Part shown: positions 1 to 64,000 of the stretch, piece by piece
Layout: every line of letters begins with the position of its first letter
How positions within the stretch are numbered: position 1 is the stretch's first letter
Virus record (IMG/VR): IMGVR_UViG_3300011271_000003
Location: 1 to 64,000 of that record
Origin: a virus
DNA: 64,000 nucleotides
Reading direction: 5' to 3' (one strand)
Notes under the pieces: model-generated
Database searches by the model: none
Seen by the model: the letters and a program-made list of their open reading frames with translations, nothing else
What the model was told of the DNA's origin: nothing
Translations under genes and position numbers: made by a program

Positions 1-329
1 AGAACACGGGTGCGAACGCTGGTCGCGGTGCCCAGTTCGTCTCGATGGGCGAACGCACCGTGGCGATGACTGCCAGTCGTGACTTCATCGACAAGACCGA
101 CTACGGTCTCTTCCAGGCAGGTATAGCAGAGAGCATTACGATCCTGTGTTCGCACGGTGCTAACAACTCTATCCAGTTCCTAATCGGGAACACGTTCAAG
201 AGCTCAATGCAGATTCCGTTGGCGGCGCAGGGTGACATCATTCGCTCATCACTCACGTACGACTCGACGATCGATGGGTCAGGTAATGCGACGGTGATCA
301 CCGTCGCATCGCAGGAGACGATCACGTAA
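1..329 (+). CDS. Major tail (tube) protein, C-terminal part
   Basis: ORF 45..329 with host-like codon usage directly upstream of the tail chaperone and tape measure; probably starts before the window. Confidence 0.6.
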   Translation, partial: NTGANAGRGAQFVSMGERTVAMTASRDFIDKTDYGLFQAGIAESITILCSHGANNSIQFLIGNTFKSSMQIPLAAQGDIIRSSLTYDSTIDGSGNATVITVASQETIT

Positions 330-403
330 TGAACCAGGAGCGCCGAGAAAGAGCGGCGCTCAGACGACAAAAACGTCAGAGGGCAAAGGGAAAGAGGCGG
401 ACT

Positions 404-901
404 ATGCCCAGGGCGACTGTGTCCATGAAACCTACCAAGTTCGATTTGGAGACCTGTCCTGAGGGGTGGGTTGAGCTTCGACGTATGTCGTACGGAGAGC
501 TTCTTGCCAGTCAGGACATGGCGTACCAGATTAACGTGCAGATGCAGAGTCAGAACGGTTCAGCAGAGCCTGAGATGGGCGCCAAGATGTCTCAGGCTTC
601 GGTCCTGGAGTACCAGTTCAAGCTGTGTATCGTGAACCACAACCTGGAGAACGAGGCAGGTCAGCCGCTTGACTTCAGACAGGCATCGGCAGTCCATCTG
701 CTGGACCCACTTATAGGTCAGGAGATCAACAGCCTAGTCGAGAAGTTGCATAGGTGGGACAAGACTTACCCAAACTCGGAAACGCTATCCGGCAGCGCAT
801 CGTCAACAAACGGCGCAGCCGAGATGGCGTCGACTCCGAAGCAGGTTCTGGTCCTTCCGCCCGAAGAGCGCGTGCCACCAGCGACATCGCCGACGAGCTG
901 A
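404..901 (+). CDS. Tail assembly chaperone (gpG-like)
   Basis: ATG at 404 after GAGG; position between tail tube and tape measure; contains a slippery heptamer. Confidence 0.75.
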   Translation: MPRATVSMKPTKFDLETCPEGWVELRRMSYGELLASQDMAYQINVQMQSQNGSAEPEMGAKMSQASVLEYQFKLCIVNHNLENEAGQPLDFRQASAVHLLDPLIGQEINSLVEKLHRWDKTYPNSETLSGSASSTNGAAEMASTPKQVLVLPPEERVPPATSPTS

Positions 902-1068
902 TCAGCATAACGAACATGTGCTCTCACATGCAGTGTCTGCCGGAAAAGGGCGGACTTCTGGATCAGGACTGCTTTGTAGTGGCAGGTATGCATATGGTCG
1001 TGGAAGCTCAGGAGATTCGGCGAGAGGTAGAACAGGCAGAGCGAGACCGCCAGGCTAGCAGACGATAG
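769..1068 (+). CDS. Frameshifted extension of tail assembly chaperone (gpGT-like, -1 frame)
   Basis: C CCA AAC (X XXY YYZ) at 769-775 links the chaperone frame to the -1 frame PKLGNAIRQR...LPEKGGLLDQD. Confidence 0.75.
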   Translation, partial: PKLGNAIRQRIVNKRRSRDGVDSEAGSGPSARRARATSDIADELISITNMCSHMQCLPEKGGLLDQDCFVVAGMHMVVEAQEIRREVEQAERDRQASRR

Positions 1069-1077
1069 AGGTGCCGC

Positions 1078-1539
1078 TTGGCCGATTTCGCGGTCAACGT
1101 ATTCCTCGATTCTGTGCGGTTCGAAGCTGCGATCGACCGACTCTCCGAGGGAGTAAGTGCAGGTGCGCGGAACGGTAACAGGGCAGCTGCCGAGTACATC
1201 AAGGACGAAGTTCAGCGAGTACTAGCGTTGTTCCCTCACCCTCGTACTGAGCCTAGTATGACGTTGCCCTACAAGGGGCCTCCTGGGTTCATTACTGGCC
1301 ACCTGCACGATGAGGTACATGTAACGCACCCGCTCACGGGAACGTCGAAGGTTACTGCTAGTGCCGTCTACGCGCGCATTCAGGAGTTCGGCGGCTGGGC
1401 TGGTACGGACCATATGACGCGTATTCCTCCGCGACCCTATTTCAGACCTGTTGTTACTAGCCTTAGCACAGTGGGAGAGCTTGAGCACATCTACGCAGAA
1501 GAGTGGCGTGTCGCAATGATGACGGCAGTTCTGTTCTGA
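1078..1539 (+). CDS. Virion morphogenesis / HK97 gp10-like tail completion protein
   Basis: Motifs YARIQEFGG and RIPPRPYFRP typical of this family. Confidence 0.6.
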   Translation: MADFAVNVFLDSVRFEAAIDRLSEGVSAGARNGNRAAAEYIKDEVQRVLALFPHPRTEPSMTLPYKGPPGFITGHLHDEVHVTHPLTGTSKVTASAVYARIQEFGGWAGTDHMTRIPPRPYFRPVVTSLSTVGELEHIYAEEWRVAMMTAVLF

Positions 1540-1551
1540 GAGGAGGCAACT

Positions 1552-4500
1552 ATGACTGATCTGCCTGATATTAGCGTTGAGCTGGAAGCCAAAATTAGCA
1601 AGTTCCTGCTCAACATGGCAATTGTCAAGCGCGCCATTAGAGATGTGTACAGCACTGCGCAGCGTGAGGCCCTAACGGCTTCGGCTAAGAGTCTTCAGGG
1701 TAGTACTTTTAAGAAGCTGTCCGACCAGGCAGTCAAAGATATGCTCAAGCAGGTAGAGAAAGACTCTGCAGCTGCAGGCCAAGCGTCTGGACGAAACTGG
1801 ATTAATGCGTTCAAGAAGGAGCTTAAGGGAGAGAAGGTAGGGAAGAACGTACCTAACTGGCTGCCCTGGATCGGCGCAGCGATGCCGGTGGCGCCTGCGG
1901 CTATGACGGGCGCAGTGGGCATCCTTGGTGCTCTTGGCGTTGCAGGTCTTGGAGCTGCAGCAGGTCTTGGCGCTTTTGCACTTGCTGCCAAAGAGGTTCT
2001 GAGTCCAGTTCAAACCGCGTTTACGGCTCTTGATAATGTCTCCAAGTCGATTCCAGCGAACGCTACTGCTCTCCAAATTTGGTTGGCCGCAGGCTCTACG
2101 ACTAGAACTACGGCCACAGGTAAAGTCAGAGTCTCCACTAACACGCTAGGGCCGGGCCTAGGTTTTCTAGCGAACCCGCATATCAACTACGGCATGTTGA
2201 CTCCTGCTCAGCAGAAGGCTCTGGTACTTCAGTACCAGAGCATGACTGGCCTGCCAACGTCTGAAAAAGCACAAATCACGGCTCTGATGGCCCAGCGGCG
2301 AGCTTACCTGCCGCTCAGTGGACCTCAGCGGGGCGCTCTGTCTCAGACGCAGCTGTTTGACAGTAGACTAGTAAGCGCTCAGCAGGCAGCGGCCCCTGCT
2401 ATACTTGGCCTTTACGGTGCGGCTCTTAGTGCGCTTGGCCCCGCATTGAAGTATATCACGCCCCTAGCGAACATAGCCGCAGGCGCGCTTATGCCTCTAG
2501 TTAAGGAGATAGGATCTGGCATAAAGTCGCAAGGCTTCGCCCAGTTCATGCTCATTGTCGAGCGGATGGCGAAGCTCGGCATTAGCTCTTTTGGTCAGTC
2601 TATTATTAACTTCGCCATTGGTATAGGTCACATCTTTGCGGCGCTTGCCAACTCTGGTGTTGTTCGGGTCGTGACTACAGACTTGCTTAAGATGTCGGCA
2701 GCATTTAGAAAGGATACGCTTCCGTCAAATAAGGGCTTCATGACGTTCATAGCGGATATGAAGCAGAACGCTCCTACCGTTGCTGCTATTCTTCGGAACC
2801 TAGTTGCGATTCTTGGAAACCTGTTTAAGGCACTCGGTGGTGGGATTGGTGCAGCGGAGCTGAAGGGACTGAATGATGTACTTGGCTTTATCAACATGTT
2901 GTCGAGAATTCCCAGCATTGGCCCGTTGATCTACAACCTGATTGCCCTTTCACTAATCTTTTCAAAGCTCGGCACGCTTCGACTCATAACTGCGTCACTA
3001 GAGTTCCTGGGTAAGGGGCTCGCCACGATGGCGCTTCTGAAGCTTGGTCCTCTAATCGGGGGCATGCTTGGCCTAGACGTTGCAGGTCTGAAGCTCGGCG
3101 AGATGTGGAAGACTATTGGCAAAGCCATGCTCACGTTCTCGGTCAACCTGATAAAGTCGTTTGCTCAGATGGTCGCCTCAGGGGCAGTGTGGGTCGCTAA
3201 GTCAATTGCTCAGGGAGCAGTGTGGGTCGCAGGAATGATTGCTAGAGCTGCGGTCGTTGTAGCTACTAACGTAGCTGCTGCTCTAGCTACGGCCGCAGCC
3301 TGGGTGGCTGCTAATGCAGCCATGATTATTGCAAGCGGAGGAATTATTCTTCTGCTTGCGGCTATTGTTATTGGCGTGTACGAACTGTATAAGCATTGGG
3401 GCGCCGTTTGGGGATTCATCAAGAAGATTGCAAAGGAAGCGTGGGACTTCATCTGGAACGGGTTCGGTAAGTTCCTGCTGCCTTTGCTAGGGCCAGTAGG
3501 CCTCCTAGCTCTGGGTATCATAGAGGTTTGGAAAAACTGGAAAACTATTTGGGGCTTCATTACTAGCCTAGTCCATGCTGCTTGGGACGGAAAGTTCGGC
3601 GTCAGAACTATAACGCTTGAAGCACTCAAGAACATCCTGGATGTCTTCTTTGCTTGGGGTAAGGGATTCCTCAGGATAGCAGCCGACGCGTTTGGGTGGG
3701 TGCCTGGCGTCGGCCCCAAGCTTAGAGCGGCGCAGAAAGATCTTAGTGCCTTTGAGACTAGCACTAATAGGACGCTTGACGGTCTCATTAAGAACCGTAC
3801 TGCGAACGTTAACTTCAAGTTTGGAAATGTTCCACCCAATCTAGCTATTCCGTCAAGCTATGCTGGCGGCACCGGTGGTGCAAGGGCCGGTTGGGCTTGG
3901 GTCGGAGAGAGAGGACCTGAACTCGTTAACATGCGTGGCGGTGAGACGGTAATTCCGTCTCACGTCTCAATGGGCTACGCTGATGGCACGACAGGCTGGC
4001 CTCCAGTCACGGGGTACATTCCCTCCGGTCCGCAGTGGCACGGGCTCATGACGGGTATCAGTGCAGGCATCAGTTTGGTCGACAGGCGCTTGGCTGTAGC
4101 TCTCAACAAGGAGCATGCTAGGGCGATGGCGGCCGCAGGTCCAGGCGGTGGTGCGCCGGCTGCGAATGCTGCACTGGCTCGGCGACTGTACCCGATGTAC
4201 GCTAGCGGGCCAGTATGGGACGCCTGGAACTACGTCGAGATGCGAGAAGCAGGCTGGAACCAGTTTGCCACCAACCCTAGCTCTGGTGCGTACGGAATTC
4301 CGCAGGCTCTCCCGCCGACGAAGATGCCGTTCGCCGCCCAGCGTGCCGGCGGATCAAACCCGACAGCGCAGATCCGGTGGATGTGGAACTATATGGCCGG
4401 GCGTTATGGTGGTCCAATCGGTGCCGCAGCTCATGAGCGGGCATTCAACTGGTATGGCGACGGCGGTTTCATGCCTCCCGGTAGCTACGGCATCGTGGGC

Positions 4501-4692
4501 GAACGAGGCGCCGAGCTTGTTCAGGCTGGTAGGCACGGGGCGACAATAACGCCAGGACCTATAACGCCAGGGCCCATAGTCCATCACCAGGAGGGCAAGC
4601 TCGTCCACGTCACGGTATACACGAACGAGATTAGGCCTCAGTACCACGCCGCGATGTTGGGATGGGAGCTCGCCCGAAGGAGCGCTTTCTAA
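1552..4692 (+). CDS. Tape measure protein with C-terminal lytic transglycosylase domain
   Basis: 1046 aa, Ala/Gly-rich helical with W-periodic repeats; two GERGxELV motifs flank REAGWNQFATNPSSGAYGIPQALP (SLT-like). Confidence 0.9.
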   Translation: MTDLPDISVELEAKISKFLLNMAIVKRAIRDVYSTAQREALTASAKSLQGSTFKKLSDQAVKDMLKQVEKDSAAAGQASGRNWINAFKKELKGEKVGKNVPNWLPWIGAAMPVAPAAMTGAVGILGALGVAGLGAAAGLGAFALAAKEVLSPVQTAFTALDNVSKSIPANATALQIWLAAGSTTRTTATGKVRVSTNTLGPGLGFLANPHINYGMLTPAQQKALVLQYQSMTGLPTSEKAQITALMAQRRAYLPLSGPQRGALSQTQLFDSRLVSAQQAAAPAILGLYGAALSALGPALKYITPLANIAAGALMPLVKEIGSGIKSQGFAQFMLIVERMAKLGISSFGQSIINFAIGIGHIFAALANSGVVRVVTTDLLKMSAAFRKDTLPSNKGFMTFIADMKQNAPTVAAILRNLVAILGNLFKALGGGIGAAELKGLNDVLGFINMLSRIPSIGPLIYNLIALSLIFSKLGTLRLITASLEFLGKGLATMALLKLGPLIGGMLGLDVAGLKLGEMWKTIGKAMLTFSVNLIKSFAQMVASGAVWVAKSIAQGAVWVAGMIARAAVVVATNVAAALATAAAWVAANAAMIIASGGIILLLAAIVIGVYELYKHWGAVWGFIKKIAKEAWDFIWNGFGKFLLPLLGPVGLLALGIIEVWKNWKTIWGFITSLVHAAWDGKFGVRTITLEALKNILDVFFAWGKGFLRIAADAFGWVPGVGPKLRAAQKDLSAFETSTNRTLDGLIKNRTANVNFKFGNVPPNLAIPSSYAGGTGGARAGWAWVGERGPELVNMRGGETVIPSHVSMGYADGTTGWPPVTGYIPSGPQWHGLMTGISAGISLVDRRLAVALNKEHARAMAAAGPGGGAPAANAALARRLYPMYASGPVWDAWNYVEMREAGWNQFATNPSSGAYGIPQALPPTKMPFAAQRAGGSNPTAQIRWMWNYMAGRYGGPIGAAAHERAFNWYGDGGFMPPGSYGIVGERGAELVQAGRHGATITPGPITPGPIVHHQEGKLVHVTVYTNEIRPQYHAAMLGWELARRSAF

Positions 4693-6014
4693 TGCCTCCA
4701 GCACTCACTGACTACACCTGGGCGTTCGGCGAGAGCGGGTACGTTCTAAACGTTGACAACTTCAGTACGTTGCCGTTCTTTGATGTAACTAGCATTACGG
4801 GTCTCGACAGCGCGCCGCCAAGAACTAATACGAGTGAGCACCAGGGCACTGATGGAACGTATGTCGACTCTCAGTACATGTCGATGCGGACTATCATAAT
4901 TACAGGTAACCTGTATACGGCAGCAAGTGATCCTGATACTGTATGCAGCCTGCTTAAGCAGCAGTATGGCGTGGGGCAGGGTATTCAGCCCTTCTACTTC
5001 AAGCACCCCAACCAGCCACTCAAGTTCATCAACGCTCAGGCGACTGGTGCTACTTACTCGGTTGATGTCAACAGGCGCATAGGTATAACTCCTATGATGC
5101 TAACGCTGCTGGCTTCCGACCCCTATATCTATGACTACCCGGCAGAATCGGTTATTGTCCCGATTGGAACCTTGGGTGGCTTTTCTGTACTTAACCTCAA
5201 CTCGGACTTTGAGTCAAATGTCACCAACTGGACGGCAGCTAACGGTGCAACTATAGCTCAGTCAGCAGCTCAAGCATACTCAGGCCTTAACTCAATGCTG
5301 ATGACACCTAACGGTGTAACAGCGGTGCCTAAGTCGTCTGCAGAGCTTGATGCAATAGTTCCTGGGAACACGTATGTAGCACTTGCCAAGGTGTTCTGCT
5401 CTGCTGCGTATGCGACGGGCGTCCAGGTTGTCATCAACTGGTACACCTCTGGTAGTGTTTATATCTCGACGACATCTGGACCCCCTGTTGCGCTGTCTGC
5501 GACCACGTGGACGCCGCTGCAGATTGCAGGCACTGCTCCCGCAACAGCGGCGTTTGGTCAGATTGTCGTTCAGGCGATTGGAACGCCCTCTGCCGCCACT
5601 TTGTTCTACTGGGACCTGTGCCAGCTTGGCTTGTATTCTGGTATGGGCTTCAATATGGGCTTCAATATGGGGTTCGGTACGATGGTCGTCACTGCTACAG
5701 GCTTCGTGTACAACAACGGAACTCATACGGCCTATCCGATCATTAAGCTTAACGGTCCGTTGAATAACCCCGTCGTGGCTGATACAGTACTTGGTATCAG
5801 CATGCCATTCTCGATCAACCTGGCGTCTACGGACCAGCTAGTGATAGACTGTAACGCTCGAAGTGTCGTCCTGAACAAAACGTCGAGCGCAAGAACTGCG
5901 CTTCAGGGCCGCAAGTGGTTCTCGATTCCTTCACAGACTGGAGACTCATTCTTTCTGTCTGCAGGAGGGGGTACGGGAAATATGGAAGTTGACTTGTACA
6001 ATACCTACTACTGA
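4692..6014 (+). CDS. Distal tail protein with inserted carbohydrate-binding module
   Basis: Follows the TMP; Dit-like N- and C-terminal parts; central NSDFESNVTNW...WDLCQL CBM4/9-like insert. Confidence 0.7.
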   Translation: MPPALTDYTWAFGESGYVLNVDNFSTLPFFDVTSITGLDSAPPRTNTSEHQGTDGTYVDSQYMSMRTIIITGNLYTAASDPDTVCSLLKQQYGVGQGIQPFYFKHPNQPLKFINAQATGATYSVDVNRRIGITPMMLTLLASDPYIYDYPAESVIVPIGTLGGFSVLNLNSDFESNVTNWTAANGATIAQSAAQAYSGLNSMLMTPNGVTAVPKSSAELDAIVPGNTYVALAKVFCSAAYATGVQVVINWYTSGSVYISTTSGPPVALSATTWTPLQIAGTAPATAAFGQIVVQAIGTPSAATLFYWDLCQLGLYSGMGFNMGFNMGFGTMVVTATGFVYNNGTHTAYPIIKLNGPLNNPVVADTVLGISMPFSINLASTDQLVIDCNARSVVLNKTSSARTALQGRKWFSIPSQTGDSFFLSAGGGTGNMEVDLYNTYY

Positions 6015-6025
6015 AGGACCTTGGT

Positions 6026-7036
6026 ATGGCGCCTGTACAACCTTCGTACTGTTTGCAGAACAGGCAGGACCACCCAGCGCAAGCGTTTCGGATGGCTCTT
6101 GCTGGTGCGTCAGGAGGACCTTTTGCGGTTGGCCTTACTGCTGCCGGTGGAGGTGTACACCCTGCCTTTGGCAACCGCCTTGCTGTGACCGGCACAGCCG
6201 GAATGACTGTCAACGTAGACACAGGCCTTGTCTACATGAGCGGCAGTACTGCTTGGCAGGGTATGTACGCAGGCATCAACACTGCATCGTACAGCGTCAA
6301 CGTTCCAGCAGCTAACGCGTCACAGTGGCGTAGTGACTACATTGCCGCTGTACAGACGGATACAGCGTACGCTGTTGGCGCCGACACGTGGGATATCGTA
6401 GACGTACCAGGTGCGTTCTCCGGCAGCTCTCCTGGATCTTTGCCGTCACTGCCAAACAGCGCAGTCATTCTGGCAATCATTCGTGTCGTTCCAAACATGA
6501 CTGCTACGAACGGTGGCGGCACTGTTGTCGACTCTAGGCAGTACGTGTCGTTGCCGGGACCGCTCTGGACGGTAAGCGCTAGTAAGCCGTCGCTTACGTG
6601 CCCAGAAGGTACGATGTGGTGGGAGACCGATACTCACCAGCTGGGCATTATCGTTAGTGGCGCGTACAAGTACCTTTATTCAGCGCCAGATCCTTGGCAC
6701 ACTATGACGCTCATGAACTCGTGGACGAACACCGGCGCACCCTATGTACTTGCGCAGTATCGTAAGGTTTCGGGAAACCCGGATCTAGTAGAGGTCGTAG
6801 GCAGCCTGCAACACGCCAGCATCTCTGGCGCCTCTCAGTTCTGGACTCCGCCTACAGGGTACATCCCTGTCAGCAACCAACCTCTAATCTTGAATGACAT
6901 CAACTCAACCACAGTGTATGGGGCAAACCCGCCTAGAGTCCTTATCGTCCCTGCCACTCCTAGCATAGAATTCCGCAACCTACCAGCAGGCACTACCGTG
7001 GCTGACTTCTCAGGCTTTTACAGCCTAACAGCATAG
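6026..7036 (+). CDS. Minor tail / baseplate protein
   Basis: 336-aa ORF in tail module; GMTVNVDTG and RSDYI motifs typical of actinophage minor tail proteins. Confidence 0.65.
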   Translation: MAPVQPSYCLQNRQDHPAQAFRMALAGASGGPFAVGLTAAGGGVHPAFGNRLAVTGTAGMTVNVDTGLVYMSGSTAWQGMYAGINTASYSVNVPAANASQWRSDYIAAVQTDTAYAVGADTWDIVDVPGAFSGSSPGSLPSLPNSAVILAIIRVVPNMTATNGGGTVVDSRQYVSLPGPLWTVSASKPSLTCPEGTMWWETDTHQLGIIVSGAYKYLYSAPDPWHTMTLMNSWTNTGAPYVLAQYRKVSGNPDLVEVVGSLQHASISGASQFWTPPTGYIPVSNQPLILNDINSTTVYGANPPRVLIVPATPSIEFRNLPAGTTVADFSGFYSLTA

Positions 7037-7044
7037 GACGACAA

Positions 7045-8160
7045 GTGTCTCCACCTGTATACACCTACCTGACGACGGACCTAGCGACCGGCGCTATACT
7101 GGGTGAGATTCCGCTCGGCGGCGTGACACTTGATGATCAGATGAATACTGTTGGTAACATGAATGCTGGAGGTAACCTTGACGACAAGCGTATAGACAAC
7201 GACACCTACATTCAGAGGACGATTCCCGGCAAAACTGGTTTGTTCGCGTACCGGAACGACCAGATAGTATGGGGGGGCATCATTTGGACGAGAGAGTACC
7301 AATCAAACGGAAAAGCCTTGACTATAACGGGGCAAACATTTGAGTCCTACGCGGCACGTAGGTTTCCTCGCAGTTGGCTCGGTACTAGTAAGTTCGTGTA
7401 CAACCAAGGTCAGATTTCGATCATTGATAATCTGTGGGCTAAGATGCAGGCGGTTCCCAACGGGAACATTAACGTCCAGCCTTGCGGTGTGTACCCACCA
7501 AATGACGTCGTTAGACAACTCACGGTTAACGGCTTTGACCTGACAACTTCTTTCAACGACCTAATTCAGTCTATCTTGCTACTCTCAGGTGCTCCTGATT
7601 ATAACGTTACTTGGTACGAAGATCAGAATGGTCTACCTAAGCTGCAGTTGCAGATAGCCGTTCCTATCGGGCATCCAGTTGCAGCTACGCAGCTGGTTGT
7701 TGACTATCCAGGACCGATTTCAGACTACGTCTTCAACGAGAATGCATCGTCGGGGAACAATCAATGGTGGGCTGTAGGTGATGGTACCGATGCTGCTGCT
7801 AACGTAGGTGTTGTAACTGATTCGGCCTCCCTAGCAAATGGCTACCCACTTCTAGAAGGGGTAAACAGCTACTCTGGCGTTACGGATCAGAGTACGATCA
7901 CTGCCCATGCTGCCTCCGATCTGAGTTCGTTTCCAGCACCTGTTGTCACTCACAACGTAGACCTCGTTGGCACAGCTTTTCCCATGTTCGGGACGTATGC
8001 TATAGGCGACTACGTCCAGGCATACGTTACAGATGCTAGGTTCCCTGCAGGTGCAAGTTTTAACGTTCGTGTCATTGGGTGGACGATTACTCCTCCTGAC
8101 ACGGGCAGCGGCGTAGAGAATATCGCACTGATTTACGACGAGCCTACAGCCTTGGGGTAA
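7045..8160 (+). CDS. Minor tail protein (Gp37-like hub/Tal)
   Basis: 371 aa; IVWGGIIW and YAIGDYV...RVIGW motifs; position in tail module. Confidence 0.7.
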   Translation: MSPPVYTYLTTDLATGAILGEIPLGGVTLDDQMNTVGNMNAGGNLDDKRIDNDTYIQRTIPGKTGLFAYRNDQIVWGGIIWTREYQSNGKALTITGQTFESYAARRFPRSWLGTSKFVYNQGQISIIDNLWAKMQAVPNGNINVQPCGVYPPNDVVRQLTVNGFDLTTSFNDLIQSILLLSGAPDYNVTWYEDQNGLPKLQLQIAVPIGHPVAATQLVVDYPGPISDYVFNENASSGNNQWWAVGDGTDAAANVGVVTDSASLANGYPLLEGVNSYSGVTDQSTITAHAASDLSSFPAPVVTHNVDLVGTAFPMFGTYAIGDYVQAYVTDARFPAGASFNVRVIGWTITPPDTGSGVENIALIYDEPTALG

Positions 8161-8163
8161 CCG

Positions 8164-8961
8164 ATGCCACGCTATAAGCACGCACAGCCCTTTGATATAG
8201 TTCGTACCGTGCAACAGGTACAGAAGAACTCCAGAGCTACGGCGATCAGTGCTAATGCAAACCTGCCTGTACCAGCCGTAATTGATCCTAGTTACGTTTC
8301 CGGTCAGCCAAACGCCTTCATTAATGGGTCGACGGCACTATCAGGACCGTACAGCGTTATGTCAGAGTACATTCCCGTTGCTAACGACACAGTTATAGCT
8401 CTACCTGTGCCTGGTGCGGGTAACAACACCTATATCATTCTTGGTCACTACGGCCCGCCTTCAATAGGCCAGCCGTTGGCTGACATGACGCAGTACACGG
8501 CCACAACAGCGACTCCTACGCAGGCGAGCGCCATATGGTCCATCCCAGCGGCTGACGCTGTACTCCCTGGCGCTACCTACGAGTTCTGGGCGTCTGGCAG
8601 CGGGACATGGGGATCCACACAGCAAGCGCTCACATTTGGGCTGTACATTCAGGGTACGCAGCACATTGTTACCACGATCCCTGCCACCACATTCGCTATT
8701 AACTCCATATTTCACTGGATGTTCTGGGTCCGATTCTACTGCGTGGTTACTGGTAGCAGTGCCACTTGGTACCCGGAACACCGGCTACTAGCTTCCGGGG
8801 CTAATCAGCAAACTGCCTGGGACATCACCGAGACACTTACCACCTTGTACACACAATCCTCACTAGCCAGCCAGACCGTAGAGCTCCAGGCAAGCTGGGC
8901 TTCTGTTACCGGTGCTCCGACCGTAACTACCGTTGCTAACTGGTTTCGAAGGGCAGCCTGA
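8164..8961 (+). CDS. Minor tail protein / possible receptor-binding protein
   Basis: 265-aa beta-rich ORF, last gene of tail module. Confidence 0.5.
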   Translation: MPRYKHAQPFDIVRTVQQVQKNSRATAISANANLPVPAVIDPSYVSGQPNAFINGSTALSGPYSVMSEYIPVANDTVIALPVPGAGNNTYIILGHYGPPSIGQPLADMTQYTATTATPTQASAIWSIPAADAVLPGATYEFWASGSGTWGSTQQALTFGLYIQGTQHIVTTIPATTFAINSIFHWMFWVRFYCVVTGSSATWYPEHRLLASGANQQTAWDITETLTTLYTQSSLASQTVELQASWASVTGAPTVTTVANWFRRAA

Positions 8962-9036
8962 TGCTTAGGTGAGTGTTGTCATCCGCGTCAGGAGATTAAG
9001 CAGGACACAACCAACGTAGGAAAGAAGGCGGACAGT

Positions 9037-9849
9037 ATGACAGCATATTCCCCGATTGCACATCGGGGTCCGATCCCGGCAAGCATTTTCGACTTTAAGC
9101 CCGAAGCAGTAATCGCGGAGATTCCGAATCGGCAAATGGTCGACTCCGCGTACCCGCTGGTCCCGCAGCACGCCTCGGACATTATTCTGATCTACGCCGG
9201 TGGTGACACACCGCATCCGTGGACGACAGCCGAGATCCTGTCGATGCACGCACGCTACCGGTGGCCATGCTGGGTGCGGTCCAACCCCGAACGGGTCAAC
9301 GCGGGAGTAGATGCGGCACTGTTCGCTGCGTGGCTGCACGGGCATCGCGTCCCGATAGGAACGTGTGTAATCCTCGACCTGGAAACCGCTGTCAACACTG
9401 CTTACGTCAACGTGTTTAACCTAGCATTGCGCGCTGCGGGTTACAAGGTGACCAAGTACGGGTCGCAAGACTTCATCTGGCAGAACCCGAAGACTGACGG
9501 CGGCACGTTTGTGGCGCTTCCCGGCCCGAACGTGCTGTCCACCGAAGGAGACACCGTCGCTAGGCAGTATGCGTTCGACGGCAGCTTCGACCTGTCGGTC
9601 GTAAAACCCCAGAACGTTCTACCGCTCTGGGATACGCAGCCAGCGCCCCTACTACCGAAAGGACCTGCTATGACCCCCATGCCTGGACGTGTGTCCGCGA
9701 AGTATGGACTCGGAGGCGCCTACCCCGACGCGCAGGGATTTCTACACCAGAACTTCATCGGTACCGATGGATCGCTATGGCAGTGGGTGCAGGCGAAGGA
9801 CGGCACCTGGACGCAGCACCACATCGGCGGCGTCATCACCTGGGTATGA
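9037..9849 (+). CDS. Endolysin (GH25/DUF1906-like TIM-barrel muramidase)
   Basis: ILDLET acidic motif, YGS, ARQY...DLS; located after tail genes and before a membrane protein. Confidence 0.65.
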   Translation: MTAYSPIAHRGPIPASIFDFKPEAVIAEIPNRQMVDSAYPLVPQHASDIILIYAGGDTPHPWTTAEILSMHARYRWPCWVRSNPERVNAGVDAALFAAWLHGHRVPIGTCVILDLETAVNTAYVNVFNLALRAAGYKVTKYGSQDFIWQNPKTDGGTFVALPGPNVLSTEGDTVARQYAFDGSFDLSVVKPQNVLPLWDTQPAPLLPKGPAMTPMPGRVSAKYGLGGAYPDAQGFLHQNFIGTDGSLWQWVQAKDGTWTQHHIGGVITWV

Positions 9850-10370
9850 CCGTGAAAACTAAGCCGCAGACGCATGCACCACCGCTTACAGCTGGCGCAG
9901 CAGCTGTCATCATGTTCTTCGTATCACAGCTCCACGCCTACCAGACGCTGCCAGCGAACATACAAGCGGCGGTTACGACAGGAGTAGTGCTACTGGCGAC
10001 ATATGGAGCCGGGTTCCTGACAGGACACTACACCATCAGTAAGCGGGACTCTACAGCCACGCCTCAGACTCTCCAGTACGCACTGAGAAGAGGGACTTTC
10101 GTTCAGCCCGAAGTAGGACTGCCAGAGGGCTTCATCCCGCCTTCAGCTTCCCTGACGCCAGCAGACTACGATGACGGTGGCGGTCGTCGTGGACTAGACT
10201 CGATGTCCGGAGTACCTCCACCCGTGCCTGCTGCAGGACCAATCCATAATGATGCCGAGGAGGAACAGCGCATAGCCAAGCTGGTAGAGACAGACCTTGC
10301 TTCCAAGGCGGCAGCGGCTCCGCCTGAGGCTACGAATCCACAGGGCGGTGGTGTAGGCGCAAATGAGTGA
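9846..10370 (+). CDS. Holin-like membrane protein
   Basis: Two N-terminal hydrophobic segments; ATGA overlap with the endolysin stop. Confidence 0.55.
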   Translation: MTVKTKPQTHAPPLTAGAAAVIMFFVSQLHAYQTLPANIQAAVTTGVVLLATYGAGFLTGHYTISKRDSTATPQTLQYALRRGTFVQPEVGLPEGFIPPSASLTPADYDDGGGRRGLDSMSGVPPPVPAAGPIHNDAEEEQRIAKLVETDLASKAAAAPPEATNPQGGGVGANE

Positions 10371-10533
10371 AGAGCTTGAGGCGGCATACCACAAGCTGTA
10401 CGACGTCTGGTGGAATAAGTGCGCTACGCTAGAAGGGGATGATCCCAGGTACTCGCTGCTGACTAACGAGGACGTCATACTCCTTGACGATGCAGCAGAA
10501 GCAATCGAGACCCTACTAGCGGCACAGGCATAA
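10363..10533 (+). CDS. Small hypothetical protein (56 aa, MSEELEAAYHKLYDVWW...)
   Basis: Hand-translated ORF below the track cutoff; overlaps the holin stop and ends just before the hairpin. Confidence 0.55.
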   Translation: MSEELEAAYHKLYDVWWNKCATLEGDDPRYSLLTNEDVILLDDAAEAIETLLAAQA

Positions 10534-10542
10534 CCCTCGATC

Positions 10543-10593
10543 GTCGGCTCTTGCTACTGGTGTTGTCCGCCGCACACTGTAGCGAGAGCCGAC
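10543..10593. terminator. Hairpin between convergent arms; likely bidirectional terminator
   Basis: GTCGGCTCTTGCTAC ... GTAGCGAGAGCCGAC, 15-bp stem with one wobble, exactly at the strand switch. Confidence 0.75.
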
Positions 10594-10851
10594 TTACTCC
10601 CACCAGCTGTGCTCCCGTATGACTGCTTCTCCATGATACCACCAGTGAGCGCCGTCGGCACCTCTGCCACCTACTGTCCTCCAGTCACCGTCAGGGAGTT
10701 CTCTAATCTGGCGATCCCAAGGTCCATCAGGATAGATCCCTGGACCGAACTGACTGTAGAGGCCTTGTGGGAAGCCTGACTGTTCTGAGTAGGTACAGGA
10801 TATAAGAACTGTGCCATCTTGCCTGATGTCACGCATCATGAAGGTTTTCAT
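10594..10851 (-). CDS. Hypothetical protein
   Basis: ORF tiled with neighbours. Confidence 0.55.
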   Translation of the reverse strand: MKTFMMRDIRQDGTVLISCTYSEQSGFPQGLYSQFGPGIYPDGPWDRQIRELPDGDWRTVGGRGADGAHWWYHGEAVIREHSWWE

Positions 10852-11129
10852 CAGTAGGTCTCTTCTCCCTCGAGAGCCCTGAATAGCTTCAGTGCGTCGG
10901 GGCTCCAGCCGCCTGAGGGTTTCCAGGTCTGCAACTCTTCGGCAAGGTCGCGCAGCTCCTCTCGCCTACCGACGATCTTGACAGTCACTCTGGTCCAGCC
11001 TTCGATGCCGATCTTAGCTACCTTGTCTACCAGGTCAGCGTACTCTCGAAGCGTCTTGGGAGTCTCCTCACCGAGATCCTCTTCCACTACAGCCTCGAAC
11101 TTGGTGACCTCACGCCGCATGCTAGGCAT
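10851..11129 (-). CDS. Hypothetical protein
   Basis: ORF with GGAGG RBS, tiled. Confidence 0.55.
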   Translation of the reverse strand: MPSMRREVTKFEAVVEEDLGEETPKTLREYADLVDKVAKIGIEGWTRVTVKIVGRREELRDLAEELQTWKPSGGWSPDALKLFRALEGEETY

Positions 11130-11346
11130 GCGGACCCTCCTTTTCGTATCGCCGGCCCGTCTTCTCGCAGAGCCCGAGAGCGAGAGTGGCAGCCCTTACA
11201 CTCTTGCCCTCTGCACGAAGTGCAAAGTACGCCTGCTTTCTCTCCCTACGCGCTGCTGACTGTACATCATGTCCCATCTGGGCGAACCCCTTGCGCAGGT
11301 ACTGCAGACGTTCAGGTGTGTTAACTCTCTTCAACTTCTCTGTCAT
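11122..11346 (-). CDS. Small helix-turn-helix protein
   Basis: LRAEGKSVRAATLALGLCEKTGRRY HTH pattern. Confidence 0.6.
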   Translation of the reverse strand: MTEKLKRVNTPERLQYLRKGFAQMGHDVQSAARRERKQAYFALRAEGKSVRAATLALGLCEKTGRRYEKEGPHA

Positions 11347-11408
11347 TGTCCAACCTTTCGCGGCCTGCGGAGACTTGTACCCCCCTCCGGAGGCGTGTGT
11401 TACATTGT

Positions 11409-11918
11409 TTAACTCGGCTTCAGTCTCAGGAGTAGCTCGTTTCTGAGCTCAGGTGGTGCCTTCGGGTTATTAACTGCCCAGTATGTGAAGTGGCGCATGG
11501 CGTCGTTGGCGTGCCTCCAGGGTGTCTTTGGCGTAATTAGGAGACCCATCCTGATAAGCTTGTCATCCGTTGCCCAACCGGTACCATTCTTCTTGCTCGG
11601 CTTAACACTTGATCCTTGCCAGACTACAGTTGCGCCGAATGCTTGCTGGAAGCGTTTAACAACGCCTATGTACTCTACGCTTACCAACTTGGCAAACTCG
11701 GCATTACGGTGGTCGAAGCGTTCGCATACAATAAGGAAGTGTTCGGGGTCGTAGACCGAGTCCATAAGGTGTTTAGTTGTCTCTTTCAGAAGCTGATCTA
11801 GCTTCCAGTGGTGGTCTTCCGGACCTAGCTGTCCATGCGTCCACATACCTCCTGGGACACCGGAGTCCCAGATGACATACCCTGTTGTTCCGCCTGGGTC
11901 GATTGCTATCACACGCAC
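11409..11918 (-). CDS. RuvC-like Holliday junction resolvase
   Basis: IAIDPGGTTG, VCERF and HANDAMRH catalytic motifs. Confidence 0.8.
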   Translation of the reverse strand: MRVIAIDPGGTTGYVIWDSGVPGGMWTHGQLGPEDHHWKLDQLLKETTKHLMDSVYDPEHFLIVCERFDHRNAEFAKLVSVEYIGVVKRFQQAFGATVVWQGSSVKPSKKNGTGWATDDKLIRMGLLITPKTPWRHANDAMRHFTYWAVNNPKAPPELRNELLLRLKPS

Positions 11919-11939
11919 TTTCTAACCTCCTGACTAACT

Positions 11940-11968
11940 AGTTAGAATGAAGTTAGACGCTCTAGCTC
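11940..11968 (+). repeat. Copy 1 of a 29-bp long-range inverted repeat (partner 48086-48114)
   Basis: AGTTAGAATGAAGTTAGACGCTCTAGCTC matches the reverse complement of 48086-48114 with 1 mismatch. Confidence 0.85.
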
Positions 11969-12067
11969 CCCAAGTCTTAGATTGACACGTGATCTTAAAG
12001 CTCCATAGGACAAACGAGGTCTAATCGCTGTCTATGCGCGGATATTAGCTCTCGTAGCAACGAGTTA

Positions 12068-12409
12068 TTAGCTAGGTACTTCGCTCTTCTGGCGAGCGCG
12101 TAGTGCCTGGTTATACTCACGTCTGTGCTGCACGCAATACGCCGACTTCGGGTGCGCTTTGGGTGCGCTACACTTGGCGCACGTTCCAGCAGCTTCTCGT
12201 TGTGTCAGGAGTGCTAGGTTGTGCGCGTTCTCGGTGTGTACCCATTCGGCGTGGTGGCCTGTGCAGTAGCCCGACGCTGCACCTACGAGTTCTTCGCACC
12301 CTTTGCGAAGACAGGCATCGTTTCCGTAAACGGTGATCATGTGCATACGGACGTGAGAGATGTGGTTCTTGTCCGTCTTTTCTCTAATGCAGAGTGTGCA
12401 GTTAGGCAT
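12068..12409 (-). CDS. Cys/His-rich putative zinc-binding protein
   Basis: Repeated CxxC...YCxxH motifs. Confidence 0.5.
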   Translation of the reverse strand: MPNCTLCIREKTDKNHISHVRMHMITVYGNDACLRKGCEELVGAASGYCTGHHAEWVHTENAHNLALLTQREAAGTCAKCSAPKAHPKSAYCVQHRREYNQALRARQKSEVPS

Positions 12410-12728
12410 TCTGACCTACCTCTGCTAGTAGGAGTACTCGTTCAGCCTGGAGCTCGTCAATGCGAGCATCAATAGCCGCTATGCGTGATGCCACGCTTAC
12501 CTTTTTGTCGCCTCTTCTGCGCAACTCTAGGTTATTCGGATACGTAAGGTCTGATCTGTCTGAGCTACGAAAAGAAACGTACTCACCGGGCTGCAGACGT
12601 CTACCGATGGCTTCTTCTACTACTAGTATGTGTGTGCCAATCCAGCCTCGGTCTGCTGTCTTTGTGTGTTGGTACCCGTTCTTGTTTATGCAAGTGTCTC
12701 CGACTTCAGAGCTTCTTCCTCTGGTCAC
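12402..12728 (-). CDS. HNH-like (possibly degenerate) endonuclease-family protein
   Basis: GY...HILVVEEAIGRRLQPGEYV...NNLEL resembles HNH_3 but lacks the HH motif. Confidence 0.5.
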   Translation of the reverse strand: MTRGRSSEVGDTCINKNGYQHTKTADRGWIGTHILVVEEAIGRRLQPGEYVSFRSSDRSDLTYPNNLELRRRGDKKVSVASRIAAIDARIDELQAERVLLLAEVGQNA

Positions 12729-13210
12729 GGATCTCCCTCTTCCTTTCTAGCCCACGCAGCCGGTCGGCTTCGCGCCAGGCTGACCTGGCAAGGGCTACGA
12801 AGATGTGCGCCTCACATTCGTGTCTGACTGAGTCCCACTGACTTATTCCGTTTAGCCATTTAAGCATACCGGCTATTTGTGGGTCGCTACTGTAAAAGGT
12901 TGTCTCGATCGTTATTGCCACTGTTCTCCAGGTGCGCCTTGTAGATCGCTGCTGCCTGTTTAATAGAGCTCGCTTCTCCTAGCAGGTCGTACATGTAGTA
13001 CGAGTCTCTTATATTTGCGTATTCAGCCATACACTTACAGCGAACGTTAAGAATCTTGCCGTTGCTACCTTGCTTGCCCGAGAGTATAAGCTTGTGCTCA
13101 GGCTCGCTTTGGAGTCTTACCTCTTTACGTGGTCCCATACGGAGTCGCGATCGCATGCGTGCGATCTGCTCTTCGATGGATCCCCACTCATGCCAAGTCA
13201 TAGGGAGTTC

Positions 13211-13768
13211 CTATGGGGTGCTGAATTGTGGTGACGGTACCGCAGTGGGCGTAGAGCTGGAGGAGGGCGTGGGGTCTGGACTAGGGGAAGGCATGGATGG
13301 AGAGGCCGAGGAGGGTGATATTGATGGTAGAGCCGAAGATGAGAAGGAGGGTGAGATAGATACCGACGGCGCAGGCGAGGGCGTCTGGCTTGTCGGGTTG
13401 ATCGTTACTGATGTCGTTCCTCCTAGGGTTGTGCCTCGCTCATTAGAGTTAGTCGTTATCGCATGCAGAGGCTTGTGCGTAGCGGCTTCGATAGCTGTTA
13501 GGCCTCCGAACCCCAATGCGACTGCTGCGAGACCTACTCCGAAGCCCTGCATGATGTACTTGTTCCTTCTGCCGATGCTCTTGAAGTGGTGCTTACCTCT
13601 TTCTAGGGCTGCCTGATACAGCTGTGTCGCTCCTCCTGCAACGATGGCACCTAGTGCTACTCCGACTAGTGTGCCTTGATCGCCAAAAATAGACCCGACA
13701 TAAGTTGCGCTGACTGCTGCTGCTGCACCAATAGCGAGCTTAGTTGTAGTCTCTTCGACCTTACTCAT
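13211..13768 (-). CDS. Membrane protein with Ser/Pro/Thr-rich tail
   Basis: Three hydrophobic segments followed by a low-complexity SP tail. Confidence 0.6.
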   Translation of the reverse strand: MSKVEETTTKLAIGAAAAVSATYVGSIFGDQGTLVGVALGAIVAGGATQLYQAALERGKHHFKSIGRRNKYIMQGFGVGLAAVALGFGGLTAIEAATHKPLHAITTNSNERGTTLGGTTSVTINPTSQTPSPAPSVSISPSFSSSALPSISPSSASPSMPSPSPDPTPSSSSTPTAVPSPQFSTP

Positions 13769-14801
13769 GAACCCACTTTCCGACGAGCACTTCCCGTAGG
13801 CGCTCTTGACGTTCTGCATGTGTACTGGGTAGTGCCTCTCCTACATGCTGATCGGGACGTAGCGCGTCGAATGACCAGGCGTCGTCTGATAGGCACCAGA
13901 TGACGAGTTGTAGCTCTGTCCAAAGCGGGTGTCGTGTTTGCGCCACGAACAGACCTTGAAGGTCGATTCCTACCTTCACGACGACGTCACCTGGTATGAG
14001 ATCAGACACTTTCACTGGTGTCATCGGGTTCCTCTCGCTCATGCTTGACGAAGTAGTGCAGCTTACGGCCCACATACTCGTTCAAAATTTCTAGCATCTC
14101 ACAGTCTGTAAGCCCAAACTCTTCCTCGATAGCCATTAGGCGCAGGAAAATAGCTGGCTGCACTCCCCGCAGCTCTACGTCCCTCGGGTGGATGCTAGGC
14201 ACGCTGTTTCCATTCCGTCTGGCGGAAGATGCGGATCAGGTGAAAGTAGACTAGGTGCTGTACACCTAGGATAAGTCCTGCGCCAACTACGGCGCCTGCT
14301 GTCCCTATCAGCAGATTCTTCTTGTTCATGTTGTTCCTCAGGAGGTTACTAGTATTAGGTCGCGAGGGTTGACACCTGCTCGTTCATATGCCTCATCTGA
14401 GATCGTTGCTACCTTCCGTCCTCGCTCATCGTAGAAGCGCCAGTAGCAGCGTACAAAGTCATGTGCCCATCCAGGCTGGGTAGTGTATCTCATTCCACAC
14501 TCGTTAGGTACGTGACTTGGACCTTGCCACGTTCGGACCAGTCTACGTCGACGATGATGCTGTCCTCAAACGCTCTTGCTGGAATCTTATCTGAAAATAT
14601 GCCTATGTAGTCAGGATCGTCCTCGTTGACGTCTGTGTTGTACCAGGTTCTGTGTAGCTGCTTGTTAAACATACTACCTACCTCTCAGCAGTCCCCAGGT
14701 TGTAAGCAGCCTCACAAGAAGTGGTGGCACGGACCTCCAGGAGAGCTTTCTGACTAGAAGTTTCGGTGTAGGAATGGGTCGATATGCTGGTGGGATGTAC
14801 G

Positions 14802-17800
14802 TCATGCTGCTAGCTCCACTTTCTCGTTGAGGTCGCCCCAGTTCGGCCCACTCTTAAGGTCGACCTTGAAGGCTACGTAGTTGCCAACTATCCGACGCGC
14901 TGACTCGAGCATCTCCTCGTTCATGGTGGTTGCTACTTCCTGCAGCCGATCTGGGTGGCACTCAGCTAGTATTGAGTCGTGTACGATGTTTCTGATAAAG
15001 CCGATGCCCTTGAGCCTTGGGCGAATATGGATAAAAGCGTCGAGGCAGATATCGCTTGCGGTTGATTGTGGAAGGAATGCTAGGGCCTCGTTGAGGACGT
15101 CCTTTCTGTTCTGGTTCGTAATAAGCCAGAAACGTCGGTGGCGTCCGTAGGGTGTAATGAGGTCGTTACCCTTTAGGACACTCTGTCTTGTCCGTTCCCG
15201 GAACGCCACTGTTTGCGGGATCACCTTGAAGAACTCAGTCATACCTCGCTGAGCTTCTGACATTGGGATGCCGAACTCCATGGCGATGCTCATTGCTTCT
15301 CGTCCGTATGCAAGACCATACACGTAAGCTTTTACTCTAATCCTGAGTTCCTTCATTTGTGCTGGTGTTAGTCCTGACACGTTGCCGTACAGGATCGGTG
15401 TCAGCTCGTCGAACAGGTCGCGGGTAGGATCGTTGAAGATTCCTCTCAGGTATTCGTCCTGGGCCAGCCAACAGAGAACTCGAAGCTCGTTCTGGCAGTT
15501 ATGTGTCAGGTACCCTTCTGCAACGAGTGTGTGAGTTGATGTTTGCACTGCTATGACCTCCTGTTCGCCTATGTGTTTGACAGATATAATCTTGTGTGGC
15601 GTGCAGCTAGTTCTGCCCAGCCAGATATCCTCGCTGCGCGCTAGGAACCGTTCTGGCCGTAGCTGGCCTACCAGGCGCAGCGCCGTTCTTGGTGGGCCGC
15701 TGATCTTGTATCTTTTGCACTTGCTAGTACCGTAAGCAACGGCTGAGTATCCTCGTTTCTGTAGGAGCGAGCACGCCTTACTAGCTACGAGGCCATCGTT
15801 CTGACCAAACTTAACTCCGTCCCACTTTCCCGATGAATTTCTGTCGAGGGAGCCTTCACCGTCTAGAAACCCTGCGAGCCAACCGCCGTCTCTGCTGTCG
15901 TCTACTTCCCAAGGCTCTACGTAGAAGAGGAGACTTTGTCCAGCCTTTAGCTTACTAGTTTGAATCCAAGTACGACCTGAGGCACTTGAGTACCGCGCAA
16001 CCCACAGGTGGTCGTGACTACTTATGAGCTTTTTTCCGTTCTGTAGAGTAATTTCGTAGCAGGGCTTTGTCAGTCTACCCGTTTTTGTAACTCTTGTGGG
16101 CTCCATGTAAGAGGTATCTTCTTCGCGAAATCCTATGAGCTCATCTCCTGCTTTGAGGTTGTCTATCGTATCCCAGGTGAGGTCTTTTTTTAGGATGCGA
16201 GTTTCGGGGCTTAGACAGTAGTCGCCCTCAATGAACACATTCTCGGGTTTGCACGGAACAAATTGGCGACGCATGGTACTGTCGCGGGGGATATTCTGAA
16301 GGTTAGGGTTACGACAGCTGAGTCGTCCGGTAGTTGTACCATGGAGAAGAAAGGTAGGGTACACACGGCCACGGTACATTCGTTTACGTAGGCCTTTGAC
16401 ATATGTTCCGTAGAGCTTGGCTTCTTTTCTGTGTTCAAGCATCCTCCTGAAGAACTCTTCTGCTGAAGTCATGCCCCTGGCGATAGTTTGCTCTAGAAGC
16501 CCCTCGAGAGCATCGGCATCAGTAGTTTCTGCGTACTCCCGTTTCTGGTTCATCTTCATGGGCAGCTTAAGGTGAAATTCTTCCTTAACTACCTCTTTGA
16601 CCTGCTTGGGCGACCGTGGATTGAAGGCCAAGCGGCCTGGGATTGCGTTAGCGATCCTTTCCTCTAGGATTGCCAAGCTGGCAGCATAGCTGATCGCCAA
16701 CTCCTTGTTGTACGCCGAATCGATCCCGATTCCGTTCAGTTCAGCGTAGGCGAGCTGATCGCTAGCTCGGCATAGGAACTCTTGAAGCTCCACAAGCCCC
16801 CAGAGCTGACCATCAGCTCTACGCCTAACGGGTTCTGGCTTGCCGTTTGCTATCAGGATCTTCTGATGCATGTCTCGAAGCAGCGCTGTAACGTGGACGT
16901 CCCAGGCGTTGTACTTGTAGAGTACCTGACGAGGAATGACGCCATATCCATCGCCGGGGCTAAGGTACTTGTCCAGCTCATGTTTCCAGTTAGGAGCTCC
17001 GAGCTTCTCGATTCCTTGGTAGTCTAGTCTGTGTACTCCTTGCCTTTCGTCTTGACAGTAGTTGGCGAGCATGGTGTCGAAATGGAGCTTGAAGAGGTTG
17101 AAGTCGAGCTTCGCCCAGAGGCCCTTTAGGTCGAACTTTCCGTTCTGGGCATCGATTGGGTGCGTGCTGAGGTGCAGCCTCAGAGCATTGAGTACAGCCT
17201 CGTCGTGGCATGCCGTTTCCCCAATGACTACGACCTTACCAGGTGCGTAACCGAGCCCAACGCAGAGCAGCTCATGTCGAGTAGGGTTTTCGAAACTGAC
17301 GTCTTTCTCGATGTTCGACTCAATATCTACTACGACAGGGCCTGGTATCTTCTGCAGCTCGGCGAGAGCTTGGAGAGCCGTAGGAACGTCGTCATATGCT
17401 TTCCACTTAGGCTCATACCAAACACCGCTGAAGCCTTTCAGTTTTCCGAAGTCGCTGACTAGTGACGGAAAAAAATCAGGTACGCGCAAGCACGCGGCAG
17501 GGTGGAAAGTTGCTACTACACGTACGTCAGGGAGATCGATTTCGTTGGTCCGACCCTGGCCGATACGGAGCGTCGTGATTCCCACTTTAGTCGCAAGAAT
17601 CGATTGCGCGGAAGAGTTACCGAGAGCGACCACATCTTCGACATTGCGGTCTTTGAGCTCAGCCAGTAGACGGGGCCGACATGCTTGGAGCGCTTTTGCG
17701 GACGGCGTGGCCCCGTTGGCTTCACGGCAGAGGCAAGCATTGGAGAGTAGAACTTCCTTCCGATTAATCTGGTAATGACGTAGGATAGTGTCGAGCAGCT

Positions 17801-17990
17801 TGCCTGACTCTCCAATGAACGGCCTACCTATGCGTGCTTCGTTAGCACCTGGAGCTTCACCGACTATTGCGAGTTTTGCCTTAGCTGGTCCGTCACTTGG
17901 AACAAACTGTCCTTCTGCGTAGAGAGGACAGTCTTCACACTTTGCCAACGGGTGTTTCCTGAGCGACGTCAGCTGCTCAGGCTCGGTCAT
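14802..17990 (-). CDS. polA: Family A DNA polymerase with N-terminal uracil-DNA glycosylase (family 4-like) domain, 3'-5' exonuclease and intein
   Basis: CEDC, VGEAPG, GRPFIGESG, TFHPAA (UDG); DIE, QNGKFD, YNAWD (exo); TGRLSCRNPNLQNIPR, DY|CQNELR, KAYVYGLAYG, VHDSI (Pol A). Confidence 0.93.
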   Translation of the reverse strand: MTEPEQLTSLRKHPLAKCEDCPLYAEGQFVPSDGPAKAKLAIVGEAPGANEARIGRPFIGESGKLLDTILRHYQINRKEVLLSNACLCREANGATPSAKALQACRPRLLAELKDRNVEDVVALGNSSAQSILATKVGITTLRIGQGRTNEIDLPDVRVVATFHPAACLRVPDFFPSLVSDFGKLKGFSGVWYEPKWKAYDDVPTALQALAELQKIPGPVVVDIESNIEKDVSFENPTRHELLCVGLGYAPGKVVVIGETACHDEAVLNALRLHLSTHPIDAQNGKFDLKGLWAKLDFNLFKLHFDTMLANYCQDERQGVHRLDYQGIEKLGAPNWKHELDKYLSPGDGYGVIPRQVLYKYNAWDVHVTALLRDMHQKILIANGKPEPVRRRADGQLWGLVELQEFLCRASDQLAYAELNGIGIDSAYNKELAISYAASLAILEERIANAIPGRLAFNPRSPKQVKEVVKEEFHLKLPMKMNQKREYAETTDADALEGLLEQTIARGMTSAEEFFRRMLEHRKEAKLYGTYVKGLRKRMYRGRVYPTFLLHGTTTGRLSCRNPNLQNIPRDSTMRRQFVPCKPENVFIEGDYCLSPETRILKKDLTWDTIDNLKAGDELIGFREEDTSYMEPTRVTKTGRLTKPCYEITLQNGKKLISSHDHLWVARYSSASGRTWIQTSKLKAGQSLLFYVEPWEVDDSRDGGWLAGFLDGEGSLDRNSSGKWDGVKFGQNDGLVASKACSLLQKRGYSAVAYGTSKCKRYKISGPPRTALRLVGQLRPERFLARSEDIWLGRTSCTPHKIISVKHIGEQEVIAVQTSTHTLVAEGYLTHNCQNELRVLCWLAQDEYLRGIFNDPTRDLFDELTPILYGNVSGLTPAQMKELRIRVKAYVYGLAYGREAMSIAMEFGIPMSEAQRGMTEFFKVIPQTVAFRERTRQSVLKGNDLITPYGRHRRFWLITNQNRKDVLNEALAFLPQSTASDICLDAFIHIRPRLKGIGFIRNIVHDSILAECHPDRLQEVATTMNEEMLESARRIVGNYVAFKVDLKSGPNWGDLNEKVELAA
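15498..16217 (-). mobile_element. Intein with LAGLIDADG endonuclease in polymerase motif A
   Basis: CLSPET...WLAGFLDGEG...YLTHN followed by C; removal restores DYCQNELR. Confidence 0.92.
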
Positions 17991-18298
17991 GTGGTGACTC
18001 CTAGGTAGATGAAGGCGAAGATAAGCCACATGACTGCAACTAGCGCCACTTTGATTTCCCACCGTTCTGGCTTATAGGGCGGGGGATGGTGGCGTCCGAG
18101 TTTGCGTCGGAAGAGTCTAGACATCACCGACCCACCGCAGAAGTGCGTCGAGCATAGCATCGAACCTCGCTGCTGAAGCAAGAGTTTCAAAGTCGAACGC
18201 ATACTGTACGTGAACGCGGCCCTTGGGGCTGTCCGGGTCTAGCGGTTGAGGGCCAGAGCACACAACGCGAATGGGACCGGAACTCCATGGCGTCCACA

Positions 18299-18919
18299 TC
18301 AGGCGTTGCCCGCTTCCGCACTCTGCCAGTCCCCAGCTATTTCAGTCTGTGCCTGAATAAGGGTCATCTTTCCTGAGCACACCCAGCTGTGAAGTGTGTT
18401 CTCGACTTCGTCCTTGGCGTTCGGGATCGAACCGACTTCAGGCCACAGGTTCGTGACGTCATTCGATCCGCCTAGCTCCAAAGGCACGAGGTGATCCAGC
18501 TCAGACGGTGTATCTGGAGGAATTCCGTACGCGGTGTACATGTACGTCTTGGCCTTGCTCGTTTCACTCACGGGCGGACGTACCGTTTTCGTCCAGCCAC
18601 TAACACAGATCGTGGTGTCGATCGTAGCCTGCGTGACCTTTGGATCTACCGATCCTGGAGTACATGCAGGGTCAGGAAGCTGACTATCTGCTTGTATGTG
18701 ACAGACAAGAAGGACCTTGGAGTAGGTGACCTTACTCTCGTCTGGGATCGCTGCCAGCCCTGTCGAAGTAGGCGTTGGGTGAGTCAGAGGCGGATTGTTC
18801 GTCGAGTTGGTACCGAACACGCCACTCGGCTCCTGAGTCGGAGCGGTGGTAGCTGTTGATCCACAAGCTATAGCGGCTATACCGAAGGTAATGCTAGCGA
18901 TCGCTTTGAGCTTGTTCAC
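18299..18919 (-). CDS. Lipoprotein with HNH-type nuclease domain
   Basis: Signal peptide with lipobox IAAIAC; ELDHLVPLELGGSN..NLWPE..KD motif. Confidence 0.65.
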   Translation of the reverse strand: MNKLKAIASITFGIAAIACGSTATTAPTQEPSGVFGTNSTNNPPLTHPTPTSTGLAAIPDESKVTYSKVLLVCHIQADSQLPDPACTPGSVDPKVTQATIDTTICVSGWTKTVRPPVSETSKAKTYMYTAYGIPPDTPSELDHLVPLELGGSNDVTNLWPEVGSIPNAKDEVENTLHSWVCSGKMTLIQAQTEIAGDWQSAEAGNA

Positions 18920-19180
18920 GTCGTTCTCCCTGTATGATTCGGTCGATTGTCTGGTTGATTTCGTGTAGGTCCTTACGATTGCGGTAGCTACCAACGTAGT
19001 GGACTCTGATAGGTCCTGCTATGCGGGCGAGCCGGCGGAGCTTACTAGCGTTGATGACCTTTCTGCTTTGCGGACTGATCCTGTACCTGTGACACCAGTT
19101 ATGAAACTCTGATTCGTTTCCTGCTACGACAATCTGTAGCTCGTCGAAGTCGTCATTCTTGGCGTGAGGATGCTCGTCCT

Positions 19181-19960
19181 TCATTCTCCGCGACACCAGC
19201 GTTCTAGGATACCAATGTTGTGTCGGACTAGGCTGCCAGGTAGCTGAGCTGGTTCCAGCAGCATGTACCCTGCTTGTCGCTCAACGATGTCATCTTGGCA
19301 GTCGAGATGGCCACCCTCTGCAGCCCAGACGAAGGGTGCAGACGTGTCTACACCTCGGACGAATGGGCCGAGCTCTCTCGCTACGCTCCGGAGCTCTATC
19401 GGGTTCGATCTAGATAGTCCGAGCATATGCAGTGGGAACTGATCGTGATACTCCTGAACGACCCACTGCATGGTTATGAGACGGTCATTTTCCTCGTAGT
19501 CCTCCGTCATGCGCCGAGGGAATCCAAGGGTTATGTTCGTGCGATCGCTCTCTCCTACGAACTTAATGTAGTCCATTCGGCTACCAAGGTCCGTGCCCTG
19601 TACTACAGCCATGAGCTTTATGAACGGTGCTCGGATGGGCTGACGCTGATACCAGCGGTCGAAGTGACACAAGAACGCATCCTGCCGCTCTATGGTCTCT
19701 ACCGGATCGTCTTTCACGTCCGGCATTACGATCTCGGACACCTTGTACTCGGCTGCTAGTTCCAGGAGGTTCTGATCGTCGAGAATGTTTCCCTCAAACA
19801 TGCCGTTGTCTAGAATGACATGGAAGCTTGAGCTGTTGCCTAGGTACTTGTAGTGTCTCCGGTACGTCTCGTAGTCGAGGCCTACAGGTATGAGCATCTG
19901 GAGCTCTTGCTTGACTGTATGGTGGAGCATGCACACTGGCGGAATGAGCGCTAGTCTCAC
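19181..19960 (-). CDS. TGT-like TIM-barrel protein, putative DNA 7-deazaguanine transglycosylase (DpdA-like)
   Basis: ILDNGMFE, MPD, MAVVQG, LHMLG and RGVDTS motifs; GTG start after GGAG; clustered with que genes. Confidence 0.65.
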   Translation of the reverse strand: MRLALIPPVCMLHHTVKQELQMLIPVGLDYETYRRHYKYLGNSSSFHVILDNGMFEGNILDDQNLLELAAEYKVSEIVMPDVKDDPVETIERQDAFLCHFDRWYQRQPIRAPFIKLMAVVQGTDLGSRMDYIKFVGESDRTNITLGFPRRMTEDYEENDRLITMQWVVQEYHDQFPLHMLGLSRSNPIELRSVARELGPFVRGVDTSAPFVWAAEGGHLDCQDDIVERQAGYMLLEPAQLPGSLVRHNIGILERWCRGE

Positions 19961-20234
19961 AGGAACTCCGTCTCTGCTACTGCCCAGGCGATTGCATCCT
20001 GCTTGTATGCCCGTCCTAGTTCCGATAGCGCGTGCTTGAGCTTGTCGATATCTAGGATGCCCGTGATCTCGAAGCAAAAGCATACGTTCTGAAACGGAGC
20101 CGTAGGTATTGAGTGCCAAAAGCCATGTACCTGAGTAGCACGGTGAACTATGCTGTAGTGGACCTGGTGTGAGAAGTCTGACCAGTCCTTTTGGCTGAGC
20201 TTGTCGTCGCTGTTGCCTATACTGACGTAGACGA

Positions 20235-20558
20235 TCATGACTTCTGTCCGTATAGGTCGCCCATGGACATGAACCCTTCAGGTATGCCTGCCTGTTGCGC
20301 AGCTCGGTGCTTTGCCGTAATGGCATCTAGTGTCTTCTGTAGCATGTGAAGTTTGATCCAGGTAAAGCTGGCCCAGTTGATAATATCGGCAACCTCCTCC
20401 ATCAGCTCGGAAACGGTGTCAGCCTGTAGCCAGGTGAGCTTTCCGTACTCCTCCTCACCCTGTGCTAGTCGCTTCTTTAGCTCCTCGGCCAGGGCTGTCC
20501 GACCTTCCTCGACCATTGCTTCCAAAGCGCTTTTCATTGTACTTTCGCTTGCGGTCAT
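20235..20558 (-). CDS. MazG-superfamily-like helical protein
   Basis: GEEEYG...ELMEEVADIINW (EExxD) motif. Confidence 0.45.
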   Translation of the reverse strand: MTASESTMKSALEAMVEEGRTALAEELKKRLAQGEEEYGKLTWLQADTVSELMEEVADIINWASFTWIKLHMLQKTLDAITAKHRAAQQAGIPEGFMSMGDLYGQKS

Positions 20559-20820
20559 AGAGATCCTCTAGGTCGATTCCGAGTTGTCCTGCAAGACAAA
20601 AAGCATACACGAATACGTCTACGATTTCGTAGCCTATAGCTGTGCGTGTGTCAGTATCAAGGACTTGCGCACCACTCCGGTACCACTTCTTGTACTCACC
20701 CGCGGCCTCGCCAGCCTCGCCACACAGACCGATGATAGCGTGACTGACGTCATCTTCCAGATGAGGAAACCAACTGACCGTGTCCTCGATTGCCTGGGCC
20801 GTCCGATCATTCAGATTCAC
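20455..20820 (-). CDS. MazG-like nucleotide pyrophosphohydrolase
   Basis: GLCGEAGE..KK...YEIVDVFVY...K..YNEKR. Confidence 0.8.
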   Translation of the reverse strand: MNLNDRTAQAIEDTVSWFPHLEDDVSHAIIGLCGEAGEAAGEYKKWYRSGAQVLDTDTRTAIGYEIVDVFVYAFCLAGQLGIDLEDLYDRKRKYNEKRFGSNGRGRSDSPGRGAKEATSTG

Positions 20821-20971
20821 TGAGGCACCACGCTACGAGTTACCGACTTGACGTCTCTCTCTCGCATCTCTTCGAGGGCGTCCTCTCTAAACTGCCTAGC
20901 TACGCGAGCGTCCTTCTTATGCCTAGCAGGTCCGTCTTCGATCTGGCTTCCCTTGCTGGTCTTGATGAACT

Positions 20972-21214
20972 TCATGCTGTTTCACTTGCTTCTATCGCAC
21001 ATCTGACGAAGCAGTCCTTTGCATGTAGCAGATCCCATAGGCCTGCTGTGAGCTGCGTACTGTCTGGATAGCTGTCAATCATGTGCTCTGCTAGGTCGAA
21101 GACCGCTTCACTTGCATTGCGAGCAGGACCGTCAAGGTGTCTGAACTCGAACCAGCGCGCAATGGCCTTGACGGATGGGTGCCGACCTGTTGTGTTGATT
21201 ACTGGACCACTCAT
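20972..21214 (-). CDS. Conserved small helical phage protein
   Basis: F.F.HL...TAGL..LL.AKDCFVR pattern seen in many phages. Confidence 0.55.
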   Translation of the reverse strand: MSGPVINTTGRHPSVKAIARWFEFRHLDGPARNASEAVFDLAEHMIDSYPDSTQLTAGLWDLLHAKDCFVRCAIEASETA

Positions 21215-21425
21215 GGCTACCTCCTATGATAGGTAACGTTGTAGGTTCCATCGAGCACTGGCGTCAAGAGTAATCTCGCCCAGCTTAGGTCCTGACCAAG
21301 AGAGCTCTCCGTCATGTTCGAAGAGCTCGAACGTAACAGTTCCGTCGGCTCGTTCGTTGACGTTGATAAACTTTGGTCTGGACCCCACCTCACAGCCGGG
21401 CCCACGCTCACTGTAGGTGTACATG

Positions 21426-22205
21426 TTACCTCCCGTTGATCCTACTCAGAAACTCCTGTTTGGCTGTTTTGTCGTGGTCAGCGAAGACGCCCCGCATTGC
21501 GGCAGTGTACGTCCTAGTCCCTGTGGCCTGAACTCCACGGATTGACATACAGGTATGCTCTGCTTCCATCGCGACAGCTACACCTAGTGGCGTCAACTTC
21601 TCTTCGAGACCGTCAGCTATCTCTGTCGTCAGTTCTTCCTGCGTACTAAGGCTTGCCGCACACTGCAGGACGTAGCGCGGGATCTTGCTGAGCCCTGCTA
21701 GCTTACCGTTTGGGATATAAGCTACGTGTGCTACACCTGTATACGGCAGTACGTGGTGTCTACACAGGGAAGCAAACCGAATGTCAGCGACTACTACCAT
21801 CTCGTCTGATGTCGTGTCGAAAGTTGTGAACTCCCAGCTTGTATCTGGCGTCGTCAACTCTTTGATCGCTTGCGCCATTCGCTTCGGAGTGTCCCGCTCC
21901 TGTGGATCTTCTATGTTTAGGTTCGCGCACACTTCCAGAAAGTACTGGATACAGTCAGTCGGATATCTGTGCTCTTCGTGATACTTTCTAGCGTCGTACG
22001 CGTCTACGATCTGCGACGTTGGATCGAACGCAGGCGTAAGGATGTCTTTGTTGAAAACGGTGCAGGCCCCGCAGAAGGCGGCTTCACCGTGTACACACCT
22101 CGTATCCTCGTCTTCGCCTGTAGGATGTCGCGGCGTGTAGTGGAACTTCCCGGTACCGAAACCGTACATCGGCACAGGCACTTCATGGTACGGAGGGGGC
22201 ATCAT
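21426..22205 (-). CDS. folE: GTP cyclohydrolase I
   Basis: DTPKRMA, SLCRHHVLP, GLSKIPR, QEELT, AEHTCMSIRGV. Confidence 0.93.
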   Translation of the reverse strand: MMPPPYHEVPVPMYGFGTGKFHYTPRHPTGEDEDTRCVHGEAAFCGACTVFNKDILTPAFDPTSQIVDAYDARKYHEEHRYPTDCIQYFLEVCANLNIEDPQERDTPKRMAQAIKELTTPDTSWEFTTFDTTSDEMVVVADIRFASLCRHHVLPYTGVAHVAYIPNGKLAGLSKIPRYVLQCAASLSTQEELTTEIADGLEEKLTPLGVAVAMEAEHTCMSIRGVQATGTRTYTAAMRGVFADHDKTAKQEFLSRINGR

Positions 22206-22522
22206 CGCTCCATCGCTGAGATGTCGATCAGAGCGGCCAGCATCTTGTCGACGCGGACTCTTTCCTGATCATAGTCTTTCCTAAGCGCCCGTGTATCTTC
22301 ATGACCTTCAAGTAGTGTCTGAAATGCTTCAGCTACGACATACGCGATCTCATAGCTGAAGACGTATGCGGCTGGTGACTCACAGCCAGGTGCGACTTTC
22401 TCCCACGAGCTTGCGCCGTCTTCGACTCGAAGACCTAGCCGAGAGCCGTCGTCCGAGCGGTGGATGACGTGGACGAAGACCTGGCCTCTCGCAGGGTCTT
22501 CCCTTACAAATGCCTTGATCAT
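22202..22522 (-). CDS. Hypothetical protein
   Basis: ATG overlapping the queE stop; tiled ORF. Confidence 0.55.
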   Translation of the reverse strand: MIKAFVREDPARGQVFVHVIHRSDDGSRLGLRVEDGASSWEKVAPGCESPAAYVFSYEIAYVVAEAFQTLLEGHEDTRALRKDYDQERVRVDKMLAALIDISAMER

Positions 22523-23270
22523 CGCTTCCTCTCGTTTCCCCAGAGTAGTACGTGCTGTCGAAGTGAGAGACCGTAACCTCGAGCGAGTGTCTCCTTTACG
22601 AGTATCTTGCCCCTGTAGATTTGTCCTTTTGAGGTAGTGCCCTCGGGCATGATCATAACGCAGCAAGGCTGGATGTTACACTCCTTTACGATCTGGTCGA
22701 TTTCGTCGAAGTCGCTGCTGCGAGATACAACGAACTTGAAGTAGGCGCCGCAGAGGTGCAGGTGTCGTAGCACTGCTGGTTTGTATCGCTTGCTACGTAC
22801 GTTACCACTGTTTTCCAGCTTAGGGGAGACGACGAACTGGCTCACGTGGAAACGGAATTCGGATAGCGGCATAATGGTGCCTGCAGTCTCGATATGCCTT
22901 GTACATCCGAGTTCCTGGAGGAGGCGCAGCAGGGGCAGAAGTGCAGACTGCTGCATCATGGGCTCGCCGCCGCTAATTATGATCTTCGTCGGCTTGTTGT
23001 CGATATCCCACAAATTGCGCAGGTGATCTACCACCTCGTCTGCCCCCATCTCGTGACACTCTTCGGCTTTGTCAGACAGAATTGGAATTAGGAGCTTGTC
23101 TGCCTTAGCTTGTGTGACAGCCCAGGTGTAGTGCGTGTCGCACCAGGTGCACTCTAGGTTGCATCCGAAAAGCCTGACGAAGAGGCAGTGCTGTCCCGTG
23201 TAAGGACCTTCGCCCTGCCTAATTGAATAGTCGGACCGAAGATTTCGTTCACCTTCAGGAGACTATTCAT
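22519..23270 (-). CDS. queE: 7-carboxy-7-deazaguanine synthase (radical SAM); frame interrupted by an 8-nt insert at 23215-23222
   Basis: MNSLLKVNEIFGPTIQ in one frame, then GEGPYTG..FVRLFGCNLECTWCDT..ISGGEPM..IETAG..VSPKL in another; AAGGAGG RBS. Confidence 0.88.
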
Positions 23271-23284
23271 AAGACATCACCTCC

Positions 23285-23794
23285 TTAAATGTGGCGCCAG
23301 GTTCGGCGCTTGACGATGCTTGATATGCATGTCTCGGTTACTTGGAACCTTCGGGCTAGGTTACTGATTGGCCACTTACCCTCGTGCAGTCTCCGAATCT
23401 CAAGAACACTTTCTTCGGTCAGCTTTGCTCGCGGATGCGTTTCTCCTAGCAGAAGTGTCCCGTCGCGCCGTCTATCTTCCCCGTTATTCTTGCTGTACGT
23501 TCCCCATACCAGATTTGGAAGAGAGTCGTCTAGAGGGCCTAGAGGTCCGTGGCAGGGAATTTGTCCCTTAGGCCGTGCGCACACGAATGCCTCTAGAACT
23601 AGAACGGCAACTTTACAGTTCTTGCTGCGTCCATTACGCGTAAGGGAAACTATATAATTGCTCCATGTCTGGTTCTTGTGAATCTTACACTTGGAGAGTA
23701 TCTTTCCGTCTAGGTTCCTCACATCACCTTGGTCGGAGACCTCGTAGAGGTCCTCGTAATCTACCACGGGCAGCCAGTGTGCGATGTTAGTCAT
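23285..23794 (-). mobile_element. Free-standing NUMOD4-HNH homing endonuclease
   Basis: W.PVVDYEDLYEVSDQGDVR (NUMOD4); LVLEAFV...CH...NLVWGT...N; C-terminal HTH. Confidence 0.85.
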
Positions 23795-23838
23795 GACGGC
23801 TGAATTGTCGGTCCGAATATCTCATTAACTTGCAGCAT
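23791..23838 (-). pseudogene. Duplicate queE N-terminus (MLQVNEIFGPTIQPS*) upstream of the HNH gene
   Basis: GGAGG RBS plus a 15-aa peptide matching the QueE start; its TGA overlaps the HNH ATG. Confidence 0.8.
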
Positions 23839-23840
23839 GT

Positions 23841-24296
23841 TCACCTCCCTGGCCGCGCTACATGGATCGGCTCGTCTAGCGACTTCACGGTTGCTGCGTT
23901 GACTGCCGTCTCATGCACGGTGACGCGTACTGGTAGCTCGAACTCGTTCTCAGCCCAGGCGCAGATCCACCTAGCGATATTTTCTGTCGTGGGGTCATCC
24001 GGTACGCAGGTCAGGCCTGGCAGGTGGTCGTCCTGCTCCTCGATCCCCATAAAGCAGGTCCAGGGGTCGTCCTTGTTCAGCAGGAGGTGGTGGTCGTAGG
24101 TTGAGTTAAGGTAGTGTCGGAACGCTGCCTTCGCAGCCCCGAACTCGATACCGCCCAGGATTCCTTCCTCGTCGATCTCCCCGTAGATTGTGAGCTCAAC
24201 CCACATAGAGTGCCCATGTATGTTCTTGCACTTACCAGCCGTCATAGTTAGTCTATGCGCGACTTCTATGTTGTGCCGAATTGTTATGCTAGGCAT
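23841..24296 (-). CDS. queD: 6-carboxy-5,6,7,8-tetrahydropterin synthase
   Basis: AHRL, CKNIHGHS, DH..LN, PTTENIA, VHET. Confidence 0.92.
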   Translation of the reverse strand: MPSITIRHNIEVAHRLTMTAGKCKNIHGHSMWVELTIYGEIDEEGILGGIEFGAAKAAFRHYLNSTYDHHLLLNKDDPWTCFMGIEEQDDHLPGLTCVPDDPTTENIARWICAWAENEFELPVRVTVHETAVNAATVKSLDEPIHVARPGR

Positions 24297-24929
24297 CCGT
24301 CCTCCCTTGGGTCTTGCGCTTGATCTCCTCTAGAATCGGGATTGGCCTTCGTTCGTGGCCGTGTGGGACAAAACCTGAATCGTGCAGGACATACTCTGGT
24401 GGTTTTCCTTCTAGGAGGTTGCAGAACTCGTCCGCCCACATCTGCGATGCCATCTGATGCTCTGCCGTGACGAGGTTCTTATCGCGCGTGAGAGCGACTG
24501 TTTGCAAGATTGCACCTGCACGCTTGAGAAGGTCTCGGGACCTGACTAGCGGAAAGAACGAGACCTTCTTGCCTCTTGCAACGTTGCGTATTGCTGGGAC
24601 TGAACAACAGATGGCTGCTATTGCAAGATCAGCCGCGTTGGCGTTGTCGAAGACAGTCTGTACTCGCCTGTAGTTCCAGTAGTTCTCGGTGTCCGCCATG
24701 TTGCCGGACACAATCATGACTCCCTGGTACCTCGCCATGTCGTAGGGATCTATGTCGTCTACAAGTAGAGTGATTTTGTTCGGCTGCATAGTGATCTCGT
24801 CCTGGATAATGTAGTCCGTAGAGACGAGGTCAAACGTGTGGCCACGATTCTGGATGACACCAAGGGCCGTCCAGAGTTCATGTCCACTAAATTATAGCGA
24901 CGGGCGCATATAACTAGAACGCGTGTCAC
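24289..24929 (-). CDS. DJ-1/PfpI (class I glutamine amidotransferase-like) protein; frame interrupted by a 5-nt insert at 24886-24890
   Basis: MTRVLVICARRYN, then GHELWTALG... in another frame; GVMIVSG, IAAICCS, DKNLVTA motifs. Confidence 0.75.
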
Positions 24930-24931
24930 TA

Positions 24932-25426
24932 CTAAACCACCGCCCTTCGGTTAATACCTTTTCTGCTCCGGAGCTCAGGTGGTGTCTCCCAAATGTTGAC
25001 GGCCTGAGTTACGGGGCGTGCATGAATTAGACAGAGCTTCTTGTGACACGAATGTGCCAGAACTAGTCCTTCAGGTACTGGTCCGTTATGTGCCACCCAC
25101 CAAAGTACATGAACAGGCTGGCTATTGTAGAGCCCATAGCCTTTCTTATGTACAGCGCCAGTCCACATTCTGCAGCCAGCCTTGTCTATGCGTGAATCAG
25201 CCATAAGGATGGCTATCATTGCTGGACCGTTTTCTAGTGCTAGGCGCGCTGTCTTTTGCTGCGAACTTCTTGCGTTTCCTGACATACAACTTCTACACCA
25301 GGAGTGTCGACCGTCTCTGCGGCCGCTTCCTCGTGGGAAGTCCTTGAACTTCTTCATCTCTCCGCATTTGGTGCATGCGGTTTGTATACCTGACGCAACA
25401 TCTTCTAGGTATACATCGCGAGTCAT
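24932..25426 (-). mobile_element. Free-standing HNH endonuclease with N-terminal zinc finger
   Basis: CTKC...DGRHSWCRSC; CRMWTG..GYG..VH...GPVPEGLVLAHSC..LC..H..VTQAVN. Confidence 0.8.
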
Positions 25427-25842
25427 TACTTCGTGACCTGGTTCTTTTCTACGCCGAAGCGATCTATTACTTCGGCGGCGTCGATTACAGGTGCATCAGT
25501 GATGTTCACTGGTGCCTTACCTACAATGTCGCCACTGTGTGGCACTTTGGCGATGTTGTTGTATAGCGGGTTCGGCAGCCCCGTCTCCTCGTCTACGTCC
25601 GTTCTGGCTGCGTATATCTCGCCCTGCCTGTTGAAGATCCGAATTGGTAGATTGTGACTTCTGATGTACGCTCCGAGGCAGGAATTAAGACTTTGCAGTC
25701 CCTGCTGGATACCTGTGCGGTCTAGCTGTGCGACTACGAGTCCTGTTTCCAGGAAGGTCTTCAGAAGAGGATAGCTTACACGGCCTCTGTGTGATTCGCG
25801 AAAGTTGGGAATCTCATCTGGGGCGACTGCCTTCCACTTCAT
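25426..25842 (-). CDS. Hypothetical protein, first gene after promoter
   Basis: ATG after GAGG, directly downstream of a predicted promoter. Confidence 0.6.
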   Translation of the reverse strand: MKWKAVAPDEIPNFRESHRGRVSYPLLKTFLETGLVVAQLDRTGIQQGLQSLNSCLGAYIRSHNLPIRIFNRQGEIYAARTDVDEETGLPNPLYNNIAKVPHSGDIVGKAPVNITDAPVIDAAEVIDRFGVEKNQVTK

Positions 25843-25882
25843 GGCGAGTCCTCTCTCTCTTGTGGTTTGTTGTTCACCTCTT

Positions 25883-25911
25883 ATTGTATAATTGGTGAAG
25901 ATGAAATTCAA
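25883..25911 (-). promoter_or_regulatory. Sigma70/HrdB-type promoter TTGAAT-N17-TACAAT
   Basis: Near-consensus hexamers in an AT-rich intergenic gap upstream of the modification cluster. Confidence 0.7.
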
Positions 25912-26185
25912 GTGTTTAAACACGGCAAAGTTTTAACCACTTAAAGATTCCTGTCTAGGGATGATGGCTGGCTACTGCCGCTCTACGCTGCCTGTGCTCC
26001 AGATGTGCTGCTCCATGTACAGGTCGAATCGATCAGCTAGGACGTAAAACTCGTTTCTGGTAAGTACGATACTTTGACAGCGAAGCTTCTCGTCAGGTTC
26101 GTCCTCGCGGACGACGCTAGCTTCTACTTCGATCCAGTCTGTACCTGCTTCGTCGAGAGTGCACGCTTCCAACGTCACTCTCGAC

Positions 26186-27817
26186 TTAGGCCTCACGCTG
26201 AGGTCCCTCAGCTACTGCTTCCTTCCAGAACTCCGTGTCTGCATACTGTGTCTTGTCCCAGTTTTTAGGCGCCTTGGTTACGCTAGCGATCGCCTCTAGT
26301 CTCTCGACACAGGTTCCGCACCTGCCACAGTGAATTTCGTTGCCTCTGTAACAACTCCAGGTCAGCTCGAGAGGTACGCCCCGGCGGTACGCCTCGGCAG
26401 CTATGTCGTCTTTGGAGAGGTGGATGAAGGGGACGAGGATTTCGAAGTTAGGCCGAATGAATCCCTCGTTGCCCCACTGCAGCGTCTCTAGCACTGAGTG
26501 CATGAAGATAGGTCTGCAGTCTGGATACTGATAGTGGTCGCCGGCGTGCATACCGGCTGCGACATAACGGTACTTCGCGTTGACTGCAACAGCTGCAGCG
26601 ATCGAGAACATCATCATGTTCCGGTTAGGTACTACGGTAATGGCCATGTTGTCGGCACTGTTATGCGACAAGTAGCCGTCTGCGATGAGAGTACTTGTGC
26701 TGGTCCCTAGTGCTACGACAGCGCGGTTGCCTACAGGTTCGACGGATACCACTCTGACTGGACGAGTGCGCGAGCCTGCTATCCATCGTCCCTCCCAGAG
26801 ACGACGGGCGCTCTGCCTGAAACGTGTTGGCTGGAACATTCCAACGAACCGCAGAGCCGTCTGCTCACCTTCTAGGCGGAATCGGAGACACTCTGTTTTT
26901 GTCTCCTTTGTGTTCTTGAAGCCCTCGCTTGGTTGGAATCCGAACTTCTTGAGTGCAACCTTGACGCGCTCAAGAGTCTCTCCAGGATTCTGCGAGAATT
27001 GGAAGTTCGTGTCATGCAGGGTGGCTTCGCCATCCATGAAGCCTGCAAGGTATCCGGCGTCACTATCAGTTTGTACTTCCCAAGGGTTCAGGTAGAGCGA
27101 AAGCGTGTCACCGGGCATGAGTCCTAGAGAGTGTCCACTAGGACCTGAGGTAACCGTTGGGTCGTACGTTTTGCGCCACCTACGCCCTGTAGCCAGACCA
27201 CCGCCGCTACGTCCTCTTCTAGCTACCCAAAGGTGGTCGTAGCTAGCTACGACCTCTTGTCCCGTCTCTAGTACTATGCGAGCACAGGGCAGAACCTTAA
27301 CGCTGGTTGCCGTTACTGTCGATTCCTGCAGCTTCGAAGCTGGTTTGCCCTGTTGTCCTGAGCGTAGCTCTTCATCGAAGCCTACGACCTTGTCTCCTAC
27401 TGCTAGGTCTTCGATATTGCGCCACACAAGGTCAGTGCATAGTACCTTCGTGCCTGGTGCTAGACAGTAGTGACCTTCCGGAACTTCAATTCGGGAATGC
27501 ACCGTAGCAGTGTTGCGGTCCAACACCGTAGGCTGCGGAGGCGAGGTGAGAGCGGAGTTGCTGATCAGATCGGTAATACTGGACAGGTCGATCCGCGACC
27601 ACCGGAGCCCCAAGCGTTCCGCGGTCCACAGGGCGTATTGGAGCTCCTTCAGGTGCCTCTGGCCGTAGTCGAACGAAAGGAGGTGCGGGCGCTTTCCGAG
27701 ATGTACGAGGTGGTAGGCCGTGGTAATGCTGTCCAGTCCGCCTGAGACAATGGCGACACCATCGCTCTTGTCGTTCTCCCAATCAGGCTCGTACCTAGAA
27801 ACAAGCTCTGTTCCCAT
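26186..27817 (-). CDS. queC: 7-cyano-7-deazaguanine synthase, intein-containing
   Basis: SGGLDS, SFDYGQRH..E, VPNRN, YPDCRP, TWSCY...HCGRCGTC.ER; AAAGGAG RBS. Confidence 0.95.
   Translation of the reverse strand: MGTELVSRYEPDWENDKSDGVAIVSGGLDSITTAYHLVHLGKRPHLLSFDYGQRHLKELQYALWTAERLGLRWSRIDLSSITDLISNSALTSPPQPTVLDRNTATVHSRIEVPEGHYCLAPGTKVLCTDLVWRNIEDLAVGDKVVGFDEELRSGQQGKPASKLQESTVTATSVKVLPCARIVLETGQEVVASYDHLWVARRGRSGGGLATGRRWRKTYDPTVTSGPSGHSLGLMPGDTLSLYLNPWEVQTDSDAGYLAGFMDGEATLHDTNFQFSQNPGETLERVKVALKKFGFQPSEGFKNTKETKTECLRFRLEGEQTALRFVGMFQPTRFRQSARRLWEGRWIAGSRTRPVRVVSVEPVGNRAVVALGTSTSTLIADGYLSHNSADNMAITVVPNRNMMMFSIAAAVAVNAKYRYVAAGMHAGDHYQYPDCRPIFMHSVLETLQWGNEGFIRPNFEILVPFIHLSKDDIAAEAYRRGVPLELTWSCYRGNEIHCGRCGTCVERLEAIASVTKAPKNWDKTQYADTEFWKEAVAEGPQREA
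26660..27466 (-). mobile_element. Intein with LAGLIDADG endonuclease in QueC
   Basis: CLAPGT...YLAGFMDGEA...YLSHN followed by S. Confidence 0.92.
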
Positions 27818-28184
27818 TCTTTCTCCTTTGTAGTACCAGTTGTATGGTGACTCGTCTAGGCCTGCCTCAGGGCTCTCTAGCCGCCCAAGTGGCATGAGCG
27901 GTGTCGGCTTTACGTAGGTTCCTGGAATCGATTGGGGTCTCATGGTAGGTCTCCTCCTCCGTGATAGGCATCCGGCCCTTCCCACCAGGGCCTAGGACCG
28001 TCGTTGCCATAGCGACGGTACATGTAGTCACACATCCAGGCAATGCTGTCTACGACAGGCACTCCTGGTGCTGGGCCGCTAGGGTCCACGTGCGTGCCGT
28101 AATAGCGGCTGAAGCTGCGCTTGACCGCCAGAATATCTGCTAGAGGATCTGCGTCAGGCCTGTCCCATGGGAGATGCTCAGGCA

Positions 28185-30362
28185 TTACTGCTTCGCTACC
28201 TTTTCTGGCTGTGATAGTAGTGATTGGTAGATTTGCTGTCTACCGTGCTGTGTTACGTGTACTTGTCCGCGCTCCTCTAGTGTTCTGCCTATGAGAGTCA
28301 TTTCATGTGAGTTTAGATGGTACCGCTGCATGATGGCGGAGCGTGCCATGTGATCCGCTTTGTGAATGGCGCCAGCGATCAATTCGATCTTGTGCTCCAT
28401 CGGACCCTTACCGATGTTGACGACTATGTCTTGCGCGTGCCTCTTCCAGGTCTCACCGTAGTAGGTCGCCCTTATAATGTCCTCTTCTGTTACAACGAGC
28501 TGTCCTTCATTCCTAGTTCGGGCAGCTGCCATCAGCACCGCTGCCTTCAACATACTGAAGCCAAGCCTGGCGTACAGAGGAGTTAGGATGTCTCGGAAGT
28601 CTCCGGCGTCCATTCCCGTCTGCATCATTGTCTGATCGACTCGGTTGAACCTAGCCCAGGCTGCGTCTGTCAAAGATGCCTCGACCACTTTGTCCTGTGT
28701 GCCGACAATCTTGTCGCCCACTAGAACAGGTACTTGAGCTTTATAGCAGGCGTATATGTCACTCAGTTCCTCCTTGATCGTGTCCCGTGCGCCCCAGTTG
28801 CGTTCTGTAGGCGGCCCTAGCGGCTTCACCTTGCTGGGATCCGTTGTGGCTGTTACAAAGATAAATCTCGGAAGGAACCCGGATGATACATGCTCGAAGG
28901 TAACAAGGCTCTGCATGCGCGACTTGATACCGCCTGCGAAGATTATAAGTCGCGGATCCTTAACTCGCACCTCTTCCTTCCTAAGTCTCCGAATAACTGT
29001 CCTGCTATCGTAGAGCTGTGTGAAGAACTCTGGCATGCCTGCCATGTAGTCCTTCTTTGTCATCTGTTCCATCAGGCCAGTAAACTCGTCTCGAAAGAAG
29101 ATAGACACTTTCCCAGGCCTAGTTGACAGAGCAGTTGTAAGCCCCTCTATGCTTCCGTCTGTAGCCATGAGCAACGTATCGTCAACTTCCGTTATTAGGT
29201 CTATCACCAGGTTCATCGCGGTCGTCTTCCGGCTAATCGTAGTATCAGCCAGAATCATCAACCAAAGGTTCGGAATTAGTACGCCGAAGGAGGTAGGCAA
29301 GACGATTGATCCTGACAACAGGCTCGACAGCGCAATGAAGGCTCCGGCCTGATGGTACTGGATTGCTGCATCCCCTAGGGTCTTTGCCCAGGCTATATAT
29401 CGTTCTACGAATCCGGGACTCCCCTCTATGTCCTTTCTTTCCTGATCGGTAATCAGCTCTGGTTCTCCCTGAGAGGGCAGCTGACCTTGCTTCAGGTTCT
29501 GGGCGTGCATTGCGATAGCTCGGCAGACATCGCGCCAGAGTAGATCTGGTCTCTCCTGCCACTTGTTGCATTTGGCATCCCTCGCTACCTGGAAGATGTC
29601 GTTAGGTTCCATGCCCGCTTCCGCGCAAAGCATTTCCAACCTGAAGAGTCGCGTGCTTCTGTCACCTCCCTCGTCCGTCTGGTCGTGGAACAGCGTTTGT
29701 GCTGATCCGGAAATTTTAAAGCGGTACCGCTCGACGATCTTGATCCCATCTTCAATTATCAGGTCGGAAGGGAACGGAATTGCCAAATGCTCATAGCCCT
29801 CGGCCTGTGGATATTGTGCGAAGTCGGAGGGCCGGTATCGGACATCGTTCTCTTCTACGACTTTTACTTCAGGGGCAGATGGACCGTCACCATACTTGAA
29901 GTTCCGTGTCCCGGGGATGCGTAGCAGTTGAGTGAGGTCCCAGCCGGAGCGATCGGCCCCTTCTTCGGAATGGTAGTAAGCCACGCGTCGGGCGATACTT
30001 TCACCCTCTGTAGGGTCCCTAGCTTCGTCGAACGACCAAAAAGCCTGAAAGCGGTTAGGGCTCGTCTCGAGCGCGATGGTCGGTCGAACCAGTAGTACTC
30101 GAGGGTGACATGTATCCAAGTCTGCCCAGACACAGGTAGTTGCCACAACGTTAGTCTTAGTCCGCTGTGGTCCTGACAGCAGTTGAGGACAGAAGTAGAC
30201 GTTTCCGGTGTACTTGCTTCGCTCCACGAATTCATGCATGTCCTTCAGTTGGTCAGGGTATCTATAAAAGGTCTCCTTGAACACATCCTTCTTCTTGATC
30301 GCAATGCAGACGAATCCACGGTTTGTTCCGAAAATAACGTTGAAGAAGGTGGCAGCTCGCAT
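28185..30362 (-). CDS. DNA primase (RepB-like primase domain) fused to DUF3987-like helicase domain
   Basis: VWADLD, ETSPNRFQAFW, LLRIPGTRNFKY; C-terminal SRKTT and FRDEF motifs. Confidence 0.8.
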   Translation of the reverse strand: MRAATFFNVIFGTNRGFVCIAIKKKDVFKETFYRYPDQLKDMHEFVERSKYTGNVYFCPQLLSGPQRTKTNVVATTCVWADLDTCHPRVLLVRPTIALETSPNRFQAFWSFDEARDPTEGESIARRVAYYHSEEGADRSGWDLTQLLRIPGTRNFKYGDGPSAPEVKVVEENDVRYRPSDFAQYPQAEGYEHLAIPFPSDLIIEDGIKIVERYRFKISGSAQTLFHDQTDEGGDRSTRLFRLEMLCAEAGMEPNDIFQVARDAKCNKWQERPDLLWRDVCRAIAMHAQNLKQGQLPSQGEPELITDQERKDIEGSPGFVERYIAWAKTLGDAAIQYHQAGAFIALSSLLSGSIVLPTSFGVLIPNLWLMILADTTISRKTTAMNLVIDLITEVDDTLLMATDGSIEGLTTALSTRPGKVSIFFRDEFTGLMEQMTKKDYMAGMPEFFTQLYDSRTVIRRLRKEEVRVKDPRLIIFAGGIKSRMQSLVTFEHVSSGFLPRFIFVTATTDPSKVKPLGPPTERNWGARDTIKEELSDIYACYKAQVPVLVGDKIVGTQDKVVEASLTDAAWARFNRVDQTMMQTGMDAGDFRDILTPLYARLGFSMLKAAVLMAAARTRNEGQLVVTEEDIIRATYYGETWKRHAQDIVVNIGKGPMEHKIELIAGAIHKADHMARSAIMQRYHLNSHEMTLIGRTLEERGQVHVTQHGRQQIYQSLLSQPEKVAKQ

Positions 30363-30605
30363 AAGCCCTGCTCCTCTAGAAGATGGGCCGCCGTTCCACC
30401 CTGTGCCCGCCGTTCCGGTGCACTTGAGCTATGTACTCCCTTCTGTACCTGCGAGTAGTAATGGGATCGGTTACTGTTACCTCGGTCTCGGTGAATCTGT
30501 GTGTGAATGAACATCCGTTGATGCCGCACCGGATCTTAACGAATCCTTGGTTAGATTCTGAGGTTGTTGTTGTGCGTCCGGGCACTCTTTCCTCCGTTAT
30601 GTGCA

Positions 30606-31193
30606 TCAGCGTGTCCGGTTATACTTGTTAAAGCTGATGAAGTCTTCCCAGTCGGCTGGCGTGGTTGCTGGCATGATGTGTGTAGACGGGTATCTCAGTC
30701 CTGCCTTGTTGTAGCCCCAGGCTGCTAGTGAGCTGCACACTACATGACCTGGTACTTGATTGCCCCATCTCTCCCGGTTAGGAAAGATATCTTCGATATG
30801 GAGAGCTGCTGCAGCGTCACTTGCAATGGCATCCCAGTCGTAGCGGGTGCCGACTGCTGCCGTCATTGCGGCACAGATAGTAGCTCGCTGTGCGTCAGTC
30901 TTTGGCTGACGGATGTTGTTGACTGTCCAGCGGCTGTCCAGGTACCTGCGCATGTCTATCTCACCAGTGCCGCCTGGTCGTCCTTCGATGCCCCAGAATA
31001 TTTCCTTGGTTGTACCTGGATCGGTGTAGTGATGTGCGATAATGACGTGGTTGTCTAGGCTAGGTTCGCCCTGTAGAATGGCGCCTATTCTAATTAGCTT
31101 GGATGCCCAGCCATTTGTCTGTACGACAAGTACGTCGCCTGGCCCTACTGCAGCTGTTGGTCGCCTATCGTACTGTCCTGGAACTCCTGACAT
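30606..31193 (-). CDS. Permuted papain-like NlpC/P60 (YiiX/YebB-like) protein
   Basis: PGDVLV, NHV, G.RYDW and VCSSLAAWGY. Confidence 0.75.
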   Translation of the reverse strand: MSGVPGQYDRRPTAAVGPGDVLVVQTNGWASKLIRIGAILQGEPSLDNHVIIAHHYTDPGTTKEIFWGIEGRPGGTGEIDMRRYLDSRWTVNNIRQPKTDAQRATICAAMTAAVGTRYDWDAIASDAAAALHIEDIFPNRERWGNQVPGHVVCSSLAAWGYNKAGLRYPSTHIMPATTPADWEDFISFNKYNRTR

Positions 31194-31222
31194 GTAACTT
31201 CCTTTCGCTGATGCCTCATAGA

Positions 31223-31316
31223 CCCGGGCGGGCATATGGCTATCCGCCTAGGGGTGCGCTGCTTGAACCGGGTACCTCTACTTCAGGATCCGTAAGCTGC
31301 AGCGTGCCCGCCCGGG
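31223..31316. ncRNA. Candidate structured RNA element, ~95 nt
   Basis: Perfect 12-bp terminal stem CCCGGGCGGGCA/TGCCCGCCCGGG with internal CGCTGC/GCAGCG helix. Confidence 0.4.
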
Positions 31317-31327
31317 AGTATCAGGTG

Positions 31328-31870
31328 TCAGGGAAGAACTGACGCAGCTGCCGCAGGCTTAGCGTCGACTCCGCTCGCCGTGGAGGTTCCTCCCTCATAC
31401 TTCATGAAGCTCATGAGCTCGATGCGCGGTTCGACGACTCCTTCGGAGTTCTTGTTCTTCTTGTTAAGCCGCCGAATGCCCCAGATGTCCTTGCCGATGT
31501 AGAACTCACGGGCGTCTGGGATAACGAGTGCGCCAGCCTGGACAGGGTAGTCCAGGGCCTTCAGGATCTGGCTGATTGTGTACAGCGCCGGCTCGAAGCA
31601 CATCGCGTTCGTCCAGTCCTTGTACGTTACGTACTTGCCGTCCTGGATGATGAACTCGAAGTTGATAAACGGCTTGCCTCGGTTCTCAGGCTTGGCGTTT
31701 TCCGAGGTGAACTTGATCTCCATGTCGGTGATCTTGAGGTGGAACTTACCCGCCGGAAGGTCTTCACGCGCCTTGGAGGCCGCTTCCTCCGCCGACATGT
31801 TCACTCTGATACCTTCGCCAGTGCCCATGGAGGAGGTACCTTGGAGACCAACTTCGTCGGGGGTGGTCAT
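31328..31870 (-). CDS. Putative single-stranded DNA-binding protein (DUF669-like OB fold)
   Basis: LPAGKFHLKITD...GKPFINFEFII.DG; near the AAA ATPase and nuclease genes; strong GC3 bias. Confidence 0.6.
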   Translation of the reverse strand: MTTPDEVGLQGTSSMGTGEGIRVNMSAEEAASKAREDLPAGKFHLKITDMEIKFTSENAKPENRGKPFINFEFIIQDGKYVTYKDWTNAMCFEPALYTISQILKALDYPVQAGALVIPDAREFYIGKDIWGIRRLNKKNKNSEGVVEPRIELMSFMKYEGGTSTASGVDAKPAAAASVLP

Positions 31871-32262
31871 GATAGTGTCCCTTCTGTGTTCGCTTTCACG
31901 GTTCGCTTTCTAGGTGTACCGAAGTGCTCGTTGTAGTATCTCTCGACGTTCTGTCCTTGTGTCTTCGCCTCTAGGCAGTCTGGGGCGACACAGAGTTTAA
32001 TGTCGCACAGCTGATCGATGACGCAGCCCTTTGGAATCGGCCCCTTGAAGAGTATGTACGAGTACCTATGGGCCAGAATTGTTTTGCCACGGATTCTGGT
32101 GACGCCGTAACCGCTATAACCGTACTTTGGATCCTTCGATCCCCGACTTGTATGCCCTTTGTGCTCAGCGCCCTGCCAGATCCAGTGCTTACCGACTTTT
32201 ATAACCTGCTTATGCTCCAGGTTGTATTTACGTTGCTCGTCAGTAAGTCTCGGAGGCGCCAC
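31867..32262 (-). mobile_element. Free-standing HNH endonuclease
   Basis: WIWQG..GYG..AHRYSY..KGPIPKG..ID.LC..CV.P..LE..T..N. Confidence 0.8.
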
Positions 32263-32516
32263 TGTTGTCTACCTCTCGAAGAGAAATACGCGCTGCCAGC
32301 TAGCGCGACTTGGTCCGGGCGCTACAGGCCAAATTTCTTTTATGGTCCAGCCATCGTCGAGAATATCACTGAGACCTATGATCTTTCCGAGGTCGCGTGG
32401 CGTACCCATGTCGGCGACTTGCGCGCCGGTAGTTTCGCTCACCTCTACATCGTCATGTACGTTAAGGGTCCGTACACTGTACTCAGACATATCGTTCGCC
32501 TTTCTGGTTCGCGTTC

Positions 32517-34184
32517 TCAGCTAGTTTCTGGCTTCTTGCTGATGCCTTGCGTGATTCCCTTGTAGATGTCTGCCATTGTCGGGTCGATCATAACATCCGG
32601 TAGATTCCCAGATCTGTCCTTTCCGATATATCCCTCGCGTGCGCCTGTAAGTAGCTTGCGGACAGGCTTGCCGTCTTCTGTCTTCATGTACAGGTAGGTG
32701 ACGACATCGAAGAACCCCGCCACCTCGAACGAGAGCTTCCCTGACAACTGAGGCATGTGCAGGATCGAGCCGTTCAGGGCGTCTTTCTCTTGCCGTTCGT
32801 GAGCTGTCATGATCACGTTGACGGGGAGGTCACGGTACTTGCGAACCCACTTGCGAATCTGCTCTATATTCTTACCCCACCTCCTGATATCCGGAATGTC
32901 TGGGTCCCAGTTCTTCTCTGGTTCTGCCATAAGCAGCTCGGCCATAAGCTGGGACATGTTCATTTTCTGGCACTCGGTAAGAGTATCCAGAATGACAGTG
33001 CGTGGCGCGTACTCTCCAGGTTGTACGCCATTGTAGCAGTTGTGGACGAAGATTCCCGCTCCTATGGCGAAGTTTCTTGTCGAAGTTTGAATGTCGAATG
33101 TGGGCTCTTCTCCTGCTGGCGTTATGGAGACTACTCTGTGGTTTTGCTTATTTTCCTGTAGGATCCTGTAGACGCGCGATACTGATAGATTCAGGTGCTC
33201 TGCTACTTGCATCCGTGTCCAGTCAGGGTGTTCTTGTATAGCAGTCGCAACTTGGTCACGACTGGACCCCTGACCTGGCCTGCCCCTCTTCTCATTGTAG
33301 TACTCCTGTAGTCCCGCTGCACTAGCTTGCTCTGACTCAGAAGTGTGCCACTTGAAGTCTGTCAGCTTAGAGTGATCTCCCCGTGAAAGGCACTCTAGGT
33401 TGTCAGGGTAGTTGTTGAATGTGTTGTTGGGATCAGCATCGTTGCGGTGGTGTACGACCATACCTTCAATATCCATGCCGAAGAACCTCGCTGCGACTCT
33501 GTGCATATACTCCAATGGAGTCGTCCATTTGTTGTCCGGCTTGACTACGTGGTACTGCTTTTTTGACTTACCTACTGTAACGGTGCTCACGGTAGCAGGC
33601 ATCAGCGATGTGCCTCGGATGAGCTTATCTACGCGTGCATAGGTTCCATCGCGCAGCATAAGAAGGTGGTCTCCAGTTGCCCTAAATCGAGAAAGATTCC
33701 CAACTCTGTCGTCGAGTACGACTTCGTATACAGGCTTAACGCCCTGTACGAAGACTTCCTCGACTAGGGCCGGCGTCCAGCCGTCTTCGTCCGTCCACCC
33801 CCAGACCCAGTCTCCCTTTTGTAGGGCGGCTATTAGCCTGTTCCTGTTGAGCGTAATGACTTCGGTGTCACCTGTCAGGCATTGTCGAGCTATCTGATCG
33901 TACACTGCCTCTAGCTGGGCCCAGGAGAGGCTTCCTTCCTCTGGAACCTTTTTGATCTCTGGAGCTGCATGCCGAAGCGTCATGTCCCCGCCCTCAATGT
34001 TGAGGTACAGGACCGGACGCATTGCGGGCACGTGATCCGCCGTAGCAGCCAGGAACGTCTTGCCGACGCCAGGCTGGCCATATATAAGTAGGTTGATATT
34101 GGCACGTGTGTCTCTGACCGGGGCAAAAGGAATGCCCGCGAACGTCTTTGGACTTACGACAACGTTTGCCGCCGGAGTGGTCAC
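32517..34184 (-). CDS. AAA_24/Sak4-like ATPase, intein-containing
   Basis: Walker A GQPGVGKT, Walker B VILDTLT, MTAHE, FFDVV.Y, GKDR. Confidence 0.8.
   Translation of the reverse strand: MTTPAANVVVSPKTFAGIPFAPVRDTRANINLLIYGQPGVGKTFLAATADHVPAMRPVLYLNIEGGDMTLRHAAPEIKKVPEEGSLSWAQLEAVYDQIARQCLTGDTEVITLNRNRLIAALQKGDWVWGWTDEDGWTPALVEEVFVQGVKPVYEVVLDDRVGNLSRFRATGDHLLMLRDGTYARVDKLIRGTSLMPATVSTVTVGKSKKQYHVVKPDNKWTTPLEYMHRVAARFFGMDIEGMVVHHRNDADPNNTFNNYPDNLECLSRGDHSKLTDFKWHTSESEQASAAGLQEYYNEKRGRPGQGSSRDQVATAIQEHPDWTRMQVAEHLNLSVSRVYRILQENKQNHRVVSITPAGEEPTFDIQTSTRNFAIGAGIFVHNCYNGVQPGEYAPRTVILDTLTECQKMNMSQLMAELLMAEPEKNWDPDIPDIRRWGKNIEQIRKWVRKYRDLPVNVIMTAHERQEKDALNGSILHMPQLSGKLSFEVAGFFDVVTYLYMKTEDGKPVRKLLTGAREGYIGKDRSGNLPDVMIDPTMADIYKGITQGISKKPETS
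33039..33881 (-). mobile_element. Intein carrying an HNH endonuclease and an HTH
   Basis: CLTGDT...ATGDH...YMHRV..VVHHRN..NN.PDNLE..H...IFVHN followed by C. Confidence 0.88.
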
Positions 34185-34775
34185 TGGCGCTCCTCTTTGC
34201 ATGGGCTGCCGTTGAGCATACATTCTGCCGCTACAAGTACTGCTTCAGCATAGCCTTCGTCGTGTGACTCCCAGCCATGCTCGCCTTCGACGTGTTCCCA
34301 GAGCTTCTCAGGATCAATTCCGACCGCAAGACCTATACGGTCGCACTCAGTTGGCCTGGGATCGAGGTCTATCCAGGGTTCGCCTACACTCACTGGCGCT
34401 CCAATACGGAGTGGGACGGAGGTACTTGGACGGCTGGTTCCGTAACTGTCCAGGGGCCAGCCTGTTCGCAACCTTTGGTTCTGTCGCAGAAGAACGTTTG
34501 GCGAACATCTATCTGAAGGTGTTTAAGTGCCTCTGCTGCATGTATTGCCAGTGTGTCACCTGTAGGAATGACGGTAAGTGAGTTCTGATGTACTGCATGA
34601 GCGTGTACTGTTACGTCTCCTACGAATCCAGGTTTGGAGCACACACCACACGAGCTACCAAAGACGAACTTCTTCATTCTGACTACCTTTCAGCCTGTTG
34701 TTCTCTTTATCCGCCAGCCGTACCAGGTAGCGATGTCAACATAAGCCTTGGCGAGGCTCCCAGCGGAGAAAGACG

Positions 34776-35267
34776 TTATCTGATGGCACTATCCACCTCT
34801 AGGTTCAGTCTTGCAAACTCTCCGAAAAGTTCCTTCGCTTTCTCATCGTATGCCCTTGCTGCCTCAACCTCATCGTCGAAGTAGCCCAGGTGATAGTGTT
34901 CGCCTGTACAGTTTACGTAAGCAACCCACTTACCTCTTCGCTTGTACCAGGAGACACCTTTGAATCGACTTGACCCTCTACGCGACGTAGAGTTAGCGAG
35001 GTTCTGTGCGTGGGTTGCTTCTCGTAGGTTGGTCCTAACATTGTTTAGTCCGTTTCCGTCTTTGTGGTCAATCTGAACTCTACCCATGATAAGGTTATGC
35101 ATGTAAATATAAGTAGTCTGATAGTCCTTCGTCTTGCTAGCTCTGGCGTACACAAGCCAGGGGTTACAGGTAGGCGTAAAAGGGTACCACTTGCGCCTGC
35201 TAACCAGGTCGTAGTCTTCGTCGTCAATAAAGGCCACGGCGCTACCTACCGGTATCTCTCTCATCAC
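34776..35267 (-). mobile_element. HNH-AP2 homing endonuclease
   Basis: IDHKDGNGLNN..NLR; SRFKGVSW...HLGYF..E.EAARAYD. Confidence 0.9.
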
Positions 35268-37426
35268 TCGCCCCCTTTAGACTCTGTGCTGGCGCCCAAC
35301 TTTTGTCGTACGTAGTACGGGAGTCTTCGCTCATACAGAGTGTTAAGTGTGTACTGATAGTCTTGTCCGGAGTTTTGGGAAATGCAGGGTGTTTGGAAAG
35401 CGCAGAAGTTGCAACCGAATTTTCCAGGGGAAGGGTAAATACGGAGGTTCGGGTCGATCATGTCTCGGACTTCGGCTAGTAGGTTCTTTTCGACCTGATC
35501 CAGTTCGTAGTCGGACTTGTACACAATGAACCTACGGTAGTAATCGGTTCCGGCTGTTTTAAGGTGCTCGAGGAACTCGTCGTACGCACCTTCTTGCCAC
35601 GCCTCTGTGTCGAACTCTTTAATGTGTGCGAGGTAGACTTCGTAGCTCGTGGCCTGATTTACGTTAACGCTAAACAACCTGCCAAGACGTCGCTGCTTGT
35701 TCTCCTTGGGAGGTTCCGGAAATGCTTTACGTTGTTCGTGATAGATGAAACCACGAACGTTCAGATTCAGCTTCTTTCTTAGCGCCATACAATAGCTGTT
35801 TCCTGTTACTACTATCTGGCCATTCTGACGCATTACCCAGGTGCCGAGGCGAGTAGTTGGGCACCAAACTGGTCGAGGCTCTGGCAGATTAGTTGTTACT
35901 ATTGTTCTAGTCCACTTGCGTGGCTCACTTACAACAGTTTGTTGGCACCTCTTGGCGCCATGCTGAGTAGTTGGATACTTGCCTGAGAGGAAAAAAGCTA
36001 GGCAAAATAGGTCGTTCTTCAGTCCTGGGTTCTGGTGGAACTTATTAGAGTGCCCTTCTGCGAGGATGATAGTCTCACAGAATACTTGACGTGCCTTAGG
36101 CGCTAGCCCGAGGACGAACGATTCCCACCCGTCTAGTTCGTAATTGAGCTTGGCCTTGTCTAGTAGCCGCCGGAAGAAAGGAGCACGCAAGTGCCACTTC
36201 AACCCCTGGACGCCCTTTCCTTGGGGTCCGAACCCTCCGCTGAACTTCGAGATGCTAGAGTAGCAGTCGCTAAACCTATCGAGGAGGCTCTGAATCTCTT
36301 TAACGTACTTGCTCTGAGCAATTGTTACCTGAACGCCTCTGGGTCCTCTGCTGATGTTTCCGTCTGACAGCACCCAGGCAATAACAGCTGCCTCGTCAGG
36401 AGTAATATCGTTAGTAGGGTTGTCCAGCTCGGCTGCTAGTACGACGTAGGCTTGTTGTTGTCCGTTCTTGAGCGCCTGAAGCTGATACGCTCCATGGTCT
36501 GGCGTTGTTGTGTGAGTTCGCTTCGCCCATCTATGTTCGGGAGTTGTGATAAAGTCGAAGGACTTTGCTCTAGAACGAACAACGCTCGTTGGTCCATACA
36601 CGTTGACGTCCTCTAGGAGAGTCCACTCTAGAGCGTCTTCTTTTCCGTTATAGCCGAGGACCTCTTCGCCTACGACAAGCTGATTGTGGTGCTTCCAGCC
36701 ACTACGAGTAAGAATTTCTGAGTCAAGTGGTACACAGGCGATTTGATCATCGAGCTCCAGGAAGACTTCACTGGTAGAAAGTTGCGCTGCAGTCTTCCAG
36801 TCCCAGGTGGGCTTTAAAATCCAGTAGTACCCCTCCATGTCGTGAACGACCAAGTCTACGCGCCCGGAGAGAACTACAGGATTTCCAAACCACCTCCCTC
36901 CGCCGTTCTTGGCGAAGGCTTTTCGACAGGTGACACACTTGCAAAAGACTTGCTCGCCGTTCTCGTCTGTCAAAGGTACGTCGAAGCTGGCTTCAACATA
37001 CACGGGAACGTACTTGGCCTGGATGTCTGCAAGCTGATTATTAACGTAGTACCAAATCATCCCCCGGCCTAGACGGACTCGCTCGGAATAGTCTTCTTCG
37101 ACCTCACCTCCGAGCGCTTGCTCTCCGTTAGCGCGTAGGTACTCTCGCATCTGTTGTTCGCAGATGTCGAAGAAGGCCTTCTCGGCTAGGGCCCCCAAAA
37201 CCTTAGGGTGGTATTTCCAGGTTGCCGGGTTATGCAGCACCTCCATCGCCTTATGGTACGCTATTCCGAACTCAAGCGGTTTGGCTGTCACTGTGGGATA
37301 GTAATTCTGTCTGAACAACCAGTTCCACCTACGTCGACATCCTCTGAACGATCTGCGCTCGCTGGTGTGTATCTCGTGCATGAGCCCACGAGCAATCATA
37401 TCCTCAGCGTAGACAGCTAGGGCCAC
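35264..37426 (-). CDS. Cas4-like PD-(D/E)XK exonuclease, intein-containing, with a 12-nt in-frame insert at 36806-36817
   Basis: SERRSFRGCRRRW, FGIAYHKAME, GRVDLV, DWKT, C-terminal CNFCAFQTPC. Confidence 0.85.
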   Translation of the reverse strand: MALAVYAEDMIARGLMHEIHTSERRSFRGCRRRWNWLFRQNYYPTVTAKPLEFGIAYHKAMEVLHNPATWKYHPKVLGALAEKAFFDICEQQMREYLRANGEQALGGEVEEDYSERVRLGRGMIWYYVNNQLADIQAKYVPVYVEASFDVPLTDENGEQVFCKCVTCRKAFAKNGGGRWFGNPVVLSGRVDLVVHDMEGYYWILKPTWDWKTAAQLSTSEVFLELDDQIACVPLDSEILTRSGWKHHNQLVVGEEVLGYNGKEDALEWTLLEDVNVYGPTSVVRSRAKSFDFITTPEHRWAKRTHTTTPDHGAYQLQALKNGQQQAYVVLAAELDNPTNDITPDEAAVIAWVLSDGNISRGPRGVQVTIAQSKYVKEIQSLLDRFSDCYSSISKFSGGFGPQGKGVQGLKWHLRAPFFRRLLDKAKLNYELDGWESFVLGLAPKARQVFCETIILAEGHSNKFHQNPGLKNDLFCLAFFLSGKYPTTQHGAKRCQQTVVSEPRKWTRTIVTTNLPEPRPVWCPTTRLGTWVMRQNGQIVVTGNSYCMALRKKLNLNVRGFIYHEQRKAFPEPPKENKQRRLGRLFSVNVNQATSYEVYLAHIKEFDTEAWQEGAYDEFLEHLKTAGTDYYRRFIVYKSDYELDQVEKNLLAEVRDMIDPNLRIYPSPGKFGCNFCAFQTPCISQNSGQDYQYTLNTLYERRLPYYVRQKLGASTESKGGE
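35798..36736 (-). mobile_element. Intein (LAGLIDADG-type, ends in GN) in the Cas4-like nuclease
   Basis: CVPLDS...TPEHRW...WVLSDG...ILAEG...VWCPTT..VVTGN followed by S. Confidence 0.88.
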
Positions 37427-37535
37427 TTAGAGGTCCTTTTCTTCTCGCATAGCAATCTTACAGCCTGTCGCGTTCGCTGCTGTAGCGATCAGAATTGCTT
37501 CATAGGGCCTCCTAATGTGTTTGTTCTTACATATA

Positions 37536-37564
37536 ATTATACTTGGAACTCTCTTGGATCACAA
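37536..37564 (-). promoter_or_regulatory. Sigma70/HrdB-type promoter TTGTGA-N17-TATAAT
   Basis: Consensus -10 in the intergenic gap upstream of the recombination/replication genes. Confidence 0.7.
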
Positions 37565-37621
37565 GGGTTTCGCTACCAGGTCATTTAAGTTCCCGCCAGT
37601 GAAAGCCGGGACGTGTATCCT

Positions 37622-38047
37622 TTAGCACCTACAGGCAACATAGCCACATCTGTTACAGACTACACGGCCACGTCGCGCAGCGTGTCGTACTCTGCTACAC
37701 ACCTTACATTCGTGCGAGACCGTGTGAACGCCAAATAGCGCTTTGAGGTGCCCGTTACTACAGTACGGGCTGTATGCTTCTGCTATGTTCTCTTTGTGTG
37801 TAATAGGCCGCACATGCTCCCAGAACGCACGCTTGTCTTTCTTTCGTATGTGTCCGAGCTCGAAACCTTCAGGTACTTCTCCTACGAAGTGGTTGTATGC
37901 GACTAGGTGCGCAGGATGGCTTATCCAAGCTAGACAGAATTGTCCGTATCCCCAGGATCCGTACGTGCCACCACGCCAGTTCCAGCAGCCCGTTTCTAGA
38001 TCTACCACGCAAAAGCTGTAGAAGCGCCTGAGGTCAGCTTCTGACAT
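37622..38047 (-). mobile_element. HNH-like endonuclease with Cys-rich C-terminus
   Basis: GCWNW..GYG..AH...GEVPEGFELGH...H...ITHKEN; ends CNRCGYVACRC. Confidence 0.75.
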
Positions 38048-38399
38048 AAGCAACCTAGTCAATTGGCCCACTCCTTGTGTTGACCATAAGTCCACAGGCT
38101 AGGAGCGCCTCAGTTAGTTCCAACTTCAGGCCTGCTATATCTCCCGGCATAGTGTCTTCCGCCTTGATACCATATACTCGGAGCGCTGCTCTGGCAAGTC
38201 GGAGTTGTGCCAGTCTGATTTCGCCATAACTAAAGGGTGCGCCTGGGGCCTCCGGGTCGAGCTGGTTTGAATGGTATGCGGACCTAGGTCCGTCCACAAG
38301 CGTCGCCCCTGTGTCTCGTCCTTGTTGGAAGTGGCCGGCACGTCTGACTGGAATAACCATACTGCTTCGGTGTCGCATACATTCTCCGTTCAAGGTCCG

Positions 38400-38600
38400 G
38401 CCCGAGCCCGTAGGGGACTATCCGCCGACGCAACCGCCTACCAGGATTGTGTTCACCTCCTTCCGAGTGGCAAGCTTGACCACTCAAGCCCCTGCACGGC
38501 TGGCGTCCCCGGAGAGTCCTCGCCACTCTCGCCGTGTCGGCGGCAGCCTGTCAATTCAGGTCGTTTCCGTGTCGGGAATTCAGTGGTCAAGCTCTTTCCT
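38400..38600. ncRNA. Candidate structured non-coding element
   Basis: ~200-nt gap without a credible ORF; 12-bp and 8-bp perfect inverted repeats that cross. Confidence 0.4.
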
Positions 38601-40908
38601 TATCGTTTAGGTACTCGCTGTCTCTTTTACCCACTGCTCTCGTAGGTCCGGCAGAAGGTTATTGCCAGATGCGACAACCATGTTCTTAACGAAGTCTCTG
38701 ACTACGTCAGCGTGAGGTCTGCGACAGCCTGGCTCTGCATGCACATACCAACCAAATTTCTTGGTCTGTGCATAGCCGCCTCTACCCGTGTTGTGCTGGC
38801 AGGCAAGTGTTGGCTTTGCCACCACAGCTTCCATAGTGGAAGAAGCAGCCACTATGGCACCGAGGGCTACAAGCTCATTCTCAGCCTCTTCTGCCGAAGT
38901 GTCGTCGCTTTCCCACTTGTCCTTCAGGTGAATGAACCGCTCGGCTGCAGCGTTGTCTCTGAACGACAGTATGACTACCCTGGCCATGATTCGACTCTCC
39001 TCACTGCGTGGCGTCCCATTCCATTACACCCTCGACTAGTATAGGGAGGCCCGCATCGGACCGTGTTGGCTAGTGGTGGCTTGAAGAATCCTCCACGTAC
39101 GGCATTGATTCGTATGCTCTTCGGGATTGCTCCATATGCTCCGGTAGTAGGATCTTTATAGAGGACTCCACAGCCGTCGCAGGCTGTGCAGCGCTGCCAA
39201 CGTAGCTTAGTCTTACTGAACTGAGCTATGTGCCAGCGCATGTTTCCTGCTCTGTACCACATTACTCCGATAGCAATGAACACTGCGGCCACCGCGAGCA
39301 CTGCGATTGCGATAAGCCAGTTCAGGAAGTCCTGAAACTGAGTCAGTATATGTTGGGCTGCCAAGGTTACTCCTTTCTGTACACGGTAGTGATCCTGATC
39401 TTTCGGAAGACCACCTTCTTGTTGAGAGGATCATTCACTGGGTAGGCAACGAGCTTAAACAGCTGAAGTGCCTCGAGGCACTTCAAGGCCTCCTCATCGC
39501 CGGAGGAGTCGAACCCGATCACGATCACCACGTCACTCGTCGAACCCGATGACGTCGATGGTACCGGTGTGTACTTCAGGCAGTACGTGTCCTGAGCTAT
39601 ACCAGAAGCCTCCGTGGTGTCTGTAGAACAGTCCTTCGCTGACGCGGCGAAGGACATCGAGTGCGGTCATGATCTGTGTGTTGTCTGCCTGGTAGACAAG
39701 GTCTAGAGGCTCCATGTTTGGATCGATTAGAAGTTCGAGGTTGAATTCGTCCGCGTAGTGCGCGGCAGCGACATAGCAGTACTCAGGAATAGCCGTGGGG
39801 TCTCGCACCGTGTTCAGTAGGACATACAGGCGCTTGATGTCATTCGGGTTCATCTTTATCATGGCTTATCGTGCACCTCACCGTCGATGTAGGAGTAGTG
39901 TTGTCCTTCTTGACAGGCTGACCCCTGTCTATGCAGGTGCACGATTACTACACTGTTTGGACCGTCTGTCACCGACTTGGCTGCAGCATCCTCGAGAGTC
40001 CTCTGTTTGTCGATCCCCTCAAAGACATACATATTTCTCATCAGAACGTCCTTCCTGAGTCAGTAATGCCGTCTGGTACTTCTACGCCTCGACACTCAGG
40101 CATCCTACAGAGGTCTCGTAGTTCTTCCTTCGTGGGGAATTGTTTGTTTTCTGCCGGCCAGCTCCAGGTAGCGGTATTGATTGTAATGCCGCAGGCTGTT
40201 TGACGTCCGTCTGTCGGGTCAACCCGATGCCACCTCTTTGTGTGTGGCGACATCACATAGGTGCTGACCTTGCTCTTCTTACCGCCAAAGAGCTTCCTCA
40301 CAGTGAATACCAATCTCTCGTGATGTACTTGTAGGCCCCACGTATGCTTCTAAACGTGGCGACAACAGGCTTGGCTAGCACCCTGTGGACTTTCACTCTT
40401 AGGGTGGCCCGCAGCAGGCGACGCGCGTCTCGCCTACCCTGACGAATTAGGTACCGCCTGTCGCGGCTACTCTCCTTGAGATGCGACTCGTCGGTCCACA
40501 ACTTATTGCCGGCTTCGTCCCAGATGCCTATGACATTAGTCATATGTCTATCTGTCTCTGCGAGCTCTGCATCTGTCGGAGCTGGAATTCGCGCTGACGG
40601 TCTTGTGTCAGTTGCGAGAGGCATCTCACCTGTAGTGTGTGCGACCTCGATTTGCTCGGTTGCGACGATAAGAGGCATCGAAACGGCCTTGAACGTTCCG
40701 GTTGCCTCGACCTCATCGAAGACTTCACGACGCTCGCCGTAAACGCGAAGCTCGACCATGTACTTGGCGAAGCTGGGATCCTCGATCTGGCTGACAAGCG
40801 CCTCGAACTGGAGTGACGTCTCGGTGGTTACATCAACGTGGAACTCCTTGTCGAGGGGGGTGATTCGTCCGTGTGTGAAGATAGGGTTGTAGTGTGTTAC
40901 GGTCATGA

Positions 40909-41127
40909 CTATGCCTCCACTAGGTAGTCGAACTCACCCTTCTTGACGCCGCCCAGAAACGCTTCCCACTCCTCTCTGGTGTATGCGAGCGCAGGGCCTT
41001 TGGGGTCCCTACCGTTTCGCACGAGTACGGCTATTGGCTTTCCATCGAAGTGCGTTCCTTCAGGTGCTGCAGCCACCTCGAAGCAGGCACCATTGTTAAC
41101 GCTGTAAGATGACTTCTTCCACTGCAT
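40909..41127 (-). CDS. DUF397 (BldB-family) protein
   Basis: WKKSSYS..NGACFEVA...VRN..DP.GPAL.YT..EWEAFL.GVK.GEFD. Confidence 0.88.
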   Translation of the reverse strand: MQWKKSSYSVNNGACFEVAAAPEGTHFDGKPIAVLVRNGRDPKGPALAYTREEWEAFLGGVKKGEFDYLVEA

Positions 41128-42031
41128 GGTAACTCCGTTCAGTTGGGTGACTGGCCACGCTGAGCGTCTCTCTGCTCGTACAGATCTGCCAAGCCTATCT
41201 GGATAGCCTTGTCGATTATTCTGTCCTCGGGGTTGGGATCGATTGCGGCTGTGAACCAGACGTAGTTAACCTGTCCTAGCAAGCGTCCTTTCATGCCCAT
41301 GGTGATGTTGAGACAAGGCTGATCCATCTGCCTTGGCAGTCCCGTAGTAGGGTCTGGAACGACTACTTGCATGGTGCCTAGGCAGTACTCCCAGAATATT
41401 TCCTGTCCGAAGGCTTGCTTCCTAATTGCCTCTGTGATCTTCTCAGGGGGTGTCAGATCCATCAGGCGGATGATATTGGTGCTGAGCGGTTTGCCACTTA
41501 TGCCTCCGTGGCGCTCGACCTCGTCTGTCATCAGACCTTCCTCCAGTCGTCTTTGTACATGACGTATTCGAACTCGTCACCGTTGGGGGCTGCGAGGTAC
41601 AGATCAGGCTCGGGCTCTCCTGCTAGGTTGGCGGTCTGAAAGGCCGCCTTGATGTGATTTTTCGCTTCCTGCTCTGTGCCGGTTAGAACAGGGGCTACCT
41701 GGCTGCCCCAGACAGTCCAGTCCATGTCACTAGCCATTTGACTCGGCCTCCTTCTTCTTGAGCTGCTCGATTGCCTGCTCGACTCCTATGTGAGCGCATG
41801 GACTGTCAAACCCTGCGTTGCGGAGCGTCTTGTTGATTTCGTCGATCTCTGCGTACGGCGATCCCGTCTCCTCGAAGGCGAATGGGTTAACTAGCACAGC
41901 AGACCTAACAAACGGTCCGTTTACGCCCATCTTCCTGAATCGTTGCACGTACCAATGGGACATGTCTGTCTCAGCCTGCTCTAGGCTGTCGTAGGTATAC
42001 TCCATTAGACGTAGGACTCTAACTGTCACTG

Positions 42032-42361
42032 CTACTCCTCCCATTGTACGTGTCCGTATTTACGCAGGGCCTCGCTCAGTCGGCGAACCTTCGCTGCTAT
42101 TGCTTCGTCGTCCATCATGCCTCGGCTGTATTTATGGTGGTCAACGTAGGGGTCGTAGGCCTTAGTAGGTCCCTCGTCGTAGAAGCACCAGAGACACGTC
42201 TATGTTAGGTCTCCTGTTAGACCCTGGATACACTCGAACTTGCAGTGGCAGTGCCTGCATACAACCCAGACCCATACGTAGGGCCTGTGTGTCCTTGCGT
42301 CCCTTGCTGACCGTCCATCTCTACAAGGACCTGGAACCTTAATGTCGGTTCTGTCGACTAT
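42032..42361 (-). pseudogene. Zinc-ribbon ORF with internal TAG and no canonical start
   Basis: Frame IVDRT...CRHC..C...DLT*TCLWC...WEE* fills the gap after the helicase. Confidence 0.4.
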
Positions 42362-43902
42362 AATAGGTCCCTCCCGAAGATTCGTTGTGCGTCCGCCATT
42401 GCTTCCTGTATTAGGGGGTCTGCGGCTGTCATTCCGTACGCCTCAGGGTCCACGGTATCTCCTAGCAGGAACCTTAGGTCTTCCCATTTCTGGGAGATAA
42501 CCGTCCTGCGTCCGATGTCCACGGTATTCTTTGCCATTATGTCGATGATGTGGACTGCGTTCTTTTGTCCGATGCGGTGCTGACGATCTTCAGCCTGTAT
42601 GTTTTTTGTAGGGGACCAATGTCGATCAAGAAATATGCCTGTGCTCGCTGCATGGAGCGTGATGCCCTCGCCACCAGCAGCGATTGTCCCGGCGAAAACA
42701 TGCAAGTCACCCCGTTGGAATGCTTCGACAGCAAGATCACGTTCTGTCTGGGGGACCGTACCTGTATAACGGCCGACTGATATTTTATTAGCCTCCAGCC
42801 TCTGGGCAGCGAGATCGACCATGCTTCGGAATTGCGACCAGACAACAAGCTGTTCAGTGGGGTTTCCACTAACCATTTCCTCCAGTGCATCTAGCTTGGC
42901 GGACGGCTCGATCAGAGTGGTTGTCATTCTTCGTTCCGGCTCGGGCTCCTCTCTTGCTTCGAGCGCACGCGCTCGTGCAGTCCTGGTTATAACGTACTTG
43001 TAGCCAATCTCTACTGATGCCAGAGCAAACTGCTGCAGCCTCACCAATTGCGCAATTACAACAGGCGCCACTAGAGGTTCATCTTCATGCTCGCCAACCC
43101 AAGCGATCATGTCCTTGCGCATCTGGTTGTACGCCTTACGTTGAGCTGGTCCGAGCTCAACCCAGACGTCTGAGTAATACTTCTCTGGCAGATCTTGAAG
43201 TACCTCTCTCTTAAGTCGTCGCACATACCACGGGCGCATCTCAGCTATAAGGTGCGGAGTGGTCTCCCTGTTGGGCTTGTTATAGTTTCGGAACGTTGCT
43301 CCGTTCTTCCCCTCAACTATCTGTTCCACGCAGTAGGTCTTTACGTGTCGCCAATAACTCGTGTAGCGCTTTGGATACAACCAATTCAGAATAGACCAGA
43401 TGTCTGCTGGCCTGTTGTCTGCCGGTGTCCCTGACAGGCCAGTCTTGTACCTAGCTGGTAGAGCCTTCAGCGCTCGGGTTTGTTGTGCTTTTCTCGACTT
43501 TGCGCGGTGACATTCGTCAGCGATGATGTGGAACCAGGATACCCTGCGCAACTCCGGCATAAGCCGTAGGGCCTCGTAGTGAATGATATAGCAGGTGTAG
43601 TTCTGTGACAGAGCCTTAACAAATGCTGGCCGGTCCTTCCTATCGATTACGTAGATTCTCGCTGTGGGCCAGACTAGCTTTATATGCCTTACCCAAGCAT
43701 CCTGGTGTGTCGCTAGCGGCGCTATGATCAGCGTCTTCCTTTTGGGTCCGCCCTTCACGTAGGTCTCGATACGCAGCTTGTAGTCGATCCAGAGCGCTTC
43801 AGGCGTCTTTCCCAATCCCATTTCGTCTGCGATGAGACGAGACAGGAGTGTTGGTATGCCTACCTTGTCGACACACTCCTGCTGGAATGGACGTGGCTCC
43901 AA
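42358..43902 (-). CDS. SNF2-family helicase
   Basis: ADEMGLGKT, IADECH, LSGTP, GEGITL, QAEDRQHRIGQ. Confidence 0.93.
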   Translation of the reverse strand: MEPRPFQQECVDKVGIPTLLSRLIADEMGLGKTPEALWIDYKLRIETYVKGGPKRKTLIIAPLATHQDAWVRHIKLVWPTARIYVIDRKDRPAFVKALSQNYTCYIIHYEALRLMPELRRVSWFHIIADECHRAKSRKAQQTRALKALPARYKTGLSGTPADNRPADIWSILNWLYPKRYTSYWRHVKTYCVEQIVEGKNGATFRNYNKPNRETTPHLIAEMRPWYVRRLKREVLQDLPEKYYSDVWVELGPAQRKAYNQMRKDMIAWVGEHEDEPLVAPVVIAQLVRLQQFALASVEIGYKYVITRTARARALEAREEPEPERRMTTTLIEPSAKLDALEEMVSGNPTEQLVVWSQFRSMVDLAAQRLEANKISVGRYTGTVPQTERDLAVEAFQRGDLHVFAGTIAAGGEGITLHAASTGIFLDRHWSPTKNIQAEDRQHRIGQKNAVHIIDIMAKNTVDIGRRTVISQKWEDLRFLLGDTVDPEAYGMTAADPLIQEAMADAQRIFGRDLL

Positions 43903-46679
43903 GCTACTCTCCTTCGGGCCTGTAGTCTCGGATGAGGTCGTCCAAGCCGGTTCCTTGGAGGCTCTCCATTGCCTTCGCCGTCATAGTCTCTTGTTGTCTG
44001 AGTGCCTCGAAGAACTCCTTGGCGATCTCTGGGTGTCTATGGTTCATGAAGGACTGTAGTCGGTTCGTGAGGTTCCGCTCGAGGAGTTCGAACTTCTCCT
44101 CGAGAAACTGTACACGCCCCTCCAAGTCGTGACGTGGAGGCCTCCAGTCGAACTCATCCATCCTCTTCGCTCTCTTCCTCTTCTGACAGGAATGCTTTTT
44201 GCCAGCACTCGTCGTGAGTGCCAGAGATCAGGATCTCTCGATCGCCTGCTGTCAGCATGGGGAGTGCGTTCTGGATGAACATTCCCTCTTGCCATCTCTG
44301 AAAGGCGTCTGCGGGGATGTTCTCGACGATCGCTGGCTTGGAGCAGAACTGGCACGTCGTTTCAAAATGAATCTTTCCGTTGTCGGTCGTTGTGATCTTG
44401 CCGTTAATCATTCTTCTCCTTCTTCGTCTTCGTCTTCATCGCCATCATCTTCGTCATCAGCTTCGGGCTCACGGAGCTCGTAGTAGACACATTCATGTGT
44501 CCCCTGGCTATCGTCGTAAGTCCCTGAGTAGAACCGAATGATCTCGTCCTCAGCGTACTCGTCAAGAATTGGCACGTCTTGCTCGAGCTTCAGAAGCTCT
44601 CTGATCGCCTCACGAGGTGTCATGACTTCTCCTCTTCCAGGAGCGTTCGGATTGTTAGACAGGGGTAAATCTGTTCGCAGCCTAGACAGGTCGGCTTGCC
44701 GTTGAATGTGAAGACGGTACTAGGACTATGCAGCCTCCAAACACGTCGCAGCGACTTGTGGTCGGTGCGGATATGCTCTTCCAGGTTGTCGATGTGCTGC
44801 CTCAGATTGGCAATGCCACCTCGTATGTTGTGTATAGCTTCTGGCGAATATTGGTAAATCACTCCGCCCTCCAGAGTCGCCTCCAGTGAGGCTGATTCTT
44901 TTTGTGTCCTAGGGAGTTTCTGCTCCCTGCTCCAGGTAGCTCCCCGCAATGCGGACAGTCGATCGTGAGAGCTAGTGCTACTTGTTCTTCAGTCATGACT
45001 CCTCCTCTGTAGTCTCGTCCGGATATAGTTCCTTATCTCGTGCACTCACGGTTACGTGGAGGTCGGCGGTATCTGCCTCCTCTAGCTGCATGATGATGAC
45101 TTCTATTGCCTCTCCTACACTAAGATTCCTTTCGTAGTCGATCACCTCCTGTTCTGTCATTTGGTGCTTCTCGACCGAATCGTAGTACGATTCCAGAGAC
45201 GTGGCGTACTCGACTGTTACCGTTCGCTTGACCACTATCTCACGTTCGGGCATTCTTTCCTCCACGGCTTGGATCGGATCGCTTTGGCCATAAGCCCTAG
45301 TGCAAACTCCGCAAACTGTCGAGCCAGTCTGCCTTAGTGCTTCTTGTGGCGTCTTCCAGAAGTACCTAGCACTCTCCCACTGCTCGGATACTATTCTGCA
45401 ACAGACTGTTCGCGCTAGCAGAGGTCTGACGGCGTGCCATAGACCTCTGCTAGAGGGGTCATTCCTCGGAATCGGTCTGGCGTAGAGCGGCATTCCTTCC
45501 TCCCACTTAACGTAGTCTTGAGGACAAGCGCTCGGCTAGTTCGTTTATGTAGTCTGCCCTCTCCTGTGAGCGAATCTTATGAGGATCAGGAAGTAGGTTC
45601 AACAGCTCTTTTATGTCCTTTTCACTTAGCAGCACGACCTTGAATTCTGTCACCGTTTTCCTCCCAAGTAAACTTCGCCTACTACGTCGCCGGATCTCGG
45701 ACACAACCATAGTAGGACCCAAACCTTACCTCGCTTCTCGTATTGCGTCAATAGCCTGGAAGAGGCGCCTCCATTGTATGGGTGGCGCAACCTGCATCGG
45801 GAGCACCACTCTCCCCTGTTTACATCTTGAAGAGTCGGAGGATCTCCCTGAGCCCAGTCTGCTCCGCGGTGCTTCCGCTTGCGTCGGAAGGTCCTGTAGA
45901 TGTGCCGCGGAAAAAGTTCGTCGTTCATCTTCAGTCATCTCGGCAGTTTCTCTCGCAGATCCTGGGCCAACAGCTCTGCATGTGCTGTAGCTGCGTTAAC
46001 TTGACGCTCTTCCACTACGGTGAACATCTTGCTGTCGCACCTGTCACCGTATCGCTCGTGCCGTAGCTCAGTTGATGAGCTGACGCGTATGCGCATCTTG
46101 TGCCGGACACACCGGACATAGGTGTTAGTCATCACCACACCAGATGTAGTAGGAAGTATGCGGACGTATATGCAACTACTGTTAGGGCTGCTATCACTAG
46201 CTTGCCCACTAACACTTACCACCCTCCATGGGATGCGGCAAACTGGTGAAGTACCGGTCTGCACACCGGTTATCAGCAGAGCTGCTGAAGTTGCCGCCAG
46301 TCGGGCAGCGCCGGTCTCCTGCCACGCCGCCACATCGGCCTATGCGCCCTAGTATCGTGGGCAGTGCCTTAAGTCCTAGCTCGGTAGCTTCGGCGAGACC
46401 TGTGCCACTGCAGTTAGTCAGGGTACACGAAGTGCGAGCGGTCGTCGGGGTCAGGAGGTGGTGTACGCCGATCACTATCCGAACAGTGGTCTTCGTCAGT
46501 TGTGACCACTGGTAGAGCCGGATCGAGCTGGCTAGGATGTTCATGCGTCTCCTCTTTGAATGGACCTATGTAACGGATAACCTGAATCGGCTCACCATCA
46601 GACCACTCGAGAGTTATCTCAACGTCGTATGCCCCAGTGGGAAGGTTCTCCGGAAAGCCTACAAACGTCTGGTATATCA

Positions 46680-47093
46680 TTACCGGTTCCGCCCCTCTTC
46701 CGCTGCGGTGCAAGATCCACAGCACCTACATGTCGCATACCCGCAGTCGAAACAACAAGTACTGCCGTAGCGCTGTGCATACTTAATCCGCTGGCATACT
46801 CGGCACGTACCGTTCGACTCTTGGCGGCCGAAACGTTCTGTATCGTGTCCTTTTCCGCATGCTCCTCTGGAGCAGTCGTAATGTCTGTGACATGGAACAC
46901 AAAGCGTAACGTAGACATTTCTTGTGTCGTGAACGTGAGCCCACTCCTGAGCTCGACTCTGGCACCCGCCTTCACAAAGTTGCCGGTGCGCAGGACCAAA
47001 TCTTTGTCGGAGCCAGGTATGCAGCATCTGGTACGCAGCCGAGTTCTTGGGCAGCGCAACGTACGGAGATCCGAACTCAAGAGTAACTTGCAC
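46680..47093 (-). CDS. Cys-rich HNH-like protein, paralog of 52507-52875
   Basis: H.WLR..FG.A...CEGGCQSRA.EWA.VH.T...TLC..CH..YD. Confidence 0.55.
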   Translation of the reverse strand: MQVTLEFGSPYVALPKNSAAYQMLHTWLRQRFGPAHRQLCEGGCQSRAQEWAHVHDTRNVYVTLCVPCHRHYDCSRGACGKGHDTERFGRQESNGTCRVCQRIKYAQRYGSTCCFDCGYATCRCCGSCTAAEEGRNR

Positions 47094-47174
47094 CCTAGCG
47101 CCTTTCTTCTGCAGCTACGCAAGCTCGACAAGGCCTCTTATCTTCAGGTGGGCTATCAAGAAGCCTGAGTAGCC

Positions 47175-47459
47175 TCATGGTACTATTTCAAATAGATGCC
47201 AGACGAACCCACTTGCTTGGACCGCTGTTCCGATGTATACTTTCCCTGCCGGATCGAAGTCATGTCCAGTGCCGTGGATTTCGAACGTTCGCTGAATCCA
47301 AGTCTCCTCTGCTCTGACGGTATGCATTTCCCAGAGACAGATAGCATTCGCGATGTGGTTCTGGGCCCCAACATGCAGAAGCTGCGCCCCGTTAGGAAGC
47401 TCGACAGTTAGTGGCTTCTCGGGCTGTAGCGAGAGTTCGTGCTTCCAGATCACTTTCAT
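47175..47459 (-). CDS. Conserved phage protein
   Basis: IWK..L...LP.GA..L.V...GTGH...YIGT...FVWHLFE pattern. Confidence 0.6.
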   Translation of the reverse strand: MKVIWKHELSLQPEKPLTVELPNGAQLLHVGAQNHIANAICLWEMHTVRAEETWIQRTFEIHGTGHDFDPAGKVYIGTAVQASGFVWHLFEIVP

Positions 47460-48085
47460 TCGGTTTCACCTTTCGGTGGTGTCCAGCCCATTGCTACGAG
47501 TGCTTCGTATGTGTTCGTGTTGAGTCTGGTCTTGACGTCTACGTCAACGACTATTCCGTCTGTAACGTCCAGGCCAATGGTTGCGATGGGGATTTTCTCA
47601 GGTCGGAGGCGCACATCGAGCGCAGTTAGGTAGACAGGGTGGCCGCCCAGCTTGATCTCCTGAACTATGGAGCCCCTGGAAGTAATTTCTAGTCGATTTA
47701 CGTTTGTCATTCAGCTTCACCCTTCGGTCGGAAGAACTCGTCTGCTTCTTCTTTTTTGATACACTTCCTACCACACGGGCAGAGTACAGTTGCGAGGTGT
47801 CCTGCCCTGATATGATAGTAGATAATCTGTGGCGACAGGCGAGGAACGGTCTTTGCGTAGTTCACTGGAGTAATCAGCGGTGCGTCCTCGATCTCGTCAA
47901 GGGCCATCGCTTTGAGCAGCTCGTCTATGTTCGAGTATGCGTGCTCGCTTTCATCGTTCGCGGTCATAGTACAACTCTCGTGGGTTTACGTTGCTCGATG
48001 AAGCACGCTAGTCCGCGCCTTAGACGCGCTATAGTAAAGTCTAATCGCTGAGCTCACCCACTTTGACACCTTTTTAAGGAGGCTA

Positions 48086-48114
48086 GAGCTAGAGCGTCTA
48101 ACTTAATTCTAACT
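48086..48114 (-). repeat. Copy 2 of the 29-bp long-range inverted repeat (partner 11940-11968)
   Basis: Reverse complement is AGTTAGAATTAAGTTAGACGCTCTAGCTC. Confidence 0.85.
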
Positions 48115-49607
48115 CTTCGTGCTGCAGCTGGCTATCATAGGCGCGCTGCGCCTGCTCGTCGGGCGACAGTTGATCCCAGGTAGGAGTGTACACGTCTCCT
48201 ACGAGCTGCTTGGCCTGGCGCCAGATTCCGTAGGAAATCATTGCTGCTGCCGTAACCGGCTCAAGATCGTTGTGCACTTTGCTCCACCACTTTTACCTTC
48301 GGGCAAGTAGTTGTCGGACGCCGTACGTGACTAGGCTTCCAAATCTCTGTGCACTGAGGCCGAATGCACACCAGTACCGGAACGTCGTTGTTCGTTGCCT
48401 TCGCCTTCCAGATATGCTTACCGGTCGGGTTCCCCTGCGAGGTCTTGGCTGCGTACAGCCTCTCCCTGATACGCGCCTCGTTTCGCTTCTGCTCTCTGAC
48501 ACACCTCATGTGTCCTTCGTGGTAGACACCAGCCGCTCGCTGACAGACTTCCTCGTCAGGCTTTAGCGGGTCACATCTGTTCATCATTCCTCCCATCCTG
48601 CTTCGCAAAGGCAGTCTCCATTGCCGCAGCAGCCCCACCCGTGCTTCTCTGGATCGTCCTGGGCAGGACACCAGGGCGCACACGTACAAGACCCTATGAA
48701 GGCTGCATGCTCTTCCCACTCGCCGTCGTTGTCGTCGCTCATTCGTCTGGCCTCGGATCCTGCAGCGTAGGAAGGAATGGCCTAGGCTGCGAGCTAAAAT
48801 GTCCACGCTCCTGGAAGAACCCAGGAATCTGTCCTCCGTCAGGGTTGATCATCTTGTACTGAATCCACTCCGTCCGCAGGTAGCGTTTACCTACTCGACT
48901 GAATTTGCGGTGCAGGAGTAGCTCACCGCACTTGTTGACCTGAACTCTTATCACCCGTGGGTACACGTGCTCCTGACCGCTGAAGGTGCTGACCACTACT
49001 TCAAACTGCTTTCTCATCCGTGCCACATTCCTATCACCTGTAGATCGTCGTTGCTATCGGTAAGCCAGACTGGGTCGTCTTTGAGATTCTGTATCATTCG
49101 GTCTAGGACGTTTAGCAGCTGAACGTCCTCATCGCCGGTAGGCAGAATTGCTAGCTGAACGTCCAGTATAATCCTCTGCATGTTAATAGGACCCTCTGTA
49201 GTTAAGGTCGTTCAGGATCTCGTGAGCCCGTCCTGTCTTCGCCTTCTCGTCGTCCTGGGCCGCCAGGAGTGCTAGGTTGTCCCGGGCCGCCTGAGCCAGC
49301 CCTGAATGAGGTGATACCTGGTCGTAACGCTTGTCACTCATTCCGCCTGTACCCTTAGGCGGAATCGTCCCATCGGGATTGACTTGCCGAGCCCAGCGAT
49401 TGCGGATCGGCTTCATCACTTCTCCGTTCGCCAGTCGCTCAGGCGGGAGGAACTCTGGACATCTGTCGTTCCTACACTCGTACAGTTCCACCGTTGTGCC
49501 TTGTGGAATCCCTGACATAGGTGAGACCTGAGCACGGCGCCGGTTAAGCATAATTCCCATCTCATTACACGATGGGCAGCGTCTGCTCTCTTCCTCCTGC
49601 GTGTCGG

Positions 49608-50033
49608 TCATCCTGTAGCCTCCAGACGCTCAAGTTTCGCCTCTACTGCCTGGAGGCGCTTGTTAATCTCTAGGAAGCGTTGCTCTAGCGCTCCCAGTCT
49701 GGTGCCTCGTACTTTCTGAGCCTTTGCGACCCTCATAAAGACGTCAATGTCTGGATCGTCGAGTAGCTCCCACCTGGATGCAGCGCTCCCACCTCCTCGG
49801 CTTAGCTGCTTGATACAGTTCATCTGTTCGAGTCGGTTCAGACATGAAGAATAGTAGGGCGTAGGTAGCTCGAGCTGTCTGAAGAGCTTAGTTGTGTGCC
49901 CCTCCCAGATGAAGGCGTGCCGCTGGTCCCCACCGTCTGGGATGTTAACGGGTATGGCCCCTGTCTTCATTGCTGCGAACACTCTGCAGACATGTTCGTA
50001 GAGTTTTGGTGGAGCGCTTCGCATTGCGGTCAT
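49608..50033 (-). CDS. Putative winged-helix DNA-binding protein
   Basis: LF.QL.L..PYYS..L..L..M.CI.Q..RGGG...S.W pattern with a coiled-coil tail. Confidence 0.45.
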   Translation of the reverse strand: MTAMRSAPPKLYEHVCRVFAAMKTGAIPVNIPDGGDQRHAFIWEGHTTKLFRQLELPTPYYSSCLNRLEQMNCIKQLSRGGGSAASRWELLDDPDIDVFMRVAKAQKVRGTRLGALEQRFLEINKRLQAVEAKLERLEATG

Positions 50034-50479
50034 GCGGGCTCCAGCTTGGCCCTGATTCGTTCTGCTGTTCTAGCTGCGTCGTCCATCGCGAGTGCGACTC
50101 CTAGTAGGTCTTCCCAGCTCTTGAGAGTGGGATCTGACGCTATATGTTTCTGCTGTGCATCTTTTTGGTCCGCCCAACCTTCGAGCACCGTGTCGAGTAT
50201 GAATGCTAGGACATCGGTCTCGTCGTTGTCGAGCTCAAGGGTCATACTCTGACCTCCGTTGTGTAACACAAAAATCTGCCAAAATATATACGCCATCCAC
50301 CCTCAGCGTCACCTCACGACGCCTACACCCGTGGCCTCCCGCGGTCCTACAGAAGCTATTCACCTTCATCCTCATGTCAGAAGGACTGAGCAGGCTCTCT
50401 TTTTCGGCATCCGCTACTGTTAGTGTTCCTTCGACAAGCGGTCGTCGACTACGACGAGAGTTATCTGTGACCTGAAACA

Positions 50480-51500
50480 CAGACAATGACTGTTGTAACC
50501 GGCCGGTGAATGGGCCAGCGCTTCTGCAGGCGCTTCCTTGTACTGGTCTGGGTCCGATAGCTCACAGCGCCTTCACGTACACCATCGGACCCAGAAACTC
50601 CTAAGTGCCAGGGTGCCGCAGGGGTAGTGGTCACTAGTAACCAGCGCGCGTTACCCCTGCGACAGAGCGGAATCGAACCGTCCAGCATTACGATCTGCCC
50701 AAATCTGTGTTGTTGTAAGTTCGGGCTCCGGGAGTCCTGTTCCTGGCCGGCTGACAACCGACCGTTACGGAACAGGACTCCCGTGAGGGTTTAGCCCGAC
50801 GCGCTGTGCCCTGCACCTCGAAGAGGTGGACGCTCCCTCGCTATTCCTGGCCCCTTGCCAGTCACGGCTACTCACCAGGACTTTTGCGTCCAGCTCACAG
50901 CTCTAGGCACGTCGGCATCCGACACTTTCGTTCGGACCTCACTGCGAGCTGAACGTGGTGGCGCGCTTACCGTATCGTACCGTGCCATCTGTTAGCTGGC
51001 ACGGGCATTTAAGGTAAGCGCGCTGTTTACGACCGGCTCCTCAGGGGCTCCTATACTTGCCGCTCGCGCGGGCCTTGCTGAGGACTTACCTGGTTGACCA
51101 GCGCCCGCCATCCCATTGGATGGCGGGCGTATCCAGTTCGAGGGTGGTCAGTGCCTACCGGTCCGTCTTCCCAGAGGGCGGTTCGGGTTCCCCACTCTCT
51201 GGGCGCTCCTTGTCACCGTACTAATCCGTCATGGGACGAGGAGCCTGTCTCTATTGAGTTGTCAAAAGTTATCGGCGGAGCTGCCCCAGCCACCGGCCTA
51301 AGGGTTTCCACGACAGCTCCGCCTTCGGCTCTCCGTCAGCTTTGATCGTGTGCCTGCTCTCAAGGAACTAGCATCGATCTCGAGCTTTTGGCGAACCTAG
51401 TCAGCGGTGGAAGTTTGACCTCCCACCGCCGTCGACCGGTCTCAGCGTGTCGGCGCTGGCCTTGTCGATCCGGCGCTCGGTCAGCGACACCCGACCTGCG
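50480..51500 (-). ncRNA. Large structured non-coding region, candidate ncRNA(s)
   Basis: ~1 kb without a credible ORF; several perfect 10-15-bp stems; strand inferred from flanking genes. Confidence 0.55.
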
Positions 51501-51510
51501 TACCGGAGCG

Positions 51511-51584
51511 TGGACCAGACGGGGTTCGAACCCGCGACTTTCCCGATGCTAGGCACGTCTGCCTAGACCCGCGCATACTGGCCC
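51511..51584 (-). tRNA. tRNA-like element with non-canonical anticodon arm
   Basis: GGGCCAG/CTGGTCC-A acceptor; GCGGG TTCGAAC CCCGT T-arm; 74 nt. Confidence 0.5.
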
Positions 51585-51588
51585 ATCC

Positions 51589-51690
51589 GTGGGTGGGAGG
51601 GATTTGAACCCTCGAGCAGTTTCGCTGGGAGCAGCGACCCCGCGATACTTCCCTAGTATCACCGAACGGCCTCTAGCGGCATACCACCCT
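51589..51690 (-). tRNA. Long tRNA-like element with extra arm
   Basis: GGGTGG/CCACCC acceptor; GAGGG TTCAAAT CCCTC T-arm; GATAC-TAGGGAA-GTATC arm; TCGCTG/CAGCGA arm. Confidence 0.5.
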
Positions 51691-51738
51691 ACCACCTTAC
51701 CGACGAGAAGGGCATCAGCTCTTACCGTCGGAGGAGGT

Positions 51739-52329
51739 TTATTCAGCCTCGACGACCTCGGAGCCGTCGGTCACTTCGGCCTCTTCCTCCGCCTCGACCG
51801 GAACGGTCCCTGGCACCTGCACAGCTGCCTTAGCCGTGGTCGTTCCGGAGGCCTTGGCTGCCTTCTCTGCGGCCTTAGCTGCCTTAGCGTCCGCCTTGGC
51901 CTGGTCACGCTCGCCCTTGCGACCCCACCAGGCTACGACCTCAGCGATCACGACGCCAGGCCGAGTGAGAGTAACGCCGTGCTCGCTGACCTGCGGCTCA
52001 GCGAAGGTGTTGCCCTCCGCGTCGTAGTGCTTGACGGGGAACGGGTCGTCCTTGCCCGGTGACTTCACGAAGCCGTACATGCGCTGCGGCTGGAAGTTCG
52101 CATCCACGAACGGTGCGGATGCGCCTTCCTCCTTGTGCGTCTTCAGCCAGTTCAGCGCCTCGATCGGAGTCGAGACACCTTCCGGCAGCTTGTGCTTCGT
52201 AGCCGGGTTCGTGGTACCTGAGGTCGGCTGCGCTGGGACCGCTTCGGTCCCAGCAACCTCCTGCCCGTTGGTAGCAGCTTCGGCCTGTGCTTCCTCGGCC
52301 GCCGGGGCCTCGGTCTGCATGTCAGTCAT
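51739..52329 (-). CDS. Probably highly expressed early protein of unknown function
   Basis: First gene after a strong promoter; very high GC3; Ala/Lys-rich segment. Confidence 0.7.
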   Translation of the reverse strand: MTDMQTEAPAAEEAQAEAATNGQEVAGTEAVPAQPTSGTTNPATKHKLPEGVSTPIEALNWLKTHKEEGASAPFVDANFQPQRMYGFVKSPGKDDPFPVKHYDAEGNTFAEPQVSEHGVTLTRPGVVIAEVVAWWGRKGERDQAKADAKAAKAAEKAAKASGTTTAKAAVQVPGTVPVEAEEEAEVTDGSEVVEAE

Positions 52330-52419
52330 TTAACGTCCCTCTTCCTTTCTTAGGACTCTTTACGCCCTAGTGGGCTGGCTAGGCTTCTTGCCGAGCCATG
52401 CTCTTGTTGATATATGAAT

Positions 52420-52449
52420 ATTTTATCGCAGGCTCACTGGGGAAGGCAA
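52420..52449 (-). promoter_or_regulatory. Sigma70/HrdB-type promoter TTGCCT-N18-TAAAAT
   Basis: AT-rich gap; shares the CCCTTG -35 context with the 37.5-kb and 58.7-kb promoters. Confidence 0.65.
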
Positions 52450-52506
52450 GGGCTCAGGTACAGGTTTTTTGAGATTCTTTTGGTCCACTATGTAGCTCTT
52501 GGTATT

Positions 52507-52875
52507 CTATACACACCTACATGGAGAATAGCCGCATGCTTGGCACGGAGCCTTTTGCCCGTTAGCTTTTGCTGATGATATTCGGCTACACGCTCCGCAT
52601 CCGCCGTCTGAGCGACGACCAAAGCGCCTAGTATCATGCCCTCTAGGACATACTTGGTGGTCATACAGCATATGACACCGATGACAAAGTGTCACAAAGG
52701 TACTTCGTGTGCCATGAACGTAAGCCCAGTCCTCTGCCCTACTCTGACATCCGCCCTCGCACAGCTGGAGGTACGCCTGTCCGTACCGTGATCGAAGCAC
52801 GTAGTGCAGCTCGTTGTACGATTTCCTGGATACCTTAAACGACACGCATTCGTGACTAGCAAGGGTGACCTGCAC
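52507..52875 (-). CDS. Cys-rich HNH-like protein, paralog of 46680-47093
   Basis: Shared QLCEGGCQSRA block; AGGAG RBS before GTG. Confidence 0.55.
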   Translation of the reverse strand: MQVTLASHECVSFKVSRKSYNELHYVLRSRYGQAYLQLCEGGCQSRAEDWAYVHGTRSTFVTLCHRCHMLYDHQVCPRGHDTRRFGRRSDGGCGACSRISSAKANGQKAPCQACGYSPCRCV

Positions 52876-52943
52876 TTTGCTCCTAAGGCTTTTAATCAGG
52901 TTTCTTGTAGCACCTCTTGTATCACTTGGTAACACACAACTCG

Positions 52944-53789
52944 TCAGCACCCGCTGATATTATGGAACTGGGTAAGGGCATCGGTTGTCACCTGGTTCGG
53001 GTGAACGAACAGCGCGATCGTGAATGCCGCCGTCGTATCTGGGGTCCAGATGTCCACGGTTACGCCAGCCGCCTGGAATGCCCTCACCTGGAATCCCGTG
53101 AGGTAGCCCGTAGCCGCATCCACCTGGGACGAGCCGCCCGCTCCTGCTGCTGTCAGTGGCCAGAACGGGGCGACTAGCAGGTGCGTGCGCTCGCCCGGGT
53201 AGGCCTTGCGCACAGCCGCTAGGCCGGTGACCGAGGTACCGGATACGGTAGTGAACGTGCTGGCCGCAGCCGCCTTCATGACCGCAATGTACGCCGCGAA
53301 CTCAGCCGCCGTCCAGCTAGATGATTCCTCGACCTCGACCTTCTCTCCGAGGGTCTTGGCTCGCGCCAGGTATGCTGTCAGCGTCGGTAGGTGTTCGTAG
53401 GTCAGTCCTGAGGGCGGCGTTGTCGAAGTGCCAGGTACCAGGTAAAGCCGCTGAGCCGTTAGTTGTGTAACGGTGTAGTTTTGTGGCGGTCCAGTCAGGT
53501 TGGTAAAGTACTGAAGTGCTGCGCCGTGCATAATGATCGGTACAGGTGACTGGCCTCCACCTGACATGTTGACGTCGGTCTCTACCCACGTCGCTTTGCC
53601 GTTCACTGAAGCCGCTGTGATCGCGCCAAGACTGTTCTCAGGTAGTCCCCAATACGGGTAGTGAAACCCCATATGCGCTACTAGAGTCGGACAAGTTGCT
53701 GTCGCAGCTTGAACGCCTCCTGGAGGAGGAGGCAGGAGTACAGCTATGGCAGCGAGTGCTGCAATTCCGAAATACTTATGAATCTTCAT
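52944..53789 (-). CDS. Secreted glycerophosphodiester phosphodiesterase-family protein
   Basis: Signal peptide; VAHMG, PENSL.A, VETDV, IIMH, WTPD and TTD motifs. Confidence 0.75.
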   Translation of the reverse strand: MKIHKYFGIAALAAIAVLLPPPPGGVQAATATCPTLVAHMGFHYPYWGLPENSLGAITAASVNGKATWVETDVNMSGGGQSPVPIIMHGAALQYFTNLTGPPQNYTVTQLTAQRLYLVPGTSTTPPSGLTYEHLPTLTAYLARAKTLGEKVEVEESSSWTAAEFAAYIAVMKAAAASTFTTVSGTSVTGLAAVRKAYPGERTHLLVAPFWPLTAAGAGGSSQVDAATGYLTGFQVRAFQAAGVTVDIWTPDTTAAFTIALFVHPNQVTTDALTQFHNISGC

Positions 53790-54231
53790 GTCTCTCACCT
53801 ATAGGTTCCCAGGCCATAGCCCTCTGCAGATCGGTAACTGGGTAGTCACCGCTGTCCATCCAAGCCAGGAGGTCCTCCCACCTGTACCCCTTCGGGCTCT
53901 TTGGTCCAGTGGTGTACCAGAGGCCGTTAACTCTGACAGCAGCATAGCTGTAGGTCGTGTCCTGAAGAGCAGCTAGGGTTGCAGCGAGAGGACTCTGCGG
54001 ACTGCCCCAGGACTTGGTGAACCTGATTACCGTTCCATCTACGGAGTCTGGTCCGTAGCGCTTCTCTCGCTCCTTGTGCCTTGCCAGCACCTCGCCAGCC
54101 TGTGCGATGATTGCTTCGGCTGCCTCTTTCGACATCACCACTTCAAATTCTCCTTCTACTTCGGTTGGGCCTTGTATGTACGGTCTACAAGCGCCACAGT
54201 TGGCTTTGTGAAACTCCACGTCTGACGTAAG

Positions 54232-54263
54232 CGCGACTGACGCGACTGACGCGACTGACGCGA
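54232..54263. repeat. 9-bp tandem repeat CGCGACTGA x3.5 (ASV repeats in ORF 53776-54456)
   Basis: Seen directly. Confidence 0.85.
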
Positions 54264-54843
54264 GGCCGTGCGGGAAGCACTTAACGCACAGACGTTCATC
54301 TGACGGTGGCTGCGCGTACTGCTTGAGCCACTGCATGTAGATTCGGGTATTACAGGGAGGGATGGTGGAGGCACTGCCTACCAAGTAGGCCAAGTGCCAC
54401 TTAGGTGAGACTTGGCTGCTGACTGGTGTCGACCTAACGTAGATCACTAGCGCCACCGGAAGTAGGCTGTAGCTGCTAGTACGGTCATTAGTGGTTCCCG
54501 TCGTGAGAGTGGTTTTCCTCTGCCTTTCGCCGAAGTGCGTCCCCTAGGTGGTCGATCTCGATTTTAAGGTAGAGAAGCTCATCCTCCAGGTTTGAAATAC
54601 GCCTCTGAGTTTGTGGGTCGATATCGTGTGTGTGCTCTGGTGTTTCCATGCTGTCTCCTCACGCCTCCACGTCTCGTGTGCAAAACTCGATTGCTGACCG
54701 GAGTCCCTGCACCTCTGGCATCCGTACGATATGCGGCGACCCTTGTGCTAGGAGGTCTCCGTCTGTCTCTGCGAGATCGTCAATACAGAAACCAACGCAG
54801 ACCTTCAGAACCTCGAAGTTCTCGTCTGTCAGAGTGATCTGCT

Positions 54844-55554
54844 TCATATTACGCCCTTTCGTACTCTCTGAATATGTTTGCAAGTAGGTGGGATGGCTCT
54901 GGTATATTTATAGGCTAGACACGTGCATGACCAGAACTCGTCGTCGGTTCCCTTACCCCGCACCCGAATGGTGTACTTGCGCGTCGGATCGGTGTCTGAT
55001 GGTACCTGGAACTCTATCTGTTCGGTCTCCGTCGGCGGCTTGAGTACGTACTTCTGCCGGTCTACAGGCCTCAGCCAGGGAATACCTAGGAGGCTGTAGA
55101 CGCCGATCTCTGTGCCGTTGTCTACCTGCTTTCCACTTTGGTCAAACAAGCCATACTGGCTCAGCACTAGTCCTTGCGTAGCCGCTAGGGCCCGCTGTTG
55201 AATGTTAAGTGCTTTGGGGCCGCACAGAAACATCGCGAAGGCGCCTCTTTGTTGTAGCGTGCAGCTCCAGAAGTCTACGTGGATTGAGTCTCCGTTTGCC
55301 GTCAGGTCTCCCTGTGCAATCTTTTCGCCACTACGCTGTGCGACGAAGCTACTAGGAAACTCAAAGTGCGCAAACGTTCCTGTTTCCGTTACAACCATTA
55401 CGTCGAGATCGCCTACATCTGGTGCTTGTCGCCTCCAACTACCACCAAGCATCCAGATAGCGCCCTCTGGCATCTCAGCCCTCAGAGCCTCTACAAAAGG
55501 CCGTGTCTCCTCTCTTGTTCGTCTGATCTTACTACTTCTCCACGGCCTACTCAT
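54844..55554 (-). CDS. Minimal X-family DNA polymerase with C-terminal SWIM zinc finger
   Basis: GSWRR...GDLDVM, CGPK..N..R..A..G..LSQYGLF, LG.PW..P..R; CTC...CKH. Confidence 0.8.
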   Translation of the reverse strand: MSRPWRSSKIRRTREETRPFVEALRAEMPEGAIWMLGGSWRRQAPDVGDLDVMVVTETGTFAHFEFPSSFVAQRSGEKIAQGDLTANGDSIHVDFWSCTLQQRGAFAMFLCGPKALNIQQRALAATQGLVLSQYGLFDQSGKQVDNGTEIGVYSLLGIPWLRPVDRQKYVLKPPTETEQIEFQVPSDTDPTRKYTIRVRGKGTDDEFWSCTCLAYKYTRAIPPTCKHIQRVRKGVI

Positions 55555-56086
55555 CTATCTCTCCAGGGAAGTTGAGAGGACCTTTGTACTCAGGTCCAAA
55601 GGTCTCCATCGCCCACTTATCGTGGGCCCTTGCAGCATCCTCCTCGATTGCGTGGTTTCCTAGGAAGTAAGTGCGCCCTCCATGATAGCCCACTGCTCGC
55701 CATGACTTGTGCTCCTTAGTGTGGCATACGCCCTTGTACCTCGACGCCTTGCTCGAGGTGGTTGTGCGTGTAACTGCCTGTATAGGCCTTCTGTTCTTCA
55801 ACTGGTCTGCATAGGACGCGTACTCTACGTTTCCTCGTTCGTAGTTGCCCTCGTTGTCTGCTCTCTCAAACGTTAGACCTTCCGGCCTTGGTCCCAGCGT
55901 CGTGCTGATGTCAACGACGAACGTGTCGAAGTCGTGCCATTGGTCGCAGACTATAATTCCACGGCCGCCGTAGTTTTTGTACGCTGGGCACTTTGCATTA
56001 TAGCACCTGTACATCATACTGTACCACATACGGTAGTATGGGTTTGTGCTGTGCCGTTCGAAGTCAGAGTCGTAAAAGTTCTTCAT
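55547..56086 (-). mobile_element. HNH-like/AP2-domain endonuclease
   Basis: W..M..RC.N...YKNYGGRGI.VC..W; SRYKGV...FLG...EEDAARAHD. Confidence 0.8.
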
Positions 56087-56105
56087 AAGTCTCCTCGCAG
56101 GTCCC

Positions 56106-57011
56106 TCACAGGTCGATTGGATCCCTCCAGCCAAGGAAGGACGGGTGACGTGGCACGCCGGTGCTTTCAAGCATACCGTGCGGGAGGTACCTGAACTTAA
56201 CGATCTTCCCGGGTAGCTTGTCGCGGTATACCCAAAGAGCTCTACGCTGGGCAAGGTCGAACCCCGTGCCGATCTTGAACCGGATGGTACTTACCCCGTC
56301 GCCTTCCATGAGGTTGACGACTAGTGCTCCCAGCACTCCTCCGGCGCGCTGTCCTGCCTGGTGGCTTGTGTGCTTCGTATGTCCCTGCACGTCCGTGAAG
56401 GCTTCATTCTCGTTACGCATCAATTCTTCGAAGCCGATTACGATTGCCTCAGCGTCGTCGTATCGCTTGAGCTTCAGAAGGTATCCCTCCTTAGCTGTCG
56501 AGCGTCCTTGCTTGTACTGCGCGGAGGGGCTCCGTACGATAATGCCCTCGTAACCCTCGCTGACGTACTTCTCTTCCCAGTGCTCGACCTCCTCCTGGTT
56601 CTGACACAAAGTTTGCGGGAGAACCTCTACCCACGGAGGCAGCACTGCCTTAAGCTTCTGCAGTGTTTCGAGCCTCAGCGTGTAGGGCGACCTCTGGCTT
56701 CCTAGGTGGTCAAACACCAGGTATCGCAGGTTCGGCACCCCAGTCTGGCTCATGATCCCAGACATCGTTCTGTTGTACACCTCTGGAGCTGAAGGGGGCC
56801 CCACCACGATCTCCCCGTCGAGAAGCTCCAGTACGTTTCCTGCCTCCTGTACGCAGAGCCTGAGATGTCTGTTCGGTAGCTCCTTCGCTGTTCTGGACAT
56901 CGGTCGGCCATGCTCGATGACACACCTGATACCATCGATCTTCGGCGACACGAAGACAGGGTACACCAGCTTGCTGAAGTCTATTTTGCCTGACAGCATT
57001 GGCTTAATCAT
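56106..57011 (-). CDS. ATP-dependent DNA ligase
   Basis: SPKIDGIR, LDGEI, VFD, GYEGIIVR, LLKLKR, IGTGF, PRHPSF. Confidence 0.95.
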   Translation of the reverse strand: MIKPMLSGKIDFSKLVYPVFVSPKIDGIRCVIEHGRPMSRTAKELPNRHLRLCVQEAGNVLELLDGEIVVGPPSAPEVYNRTMSGIMSQTGVPNLRYLVFDHLGSQRSPYTLRLETLQKLKAVLPPWVEVLPQTLCQNQEEVEHWEEKYVSEGYEGIIVRSPSAQYKQGRSTAKEGYLLKLKRYDDAEAIVIGFEELMRNENEAFTDVQGHTKHTSHQAGQRAGGVLGALVVNLMEGDGVSTIRFKIGTGFDLAQRRALWVYRDKLPGKIVKFRYLPHGMLESTGVPRHPSFLGWRDPIDL

Positions 57012-57358
57012 CAGTATTCACCCCAGATTCGGATATCTAGATGGAGTACGCCGTTGTTCTTGAGGACGACGCCTATGCGAAACTCGCCTCCGTGTACCGT
57101 AGCTGGGTACGGTGTGCTCATGTACGCCTTGTGGCCGTACGAGTCCCTCGACTCCTCCCAGCCGAGCTTGAGAAGCTTCTGAATGATCTTTTCGGGAGTC
57201 TCCTCGGCCGTGGCATCGTCGTACGCTGGCGCGCTGCGCACTCCACCGTCGGAGTCGCTCCCGGTTAGAACACCGAGCACGTCGGACAGGAAGTCTAGGA
57301 CTTCCTGGTTTAGCACGAGGTCTGCGCCCTTGAAGGGCTTCAAGCTGTCGTCGCTCAT
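57011..57358 (-). CDS. Hypothetical protein, possible PC4-like ssDNA-binding fold
   Basis: C-terminal FRIGV..NNG..HLDIRIW. Confidence 0.4.
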   Translation of the reverse strand: MSDDSLKPFKGADLVLNQEVLDFLSDVLGVLTGSDSDGGVRSAPAYDDATAEETPEKIIQKLLKLGWEESRDSYGHKAYMSTPYPATVHGGEFRIGVVLKNNGVLHLDIRIWGEY

Positions 57359-58188
57359 CAGGTTCTACCTCTCTCTGAACGAGCGTTTTGGAAGAGTCCG
57401 TTTGCCGGCTCTTGAAACGGTACGTCGAATCCCGCCTCTCGAAATGAGGCTTGCTGAACTTTGGCCTCGTCCTGCCTGATCACTGTCTCCCAGCAGTAGT
57501 CGCATGCGCCCCCACGACGTCTACGGTTGGAGTGATCGCGTGCGTCGCACATAGTTTTCGCCTTGCGCGATAGAAAGTGCTTCTCAGTGAAGTGGTCCGG
57601 CTCCCACCCCACGTCGGAGGGCTTGTAGCCCGACTGCACTCGTACTCTCGCTCGCTTCTTACGAACTGCCTGGCGTGCTCTCTCGACGGAGACCTGCCCT
57701 TTCCTGACTCGGTCTTGAGTTGCCTCGTTCAGCTCGAGGAGTGCGAGGGAGTTGCTCACCGTCGACTCAGATACGCCTACCGTCTTCGCTATAACCTTGA
57801 GCGACATGCGCATCTCTGTGCGAAGTCTGCCGTAGGCTTTGGCTCTCTCGATCGGGTTCAGATCAGCCCGGTGAATACTCGTGACCAAGCCAATGACGAG
57901 AACGCGCTTAACTGAGTCCTCAGTTAGTCCTAGGAGGTAGACCCTGCACGGCACCTCTGACTGAGAGAGCTTTGCTGCTGTCCACCGTCGTAGTCCGTCC
58001 TCGATAACGTAGTGGCCATCGCCTCGAGTAGAAGACGGTCGAACACTCAGCGCCTGAAGGATTCCCACCTCCCGGATCGAGGCAGCTAGCTCGGTGACGT
58101 CCCCCGCCTCAAACCGCGGATTGTCCGAGTTGGGGTGTAGGTTCTCTATCGGAACCATAATCTCGCCCTCGATGTAGCCTGATGTCAT
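57358..58188 (-). CDS. ParB/Spo0J-like protein
   Basis: LHPN.DNPR, ELAASIREVGILQ, G.RRW.AA, RADLNPIE.A, HTH. Confidence 0.85.
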   Translation of the reverse strand: MTSGYIEGEIMVPIENLHPNSDNPRFEAGDVTELAASIREVGILQALSVRPSSTRGDGHYVIEDGLRRWTAAKLSQSEVPCRVYLLGLTEDSVKRVLVIGLVTSIHRADLNPIERAKAYGRLRTEMRMSLKVIAKTVGVSESTVSNSLALLELNEATQDRVRKGQVSVERARQAVRKKRARVRVQSGYKPSDVGWEPDHFTEKHFLSRKAKTMCDARDHSNRRRRGGACDYCWETVIRQDEAKVQQASFREAGFDVPFQEPANGLFQNARSERGRT

Positions 58189-58668
58189 TAGCCTGACTCC
58201 TTTCTGTTCTGGATGAACCTGGTGAACATGTCCAACGCCTCGATTGCATCCTCCTCCCCCGAGTATTGCTGTCCCTTCCAGATAGGCGCATCGCTCCACT
58301 TCCAGGGCATCTCTGCGATACCTGCAGATGCTAGCGACTCCACTATCTGGAGTGCTTTAAGCTCATCCACTCTGATGGTCTCCCTTGTCGGTAATGCTAA
58401 ACGTTGGTCCGAGCCAGCCGTCGGCGTAGTTCACGTAGAACCTGGAAGTCCTAGCCTCGGCGTCACTCTCTACGTCGCCCACTTCTGGTCCGTTACTAAG
58501 CGTGAGCGCCTGCCATGCAACAAGGCGTAGGTCATTCCGATCGTATCCATACAGTATGTCGAGCACGTCCTGCAATGTAGCTGCCCGAGCATCCTGATAC
58601 TCCTCGTTCTCACATCGGTCATCAGGCAATGTTCGACCTCCTCGACGCTAGTTTTATCTGCTACTTAT

Positions 58669-58698
58669 ATTATATCTGGGGTCTAGAGGAAATTGCAA
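58669..58698 (-). promoter_or_regulatory. Sigma70/HrdB-type promoter TTGCAA-N18-TATAAT
   Basis: Consensus -10 with AT-rich upstream sequence in an intergenic gap. Confidence 0.75.
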
Positions 58699-59804
58699 GG
58701 GATAATGAAAAGATTTTAAAGGACCTTTGGCACCTCCTACTCTGACAGCCAGACTCGGAAATCAGGCGTAAGCACCCGATCTAGGTTCGGCGCTAGGCTT
58801 CGTAGCCCTGAAGGCACACGGGCTCCACTGAGTAGGATCAGCGCATCACCCTGACTATAGCCTTGGTCTAGGAGCAGCTCGTGAATTTCAGCTACAATCT
58901 GCTCCTCAGGCGTATAGGCCCAACTCCGGTCACTAATGCGAGGCATGTTCCCTCCCTATCTTAAATGGCATGTCGTCTAAAGCGGGAAGGTCCATGCGTC
59001 CTCCGCCCTGTGGACTTGCAGTCCAACGCGAGTCCGGAACCTGACACGAGATCCACAGGGCGTTGTTTGGCAGCCTCGATTCGCGCTTTCTGAACCGCGG
59101 GGTGGATCGACGTTGCTACTAGAGCTCTGGTCTTGATAGCATCGAAGGTGTCATTGTGGAAGTAGACTCTACCATCTGTCTCGAGTAGCAAAACGGGATC
59201 TCCGTCCTCGCAGTACCAGCTTCCGTCGTAGTGCTTGGTCATAACGTATCGCATTTCTCCTCCAGAATTACGATCCATGATGCGAGGCAGGCCTCGTCGA
59301 TCTTGTCGGAGGCGTCTACTAGCTTGGCTATTCTGTCTCGGTATGGCAGGAGCCAGTTTTCTGGGTTCGATGCAGCGCCTGAAGCTACATACAGTACGGC
59401 ATCTTCCCCGGCTTCTTCTGCTCTCTGTGTGGCGTCATGCCTTGCCAGCCACTCCAGTTGGCTTATTGCCACTCGATGTGTCCGTTTTTCGTCTTGTGCC
59501 CTTGAGCACAACCACTGAAGCTGATCTAGTACGCCATCCGAGTCTTCATCAGGGTGGAAGAGTACGTCGCACGAATGGTACACACAGCGAATACGCACTT
59601 GTGCCTGACCGTACGGCACTTCGAACGTCATTCGACGCCCTTGTTGTCATAGTAGCCGTCGACTTCTTCACACGTTGCTGCGTGTGAGAAGCCGTGTGCG
59701 TCACAGTAGAGGTCCTCTGCACTAGCTGGTTGATCCCACCCAAGTGGCTCATTCGCCTCATTGTAGTACACTTCTGAGCCTGCTGGTGGAAACATACTGC
59801 CTCC

Positions 59805-60149
59805 TTATCTGTTGATGCAGTGCTGAGGGAGCGTCACCGGCGTTTGACTGGGTGTCGCACTGATAGTAGTTCCGTCGTTGTTCAGAGAGACGCTATACAG
59901 GATCTGTAGGCCGAGGTTCTGAAGGTCCTGGCAGGTAATCAGGTCTGCTGCTGCCCCGCTGCTCTTACCTTTGAGCAGGCCAACGTCTGCTCGCAGTACT
60001 GTAACCTGACTAGTGAGGTCGTGGTTCTGTCTTGTCAGCCGATTTACGCTATCGTTTGCGTGGTCGCTGTTGATCGCGAGGACAACAACTGCGCTTGAGA
60101 GCAGTCCTCCAACAAGAACGATGCCAAGGTCTTGCCAATTGCCTCTCAC
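59805..60149 (-). CDS. Membrane-anchored coiled-coil protein
   Basis: N-terminal hydrophobic helix followed by heptad repeats. Confidence 0.5.
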   Translation of the reverse strand: MRGNWQDLGIVLVGGLLSSAVVVLAINSDHANDSVNRLTRQNHDLTSQVTVLRADVGLLKGKSSGAAADLITCQDLQNLGLQILYSVSLNNDGTTISATPSQTPVTLPQHCINR

Positions 60150-60355
60150 GGCTGCAGGTCCTGATAAGGATGTTTGTCCTCGTCTGCTTTGTCCATCTTG
60201 TCGAGCAGGTCGACAATCGCCTGGTCGATGATTACGCCTACTGACGTGTCGTCCATGATAGCGCGTATCTTCAGACGCTTCTTGGTCGCAACCGTTACTC
60301 GCACCCCGTTCAGGTAGACTAGGGGTGCGTGCTCTGCTTCTTTTTCTTCGGCCAT
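60146..60355 (-). CDS. Ribbon-helix-helix-like protein
   Basis: VRVT..TKKRLK..A.....SV..II..AI..LL pattern. Confidence 0.55.
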   Translation of the reverse strand: MAEEKEAEHAPLVYLNGVRVTVATKKRLKIRAIMDDTSVGVIIDQAIVDLLDKMDKADEDKHPYQDLQP

Positions 60356-60417
60356 TTGCCTTCTCCCTTCCGCCCCGCTGCCAGGCTTCTGAGACTGGCA
60401 GGGAGGCGCAGCGGAGA

Positions 60418-60633
60418 CTAGCTTGCCTGGGCTTCTGCTTCTACTTCTGCTTCTACTTCCATCTCAGCTTCGGCTCTGATGCCCCGCTTGATAAGTGCTA
60501 TGCCAAGCATGAATGCTTGTGTCTGGAGAGTGCTCATGCTGATGCCTCTCTGCGCAGCGAGGATCTTGGCCTCTCTCCGTAGGCTCTCGGGCACGACCGT
60601 GTTCATCTGGACGGTCTTCTCATCGGTTGCCAT
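60418..60633 (-). CDS. Ribbon-helix-helix-like protein
   Basis: MNTVVPESLRREAKILAAQRGISMS.L pattern. Confidence 0.6.
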   Translation of the reverse strand: MATDEKTVQMNTVVPESLRREAKILAAQRGISMSTLQTQAFMLGIALIKRGIRAEAEMEVEAEVEAEAQAS

Positions 60634-60660
60634 CGTTCACCTCCTCTACTGTAGGCACTA

Positions 60661-63600
60661 TTAGCTCCTAAAGGGAGGAGGTAGCGACGTGCCATCCATA
60701 CGTACTAGGCGGTCTATCGCGGCTTGTTTCATGTCTAGATCGTGTCCCGTTCTAGGGTTCATGTCCGTTACGGTTTGTCTGATCCAACCTAGGATGCAGT
60801 CTGGACATGTTGGACATGTTGGGTCAGTGCAGTAGTCGTGCTTGTTCTCTTCAGGCGTCATTTGCCAGTCCCTCCAGGTTGTCTGGTGCCTTGTACCGTG
60901 GGTCAGGTATGAACTGGTCCCCGAGCTTCTTGCCGACTGACATTAGTATGTCTGCCATCTTGGCGAAGTCCCGAGCTGAGTCAAGAGTCGCTAGGCTATC
61001 CGCTAGTACGTCTGACTGTGCCATGAGGTCGTCGATCATCCTCTGTACAGCCTGGACGAGTGCTGAGTATTCAGTAGGGGTAAAAAGCTCAACGTTCGTC
61101 CTTCGTGTGAGGTGGCGACTTCCCAGGTCGGTCAGGTAAGCCTTAAGCTGCTTCGCGTACATAGCGTCGTCTGTAGGATCGTCGACGCGGATGATAAGAT
61201 GGAATTCGGGCACTGTGCTAGCTCCAGAATATTCGAGGTGGCGCGATACCTAGGTGGTCCATCTGAATTTCGGTGTTGCCCAGGCAACGTACTTCGTAGG
61301 CGATCGAGCTTCCGTCTGCTGCTTGCCAAAGGTAGCCTGGCACGACCTGTGCGAGTTCACCCTTGTCAAAAGCAAGACACCACTCGTCGGAATCGCAGTG
61401 TCCTGGCTGTCTATAGCCTGAGTCGCGACGGGCTGCTTCTGCTAGGACGAACGCTGCCTCTGCATCATTGGCCTCGACAATTTGGTGCCAAGCGATTGTT
61501 TCGCTGTCACCGTAGGGCGCCATTGTATGTTCTTCGATAAGCCAGAACTGACTCACTTGCTTCCTTCCGGAAGGATTGGTTCGTACTCTCTCAGCTCAAG
61601 TCCTAGAATCTGATGCCAAGGAATGAGGTGCTTGCCCTTACTGCTCTTTTCCTGCCACCAAAGGCCGTAGGGCAAATATTTCCACCTGTACTTCCTTGTA
61701 GACAGGAGGAAGTCGAGCGTGCCTCCGTCCATGAACTTGATAGTTAGTACTGACTCCTTCGGTTGCACTGTCAACTTCGCACCTTTCTTAGGCTGGGTTG
61801 CGGTGCTTCGACGTGTAGTTGCTACACGACATTTCTGCGCAGCGGCCCGTGTCGTAATACTCCTCGTGCTCGCATGGCCTATCAGGCCTAGAGTTGTTGT
61901 ACTTGGTTACTGCCCTGGTCGCGATCTGTCGGAAGCTCTCCTTGACTGCGTCACGGAGATCGTCCCACTCCACCACGAAGGAAACCTGGGCTGGGAAAAT
62001 CTCCCGGAAGGCCTCGTAGACTTCGTGGCCGGCTTCTTCTGTACGGTCTTTCTCGATCATGACTTCTCCGCAATTATGCCTAGGATAGCTAGCGGTACTA
62101 GAACCGTTGCCCAGTTCCATTGTGAGCAGAGCCAGTAGAAGAGGGAGAATGTGTAGACGTGTGTCATGCCTTGCCCCATTTTGCCGTAGATGCAGTGTTT
62201 TCGAGGTAGACGCCGAAGTCTCCTAGAATCAGCGATAGGTTTTGGACGTCCTCTTCCCAGTGGTCTGTCTGTTCTGGCCCCTCGGAGATGTACTCCTCAA
62301 GTGCCTCTGCTACGGCGCCCTTAAGCTTAGTTATGGCCCAGCCAACATGTGGCGGTACTTCTCCTGTTGTCATATAACTACCCTTCTTGCTGCCCAGTGA
62401 TTCTGACAGTCGTTGCTCTCTACGTAGAACGGACACTCCATGTAGCTCAGGTCGATCGCGAAGGTATCGTCTTCCTGGTCAAAGAAGATTGGCTCCCCTC
62501 CCAAGTTCCGCTCATGCCTGAAGCACCAGAATGCGAATACCCACCTGGTCCTAGACAAGTACTTGCGTCTGTCATACTTTGACCGAGCGTTTTTACATTG
62601 TTCGTCGATAGGTTCTCCTCGACGCTTGTGGGCCATGTATGCGGCTAGTGAGCCGCAGTCGTGCTGCTTCAGAGCGGACACTGGTCACTAAGCCTCCCAT
62701 ACATGTATTGGGCAGTTCGCCAGCTGCTTCCATATGTTCGCTTCAACATGCGCGGAACGTGGTAGGTGTGCATCAGGTTGCCTCGTGCAGTATGGCAGGG
62801 ATCTCCAGGCTGTGCACAGCAGTACTCACAATCGACTGCGCGTAGTTCCCTGTTGTGCTCCAGCTCGGACTGGAGTCTTTCCATTGCCACTGCGGTCATA
62901 GCCATTTTCTGGCCAAGCGTCATCTCAATGTTCGGCTCCACTGCTACCCCCTTACCAATCGTGTAGGCACAGTCCGCAGAACGGAACGTCCACTATCTGC
63001 GTCGCACGGGGTTGTTCGGCGGTCTTGACGACCTCGATGAACTGCTTCTGGGTTGCGTCGAATGTTAGCAGTGCGTTGAACGCGTCTATGACTTCCTGCA
63101 TCGTCTGGTAGACATGCTTGCACTCAAAGCACTGGTGGTACGCACCCGTCAGGAGTTCGTGGGTGTGGTGGATGTAGCAGTAGTTCACGTTCCACGTGCA
63201 CCCACCCGTAGGGCACACCCTGCCGAACTGGTGGACGTGTACGGGTTCTACGTACTCGTAGTTCTCCATATAGTTCCTCCTTTCAAAGCCCGGCTCAGGC
63301 CTTCCACGGTGGCGATCGTGTGGGTTGGCCACGCCTCCATACCTGAGCCGGACGTTCAACGGAGGTTACTCCTCGTAGAGGCCGCCTGCGTAAGGTGCAT
63401 CTGGTGGGTCCTTGGGTGTTGGAACGTTCCACTGCTCGTTGAAGGCGTCGGTGAGACCTTTGATGACATCCTGCAGGTCGCCAGGATCGAGGTACTTGAG
63501 TACGTCGACGATTTGCTGCGGCGACATTGCGAGATAGGCTACAGCCTCTGAGCCGTCGTCTCGCACTGTTACGATCTGCGTGACAGCGTCGATCGCTGCT

Positions 63601-63910
63601 GGTGTCTGCTCGGTCACCTGTACCTCCAGTTCTGCTCGAGATTCGTGTACAGTTCTCGGTCTGACTTGCTTACTGCGTTGCTGGACACTAGGTCAAGCAG
63701 CCTTAGGTACTGGTCGACTGTTACGTACGGAAGCCTAATGTTGTGTCCACCAGGTTCTGGCCGTTGCGCCTCCTCCCGGCTTGGCGTTGGTGCCGCCACA
63801 TCATAGTCCTTCTCAGCCTGACATAGGCTGCACGTATCATGACGGACGTTGTCGTGCATCTTATGTAGTTCGATAGGAGTAATATGGTCCACTTCCCTTT
63901 TTGGTGTCAT
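60661..63910 (-). other. Array of short tiled hypothetical genes (early region)
   Basis: Abutting 60-135-aa minus-strand ORFs, several with GGAG-type RBS; no recognisable motifs. Confidence 0.6.
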
Positions 63911-64000
63911 GTCAGCTCACAACCAGTGTAGGAATTCGCTCGTGTATCCCAGCGTGACACAGAGGAAGAATAGTCCAGGGCATATCCAGCGGTTACGCGG

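Follow-up and report, generated by a model that had tools for sequence, protein, structure and literature searches.

Short TTA- or stop-headed gaps behind homing-endonuclease genes in an uncultured soil phage and its relatives, and their probable bypassing by ribosomes

Introduction

When a few bases that its relatives lack interrupt a phage gene inside a conserved motif, is the gene lost, or do ribosomes skip the extra bases? Here, we address this question for queE, a DJ-1/PfpI gene and a PD-(D/E)XK (Cas4-like) nuclease gene in 64,000 nucleotides of viral DNA (positions 1 to 64,000 of IMG/VR record IMGVR_UViG_3300011271_000003), called the window below. The window is part of a 98.8-kb virus contig (G000; 55% GC, actinophage-like genes) of an uncultured soil phage. 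An earlier note, made from the sequence letters, had proposed that ribosomes bypass short TTA-initiated inserts in these three genes, that a bldA-type tRNA of a Streptomyces host switches the products on and off, and that the inserts are coupled to HNH endonuclease genes. The host assignment is not borne out, the cultured relatives being only distant actinophages (about 27-35% identity). The account that we consider reasonably likely is translational bypassing over short distances, as proposed for phiHau3, combined with a homing-nuclease cassette like that of T4 mobA/gene 60.

Results

The motifs of all three inserts occur once each, on the minus strand, where the earlier note had placed them; as it claimed, each is headed by TTA and ends in a codon that matches or nearly matches the codon preceding the insert. 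The queE locus is arranged as follows:

23285..23794, minus strand: HNH/NUMOD4 homing-endonuclease-like gene, between queD and queE (Pfam NUMOD4; PHROG HNH endonuclease families, best E 1e-27)
23223..23270, minus strand: queE 5' segment, ATG at 23270 plus 15 codons, the last being the take-off codon CAA (Gln16); encodes the conserved N-terminus through ...TIQ, as in about 60 homologs
23215..23222, minus strand: 8-nt gap, TTA (23222-23220) at its head and the proposed landing codon CAG at its end; missing from all of the about 60 homologous loci
22519..23214, minus strand: queE main segment, with the GEG motif, the CxxxCxxC radical-SAM part and the stop codon (Pfam Radical_SAM, Fer4_12)

No start codon was found across the first 71 codons of the main-segment frame, and the zero frame past the gap runs through 22 junk codons before it ends. 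The xQGEG motif is unbroken in about 60 QueE loci compared, and in relatives without the gap, queD or queC directly adjoins queE.

The DJ-1/PfpI gene has the same arrangement:

24932..25426, minus strand: HNH homing-endonuclease-like gene directly upstream of DJ-1/PfpI (Pfam HNH_3; PHROG HNH families)
24891..24929, minus strand: DJ-1/PfpI 5' segment, GTG at 24929 plus 12 codons, the last being the take-off codon AAT (Asn13); agrees with the first 13 codons of the gene in relatives
24886..24890, minus strand: 5-nt gap, TTA (24890-24888) overlapping the proposed landing codon AGT; missing from five relatives
24289..24885, minus strand: DJ-1/PfpI main segment (Pfam DJ-1_PfpI)

Across the first 34 codons of this main-segment frame, no start codon was found. 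In five of the six other DJ-1 copies, RRYN or RRFN is followed directly by G/P-H; the sixth, L170 (from relative G005), is the only other copy with a gap, of 4 nt and at the same place, where AAT is followed by TAG and AGT stands at the gap end. The upstream HNH gene shares 58% identity across its core with the ORF in the same place in L170, and the shared gap site persists in two lineages diverged to 65% protein identity. Selection was tested for DJ-1 alone among the interrupted genes. The main segment in the window gives dN of 0.27-0.29 against relatives with dS saturated, and the interrupted copies together give dN of 0.16-0.29, again with dS saturated and with all conserved motifs kept. 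The relaxed selection downstream of the insert that the earlier note held would speak against its reading is thus not seen in DJ-1; purifying selection acts on the copies that carry a gap, which are therefore not dead genes.

The third insert, in the nuclease gene, keeps the frame:

37622..38095, minus strand: HNH homing-endonuclease-like gene upstream of the nuclease gene (Pfam HNH_3, weak; PHROG HNH endonuclease, E 1e-16)
35264..37426, minus strand: PD-(D/E)XK (Cas4-like) nuclease gene with an intein at 36736-35798 (Pfam PDDEXK_1; intein borders by comparison with intein-free relatives)
36806..36817, minus strand: 12-nt in-frame insert, TTA-headed, coding for LKPT, one residue ahead of the catalytic D-x-K; residues in these columns in 0 of 119 homologs
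34776..35267, minus strand: HNH-AP2 homing-endonuclease-like gene directly downstream of the nuclease gene (Pfam AP2, HNH_3)

The TTA of this insert is the only internal one in the 720-codon gene. A homolog (P0025) carries an intein-like insert 3 codons downstream of the LKPT-insert site, and relative L172 has neither the upstream HNH gene nor the 12-nt insert. Comparison with homologs confirms the gap sizes that the earlier note had read from the sequence: the extra bases or residues are absent from about 60 QueE, five of six other DJ-1 and 119 of 119 nuclease homologs, and removal of the 8, 5 and 12 nt restores the family consensus exactly (xQGEG, RRYN-GHELW and YWI-WDWK, respectively).

The scarcity of TTA outside the inserts, which the earlier note had judged by eye in a few genes, holds genome-wide. 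In ORFs of at least 250 aa, TTA accounts for 3 of 12,009 codons in this phage's contig and is by far the rarest sense codon, every other one occurring at least 48 times; the trinucleotide itself occurs 1,441 times on both strands, so the rarity is specific to the coding frame. Long genes of two relatives are similar (G001, 0 of 11,944 codons; G007, 1 of 8,341), and the lone G007 occurrence and one of the three in G000 fall within out-of-frame overlaps. Internal in-frame TTA is found only at the heads of the queE, DJ-1/PfpI and nuclease inserts. The other TTAs of the cleaned gene set lie upstream of the probable real start, fall where genes overlap or occupy one of the final two codons of a gene. 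Because two real genes end in this last way, UUA may be readable at some level.

Four further gaps of like layout were found in relatives (seven in all with those of the window). Along with the L170 gap, these include a 5-nt gap in G001 queE (ACT, then zero-frame TGA, with ACC at the end) and two gaps in the Walker A motif of SNF2, of 5 nt in G001 (ATG, TTA, ATC at the end) and 7 nt in G007 (CTT, TTA, CTA at the end). The first zero-frame codon is TTA or a stop (TGA, TAG) in all seven, and TTA in at least four. Take-off and landing codons agree at 9 of 15 positions (P = 0.004, five pairs tested), with imperfect matches at DJ-1 (AAT to AGT), G001 SNF2 (ATG to ATC) and the nuclease (ATT to ACC); part of this resemblance may be microhomology dating from the origin of the insert. 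No stimulatory RNA structure was consistent across the gaps (z from -2.1 to +0.8), and inspection of the sequences revealed no slippery heptamer at any gap site.

The coupling to HNH genes proposed in the earlier note is strongly supported. HNH-type genes stand directly upstream of all three interrupted genes of the window, and across this genome and its relatives every frame-breaking gap (6/6) lies directly behind an HNH- or LAGLIDADG-like ORF, 13-41 codons into the gene. Gene copies without such an upstream ORF have a gap in 0 of 34 cases (Fisher 1.7e-6), the gap-free queE copies being scored as endonuclease-free by homology and Pfam, with three upstream ORFs that matched no family. Some homing-endonuclease genes in this genome have no gap in the next gene.

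Discussion

Ribosomes probably hop over these gaps. In this phage the gaps, of 5, 8 and 12 nt, each interrupt a conserved motif, and the gene concerned directly follows a free-standing homing-endonuclease gene. In the proposed scheme, a ribosome would there meet a codon that it cannot promptly read, UUA here or, in relatives, also a stop codon; the peptidyl-tRNA would release the take-off codon, slide 4-12 nt and re-pair with a like codon at the gap end. Standard decoding would restart after landing, and the product would therefore be exactly the family consensus. At the DNA level, the gaps probably spoil target sites of nucleases: each would disrupt the sequence cut by the neighbouring endonuclease or, in the nuclease gene, by the intein-borne one. 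The carrier genome would therefore be protected, and we propose that gap and endonuclease gene are inherited jointly. Hopping, how efficiently it occurs and the shielding of the DNA from cutting are all inferred.

Frameshifting in place of hopping appears unlikely. A stalled ribosome would shift by +1 or +2 nt and the gap-end triplet would be decoded by an incoming tRNA, adding one or two residues (Q-RQ-GEG in QueE, N-S-G in DJ-1). The frames permit this, since skipping TT brings AGG CAG (queE) or AGT (DJ-1) into frame, and the imperfect landing matches fit it; the authors of the phiHau3 study were initially unable to exclude +1 shifts (PMC10732093). However, the extra residues would sit in motifs of invariant length (about 60 QueE and 5 DJ-1 homologs), no site offers a slippery heptamer, and the hop junction of phiHau3 was detected by mass spectrometry. 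At DJ-1, the 5-nt and 4-nt gaps would need different shifts (+2 in the window, +1 in L170) and a single landing codon, AGT, fits both, which favours the hop. It is very unlikely that the interrupted genes are simply dead, through collateral endonuclease damage or decay: frame-breaking indels are typical of pseudogenes and the phage is uncultured, but the downstream frames are intact, the DJ-1 copies are under purifying selection and keep one gap site across two diverged lineages, and the deazaguanine gene set of which queE is part is complete in other respects. Nor would random indels be expected to begin with TTA or a stop in seven of seven cases or to finish in take-off-like codons. Assembly or sequencing artefacts are scarcely credible, as indels of 5-12 nt are atypical of errors, TTA heads are not expected from them, and comparable gaps recur in independent contigs from other samples, in one case at the DJ-1 site found here.

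The gaps might instead serve mainly as a regulatory sensor, with products made only while a UUA-reading (bldA-type) tRNA is scarce, so that DNA modification and recombination are tied to host growth phase. This is the published phiHau3 model (PMC10732093), TTA does head most of the gaps, and its avoidance suggests a host that reads UUA poorly. We nevertheless find it quite improbable here, and the on/off switch of the earlier note with it: in relatives, the same DJ-1 site and a neighbouring queE site carry TGA or TAG where this phage has TTA, so that sensing of a tRNA is not required of the stalling codon. Moreover, G005, with TAG in its DJ-1 gap, uses TTA at about 4 per 1,000 codons, and the sensor model does not predict the strict link to endonuclease genes. 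Of the three bypasses claimed in the earlier note, those at the frame-breaking gaps of queE and DJ-1 are probable; the case is weaker for the nuclease, whose insert leaves the frame unchanged and so does not require one. If UUA were read slowly, or by a near-cognate tRNA, the protein would still be complete but would carry four additional residues that the enzyme tolerates or that inactivate it. Such plain translation is possible though somewhat doubtful: ATT to ACC is a weak re-pairing and the gene tolerates an intein too, but no homolog among 119 has a residue at this position next to the catalytic motif, and the insert is headed by the sole internal TTA of a long gene in a TTA-avoiding genome.

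Comparison with known systems

To our knowledge, short hops in E. coli are low-level events of artificial or incidental contexts and not conserved features of natural genes. What they share with our proposal is that slow decoding in the A site, at hungry codons or 'shifty stops', lets peptidyl-tRNA re-pair at least 5-6 nt further along (Weiss et al., 1987; Gallant and Lindsley; as cited in PMC10732093).

The T4 cassette, like those here, has a free-standing HNH-type endonuclease gene directly upstream and an insert a few dozen codons into the next gene, which is skipped by ribosomes (here predicted) and inherited together with the nuclease. The T4 gap is of 50 nt against 4-12 nt here, its stalling codon is UAG where here it is usually UUA, its take-off stem-loop and nascent-peptide signal have no evident counterpart here, and it is one homologous element whereas here many different genes and endonuclease families are involved. 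In the byps of mitochondria, take-off and landing codons match, and the inserts often open with an unassigned or stop codon. These programmed bypassing elements of Magnusiomyces capitatus (Lang et al., 2014, as cited in PMC10732093) are likewise short skipped inserts that interrupt multiple genes per genome (many in byps; skipping here predicted), but they are 27-55 nt long, mitochondrial and without a link to adjacent endonuclease genes. For T4 mobA/gene 60, the literature describes the homing endonuclease with its 50-nt translational bypass and the view that the insert protects against the nuclease (Bonocora et al., 2011, as cited in PMC5009743; Manning and Atkins, 2022, preprint).

The kinship to phiHau3 suggested in the earlier note is upheld. 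UUA-led coding gaps are described in the large terminase genes of Streptomyces phage phiHau3 (two, 10 nt) and two Streptomyces prophages (7 nt) (Antonov et al., 2023, RNA Biol, PMC10732093), which credits the first proposal to a 2013 study (Smith et al., its ref. 45) and reports the junction peptide by mass spectrometry in E. coli with UAA substituted for UUA. The same layout is read in the phiHau3 record (NC_018836; GGC then TTA...GGT, and TCT then TTA...TCC): the last consensus codon, UUA, a few bases and a codon synonymous with the take-off codon, after which decoding restarts. In both systems, the gaps lie in conserved motifs and UUA is very rare genome-wide, and the genes here are actinophage-like. 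Our gaps differ in size (4-8 nt and 12 nt, one in frame), in that stop codons can replace UUA, and in genomes of 50-55% GC, unlike phiHau3. Every frame-breaking gap here is directly behind a homing-endonuclease gene, whereas the nearest annotated HNH gene of phiHau3 is about 1.4 kb upstream of its terminase, and the word 'homing' is absent from the phiHau3 paper (PMC10732093). Bypassing of this type has been published for terminase genes only; the candidates here include no terminase and are instead queE, DJ-1/PfpI and a PD-(D/E)XK nuclease, joined in relatives by an SNF2 helicase.

Genome context

Contig G000 is 98,804 bp long with a G+C content of 55%, the window being its first 64 kb, and from ~11 kb onward in the window genes lie on the minus strand. 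The closest cultured phages found by protein searches are actinophages at only 27-35% identity, and megablast against cultured phages found no near relative. The closest relative is virus contig G001 (QueE identity 61%), one ORF of which matches both window positions 1-329 and G000 positions 98099-98803 with overlapping query ranges, so that G000 is probably circularly permuted or terminally redundant. No tRNA genes were detected by ARAGORN in G000 or G001 and no match was found in an Rfam gathering search of the window; the phage therefore appears to bring no recognisable UUA-reading tRNA. Gene sets were produced by simple codon-score calling, and the close relatives compared are a small sample.

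The region with the gaps holds a 7-deazaguanine set (folE, queE, queD, a DJ-1/PfpI-family gene and queC) as well as a primase/helicase, an AAA_24 ATPase and a PD-(D/E)XK nuclease; it is also rich in HNH-type endonuclease genes and has several inteins. The DJ-1/PfpI-family gene is found within the folE-queE-queD-queC cluster (window 21426-27985, minus strand) in 6 of 7 genomes, with queC not adjoining in contig G004, and its product may be an amidotransferase-like partner in making the 7-deazaguanine DNA base. At least four apparent inteins were seen in the window.

Apparent inteins in the window
26186-27985, minus strand, intein in QueC (599 aa, vs ~240-315 aa in relatives)
32517-34223, minus strand, intein in the AAA_24 ATPase (Intein_splicing and HNH_3 matches)
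35798-36736, minus strand, intein in the PD-(D/E)XK nuclease
~15486-16226, minus strand, likely intein inside the 1,086-aa ORF 14802-18062 (match to the intein portion of SNF2 in G001)

Gaps within conserved motifs

Three inserts led by TTA, as the earlier note had reported, are present in queE, the DJ-1/PfpI-family gene and the nuclease gene, each motif being found once, on the minus strand of the window. Reading of queE begins at an ATG (23270) and continues for 16 codons, ending ...TIQ, before a TTA (23222-23220), while another frame, free of ATG, GTG and TTG over 71 codons, holds GEG and the cysteines of the radical-SAM part. Removal of 8 nt (23222-23215) from this frame-breaking gap joins CAA to GGC, and the resulting xQGEG is uninterrupted in all ~60 QueE loci of the virus and metagenome collections, the metagenome scan having been made for queE. 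The DJ-1/PfpI-family gene opens with a GTG (24929); its first 13 codons, up to ...RRYN, precede a TTA (24890-24888), and its remainder lies in another frame, free of start codons for 34 codons. This gap too breaks the frame; without its 5 nt (24890-24886) AAT joins GGA, and RRYN or RRFN is followed directly by G/P-H in 5 of the 6 other DJ-1 copies. Compared with relatives, interrupted DJ-1 copies keep every conserved block and have a dN of 0.16-0.29 with dS saturated, which rules out long-dead genes.

The nuclease gene has 12 extra bases in frame (36817-36806, encoding LKPT), with TTA first, 204 codons into the gene and one residue before the catalytic D-x-K. These columns are empty in 119 of 119 nuclease homologs, all of which read G-x-Y-W-x-x-D-W-K unbroken. 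Across the gaps, removal restores the family consensus with zero residues extra or missing.

Relatives have four more gaps of this layout.

Gaps in related virus contigs
queE of G001, 5 nt, two codons upstream of the position in the window: ACT, TGA (zero frame), end ACC before ATC
SNF2 helicase Walker A motif of G001, 5 nt: ATG, TTA, end ATC before GGA (unbroken DEM/DDL-GLGKT in three homologs)
SNF2 Walker A motif of G007 (locus L190), 7 nt, two codons past the G001 site: CTT, TTA, end CTA before GGA
DJ-1 of G005 (locus L170), 4 nt, at the position of the gap in the window: AAT, TAG, end AGT before GGC

All seven gaps (7/7) open in the zero frame with TTA or a stop codon. Twenty-nine other loci have a gap-free Walker A motif, and one (L211) has an intein at the motif. 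A screen for frames lacking start codons, together with cross-genome tblastn, raised several other candidates: the N-terminus of QueC in each of G001, G003 and G004, and that of the protein in G003 homologous to ORF 14802-18062. These were rejected on inspection, being fused upstream ORFs or alternative starts.

The claim that in-frame TTA is rare in this genome held: TTA makes up 3 of 12,009 codons in G000 ORFs of at least 250 aa, where no other sense codon falls below 48 occurrences (CTA 196, ATA 109), and the trinucleotide is frequent outside the coding frame (1,441 on both strands). This near-absence of the codon is indirect evidence of a host in which UUA decoding is limiting. In a cleaned gene set, remaining TTAs fall before likely true starts, in overlaps between neighbouring genes, or within the final two codons of a gene; among credible genes, internal TTAs are thus confined to the three insert sites. 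A TTA at codon 3 of ORF 19181-20326 was discarded as an in-frame codon because it falls in an out-of-frame overlap, as does one in G007. TTA is the last sense codon of the SNF2 helicase gene (42361-42363, minus strand) and the second-to-last sense codon of another credible gene (codon at 12893-12895, minus strand); were UUA hard to read, ribosomes on those two genes would stall just ahead of the stop codon. G001 (49.5% G+C) has TTA at 0 of 11,944 codons and G007 (53% G+C) at 1 of 8,341, out of frame. G005, one of the two relatives whose stalling codon is a stop, uses TTA at ~4 per 1,000 codons.

Association with homing endonucleases

All six frame-breaking gaps occur 13-41 codons into the gene, with a homing-endonuclease-like ORF immediately upstream.

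Endonuclease-like ORFs upstream of gapped genes
23285-23794 of the window, upstream of queE, NUMOD4/HNH
24932-25426 of the window, upstream of DJ-1/PfpI, HNH_3
G001, upstream of queE, LAGLIDADG-like motif
G001 3870-4388, HNH-AP2 type (PHROG HNH family, E 5e-46)
G005 1025-1450 (L170 coordinates), HNH
L190 1180-1494, weak HNH match

An association of inserts with HNH genes had been suggested from the window, and it extends to relatives: a gap is present in 6 of 6 copies with an endonuclease-like ORF vs 0 of 34 copies without one (26 queE loci, 5 DJ-1 and 3 SNF2, all gap-free; Fisher 1.7e-6), where absence of an upstream endonuclease was called by homology and Pfam and three of the upstream ORFs so called match no family. 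The queD-queE spacer holds two different endonuclease types, each with a different gap in one queE motif. The endonucleases upstream of DJ-1 in the window and in L170 are homologs with 58% identity across the core, and the same two conserved genes flank both. DJ-1 of G005 shares 79% identity with the gap-free copy of G004 vs 65% with that of the window, so the cassette is patchily distributed, as expected of a mobile element. Free-standing HNH- or AP2-type genes also occur at 31867-32262, 34776-35267 and 55547-56254 (all minus strand), and in each case the next downstream gene has no TTA gap or frame break; a micro-gap is therefore not the sole way for a carrier to live with a nuclease.

Upstream of the nuclease gene with the 12-nt insert is an HNH gene (37622-38095), and the intein of this nuclease lies 23 codons beyond the insert. 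Its close homologs P0006, P0019 and P0025 are encoded on contigs of 84-105 kb. In P0025, D-W-K is followed at once by an intein-like insert that matches LAGLIDADG weakly and lies three codons from the insert in the window. The nuclease of relative L172 is without flanking endonuclease gene, intein or insert. Because inteins or intein-like inserts lie nearby in the window and in P0025, and L172 is free of all three features, the 12 nt may ruin the target site of a nuclease encoded in an intein or in a neighbouring gene. Motifs with micro-gaps coincide with hot spots of homing elements, namely the SNF2 Walker A motif, with the L211 intein (~700-1690) ending ...THN before T, and D-W-K, after which the P0025 insert lies.

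Proposed decoding of the gaps

When five pairs were tested, the take-off codon and the final codon of the gap agreed at 9 of 15 positions (P = 0.004). CAA/CAG, ACT/ACC and CTT/CTA are synonymous, and AAT/AGT and ATT/ACC are only near matches. A frameshift could also bring ribosomes into the downstream frame, but a +1 or +2 shift would insert one or two residues in motifs of invariant length, and the DJ-1 site needs +2 in the window and +1 in G005, whereas landing on AGT accounts for both. No slippery heptamer (X XXY YYZ) or homopolymer run was found at any gap site, and the overlapping triplets mismatch the take-off codons. With a 5' stem-loop and a Shine-Dalgarno-like stimulator as the features expected of phiHau3-type gaps, folding of six sites gave z values of -2.1 to +0.8 with no structure in common. 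Transcriptional slippage and splicing were rejected, the former because no long homopolymer run is present and the latter because 5-12 nt falls short of any known intron. The regulatory part of the earlier note, which had the inserts act as a switch dependent on the bldA tRNA, is not supported, nor is Streptomyces as the host; stop codons replace TTA in relatives.

Given a first codon that the host would fail to read and a final codon resembling the take-off codon, we propose an exact ribosome hop. Bypassing of the 12-nt nuclease insert is less certain, because this insert keeps the frame and ACC matches ATT poorly. In the proposed mechanism, a homing-endonuclease gene and a gap of 4-12 nt would together form a general mobile two-part element of soil actinophages, in which the gap would sit in the conserved motif targeted by the nuclease, open with a codon unreadable by the host (UUA or stop) and close with a copy of the take-off codon; the DNA target would be destroyed and the protein left unaltered. 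We are evenly divided on whether soil actinophages carry such an element of mobile endonuclease and hopped 4-12 nt gap, whose in-frame gaps, such as that of 12 nt in the nuclease gene, gene callers would miss and which may also act in defence against intein-borne nucleases. The gaps in queE and DJ-1/PfpI suggest that the 7-deazaguanine DNA-modification pathway of the phage relies on two recoding events.

If the hop is true, gene callers truncate or split such genes wrongly, or silently add residues at in-frame gaps; it would follow that homing nucleases select for recoding; and work on how ribosomes let go of a codon and find one again would gain short, defined cassettes. The layout is simple and testable: a codon that would not be read, 4-12 nt of gap, and landing on a codon that resembles the take-off codon.

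Comparison with known systems

To our knowledge, natural bypassing is limited to very few cases, namely T4 gene 60 and its homologs, the yeast mitochondrial byps and three terminase genes of Streptomyces phages or prophages. The window and related contigs add seven gaps in four non-terminase gene families. Like those of the Streptomyces phage phiHau3, the three window sites have an in-frame UUA straight after the last consensus codon and, within a conserved motif, a short gap that homologs lack. The phiHau3 gaps, read from NC_018836, are GGC, TTA...GGT before AAG and TCT, TTA...TCC before ACG; the full-length phiHau3 protein was seen in Streptomyces, and a junction peptide in E. coli after a change of UUA to UAA (PMC10732093). 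Published cases of UUA-led bypassing are confined to three terminase genes, the word "homing" is absent from that paper (PMC10732093), and in a 2016 review phiHau3 is set against T4 as the case linked to a nuclease. UUA-led gaps are now tied to homing endonucleases, a link that the literature searched gave only for the unrelated T4 element. As in T4 mobA/gene 60, a free-standing homing-endonuclease gene lies directly upstream of the interrupted gene, and insert and nuclease co-occur; the T4 gap, however, spans 50 nt and is accompanied by a hairpin at take-off and a signal in the nascent peptide, whereas the gaps here are 4-12 nt with no shared hairpin. While not members of that element family, the gaps here work like the T4 cassette.

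Follow-up and report, generated by a model that had tools for sequence, protein, structure and literature searches.

The interrupted queE gene and its surroundings

The window (the whole stretch of viral DNA that was analysed, 64,000 nucleotides) derives from a 98.8-kb IMG/VR virus record from soil with terminal repeats. Its minus strand carries in this order: queD; a displaced copy of the queE start (copy 1); the gene of an HNH endonuclease; a Shine-Dalgarno (SD) sequence and ATG with a second copy of the queE start (copy 2); a gap of 8 nt; and the body of queE (Table 1). The SD sequence, TAAGGAGGTGAT, overlaps the stop of the upstream gene. It is followed by the ATG at 23270, which opens a frame (frame 0) of 16 codons, MNSLLKVNEIFGPTIQ, that runs into TTA; decoding of this TTA leads to a dead end of 38 aa in total. 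The queE body, QGEGPYTGQHCLFVRLFGCNLECTWCD..., lies in the -1/+2 frame and extends over 232 codons from CAG (23217-23215) to the stop at 22521-22519, with QGEGPYTGQH... at its beginning and the radical-SAM motif CxxxCxxC in the form CNLECTWC. Upstream, the body frame is closed by TAG at 23265-23263, and it holds no ATG, GTG or TTG before 23049, a position already beyond the Fe-S cluster motif; the first possible start in this frame is residue 57 of the body. Deletion of 8 nt (23222-23215), written as TTAGGCAG or equivalently CAATTAGG, yields ...EIFGPTIQGEGP... and restores EIFGPTIQGEG. The restored motif is that of about 100 uninterrupted relatives and of the solved B. subtilis QueE 5TH5 (compared via relative P0002), and the N-terminal E-I-F-x-x-x-Q-G-E-G motif of QueE is complete only with the 8 nt skipped. 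All this agrees with the sequence-only reading, which had described a strong ribosome-binding site and ATG leading to TTA, the conserved GEG and CxxxCxxC in another frame without an upstream start, a short dead end upon decoding of TTA, and a hop from CAA to CAG that rebuilds QGEG exactly.

Table 1. Position of the features of the queE region and of the second TTA-led gap in the window
Feature	Position	Strand	Remarks
queE body, from GGC (G of QGEG) to stop	22519..23214	minus	Radical-SAM CNLECTWC cluster; Pfam Radical_SAM and Fer4_12
Dead-end continuation of frame 0, LGRAKVLTRDSTASSSGFSDAT and stop, if UUA is decoded	23154..23222	minus	TAG stop at 23156-23154
8-nt coding gap UUAGGCAG	23215..23222	minus	UUA 23222-23220, putative A-site codon; CAG 23217-23215, putative landing codon
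Copy 2, element-borne replacement start, ATG...MNSLLKVNEIFGPTIQ	23223..23270	minus	Last codon CAA (23225-23223), take-off
Extended Shine-Dalgarno TAAGGAGGTGAT	23276..23287	minus	12 nt; full complement of the 16S rRNA 3' end (anti-SD)
Homing endonuclease gene, 169 aa	23285..23794	minus	NUMOD4 (Pfam E 9.5e-7) and HNH-family core (PHROG HNH endonuclease families E 1e-27)
Copy 1, displaced original queE start, MLQVNEIFGPTIQ followed by PS and stop	23791..23838	minus	ATG 23838; between queD and the nuclease gene
queD (6-pyruvoyl-tetrahydropterin synthase family)	23841..24296	minus	Pfam PTPS, E 1.8e-23
Second gap, in a DJ-1/PfpI-like gene, GTG...MTRVLVICARRYN	24883..24929	minus	AAT TTAGT GGA (...RRYN; 24893-24883); 5 nt, TTA-led, landing triplet AGT
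Second HNH_3 endonuclease gene	24932-25426	minus	Pfam HNH_3

The queE body is recognised by Pfam as Radical_SAM (6.8e-7) and Fer4_12 (4.5e-7), and its five best NCBIfam matches are all QueE models (E 9e-27 to 5e-11), albeit below the equivalog cut-offs. It shares 62% identity with the body of the closest phage found (L002), and about 50% with its nearest cellular relatives, which are from Streptomyces and Kitasatospora; megablast of the queE locus against GenBank phages gave no match. An error of assembly had been named as a possible refutation of the hop: two Logan assemblies (X1 and X2, at about 30x and from an independent assembler) reproduce positions 22500-24300 without a single difference, which rules out an assembler artefact. 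As X1 and X2 possibly stem from the source sample, a variant specific to that sample is not excluded. Two further contigs (X3 and X4) are fragments of the window only, and neither spans the gap; the sequencing runs listed for the sequence include none of RNA.

The GTP_cyclohydroI, PTPS and QueC families of Pfam are found on the same strand as queE and within 5 kb of it, and queE represents one step in the making of modified DNA bases. The sequence-only reading had taken folE, queD and queC to be intact. The Pfam matches of folE (21426-22205) and queD are clean; that of queC (26186-27985, minus strand) to QueC falls into two parts, separated by an insert of ca. 265 aa. This insert begins with Cys, ends in SHN/S and carries a LAGLIDADG-like motif (YLAGFMDGEATL); by eye it looks like an intein with a nuclease domain, and Pfam matched the QueC halves only.

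Copy 1 and copy 2 encode the same amino acids, with different bases at 8 of 10 third positions. The SD sequence of the original start is located in the 3' end of queD, and the stop of copy 1 overlaps the ATG of the endonuclease gene (TCATGA); copy 1 is now a leader ORF coupled to the nuclease gene. The endonuclease cassette and the duplicated N-terminus, neither of which figured in the sequence-only reading, offer the reason why the gap exists. A search of IMG/VR with the nuclease protein of the window gave only distant partial matches, none of them beside queE. An Rfam scan of 22400-24400 with E up to 10 detected no intron (no Intron_gpI) or other RNA family, and only about 75 nt of the ca. 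585-nt insert are non-coding; a group I intron with its homing endonuclease is unlikely on both counts. The RNA fold around the gap is unremarkable (z -1.4 to -2.0; z -0.1 for the gap of phage L002), and the pairing between gap and downstream codons that is apparent in the window is not conserved. A perfect 9-bp helix at 23224-23269 (minus strand) joins the start region UGAAUAGUC (23269-23261) to the codons before the gap, GACUAUUCA (23232-23224), and encloses an inner 8-bp stem (z = -2.0 for the 126-nt fold); it could hide the queE start codon.

The TTA at the head of the gap is the rarest sense codon of the phage: in the 41 non-overlapping long ORFs of the window it was counted 8 times among ca. 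12,800 codons, the next rarest codon 81 times, and this at a G+C content of only 54%. In Streptomyces, the decoding of UUA depends on the bldA tRNA (PMC10732093). The scarcity of TTA, also new relative to the sequence-only reading, is the signature of such hosts. A second gap led by TTA occurs in the same phage, in a gene for a DJ-1/PfpI-like protein that starts immediately after the stop of the second endonuclease gene; the homologue of this gene in phage L002 is continuous. No tRNA genes are present in the window.

Interrupted queE genes in other actinophages and in actinobacterial chromosomes

Pattern scans for FGPT codons, 5-35 free bases and QGEG codons, in which stops were not required, uncovered 24 further interrupted queE genes that the sequence-only reading had not considered: five in phages (including the Gordonia phage Sour) and 19 in actinobacterial genomes, each locus being counted once. 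Without the window, the gaps measure 5 nt (n=7), 6 nt (n=2), 7 nt (n=12) or 8 nt (n=3); with the window there are 25 interrupted genes, four of them with 8-nt gaps, and all three frames are represented. All 24 (window excluded) obey one rule: the gap starts with an in-frame TAG, TGA or TAA directly after a Thr codon (ACY), and it ends in NCY (ACC, GCC, TCC or GCT). As far as the codons tell, such an end would keep two strong pairs with the Thr tRNA; the conserved final CY could in part represent a 2-nt duplication at the origin of the insert. The gaps fall into all three frames, those of 6 nt being in frame, and no single frameshift serves all of these genes; a hop of the Thr tRNA would.

The closest phage, L002, has the same layout as the window with another nuclease (phrog_5046) and a 5-nt gap, ACT TGA CC ATC. 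Three more phages emerged from the IMG/VR pattern scan, namely L130 (ACT TAG CT), L134 (ACT TGA CC; nuclease GIY-YIG) and L156 (ACT TAA CC; nuclease HNH_3), and the cassette layout is analogous in L002, L130 and L134. The fifth is the cultured Gordonia phage Sour (L138, NC_042132), with the gap ACC TAG C ACC (2441-2540; ca. 2994-3093 of the record). Its gp5, upstream, is a 56-aa remnant of an HNH endonuclease (phrog_826), and GenBank starts its gp6 (QueE) at a GTG downstream of QGEG. No close relatives of Sour were found, and the queE of Rosebush is intact. A nuclease gene or remnant lies upstream in all six viral cases: HNH/NUMOD4, HNH_3, GIY-YIG, phrog_5046 (twice), and the HNH remnant of Sour. 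The interrupted genes have in common the motif GGAGGTGRTGYCNTATG, which contains the SD sequence TAAGGAGGTGAT and, together with the FGPT codons, occurs in interrupted genes only.

Two of these phages show peculiarities of their own. In L134 (about 4200-4260, minus strand) the ATG after the conserved SD motif does not share the frame of the EVFGPT codons (53 nt, not 51), and this copy may be decaying or another start may be used. In L130 the nuclease ORF (11598-12197, plus strand) begins with MSDTIDVSSF..., similar to the replacement start of queE, MSLKPDTIDVSEIFGPT; it seems that the old start of queE has been fused in frame to the nuclease.

In bacterial genomes the pattern scan returned eight interrupted queE genes; when 301 genomes of Streptomyces species were searched, the 16 closest included 12 with an interrupted queE. 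The interrupted chromosomal queE genes of Streptomyces and other actinobacteria (among L332-L347 and L215-L329) stand beside queD and have stop-led gaps of 5-8 nt. In Sour and the 19 bacterial genomes the gaps persist without a nuclease gene or copy 1 (Sour retaining only its HNH remnant). Annotation pipelines call the interrupted chromosomal genes from MQGEG or later, and the N-terminus is missing or out of frame in about half of the best 120 representatives of actinobacterial QueE clusters. Scanning metagenomes with an alignment of QueE gave 30 loci, all with uninterrupted N-termini. P0053, which starts with LTIQGEG, was discarded as a further case: it is probably cut by a contig end, and its relatives are uninterrupted.

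Every interrupted queE body is intact. Nei-Gojobori estimates of dN/dS were 0.14 (dS 0.51) for L343/L345, which share the gap TAGCGCC, and 0.18-0.20 (dS 0.70-1.12) for the interrupted pairs L343/L340, L346/L347 and L335/L332, with 0.18-0.22 as the range over the other interrupted pairs; the uninterrupted pair L337/L338 gave 0.21 (dS 0.33). Interrupted bodies are hence under purifying selection (dN/dS 0.14-0.22) in the pairs with dS of at least 0.5. The very close interrupted genes L332/L333/L334, whose gaps differ solely at the first base of the landing triplet (TAGC-T/G/A-CC), have a dN/dS of about 0.55 at dS <0.1, a noisy value indicating only weak constraint. The 10 codons before the gap show a pN of 0-0.045 vs a pS of 0.26-0.78, and a start codon in the body frame before QGEG is absent in 7 of 14 loci, the window included. 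Because the bodies are intact, both sides of the gap are under selection and body-frame starts are missing in half of the loci, the two halves of queE appear, on comparative grounds, to be kept as one protein across the stop-containing gap in these relatives.

A proposed short bypass in the window and its rivals

We read the queE of the window as a short translational bypass linked to a homing endonuclease, at a probability of roughly 0.65 and without RNA or protein data for this phage or any interrupted queE. A mobile cassette would have brought into the 5' end of queE the HNH gene, a very strong SD sequence with a new start, a second version of codons 1-16, and the 8-nt gap. The gap would interrupt the DNA presumably recognised by the nuclease and so shield the phage from its own enzyme, a role inferred from the MobA element of phage T4. 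Ribosomes would initiate at ATG 23270, translate MNSLLKVNEIFGPTIQ, and come to a stall at the very rare UUA, now in the A site, with CAA and its peptidyl-tRNA(Gln) in the P site. This tRNA(Gln) would then un-pair, the mRNA slide by 8 nt and pairing resume at CAG, whereupon decoding would restart at GGC and give the canonical enzyme (...TIQGEGPYTG...). Decoding of UUA would instead produce the 38-aa dead-end peptide, so that the yield of QueE would hinge on the availability of the tRNA that reads UUA. In the relatives examined TIQGEG does not vary, and going by the sequence an 8-nt hop from CAA to CAG with UUA in the A site would be the only event giving this canonical junction. The hop put forward by the sequence-only reading is supported, by inference only and without protein evidence, by the rarity of TTA, the 24 related gaps, the purifying selection and the precedent of phage phiHau3.

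Both the hop and its efficiency remain inferences, and several points count against them. To land on CAG, tRNA(Gln-UUG) has to make a U-G wobble pair; short hops that arise spontaneously in E. coli occur at about 1% or less; the nascent chain at take-off is only 16 residues long; and a QueE of the host may make a dead phage copy tolerable. The gap of the window is also atypical for the queE family, being led by UUA and not by a stop, situated two codons further downstream, and served by a Gln instead of a Thr tRNA, and the evidence from the family consequently transfers by analogy only. Moreover, as no close relative of the window has the same gap, selection after the origin of the gap is not measurable.

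The most serious rival, which we hold to be unlikely without being able to set it aside, is a dead gene: an 8-nt scar, left behind by the cassette or by error-prone repair after it cut, would shield the site but inactivate queE, the phage relying on a host QueE or on none. Homing endonucleases can spread despite a cost, many bacteria encode QueE, and no near relative shows persistence of the gap; furthermore AGGCAG (23220-23215) is complementary to CTGCCT (23187-23182), and such inserts can come from templated repair. Yet the 232-codon body is intact, and the start still has its strong SD, its ATG and the exact codons of the N-terminus. The first codon of the gap is the rarest of the phage, its last is synonymous with the take-off codon, and a second TTA-led gap occurs in the same phage. 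The 24 related gaps obey a single rule under purifying selection, and synonymous changes alone could have protected the site free of cost. A recent and tolerated knock-out of the window's queE is nonetheless not excluded.

Recoding of another kind would leave the QGEG motif unbroken: either tRNA(Ile) on AUU (23228-23226) makes a +5 hop onto AUU (23223-23221), giving TIRQGEG, or a -1 shift gives IQIRQGEG. The hop can moreover invoke two identical AUU codons 5 nt apart, 5 nt being a common gap length in the family, and it remains possible. We judge this class of events very unlikely all the same: the A-site codon at the AUU take-off is an ordinary CAA that would cause no pause; a slippery heptamer is absent; extra residues would enter a junction that is invariant in the uninterrupted relatives examined; and the family includes in-frame gaps of 6 nt that no frameshift can solve.

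Little credence can be given to a two-piece or shortened QueE, in which the short upstream ORF merely delivers ribosomes and the body is initiated separately downstream. A TTG or GTG in the body frame is indeed found near the gap in L002, L134, L292 and Sour, and many such genes are annotated from MQGEG, but half of the 14 loci lack such a start and the window has none before residue 57 of its body. Frame 0 of the window has no stop at the gap either, and the N-terminal codons are under purifying selection.

Next to no weight attaches to removal at the RNA level, be it by an intron spanning the nuclease gene and copy 2 (which would join copy 1 to the body) or by an 8-nt micro-intron. Different nuclease families at one site are typical of introns, and with copy 1 ending in ...ATT CAG and the gap in ...GG/CAG the U/G rules for splice sites could be satisfied. 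The insert, however, has no Rfam match and too little non-coding sequence for a group I core, Sour and the 19 bacterial genomes keep their gaps without nuclease gene or copy 1, and introns of 5-8 nt in bacteria have no known mechanism. An assembly or sequencing error, conceivable for a genome assembled from a metagenome, is practically ruled out by the identical sequence from the independent assembler at about 30x, by the nature of the feature (8 nt, not a homopolymer), and by the analogous gap that is real in the cultured and finished phage Sour.

Two other candidates were rejected as well: transcriptional slippage, there being no homopolymer run, and suppressor tRNAs, as no tRNA is encoded in the window and the frame would stay broken after read-through.

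Relation to known bypass systems and significance

To our knowledge, yeast mitochondria apart, the main known cases of programmed bypassing are T4 gene 60 and its homologues; a single candidate comes from phiHau3. The latter, a Streptomyces phage, and two prophages carry short UUA-led gaps in the gene of the large terminase (Smith et al. 2013, as cited in Antonov et al. 2023, RNA Biol, PMC10732093). For the phiHau3 terminase, UUA-led gaps of 7-10 nt allowed the full-length protein to be made in Streptomyces, and the junction peptide of a UAA variant was identified by mass spectrometry in E. coli (PMC10732093); mass-spectrometry evidence for a UUA-type 10-nt bypass in a Streptomyces phage is already published (PMC10732093). 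The phiHau3 case resembles the window in several respects: both are actinophages in which a very rare UUA opens a gap that changes the frame (7-10 nt in phiHau3) within an invariant protein junction where extra residues are unlikely, and for both take-off and landing of a P-site tRNA has been proposed, with possible coupling to the supply of the bldA tRNA. The two differ in that the genes of the window are queE (with a gap of 8 nt) and the DJ-1-like gene, and that its gap is tied to a homing endonuclease cassette and a duplicated gene start; no homing endonuclease link is mentioned in PMC10732093. The queE gap is further related to a larger, stop-led family, and the window, unlike phiHau3, is without experimental evidence.

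T4 gene 60 owes its bypass to MobA, a homing-endonuclease element (Bonocora et al. 2011, cited by Manning & Atkins 2022, 10.1101/2022.08.31.505936). Besides its nuclease, the element comprises a bypass cassette and a stretch of its own with homology to the displaced host sequence, and nuclease swaps as well as loss of the nuclease with retention of the bypass have occurred (10.1101/2022.08.31.505936). The queE cassette has the same ingredients: a nuclease gene, an element-borne homologous stretch and an untranslated gap, all placed inside the target gene; at the head of the gap, a stop or hungry codon; matching take-off and landing codons; and a nuclease family that may be exchanged or disappear without loss of the gap. 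The T4 gap is thought to block self-cleavage, and by analogy we infer the same role for the queE gap. The differences are nevertheless considerable. The queE gaps span 5-8 nt instead of the 50 nt of gene 60; no take-off stem-loop or gap-internal SD is evident (window fold z -1.4); the nascent peptide has only 13-17 residues; and the take-off and landing codons are synonymous, not identical. Since the host gene and the nucleases are unrelated, the queE cassette is not homologous to MobA, and its displaced queE start survives as a mini-ORF. By this comparison, the queE cassette would work like the MobA element but is not a member of it.

Weiss and co-workers in 1987 and Gallant and Lindsley in 1998 reportedly described tRNAs of E. 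coli that hop at a low level over a stop or a hungry codon. Like the hops proposed for queE, these are short and forward (+5, +6), with a stop crossed between a sense codon and its synonym; they are, however, engineered or adventitious and reach about 1% or less, whereas the queE sites are natural, conserved and needed for an enzyme.

A literature search on QueE in combination with bypassing or frameshift returned nothing relevant, and no paper on a queE gap was found. What sets the putative short UUA-led bypass of the window apart from the known ones is its tie to a homing-endonuclease cassette and to a large queE family that is apparently undescribed. Whether queE constitutes a large natural family of 5-8-nt, stop- or UUA-led bypass sites, spread among actinophages by swappable homing endonucleases and then fixed without the nuclease in many chromosomes of Streptomyces and other Actinobacteria, is a question on which we consider the odds to be even.

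The interrupted genes flag a systematic annotation error, queE being called from MQGEG or, as in gp6 of Sour, from a start after QGEG. They also form a natural mutational series, with three types of stop, four gap lengths and a first landing base that varies, from which the rules of take-off and landing could be worked out, and Sour and many Streptomyces strains provide cultured material in which they can be tested. The junction peptide predicted for the hop in the window is VNEIFGPTIQGEGPYTGQHCLFVR, and that for interrupted queE of Streptomyces is LVVNEIFGPTVQGEGPS... A second, unrelated and much shorter class of bypass would make ribosome hopping a recurrent answer to the insertion of DNA into invariant coding motifs without change of the protein. 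If the reading of queE as a family of bypass sites is true, a chromosomal bacterial enzyme would for the first time be known to need a bypass, and in the phage of the window the UUA version would tie the synthesis of a DNA-modification enzyme to the state of the bldA tRNA in the host.

Follow-up and report, generated by a model that had tools for sequence, protein, structure and literature searches.

How can a protein be made from a gene in which the codons for its first strand and the rest of its reading frame are set apart by five extra bases, and what brought those bases there? The question is raised by a DJ-1/PfpI gene found in the window analysed here, which covers the initial 64 kb of a virus record of 98.8 kb (55% G+C). 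The gene is part of a 7-deazaguanine cluster encoded on the minus strand in the order queC, a conserved partner gene (geneX), an HNH gene, DJ-1/PfpI, queD, a NUMOD4/HNH gene and queE. The five bases are a real and non-random coding gap, linked to an endonuclease gene and led by a codon that the genome nearly forbids. The best explanation, to which we give a probability of about 0.5, is that ribosomes would cross the gap by a short hop from AAU to AGU, triggered by a UUA that is hard to decode, over an insert associated with the endonuclease.

A DJ-1/PfpI gene interrupted after its first strand

Upstream of the DJ-1/PfpI gene, the minus strand carries queC (27985-26186), geneX (25923-25426, 165 aa, no Pfam or PHROG match) and a free-standing gene of 164 aa for an HNH homing-type endonuclease (25426-24932); queD (24296-23841) lies downstream. 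The queC gene appears to contain an intein: in its 599-aa product the Pfam QueC match is split around an intein-like insert of about 300 aa that begins with CLAPGTKVL and finishes with SHNS. The HNH gene terminates at a TAG (24934-24932) and the GTG start codon of DJ-1/PfpI follows two bases later at 24929, preceded by a ribosome-binding site (GGCGGTGG).

The first 13 codons of DJ-1/PfpI (24929-24891; MTRVLVICARRYN) correspond to strand beta-1 and end with an AAU (24893-24891) that is the candidate take-off codon. Past this AAT, frame 0 reads TTA GTG GAC ATG and terminates after 56 aa. The main frame starts at 24885 with GGA CAT GAA (G-H-E), in the +2 frame, and runs for 198 aa to the stop at 24289, with the AAICCS nucleophile motif conserved. 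As this frame is closed upstream by a TAA at 24894-24892, the ORF list gives only a 166-aa piece from the ATG at 24789. Between the two parts lies an insert of exactly five bases, TTAGT (24890-24886), comprising the UUA at 24890-24888 and the overlapping AGU at 24888-24886; because of the flanking T it can equally be written TTTAG.

The two parts are contiguous in homologs. In an alignment with 29 homologs (56-75% identity), the long piece follows the 13-aa piece with no gap, and the residues Y, N, G, H, E, L and W at the junction are at least 90% conserved. Among the best 120 database homologs, [YF]N is directly followed by G[HN]E in 105, the remainder being mostly shorter gene calls, and all 40 uninterrupted IMG/VR loci read TAY AAY GGN CAY GAR at this point. 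The layout and these alignments bear out the preliminary description, which had claimed a gene split by a 5-nt insert, with its first beta-strand out of frame with GHELW, a main-frame TAA just upstream, an ORF truncated at 24789 and an HNH gene finishing at 24932, and which had expected homologs to be contiguous at RYNGHE.

The long piece matched Pfam DJ-1_PfpI (PF01965) with 33.3 bits (cut-off 26.6), and the match begins only at profile position 15, which indicates that strand beta-1 is missing from it. The nucleophile-elbow cysteine (C105/C106) is invariant. An AlphaFold (AF2) model of the closest full-length homolog (P0002, 75-78% identical; pLDDT 94.5) puts the N|G junction at the helix alpha-1 N-cap, immediately behind strand beta-1, and Foldseek matched PfpI and DJ-1 structures with a TM of up to 0.89. 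Judged by its profile, its predicted fold and its nucleophile-elbow cysteine, the protein is a member of the DJ-1/PfpI superfamily. In an alignment to human DJ-1, the Glu of GHE would correspond to Glu18, the partner of the nucleophile cysteine.

In every locus examined, geneX and DJ-1 are adjacent and lie within queC/D/E clusters. Megablast searches of cultured phages with the cluster and tblastn searches with DJ-1 gave no match, and the GTDB genome contigs contained no DJ-1 relative. Since no similarity to cultured phages was found, a role of the DJ-1 protein in tailoring the 7-deazaguanine base is one that we infer, and a plausible one. Gat-QueC fusions of phages make dG+ (PMC6884629).

Insert alleles behind endonuclease genes

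The protein encoded between geneX and DJ-1 combines an N-terminal CxxC...CxxC zinc-finger-like part with an HNH_3 core (Pfam HNH_3 E 5e-6; PHROG HNH endonuclease families, E down to 4e-12; 25426-24932). In 42 related loci free of the insert, the end of the geneX homolog and the start of DJ-1 are 0 to about 180 nt apart (359 nt in a single locus), and none of these loci has an HNH homolog.

Four lineages with an endonuclease gene at this place were compared. In the window the site reads AAT TTAGT GGA (5 nt). A second phage, L004 (IMGVR_UViG_3300012353_000129), carries an HNH homolog (49-61% identical) and reads TAC AAT TAGT GGC, a 4-nt insert with UAG in frame 0; the same 4-nt allele, again with an HNH homolog, is present in L044, which comes from another dataset and is 99.7% identical to L004. 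The third phage, L164 (an 86.8-kb record, 95% complete), has a different HNH gene (phrog_99, E 3e-24) and reads TTC AAT TTAAGC GGC, a 6-nt insert that remains in frame and encodes N-L-S-G. The fourth lineage, L043, has an HNH homolog and a contiguous site, indicating that the insert is not obligatory for carriage of the nuclease. An insert at the exact codon boundary is therefore found in three of the four endonuclease-bearing lineages and in none of the 42 endonuclease-free loci (Fisher p = 2.6e-4); inserts at the DJ-1 site were seen only behind endonuclease genes, so that the HNH link proposed in the preliminary description is real and statistically significant. The same codon boundary being hit in a second phage, in two independent assemblies, and in a third, the insert is not a chance event. 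The frame-0 codon after AAU is UUA in the window and L164 and UAG in L004, and an AGY immediately precedes the codon at which the conserved frame resumes in all three alleles. According to the preliminary description, homologs that start at MQPN or have two extra residues here would speak against it. Homologs do not start at MQPN; one of them, L164, does have two extra residues (L-S) at this very place, which as worded goes against the description.

The HNH homologs of L004 (1914-2336) and L043 (517-942) and the database protein P0123, also an HNH homolog, share their core with the window gene (24935-25426). These homologs carry the CxxC/CxxC zinc-finger-like segment at the C-terminus, whereas the window protein has it at the N-terminus, which looks like a domain permutation. 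The 8-mer TTAGTAGT occurs at 24928-24935 in the window and at about 2358-2365 in L004, 20-40 nt upstream of both inserts; it stands at different codon positions in the two and may be due to chance.

Broken alleles can acquire false N-termini: MHVATIS... arises from an in-frame GTG in L004 (2369-3022), and MTIQGEG... from a TTG made by the insert in the queE gene of another phage, L046 (1989-2711; see below). Database proteins such as P0035, the L004 gene call, and P0085 consequently hide the gaps. P0085 begins MLVATISGHELW, with the same out-of-frame ATIS as P0035 but in a distant DJ-1 clade, and probably marks another 4-nt allele, judging from this N-terminus; P0110 is truncated like the gene call of the window. 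Scanning IMG/VR with an IUPAC pattern for alleles of 4-6 nt returned the L004 contig only, and a word-biased protein search for further ATIS (4-nt) alleles gave no new ones. Gene callers truncate such genes, as illustrated by the 166-aa fragment of the window, so that annotation understates the metabolic pathways of uncultured phages.

In a quick maximum-likelihood tree of DJ-1, the alleles bearing inserts and endonucleases were scattered and well-supported branches forced at least three origins. This scattering implies that the cassette moves horizontally between phages, as homing elements do, and intact flanks alone are therefore no proof of function. The gene could be dead, the insert being a scar or an immunity mark spread selfishly by the endonuclease in a phage that dispenses with the enzyme and perhaps with its own QueE. 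Homing elements can indeed spread mildly harmful changes and, the alleles being polyphyletic, each invasion could be recent. We nevertheless consider a dead gene rather unlikely. Each gene has a single lesion, always within the same 4-6 nt, and the remaining ORF and the near-invariant residues are intact, as are queD, queC and the partner gene beside the broken DJ-1; the 4-nt allele is in circulation, being present in at least two samples; and the terminal branches of the insert-bearing alleles are of ordinary length (0.19, 0.22 and 0.46, compared to a median of 0.24). Furthermore, the 13 leading codons have the nuclease gene on one side and the insert on the other and must therefore move as part of the cassette; a comparison of the window with L004 shows 8 synonymous and 3 non-synonymous differences in them (p = 1.6e-4). 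This synonymous-biased divergence argues that the leading codons are translated into something useful. Whole-gene dN/dS was uninformative, synonymous sites being saturated.

A near-forbidden codon and parallel inserts

The codon following the AAU is nearly forbidden in this genome. In ORFs of at least 150 aa, TTA accounts for 8 of 17,790 codons where about 126 are expected from positional base composition; it is the rarest sense codon of the genome, the second-rarest being used 109 times, and in the +1 frame of the same ORFs it occurs 264 times. ARAGORN and Rfam found no tRNA gene and no Rfam family in the window. In the L046 phage (record G002, 10001-50000, ORFs of at least 150 aa), TTA is absent from 8,821 codons at 48.8% G+C, with about 87 expected, and from these counts appears to behave like an unassigned codon. 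It is also the rarest codon of the L164 phage (9 of 7,820). The L004 phage, the insert of which has UAG instead, shows a mild depletion (8 of 2,030). The best matches of the primase are from actinobacteriophages, at 27-29% identity only, and from these distant matches the host would be an actinobacterium; that it reads UUA poorly, as hosts of the Streptomyces bldA type do, is plausible. One in-frame TTA, at 42361-42363 on the minus strand, is the last sense codon of a helicase gene (CTA TTA TAG). Searching the genome crudely for a TTA with a frame switch behind it gave no distinction between TTA and the remaining codons.

The layout seen at DJ-1 recurs at queE, as the preliminary description had stated. 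A second endonuclease gene (NUMOD4 plus HNH-type, 23794-23285, minus strand) lies directly upstream of queE, and queE contains an 8-nt insert (23222-23215) between the CAA of Gln16 and GGC GAA GGT. The site reads ATT CAA|TTAGGCAG|GGC GAA GGT, the insert opens with TTA, and its removal restores the canonical FGPTIQGEG, a motif that is unbroken in 79 of 80 related loci. The other broken queE is that of the closest relative, L046, which reads ACT|TGACC|ATC: a 5-nt insert in which ACU and ACC flank a UGA. This gene, too, lies directly behind an endonuclease-type gene (phrog_5046, E 5e-11), the stop codon of the nuclease overlapping the queE start.

A third insert in the window genome was found in an exonuclease gene (35264-37426, minus strand): 12 nt in frame at 36817-36806 (TTAAAGCCCACC, encoding LKPT), again led by TTA and absent from the closest homolog. 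About 20 codons further on, similarity to the closest homolog breaks at DDQIA|C (about 36700-36760) and the protein continues with CVPLDSEILTRSGWK, apparently the beginning of an intein, so that this TTA-led insert would also be located beside a mobile element. In a separate gene for a Sak4-like annealing protein (phrog_124; 32517-34223, minus strand), residues 220-363 or so match HNH-endonuclease PHROGs, and the middle of the gene is possibly another intein or endonuclease insertion, as these matches suggest.

All three inserts of the window genome begin with TTA, a trinucleotide with a frequency of 0.0073 (p ~4e-7). In the four frame-breaking cases, the first codon of the insert is always TTA or a stop (p ~3e-6), and a scar left in a dead gene makes no such prediction.

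The parallel inserts also bear on the quality of the sequence. Both window genes might result from assembly or sequencing errors, the true form at DJ-1 being an in-frame 6-nt TTAAGT that lost one A, and queE being likewise one base short. An A added after TTA does put both genes in frame (TTA AGT; TTA AGG CAG) and an in-frame 6-nt allele exists in L164. Such an origin is very improbable all the same: a contig of 98.8 kb that is otherwise well behaved would have had to lose a base twice, independently and each time from an AA pair; independent assemblies contain alleles in which inserts of other lengths break the frame (4 nt in L004 and L044, 5 nt in the queE gene of L046); and a queE repaired by one A would still have three extra residues in its invariant motif.

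A possible ribosomal hop and known bypassing systems

We propose that the five-base gap came with, or was selected because of, the upstream HNH gene. It lies in the most conserved DJ-1/PfpI DNA, that of the loop before the helix alpha-1 carrying the putative active-site Glu. By analogy with T4 mobA/gene 60, the gap would probably destroy the target of the nuclease, so that the genome carrying it is not cut. Ribosomes would read the 13 codons and stall with peptidyl-tRNA(Asn) on AAU, the next codon, UUA, being almost undecodable in the host. The mRNA would then slide by five bases, the tRNA re-pairing with AGU through a G-U pair at the middle position, and translation would resume at GGA to give the canonical ...RYNGHELW... 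protein, which would carry the tryptic junction peptide YNGHELWTALGVIQNR. We infer the bypassing itself, the landing codon and the protection from the nuclease, whereas the insert and its exact position, its tie to endonuclease genes, the scarcity of TTA and the 4-, 5- and 6-nt alleles are observed.

Several observations argue for this hop. Firstly, the inserts fall in all three frame classes (4, 5 and 6 nt) and the rest of the gene is open, as is expected if the insert is not translated; two random indels within the same 6 nt of a 640-nt gene are unlikely. Secondly, a hop is the only route by which each of the four frame-breaking cases recovers its invariant motif exactly. Thirdly, the codon before the resumption point equals or approximates the take-off codon, with AGY for AAU, CAG for CAA and ACC for ACU, and the hop explains why take-off is always followed by a slow or undecodable codon. 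The hop is weakened at DJ-1 because AGU is only near-cognate for tRNA(Asn), the published cases using matched or wobble-matched codons; take-off and landing codons do match in queE (CAA/CAG) and in L046 (ACU/ACC). It is also weakened by the in-frame L-S of L164, which indicates that two extra residues may be tolerated, and by L043, with its nuclease gene but no insert. The queE leader (23180-23285, minus strand) folds better than shuffled sequences (z = -3.17, 0 of 200) and allows a perfect 9-bp helix between the start-codon region (UGAAUAGUC) and GACUAUUCA, ending in the take-off CAA. Also against the hop at DJ-1, no significant local fold was found around the site (z = -0.39); an 8-bp helix, weaker than that of queE, is possible between the start-codon region (24932-24925) and 24901-24894, just 5' of AAU.

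The extra residues of L164 would also suit a one-base shift, in which UUA is read as Leu, a -1 slip takes the tRNA from UUA to UUU, and AGU GGA are then read to give ...RYN-L-S-GHELW; in L004, a +1 shift at AAU-UAG would give N-S-G. As the in-frame TTA AGC of L164 yields N-L-S-G at this very position, such residues are perhaps compatible with function; tRNA(Leu,UAA) can retain two of three pairs on UUU, and the AGY conserved in all three alleles would simply be a Ser codon. A shift is unlikely, however. The site, U AAU UUA, does not have the X XXY YYZ form of a slippery heptamer, the stretch 5-9 nt downstream showed no stimulatory structure, and UUA would have to be decoded although the genome shuns it. 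The alleles would, moreover, require different shifts (-1 and +1). At queE a -1 slip is impossible (CAA UUA, with AUU as the -1 codon), and a shift would put three residues into the invariant FGPTIQGEG.

Two further candidates were rejected. Re-initiation fails as a general answer, there being no ATG, GTG or TTG in the target frame between the TAA at 24894 and the ATG at 24789; queE likewise has no in-frame start, and L004 (GTG) and L046 (TTG) do have one. Transcriptional slippage was rejected as the longest run is only T3.

If a hop does take place, the case at DJ-1 may not stand alone. More tentatively, we suggest a family of endonuclease-borne 'micro-gaps' of 4-12 nt in soil actinophage-like viruses, opening with an undecodable codon (UUA if the host hardly reads it, UAG or UGA elsewhere) and skipped by ribosomes, which would erase nuclease targets with no change to the protein. 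In the window phage, synthesis of QueE and of the DJ-1-fold enzyme, both from the 7-deazaguanine DNA-modification cluster, might thereby depend on the status of the host tRNA-Leu(UAA) and so sense the physiology of the host, an idea already put forward for phiHau3.

Natural bypassing is known from very few systems: gene 60 of T4 and its relatives, the mitochondria of Magnusiomyces and, still provisionally, the phiHau3 terminase. In the large terminase gene of phiHau3, a Streptomyces phage, there are two UUA-led gaps of 10 nt, and two prophages have UUA-led terminase gaps of 7 nt (PMC10732093). Such gaps were described by Smith et al. 2013 and were discussed and tested in RNA Biol 2023, where a junction peptide of the phiHau3 type was seen by mass spectrometry in E. 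coli (PMC10732093). The window site resembles phiHau3 in having a short frame-breaking insert with UUA first (AAT TTA GT|GGA, 24893-24883) in a genome where UUA is extremely rare, in the flanks being contiguous in homologs at a highly conserved junction, and in bypass being proposed because a one-base shift would add residues. It differs in that the gap is 5 nt with a landing codon that is only near-cognate, in that the gene belongs to a 7-deazaguanine cluster and not to packaging, in the tie to a homing-endonuclease gene directly upstream (the words HNH and homing each have 0 occurrences in PMC10732093), and in the presence of alleles of 0, 4, 5 and 6 nt, one with UAG in place of UUA.

In T4 mobA/gene 60, an HNH homing endonuclease is associated with a translational bypass of 50 nt (PMC5009743). 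In the MobA cassette the take-off codon has a stop or hungry codon behind it, endonucleases have been exchanged, and self-nicking is prevented by the insert (Manning and Atkins, bioRxiv 10.1101/2022.08.31.505936). The window shares with this system an endonuclease gene directly 5' of the interrupted gene (there is none in the insert-free relatives), a non-coding insert located some tens of nt inside conserved coding sequence, a take-off codon followed by a stop or 'hungry' codon, and swaps of endonuclease at the same site; protection by the insert against self-cleavage is proposed for the window by analogy. In contrast to gene 60, there is no sequence homology or gene 60 similarity, the gene is not split, the gap is 5 nt and not 50 nt, neither a take-off stem-loop nor an internal Shine-Dalgarno was detected in the window, and take-off and landing codons do not match (AAU and AGU). 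The L043 lineage, which has the nuclease gene but no insert, is a further difference. The byp elements of Magnusiomyces capitatus mitochondria measure 27-55 nt (PMC5009743). They are similar in that many genes of one genome contain inserts that are bypassed, with an unused codon next to the take-off codon, and differ in being mitochondrial, longer, GC-cluster-like mobile elements without an endonuclease gene beside each.

Because alleles of 0, 4, 5 and 6 nt, led by UUA or UAG, occur naturally at a single codon boundary, the site is an unusually clean substrate for reporter and mass-spectrometry tests. The gap in the window combines features of phiHau3 and of T4 gene 60 and, as far as its sequence and these analogies go, has about an even chance of being bypassed by the ribosome. 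The site would then unite a short hop triggered by UUA or a stop codon with a homing endonuclease as the reason for the insert, two ideas that are separate in the works cited.

Follow-up and report, generated by a model that had tools for sequence, protein, structure and literature searches.

A TTA-started 12-nt insert beside the catalytic motif of a soil phage nuclease as a candidate in-frame coding gap

Does the ribosome decode every codon of a reading frame that is open from end to end? The question is raised by a nuclease gene of an uncultured soil phage (55% G+C), located in a window of 64,000 nucleotides (positions 1 to 64,000 of IMG/VR record IMGVR_UViG_3300011271_000003). Within this gene, a 720-codon ORF that includes an intein (35264..37426, minus strand), the minus strand reads TAC TAC TGG ATT TTA AAG CCC ACC TGG GAC TGG AAG ACT, that is, YYWI-LKPT-WDWKT. 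The 12-nt insert TTA AAG CCC ACC (36806..36817, minus strand; LKPT, residues 204-207) lies between I203 and W208, two residues ahead of the catalytic D209-x-K211. An earlier sequence-only reading had noticed an insert beside the DxK motif, and it is indeed present; together with its flanking ATT and TGG codons it covers 36803-36820. We regard these 12 nt as an in-frame variant of the coding gap known from phage phiHau3, which the ribosome would hop over, and assign this reading a probability of about 0.55. Since the gap is in frame and a ribosome that decodes it in the ordinary way also completes the protein at full length, nothing forces a bypass at this site.

The product of the gene matched PDDEXK_1 of Pfam (E 6.7e-12) and the exonuclease family phrog_1218 of PHROGs, and the model of a homolog (P0002) resembled the nuclease domains of AddB and AdnAB, the Cas4-family protein ACE1 and RecE in fold comparison, which bears out the Cas4-like identity proposed earlier. 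The features of an AddB/Cas4-like Fe-S PD-(D/E)XK exonuclease were present, namely GRxD, (D/E)xK, QxxxY and the Cys cluster, taken as one N-terminal Cys plus a C-terminal CxxC...C. Alignments revealed that the query kept every invariant family residue: D191 of GRVD in motif II (GAC, 36854..36856, minus strand), D209 and K211 of motif III (GAC TGG AAG, 36794..36802, minus strand; without exception in alignments A1 and A3), Q228 and Y545; C672, C675 and C681 stand at nearly invariant positions. The QxxxY motif is interrupted by the intein (residues 231-543; 35798..36736, minus strand), which runs from CVPLD to VVTGN and is followed by S544. It has the features of a class 1 intein, with C231, the terminal N543, S544 at position +1 and exteins that are contiguous in homologs, where the intein-free junction reads DDQIA-SY/TY without interruption. 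Cys231 lies 69 nt downstream of the insert, in line with the distance of about 70 nt given before. Four homologs (P0085, P0086, P0091 and P0098) have an intein at the same site as the query, and three others (P0094, P0081 and P0187) have one at DWK|T, 12 nt downstream of the gap site. No match to the N-extein came up when 50,697 phage records were searched by tblastn, and the contigs of P0014, P0094 and P0081 were not recovered in scans of IMG/VR.

Among about 300 homologous proteins and loci, none carried an in-frame insert at the LKPT position. Every full-length homolog read YWI-WDWKT without a break, and the position of Ile203 was occupied by I, V or L followed directly by xDWK, in agreement with the contiguous strand W-I-x-D-x-K that had been presumed usual for such enzymes. 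The distance from GRxD to DxK was 51 nt in 148 of 154 IMG/VR and metagenome loci and 54 or 57 nt in the other six (6/154), where the extra residues fell in the hairpin turn, away from DxK; in the query it was 63 nt. These comparisons bear on a simple explanation, namely that LKPT is an ordinary lineage-specific insertion, tolerated as a longer beta-hairpin, which starts with TTA by chance. Such an insertion would be expected to be in frame, to keep all the catalytic residues and to be stable over the three sources in which the allele was found, as is the case, and the hairpin turn does vary by 1-2 residues in a few subfamilies. However, homologs vary in the turn and not in the strand beside DxK, where no homolog had an in-frame insert, the inserts of sister alleles at this site are not multiples of three, and the query insert contains a proline in mid-strand and was modelled as disordered. 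Chance is also an unlikely source of the in-frame TTA at LKPT, given that the long ORFs, with 10,931 codons in all, have no other internal TTA. We consider an ordinary insertion improbable.

The homolog model placed the insert inside strand E201-209. When the query was modelled by AlphaFold2, residues 205-210 had pLDDT <50 and the catalytic strand was lost; this outcome is soft evidence, as the inserted residues are without alignment depth. With the strand that bears the catalytic Asp and Lys broken in the model, the LKPT form of the enzyme would probably be crippled. As far as the D-x-K strand is concerned, the model agrees with the earlier suggestion that normal decoding would probably distort the active site. 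Ordinary decoding to LKPT may still take place.

TTA was by far the rarest codon of the phage, accounting for 42 of 26,496 codons overall. When ORFs of >=300 codons were counted over the whole 98.8-kb genome, TTA occurred in frame 3 times in 10,931 codons, as against 172 and 42 times in the other two frames, and the two in-frame TTAs other than that of LKPT stood at codon 3 of one ORF and at the last codon of another. The nuclease gene had just one TTA in its 720 codons, as had been counted before. No tRNA genes were found in the phage genome. An actinobacterial host is hinted at by DUF397 and by helicase hits of roughly 30% identity.

Three related nuclease alleles carried out-of-frame inserts of 8 or 10 nt, either at the LKPT site or 6 nt off. 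Judged from overlapping reading frames, P0011 has an 8-nt insert at the same junction and P0026/P0081 have a 10-nt insert at the junction. In L089/L090 (P0014/P0184), a 10-nt insert, GAT[TTACCTAGTC]TGG, starts with TTA and lies 6 nt from the LKPT site. Insertions of variable length without a TTA would have spoken against a bypass; the variable inserts seen in homologs were all out of frame and began with TTA or a Leu codon. The frames downstream of them were intact, extending over 843 aa with two inteins in P0026/P0081 and over 206 aa in L089, as was the downstream frame of 513 codons in the query. L089 and L090 were each recovered from a different metagenome, and 3 of 4 polymorphisms are synonymous in the downstream frame. 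Insert lengths of 8, 10, 10 and 12 nt are what a non-coding gap would show and do not suit a coding insertion. On the tree, the gap-bearing alleles were scattered among gap-free ones. The LKPT allele itself was found in three sources, one of which differs by a substitution, and is thus not an assembly artefact. A template for the 12-mer was sought within the genome, and one for the 10-mer within L089/L090; none was found, and a templated or duplicated insertion was rejected on these grounds.

Two further genes of the same genome are split by short TTA-started gaps that break the frame. The queE gene (22519..23270, minus strand) lies in two frames, 16 codons at 23223-23270 and 231 codons at 22519-23214, separated by the 8-nt gap TTAGGCAG (23215..23222, minus strand) with CAA as take-off codon, CAG as landing codon and GGC as the next codon. 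The downstream frame begins exactly at GEG, which corresponds to residue 34 of 6nhl_A and residue 37 of 5tgs_A. QueE proteins of relatives read EIFGPT(I/V/F)QGEG without interruption, and skipping the gap in CAA[TTAGGCAG]GGC restores TIQGEG, as in the relatives. Similarly, the DJ-1/PfpI gene (24289..24929, minus strand) consists of 13 codons at 24891-24929 and 198 codons at 24289-24885, with the 5-nt gap TTAGT between them (24886..24890, minus strand; take-off AAT, landing AGT, then GGA). Its DJ-1_PfpI match in Pfam starts at profile position 15, relatives read VVCARRYNGHELW without interruption, and skipping the gap in AAT[TTAGT]GGA restores RYNGHELW as found in them. In two relatives the gaps start with a stop codon, namely in the queE gene of L164, ACT[TGACC]ATC, and in the DJ-1 gene of L247, AAT[TAGT]GGC. 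Constraint was equal in gap-bearing and gap-free DJ-1 genes (dN ~0.26, dS saturated). The phage encodes a 7-deazaguanine pathway, and the cluster is otherwise intact around the gapped genes. When the whole genome was searched for further frame-joining TTA junctions, every hit was a false positive, an out-of-frame TTA in an ordinary ORF (+1595 and -32246, for example), and PHROGs searches with TTA-containing short ORFs were uninformative.

Could the extra bases be absent from the translated message, or from the phage DNA itself? They might be removed before translation by RNA excision or editing, or they might be a sequencing or assembly artefact arising from modified DNA; as the 7-deazaguanine pathway is encoded, the phage DNA may be modified. 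Against this stand the same insert in independent sources together with a variant allele, and the separate metagenomes that yielded L089 and L090. Moreover, no group I, group II or bulge-helix-bulge intron is as short as 4-12 nt, the nuclease inserts end in C whereas group I introns terminate in G, and errors of the Illumina type never give defined 12-nt inserts. Group I and bulge-helix-bulge introns were ruled out by size and end bases, and removal or artefact as a whole appears very improbable to us. Two other decoding events were also rejected: a uniform -1/+1 frameshift cannot reconcile gaps of 4, 5, 8, 10 and 12 nt and adds residues inside invariant motifs, and a hop from one Trp codon to the other (TGG to TGG) would cost the protein two conserved residues.

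Several putative mobile genes lie near the gaps. A free-standing HNH_3 + AP2 endonuclease gene (34776..35267, minus strand; Pfam) abuts the 3' end of the nuclease gene, and its homolog was found beside the nuclease gene in none of the other loci. Upstream of the nuclease gene lies a weak HNH_3-like ORF (37622..38095, minus strand; Pfam E 0.0033, under the gathering cut-off). An HNH_3 endonuclease gene is located directly upstream of the gapped DJ-1 gene (24932..25426, minus strand; Pfam), and a 57% identical homolog occurs at the same place only in the gap-bearing L247. Between queD and the gapped queE there is a NUMOD4/HTH ORF (23285..23794, minus strand; Pfam), a putative homing endonuclease; in gap-free relatives, queD and the GEG codons of queE are 38-405 nt apart. 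The queE and DJ-1 gaps thus co-occur with inserted homing-endonuclease genes. No homing-endonuclease gene was consistently linked to the nuclease gap, which has HNH flanks in this genome only. An ORF of L164 was read as LAGLIDADG from its motif by eye and had no Pfam match.

In another explanation, LKPT is translated normally and the nuclease is damaged or inactive. The insert would then be a mutational scar, left for example by repair of a homing-endonuclease break at an intein-prone site and caught before decay, and the out-of-frame relatives would be pseudogenes. The site is a hot spot of mobile elements, with the relatives' intein 12 nt downstream at DWK|T; insert length and position differ among alleles; the gap-bearing alleles are scattered on the tree; the landing codon proposed below is non-cognate; and the AlphaFold2 strand is disrupted. 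All of this speaks for scars. If the inserts were random scars, however, one would not expect an in-frame TTA or other Leu codon at the head of every one of them, with a last triplet akin to the codon ahead of the insert, nor downstream frames that are fully intact in all four lineages. The same explanation would need queE and DJ-1 to be dead as well, within an otherwise intact 7-deazaguanine cluster, and the gap-bearing DJ-1 genes are without relaxed constraint. We consider a scar unlikely.

The preferred reading, that the 12 nt are hopped, has its nearest precedent in phiHau3. A UUA bypass in the large terminase of this phage was put forward by Smith et al. 2013, and Antonov et al. 2023 (RNA Biol; PMC10732093) put it to the test. 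UUA-started gaps of 7-10 nt are described there in the terminases of phiHau3, StrepC.1 and an S. catenulae prophage, and a junction peptide was detected by mass spectrometry (PMC10732093). We confirmed the phiHau3 gaps as GGC[TTACTCCGGT]AAG and TCT[TTAACGGTCC]ACG. The present gaps (5-12 nt, against 7-10 nt there) resemble them as short blocks that open with an in-frame UUA, as interruptions of highly conserved sequence that runs on without a break in homologs, in the avoidance of UUA elsewhere by the phage and in a last gap triplet that is related to the codon before the gap. They differ in their genes (a terminase there; nuclease, queE and DJ-1 here) and in the co-occurrence with homing endonucleases at queE and DJ-1, which is unreported for phiHau3. 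The nuclease gap also differs in being in frame, so that the feature of frame disruption is absent from it, whereas the frame is broken by its sister gaps of 5, 8 and 10 nt.

A landing rule was common to the gaps. If the landing codon has position 1 identical to that of the take-off codon and position 3 of the same purine/pyrimidine class, then in 8/8 gaps that were read as DNA, two of them from phiHau3, the landing codon is the first gap triplet that matches the take-off codon by this rule. At the nuclease gap the proposed take-off codon is ATT of Ile203 (36818..36820, minus strand), positioned in the P site with TTA in the A site, and the proposed landing codon is ACC (36806..36808, minus strand), which has the same base as ATT at position 1 and likewise a pyrimidine at position 3. 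ATT and ACC match at positions 1 and 3 only, and the landing is near-cognate; the feature of cognate landing is absent, in contrast to both phiHau3 gaps, and also to queE (CAA to CAG), where the landing is synonymous. The predicted RNA fold at the nuclease site was no better than that of shuffled sequences (z +0.8; queE z -3.6), and no strong 5' hairpin was seen at this gap, in contrast to phiHau3. GGAGGGG, a candidate Shine-Dalgarno-like stimulator, is found 11 nt 5' of ATT; queE and DJ-1 have a 5' hairpin that ends at the take-off codon. The in-frame bypass of the sequence-only reading is strongly, if indirectly, supported by the two TTA-started, frame-breaking gaps of this genome, by the stop-started gaps of relatives and by phiHau3, and is weakened by the near-cognate landing and the lack of significant RNA structure.

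We infer the hop and its efficiency as follows. With AUU of Ile203 in the P site, the A site would present UUA, a codon that the phage avoids almost entirely and reads with no tRNA of its own. As long as this site remained unoccupied, the peptidyl-tRNA(Ile) would release AUU and the mRNA would slide by 12 nt; the tRNA(Ile) would re-pair on ACC through positions 1 and 3, and decoding would restart at UGG GAC UGG AAG. The gap-skipped product would have the canonical strand YYWI-WDWKT (junction YYWIWDWK) and would be an active nuclease after intein splicing. Ribosomes that read UUA would make the LKPT form, with the junction peptide YYWILKPTWDWK. As the 12-nt gap is a multiple of three, both products would be full length, and their ratio would be set by the level of charged tRNA-Leu(UAA) in the host. 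The gaps probably arose as DNA that shields a site from a homing endonuclease, in the way that the gap of T4 gene 60 guards against MobA.

The gene 60 gap of T4 is a 50-nt bypass within a MobA cassette and is regarded as protection of the site against cutting, according to Manning and Atkins (bioRxiv 10.1101/2022.08.31.505936; Bonocora et al. therein). The present gaps are similar as proposed non-coding inserts in a conserved catalytic region, of a kind that in T4 the ribosome skips, and in having a slow codon after take-off (UAG in T4; TTA, TGA or TAG here). The inheritance of the T4 gap together with a free-standing HNH gene has its counterpart in the co-occurrence at queE and DJ-1. The T4 gap differs in its 50 nt, matched GGA codons, take-off stem-loop and nascent-peptide signal, none of which was seen at the nuclease site; those described here measure 4-12 nt and have no sequence homology to it, and that of the nuclease has 12 nt and no stop codon. 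Programmed bypassing elements ('byps') of 27-55 nt were reportedly found by Lang et al. in 2014 in Magnusiomyces capitatus mitochondria. Many short gaps in several genes of one genome, a first gap codon that is hard to decode and related take-off and landing codons are common to byps and the present gaps, and byps differ in length (27-55 nt), in being mitochondrial and in their relation to mobile GC clusters. For E. coli, PMC10732093 and PMC5009743 cite hops that occur at a low level where a codon is 'hungry' or a stop (Weiss et al. 1987; Gallant) and an in-frame two-codon hop (Kane et al. 1992). These indicate that in-frame hops are possible, and differ in being synthetic or over-expression cases of low efficiency.

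To our knowledge, natural bypassing is limited to very few systems, namely T4 gene 60 and its relatives, the byps of yeast mitochondria and the still contested UUA case in the terminases of three Streptomyces phages or prophages. A 2016 review knew of no natural in-frame bypassing (PMC5009743), and the nuclease gap, if hopped, would be the first. With at least 8 short gaps in three unrelated genes of several related phages, hopping at UUA or stop codons would be a recurrent decoding strategy, if the gaps are indeed bypassed. In-frame gaps escape both gene callers and frameshift finders, and some annotated active-site "insertions" would then be absent from the protein. A wider and more tentative reading, to which we give somewhat less than an even chance, is that uncultured phages of soil, probably actinophages, form a clade that routinely carries gaps of 4-12 nt, opened by a starved UUA or a stop codon, in nuclease, queE and DJ-1/PfpI genes as site-protecting cassettes linked to homing endonucleases and hopped through positions 1 and 3 alone, with the nuclease providing the first natural in-frame bypass. 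On that reading the supply of tRNA-Leu(UAA) would decide between an active and a crippled enzyme, and the gap would be a translational sensor of the state of the host. The landing rule suggested by the data is simple and testable. The DJ-1 gene of L247 also has an in-frame TTA at codon 5, where it encodes a conserved Leu; TTA is thus readable in at least one related system.

The nuclease ORF (720 codons, minus strand, 35264-37426) reads ...GRVDLVVHDMEGYYWI-LKPT-WDWKTAAQ..., and its product matched PDDEXK_1 and the phage exonuclease family phrog_1218. It had been noted from the sequence alone that four extra codons lie beside the catalytic DxK, that they begin with the only TTA of the gene and that an intein is inserted about 70 nt away. 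This observation was confirmed as a whole: LKPT is encoded by TTA AAG CCC ACC on the minus strand (36806-36817), TTA occurs once in the gene, and the intein (C231...N543, then S544), which sits within the QxxxY motif, begins 69 nt downstream of LKPT. The LKPT allele was found in three sources, one of them with a separate substitution, and is therefore not an assembly error; an artefact, or removal of these bases before translation, is very improbable.

The insert is unusual among homologs. From a collection of about 180 proteins we aligned the first 77 and read the longer ones directly, and none of these full-length homologs showed extra in-frame codons where the hydrophobic residue adjoins xDWK; homolog alignment had been proposed as a check. 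The GRxD-to-DxK distance, measured in 154 IMG/VR and metagenome loci, was 51 nt in 148 and 54 or 57 nt in 6, where the additional residues fall within a hairpin turn; in the query phage it was 63 nt. The high-confidence model of P0002, an intein-free homolog, resembled the nuclease domains of AddB and AdnAB, the Cas4-family ACE1 and RecE. In this model YWIWDWKTA forms a single unbroken strand (E201-209, pLDDT about 96), so that LKPT falls in the middle of the strand, two residues ahead of the catalytic Asp. It is thus unlikely, though six loci do have longer spacing, that LKPT is simply a tolerated insertion. When the query protein itself was modelled with AlphaFold2, the strand was lost at residues 205-210 (KPTWDW, pLDDT below 50), while the remaining nuclease was above 90; this agrees with the distortion of the active site that the sequence-only reading had expected, but the evidence is soft, as there is no alignment depth for the inserted residues. 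Normal decoding through LKPT would probably give a crippled enzyme.

Three truncated homologs (P0014, P0011 and P0026) carried inserts at nearly the same place. The DNA counterparts of P0014 are loci L089 and L090, each from a different metagenome, which read TGG ATC TGG GAT [TTACCTAGTC] TGG AAG ACA, a 10-nt insert with an in-frame TTA at its start, 6 nt downstream of the LKPT site. Past this insert the +1 frame is uninterrupted to the usual C terminus and retains both QxxxY and the Cys cluster, as is also the case for P0184. Of the four bases at which the two contigs differ in the nuclease gene, three are synonymous when read in the downstream frame, and the fourth gives a V/I change. P0011 reads ...YWI-LQ-, and WDWKPAAQLS...ELDDQTASYCWA resumes in a different frame, which implies an 8-nt insert precisely at the query junction. 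The C-terminal end of P0026, ...YWI-LRH-LGLEA..., contains WDWK shifted by one base (LGLEA); P0026 and the 843-residue P0081, each from a 10,717-nt contig, overlap with a one-base shift, implying that 10 nt are inserted and that the frame beyond them, with its two inteins, is intact. The L089/L090 insert was read in DNA, and those of P0011 and P0026 were deduced from the reading frames of the proteins. Lengths of 8, 10, 10 and 12 nt around one spot are expected of a non-coding gap and not of a coding insertion. In a tree of the N-terminal region, gap-bearing alleles were interspersed with gap-free ones. The best explanation, with a probability of roughly 0.55, is that LKPT belongs to a family of short coding gaps over which ribosomes hop, and is an in-frame one. 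A translated, damaging scar, with which the lost strand of the query model would also agree, is a less probable account that we regard as doubtful.

Two further gaps were found in the same phage. The queE gene (minus strand, 22519-23270) starts at 23270 and reads MNSLLKVNEIFGPTIQ, the next codon being TTA; its 8-nt gap (23215-23222), CAA [TTAGGCAG] GGC GAA GGT..., shifts GEGPYTGQHCLFVRLFGCNLEC into a different frame. Alignments of the downstream frame begin with its first residue, which is placed at residue 34 of E. coli QueE (6nhl_A) and at residue 37 of B. subtilis QueE (5tgs_A). EIFGPT(I/V/F)QGEG was uninterrupted in 24 of the 25 related queE loci inspected, and omitting the gap restored the canonical TIQGEG motif. 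In the closest queE relative, L164 (IMGVR_UViG_3300036828_000198), the gap is another one, 5 nt long and opening with the stop codon TGA (L164:1470-1500, ATC TTC GGC CCT ACT [TGACC] ATC CAG GGG GAA), and skipping it gives IFGPT|IQGEG; an alternative for this locus is that TTG, immediately before ACC, is used as a new start codon.

The second gap, of 5 nt (24886-24890, minus strand), lies in a DJ-1/PfpI gene (24289-24929) that reads MTRVLVICARRYN, then AAT [TTAGT] GGA CAT GAA..., with GHELWTALG following in a different frame and the Pfam match beginning at profile position 15. Four relatives read ...VVCARRYNGHELW... unbroken, and omitting the 5 nt restored RYNGHELW as in these relatives. The DJ-1 gene of L247 (IMGVR_UViG_3300012353_000129; L247:1190-1205) has a 4-nt gap starting with TAG, TAC AAT [TAGT] GGC CAC. 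Constraint on the gapped DJ-1 genes was equal to that on gap-free ones. A genome-wide scan revealed no additional convincing frame-joining TTA sites.

For every gap, exact skipping brought back the consensus. A single -1 or +1 frameshift was rejected, being unfit for gaps of 4, 5, 8, 10 and 12 nt and adding residues within invariant motifs. The first codon of each gap is TTA or a stop codon, and each gap would thus open with a slow A-site codon. For eight gaps with DNA sequence, six from this analysis and two from the terminase of the Streptomyces phage phiHau3, we compared the take-off codon, which precedes the gap, with the landing codon, its last triplet. The pairs were CAA and CAG (queE, query; both Gln), ACT and ACC (queE, L164; both Thr), AAT and AGT (DJ-1, query and L247 alike), ATT and ACC (nuclease, query), GAT and GTC (nuclease, L089/L090), GGC and GGT (phiHau3 gap 1), and TCT and TCC (phiHau3 gap 2). 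In all eight, the last triplet was the earliest in any frame to match the take-off codon at position 1 and in the purine/pyrimidine class of position 3. Taking (1/8)(7/8)^(L-3) as a rough estimate of chance for each gap, coincidence was far below 1e-4, with the related DJ-1 pair discounted. Hairpins terminated at the take-off codon in queE (strong, z -3.6), DJ-1 (z -1.5) and phiHau3 gap 2; at the nuclease site no significant RNA fold was found, and only an SD-like GGAGGGG lies 11 nt upstream.

For the two 10-nt phiHau3 gaps, and for a 7-nt gap in one of the terminases of two related prophages, UUA-triggered bypassing was proposed by Smith et al. (2013) and partly tested by Antonov et al. (2023); in E. 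coli a UAA variant yielded a junction peptide (PMC10732093). LKPT shares with these gaps the UUA start, homolog-contiguous flanks and UUA avoidance, but differs in its gene, in-frame length, near-cognate landing codon and want of a clear stimulatory structure. Natural in-frame bypassing was not known to a 2016 review of recoding (PMC5009743).

Endonuclease genes accompany several of the gaps. Both gapped DJ-1 genes have a homologous HNH gene directly upstream (24932-25426 in the query window, 725-1150 in L247; 57% identity), absent from all four gap-free relatives. Between queD and each of the two gapped queE genes lies an additional ORF, which in the query is of NUMOD4/HTH type and in L164 (942-1454) has a LAGLIDADG-like motif by eye and no Pfam match; in gap-free relatives the distance from queD to the GEG codons of queE is 38-405 nt. 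In the T4 MobA and gene 60 cassette a bypassed insert guards the site from the endonuclease (bioRxiv 10.1101/2022.08.31.505936), and the queE and DJ-1 gaps may be likened to it in being accompanied by endonuclease-type genes. The link is weaker for the nuclease gene, which is flanked by HNH genes in the query genome only. The nuclease relatives P0094, P0081 and P0187 have an endonuclease-bearing intein at a second site, WDWK|T, which follows the nuclease gap site 12 nt downstream, and in P0026/P0081 it occurs together with the 10-nt gap. With LAGLIDADG-type motifs, a start (ELKVTHD...) without Cys, Ser or Thr at position 1, a Cys within ...RCIAVD... and the end VVTHN, it looks from its sequence like a class 3 intein. 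The 7-deazaguanine cluster (19181-27817; PTPS/QueD and QueE genes confirmed) is broken by two endonuclease genes, and the genes immediately downstream of them both have coding gaps. A separate intein, carrying an endonuclease module of HNH_3 and HTH type, is present in the AAA_24 (Sak4-like) ATPase gene neighbouring the nuclease (32517-34223, minus strand).

In a crude ORF set of the entire genome (G000, 98,804 nt, 55% G+C, direct terminal repeats) TTA was by far the rarest codon (42 of 26,496; next rarest, 203). Among ORFs of 300 codons or more (19 ORFs, 10,931 codons) TTA stood in frame three times, once as codon 3, once as the final codon and once in LKPT, compared with 172 and 42 occurrences in the two remaining frames, and related contigs also avoided TTA. 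ARAGORN detected no tRNA or tmRNA gene in the whole genome, and the window held no tRNA gene. At codon 5 the DJ-1 gene of L247 encodes a conserved Leu by TTA, in frame, and TTA is therefore slow, not unreadable. TTA is also the last sense codon of a SNF2-type helicase ORF (42045-42360 region, minus strand), and the following 310 nt or so have no same-strand ORF of at least 60 aa. The best helicase matches, though weak, were to actinophages. The window also has a stand-alone DUF397 gene (40909-41127, minus strand, E 6.6e-19), a family that is mostly actinomycete; together these hint at an actinobacterial host.

Follow-up and report, generated by a model that had tools for sequence, protein, structure and literature searches.

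The locus described here raises the question of what a phage keeps in almost 1.5 kb of DNA that is surrounded by genes of DNA metabolism and encodes no protein. The window, that is, the whole stretch of 64,000 nucleotides that was analyzed, covers the opening 64 kb of a virus record that measures 98.8 kb and has direct terminal repeats; the phage stems from soil metagenomes. From about 11 kb onward, the genes of the window lie on the minus strand, as do all genes near the gap. Those around it encode a ParB-like protein, an ATP-dependent ligase, a PolX-like protein, GDPD, an SNF2 helicase, a PD-(D/E)XK nuclease, an intein-bearing RecA-like ATPase, a primase, QueC, and PolA. A RecA-like AAA_24 protein, encoded at 32517-34223 (minus strand), is split by an intein with HNH and HTH domains. 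A sequence-only reading had flagged positions 50480-51500 as ORF-poor and densely structured, and had proposed that they encode a large phage noncoding RNA in the manner of GOLLD and ROOL. The noncoding gap proved to be wider, namely, 50246-51738 (1493 nt), extending from the stop codon of one gene to the ATG (at 50245) of the next:

51739-52329, minus strand: gene for a 196-aa protein with a Lys/Ala-rich helical tail behind a conserved core; upstream syntenic anchor of the gap
50030-50245, minus strand: gene for a 71-aa protein; first gene past the RNA and downstream syntenic anchor, matched by tblastx to 5392-5595 of the related locus L005

The 196-aa protein has 25 relatives and gave no match to Pfam or PHROGs. 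The core of its structural model reached a pLDDT above 90; in a fold search, no PDB entry matched at E ≤ 0.001, and the best-ranked hits were weak and winged-helix-like. With a confidently modeled core and a long Lys/Ala-rich helix, this protein could bind nucleic acid. The 71-aa gene is preceded by the ribosome binding site GGAGG at 50257-50253 (minus strand).

Codon usage, scored as log-odds in a profile trained on the long ORFs of the same genome, was negative in all frames of both strands across 50180-51700 and positive in the genes on either side. When the whole 98.8-kb genome was passed through a crude codon-usage filter, no other stretch without a codon-usage-positive ORF was as long as 50297-51738, which upholds the earlier statement that the region is ORF-poor. 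The ten longest ORFs within the gap had no match in Pfam or PHROGs, and none of the single stop-codon reassignments opened a frame spanning it (the longest stop-free run was 195 of 497 codons). A small-protein coding signature, which the sequence-only reading had itself set against an RNA, was looked for in the gap and not found by codon usage, Pfam, or PHROGs. Hidden coding is thus ruled out on three counts (codon usage, protein families, and reassigned stops), and the gap from 50246 to 51738 is noncoding.

The noncoding sequence is also exceptionally structured. Positions 50285-51270 (986 nt) folded with -449 kcal/mol on the minus strand, corresponding to a z-score of -10.9 against dinucleotide shuffles, and with -426 kcal/mol on the plus strand (z-score of -7.8), which bears out the description of the region as densely structured. 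When 300-nt windows were slid across the locus, z-scores of -4 to -8 occurred only within 50400-51450; those of the flanking genes ranged from +1.7 to -2.9. Helices of at least 7 bp comprised 160 bp on the minus strand versus 120 bp on the plus strand; the minus strand forms more and longer helices because of G-U pairs. Thus, 50285-51270 folds beyond chance, and the minus strand is favored. The individual stems named in the sequence-only reading were recovered as well: 50729-50743/50769-50783 (15 bp, perfect), 50961-50971/51013-51023 (11 bp, with a nested 8-bp helix at 50980-50987/50997-51004), 51102-51113/51118-51129 (12 bp, perfect), and GGCGGAGCTG/CAGCTCCGCC, which pairs at 51274-51283/51314-51323. 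Additional stems were found at 50547-50558/50584-50595 (12 bp, perfect) and 50614-50626/50652-50664 (13 bp). That so many stems are perfect could also reflect recent palindrome formation instead of selection on RNA.

Inverted repeats that fold on both strands, situated among replication genes (ParB-like, ligase, PolX, SNF2 helicase, primase, PolA), might be taken for an element acting at the level of DNA, such as a replication origin or a set of protein-binding palindromes within a replication gene block. We regard this as highly improbable: the G+C content is 0.57-0.63, compared with a genome mean of about 0.54; there are no iterons or repeated consensus sites, every palindrome being different; the minus strand has its G-U-dependent advantage in folding; and the boxA and the tRNA-like elements described below are signals of RNA.

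On the minus strand, the 196-aa gene is followed by two tRNA-like elements, three hairpins, a boxB-like hairpin, a boxA, the RNA body, a terminator-like hairpin, and the 71-aa gene. The body and the elements within and behind it are as follows:

50310-51248, minus strand: structured RNA body of about 950-960 nt with about a dozen stable hairpins
50665-50683, minus strand: T-arm-like hairpin GGACGG-TTCGATT-CCGCTC, followed by CTGTCGC-A; a repeat similar to the T-arm of tRNA-like element 2
50283-50309, minus strand: terminator-like hairpin with a T-rich tail, overlapping a promoter-like match at 9 of 12 positions

The hairpins of the body include, in the direction of the minus strand, 51129-51102, 51023-50961, 50955-50887, 50783-50729, 50664-50614, and 50595-50547. 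Between the terminator-like hairpin and the ribosome binding site of the 71-aa gene lies the palindrome TTGTGTTACACAA (50259-50271, minus strand), which could be an operator or a small hairpin. The T-arm-like hairpin at 50683-50665, which resembles the 3′ half of a tRNA, encompasses the T-loop-like GGTTCGATTCC that had been noticed earlier (minus strand, 50679-50669). No full partner for its 5′ acceptor strand was found within plausible distance of 50683, and alignment with the long tRNA-like RNAs of the related phage loci L039, L040, and L162 was unconvincing; a giant tRNA-like or tmRNA-like domain closed by this T-arm was rejected on these grounds.

Whether the body is one discrete molecule was judged by its predicted architecture and by comparison with known families. 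GOLLD and ROOL are noncoding RNAs of phages and prophages of 0.6-0.8 kb that are often encoded next to tRNA genes and whose function is unknown (PMC5737381; 10.1101/2024.12.08.627333). The RNA of the window resembles them in being large, noncoding, of phage origin, and adjacent to tRNA-like elements (PMC5737381); this likeness is one of context only, not of membership. At the gathering score, no Rfam family matched anywhere in the window, and at E ≤ 10, apart from the weak tmRNA alignments described below, only chance-level matches were obtained for 50100-51900. This applies to the covariance models of GOLLD (RF01998) and ROOL (RF03087), neither of which matched at the gathering score in the window or at E ≤ 10 in 50100-51900, and likewise to group I and group II introns, RNase P, 6S, and other Rfam families, for which there was no match beyond chance level. 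Identity with GOLLD or ROOL, for which an Rfam scan had been suggested, is therefore not borne out. The broader proposal of a large phage noncoding RNA is supported in part: the lack of coding, the strand-asymmetric structure, the tRNA-like neighbors, the phage origin, and the presence of a boxA, which fits a long untranslated transcript, agree with it; an affiliation with GOLLD, ROOL, or any other Rfam family does not hold.

In its strictest form, the proposal is that of one discrete, "ornate" RNA of ∼0.95 kb, an analogue of GOLLD and ROOL that is excised and folds into a single, possibly multimeric particle. Its size, its origin, and its neighborhood would fit, as would the very strong z-score of the fold, and a predicted 8-bp helix (51147-51140/50304-50297) could close the whole domain. 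Still, we consider this form unlikely, if far from negligible, as no Rfam match was obtained even at the permissive threshold and the predicted fold of the body consists mostly of consecutive, independent long hairpins and not of an ornate multi-junction core. A leader-trailer helix was dropped from consideration because the best long-range pairing (16 of 19 positions) was equaled in 3 of 40 shuffles. No conserved multi-junction or pseudoknot core can be demonstrated in the RNA of the window, and unlike GOLLD and ROOL, which are conserved across phyla, it is without detectable homologs; as set out below, relatives hold unrelated RNA at the same locus, which is not the behavior of conserved ornate RNAs.

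The next elements to be considered are the two that lie directly behind the 196-aa gene, 5 nt apart from each other and 250-440 nt upstream of the large RNA:

51590-51689, minus strand: tRNA-like element 1 (100 nt), a cloverleaf-like fold in the MFE structure
51511-51584, minus strand: tRNA-like element 2 (74 nt), read from the sequence, with a match to the Rfam tmRNA model below the gathering score

Element 1 has a 6-bp acceptor stem (GGGTGG/CCACCC) with discriminator A, an anticodon-like hairpin with the loop TAGGGAA, a long variable-arm hairpin, and the T-arm GAGGG-TTCAAAT-CCCTC, which matches the tmRNA model weakly (14.8 bits); the element is noncanonical in having A33 and extra bases past the D region. 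In element 2, the acceptor stem GGGCCAG/CTGGTCC contains G3:U70 and is followed by discriminator A (A73). Its T-arm is GCGGG-TTCGAAC-CCCGT; there is no D-stem, CCA is not encoded, and a 7-bp hairpin with a 4-nt loop (4-6 nt) takes the place of the anticodon arm. With default settings, ARAGORN called neither a tRNA gene nor a tmRNA in the window or in the whole genome. Element 2 was called only at -ps80, as "tRNA-???" with a 2-nt anticodon, and the calls made at such lowered thresholds were low-scoring and mostly noise. The elements are thus not canonical tRNAs or tmRNAs, given the lack of a default call, the 4-6-nt loop of element 2, and A33 of element 1; the tRNA-like neighbors described in the sequence-only reading do exist (51689-51590 and 51584-51511, minus strand), though in noncanonical form.

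Element 2 resembles the tRNA-like domain of tmRNA (RF00023) in having G3:U70, discriminator A, a T-arm, and no D-stem. It matched the Rfam model in this domain only and with 15.9 bits (E = 7e-4), compared with a gathering score of 47, and it differs from tmRNA in having neither an mRNA-like frame nor pseudoknots. Because it combines the identity elements of alanine with the lack of an anticodon loop, element 2 is a candidate decoy for AlaRS or SmpB, which makes it of interest by itself. Other tRNA-like RNAs, of ∼130 nt, were observed in related soil phages (L039 1063-1190, L040 3427-3560, and L162 5088-5215); they possess an acceptor stem and a T-arm, and a 60-70-nt insert instead of the anticodon arm. 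Those of L039 and L040 have the conserved blocks AGAGCCTCGGYAGAG and CGAGAGATCCGG in common, and both share GAGGCCGTTCGGTG and a TTGGGA-type loop with element 1.

The three T-loop motifs and two cloverleaf-like elements of the window, together with the tRNA genes that relatives carry in the corresponding cassettes (a tRNA-Met of 68.9 bits in L162 and a tRNA of 30.8 bits in L005), might suggest that the gap is a decaying tRNA array, whose genes have drifted past recognition. Such drift destroys pairing, yet the region folds far better than expected by chance; its perfect stems of 12-15 bp do not have the size of tRNA arms, and only about 200 nt are tRNA-like at all. This makes a decaying array very improbable.

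Between the tRNA-like elements and the body, a short motif known from rRNA operons was found; a candidate promoter is situated farther upstream:

51274-51323, minus strand: boxB-like hairpin with a 10-bp perfect stem (12 bp in the fold), ending 7 nt before boxA
51249-51266, minus strand: rrn-type boxA TTTGACAACTCAATAGAG (18 nt), present in one copy in the window and matching Nitrospira rrn leaders
52420-52449, minus strand: weak sigma-70-like promoter candidate (TTGCCT, an 18-nt spacer, TAAAAT; 9 of 12 matches)

The boxA motif was the only block found in common with L005, the one close relative known at first. Most hits of an exact scan of species genomes for the 18-mer pattern were on Nitrospira contigs, frequently at the ends of these contigs. 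When position 11 is allowed to vary, the 18-mer is found in four Nitrospira genomes at a distance of 63-65 nt upstream of 16S rRNA; the free position is G at these four loci and C in the window. At all four, the motif sits downstream of a promoter and a hairpin, and the order of hairpin (boxB) and then boxA is that of rrn leaders (PMC10250234). A related 18-mer, AACTCAATAGTGTGTTTG, was found in 7 of 301 sampled Actinomycetota genomes, where it lies 153-170 nt upstream of 16S at four of the six loci examined; the other two end at contig ends. An initial interpretation of the motif as a promoter for a T7-type phage polymerase was dropped once it had been found in rrn leaders. Its variants would point to a host among the Actinomycetota or Nitrospira.

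The boxA consensus GYTCTTTAANA is gamma-proteobacterial (PMC5725501). The Nitrospira form GTTCTTTGACA matches this consensus with one change; the copy in the window retains TTTGACA and differs in the four bases before it from GYTC (PMC5725501). As the bases 5′ of the conserved TTTGACAAC thus deviate, binding of Nus factors is not assured. Two more copies of boxA are present in the genome beyond the window, at 76591 (plus strand) and 77013 (minus strand), and extend into GTGTGTTTGTGTG. They are part of a 30-nt inverted repeat, AACTTRACAACTCAATAGTGTGTTTGTGTG (76591-76620, plus strand; 77013-76984, minus strand), about 12.6 kb past the end of the window, which brackets a small minus-strand gene at about 76680-76945. 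Like actinobacterial rrn leaders, this repeat combines boxA with a GU-rich tract resembling boxC. By analogy with the rRNA processing stalk, pairing of its two copies in the transcript could enclose the gene in a long stem.

The sequence-only reading had placed the RNA downstream of a strong promoter, which was not supported: the nearest upstream candidate, at 52449-52420, matches the consensus at only 9 of 12 positions, and the number of such sites is no higher than in shuffles. It lies upstream of the 196-aa gene and, as far as sequence allows us to judge, would be the sole candidate start for the unit.

About a dozen unrelated phage lineages of IMG/VR also carry this boxA 18-mer, which there follows a hairpin and precedes protein genes or tRNAs. 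In L035 (IMGVR_UViG_3300037258_000514), an unrelated 176-kb phage, it is located 9 nt upstream of an array of five tRNAs (Asp, Trp, Gly, Cys, Thr), which runs on the minus strand from the motif at 1774. The fact that the 18-mer heads this array shows that phages put boxA before stable-RNA genes. In L010 and L024, it lies 5-10 nt before protein genes, behind a promoter and a hairpin. In L047 and L074 (Streptomyces), the 18-mer occurs as its reverse complement, flanked by the 3′ end of a tRNA gene on one side and by a terminator hairpin on the other, a placement for which the leader model does not account.

Homologs of the RNA body were sought on several routes. A distant-mode blastn search of 50,697 phage records returned nothing; when the retrieved loci were searched by short-word blastn and nhmmer, only boxA and T-loops proved to be shared with the window; an exact scan of IMG/VR for the 15-bp hairpin gave 0 hits; and soil DNA contigs yielded only the source contig and small fragments, with no usable variation. 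No homolog of the body was detected on these routes, and the helices in the RNA of the window are predictions from folding and not from covariation. The locus itself was traced in relatives by its flanking genes. L005 is syntenic, with flanking proteins 44-76% identical; its gap of 936 nt contains a tRNA, boxA, an RNA of about 700 nt (z-score of -3.6), and a terminator. The gap of L162 (970 nt) holds a hairpin, the boxA-like CTTGACAATTGAATAC, and an RNA of about 480 nt (z-score of -7.1), beside a genuine tRNA-Met, the 130-nt tRNA-like RNA, and a clean terminator. In both, the terminator hairpins are clearer than that of the window and occupy the same relative place. A search with the downstream gene uncovered ten more loci; L176, L178, and L180 carry the core (C/A)TTGACAACT at the same place. 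In L037, the gap measures only about 260 nt, and L163 has no gap.

Thus, the boxA core TTGACAAyT is kept at the syntenic position in L005, L162, L176, L178, and L180 (six syntenic phage loci, the window included), and the RNA behind boxA in the five related lineages is 0.3-1.0 kb long and differs in length and sequence. As the RNA of the window is otherwise unmatched in the relatives, what is conserved at the locus is boxA and the presence of a folded noncoding RNA, not the RNA itself. Some of the relatives do share an RNA among themselves: L176, L178, L180, and L183 contain a conserved domain of ∼135 nt with compensatory changes at the syntenic position, located behind the boxA core in the first three. 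A covariance model built from these four (R1) found an untrained fifth member, L173, at 45.7 bits; at E ≤ 10, it did not match the window, L005, or L162. The domain, which appears to be uncatalogued, occupies the following positions:

L173, 3573-3699: ∼135-nt domain
L176, 3473-3608: ∼135-nt domain
L178, 3465-3599: ∼135-nt domain
L180, 3496-3625: ∼135-nt domain
L183, 3488-3619: ∼135-nt domain

In view of the different RNAs that follow the same boxA in relatives, a single giant RNA is no more likely than a modular leader or an array of RNAs. If the gap were a leader, it would be a long, structured 5′ region that gates the early genes downstream, without function of the RNA in trans; only polymerase modified at boxA would pass the hairpins and the terminator-like site at 50309-50283. 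That boxA is the sole conserved element at the locus, with sequence of varying length and content behind it, would agree with such a gate, as would the terminator-like hairpin just before the next gene in the window, L005, and L162. Since ordinary protein genes directly follow boxA in other phages, its target here may be the downstream operon and not the RNA. A gate, however, needs neither 1 kb nor a dozen very stable hairpins, most of which are without U-tracts, and the tRNA and tRNA-like genes in the cassette point to the production of stable RNA. We therefore rank the leader as possible, albeit on the unlikely side.

The reading that we consider probable is that the gap is an untranslated minus-strand RNA module of an early (DNA-metabolism) operon, which is transcribed under Nus-factor antitermination. 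The confinement of the structure signal to 50400-51450 supports a module, and the RNA behind boxA is folded in L162 and L005 as well. We infer that the module is transcribed, bound by Nus factors, processed, and functional in the following way. Host RNA polymerase would most likely arrive from the upstream 196-aa gene and transcribe the two tRNA mimics, then the hairpin, and then the rrn-type boxA. The boxA RNA would recruit NusB/S10 and, together with NusA, NusG, and SuhB, give rise to an antitermination complex of the rRNA type. An untranslated RNA of one kilobase inside an operon is a natural target of Rho, and boxA is the cellular answer to Rho on rRNA (PMC5725501, PMC6614797). Because the complex would be resistant to Rho, it could cross the about 960 nt of hairpin-dense untranslated RNA, and it would then continue into the next genes or stop before them. 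The RNA would probably be cut at the tRNA-like elements and the long stems. The presence of the former in the unit suggests processing by the enzymes of tRNA maturation, and the long perfect stems would suit RNase III. The product may be a single large RNA or a set of smaller stable ones, for which a decoy, sponge, or scaffold for a host RNA-binding factor is our favored guess.

The closest cellular parallel to such a module is the leader of bacterial rrn operons. Both have a hairpin followed by boxA, which in the window equals the Nitrospira 18-mer except for one free position; in both, boxA is on the transcribed strand before a long, untranslated, structured RNA, and the unit includes elements of the tRNA type (PMC10250234, PMC6614797). 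The window differs in that it contains no rRNA, no GU-rich boxC (none was found behind its boxA copy), and no significant leader-trailer helix. In addition, the bases 5′ of its boxA core are unlike the rrn form GTTC, and its tRNA-like elements are upstream of boxA and not in a spacer.

Among phages, the tRNA region of T4 offers a parallel. It contains genes of the tRNA type and the small stable RNAs C and D, which are about 120-140 nt in length, are released by the tRNA-processing enzymes of the host, and have no known function. The locus studied here resembles it as a phage unit in which genes of the tRNA type are combined with further stable, structured RNAs; in the window, the part other than tRNA amounts to about 1 kb, compared with the about 120-140 nt of RNAs C and D. 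We know of no boxA described in the T4 tRNA region. In bacteria, boxA also protects CRISPR arrays from Rho. Its use outside rRNA operons extends to other units, for example, the suhB leader (PMC5725501). These instances are chromosomal, whereas here boxA would serve the RNA cassette of a phage. No paper that connects boxA with large phage RNAs emerged from full-text searches of the literature.

A bolder variant of the module can be envisaged, in which its product is a single, lineage-specific giant phage RNA: by means of boxA, the phage would hijack the rRNA antitermination and chaperone machinery of the host, and tRNA-processing enzymes would release the RNA at the flanking tRNA mimics to form a folded particle, for example, a decoy or scaffold for a host factor. 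We hold this variant to be unlikely. If it were true, the boxA-headed locus of this phage group would serve as a slot in which fast-evolving RNAs are exchanged as cargo, comparable to islands of anti-defense genes, but made of RNA.

To our knowledge, very few large structured RNAs of phages are known, and none of them with a known function. The locus adds a case in which the logic of transcription is readable from the sequence: a phage copy of a signal of host rRNA operons, boxA, precedes a kilobase of folded, untranslated RNA accompanied by tRNA mimics, and in related phages, this signal is kept while the RNA that follows it changes. Should expression be confirmed, phages would be shown to exploit the rRNA antitermination machinery for making stable RNAs of their own, and boxA would provide an experimental handle on such RNA.
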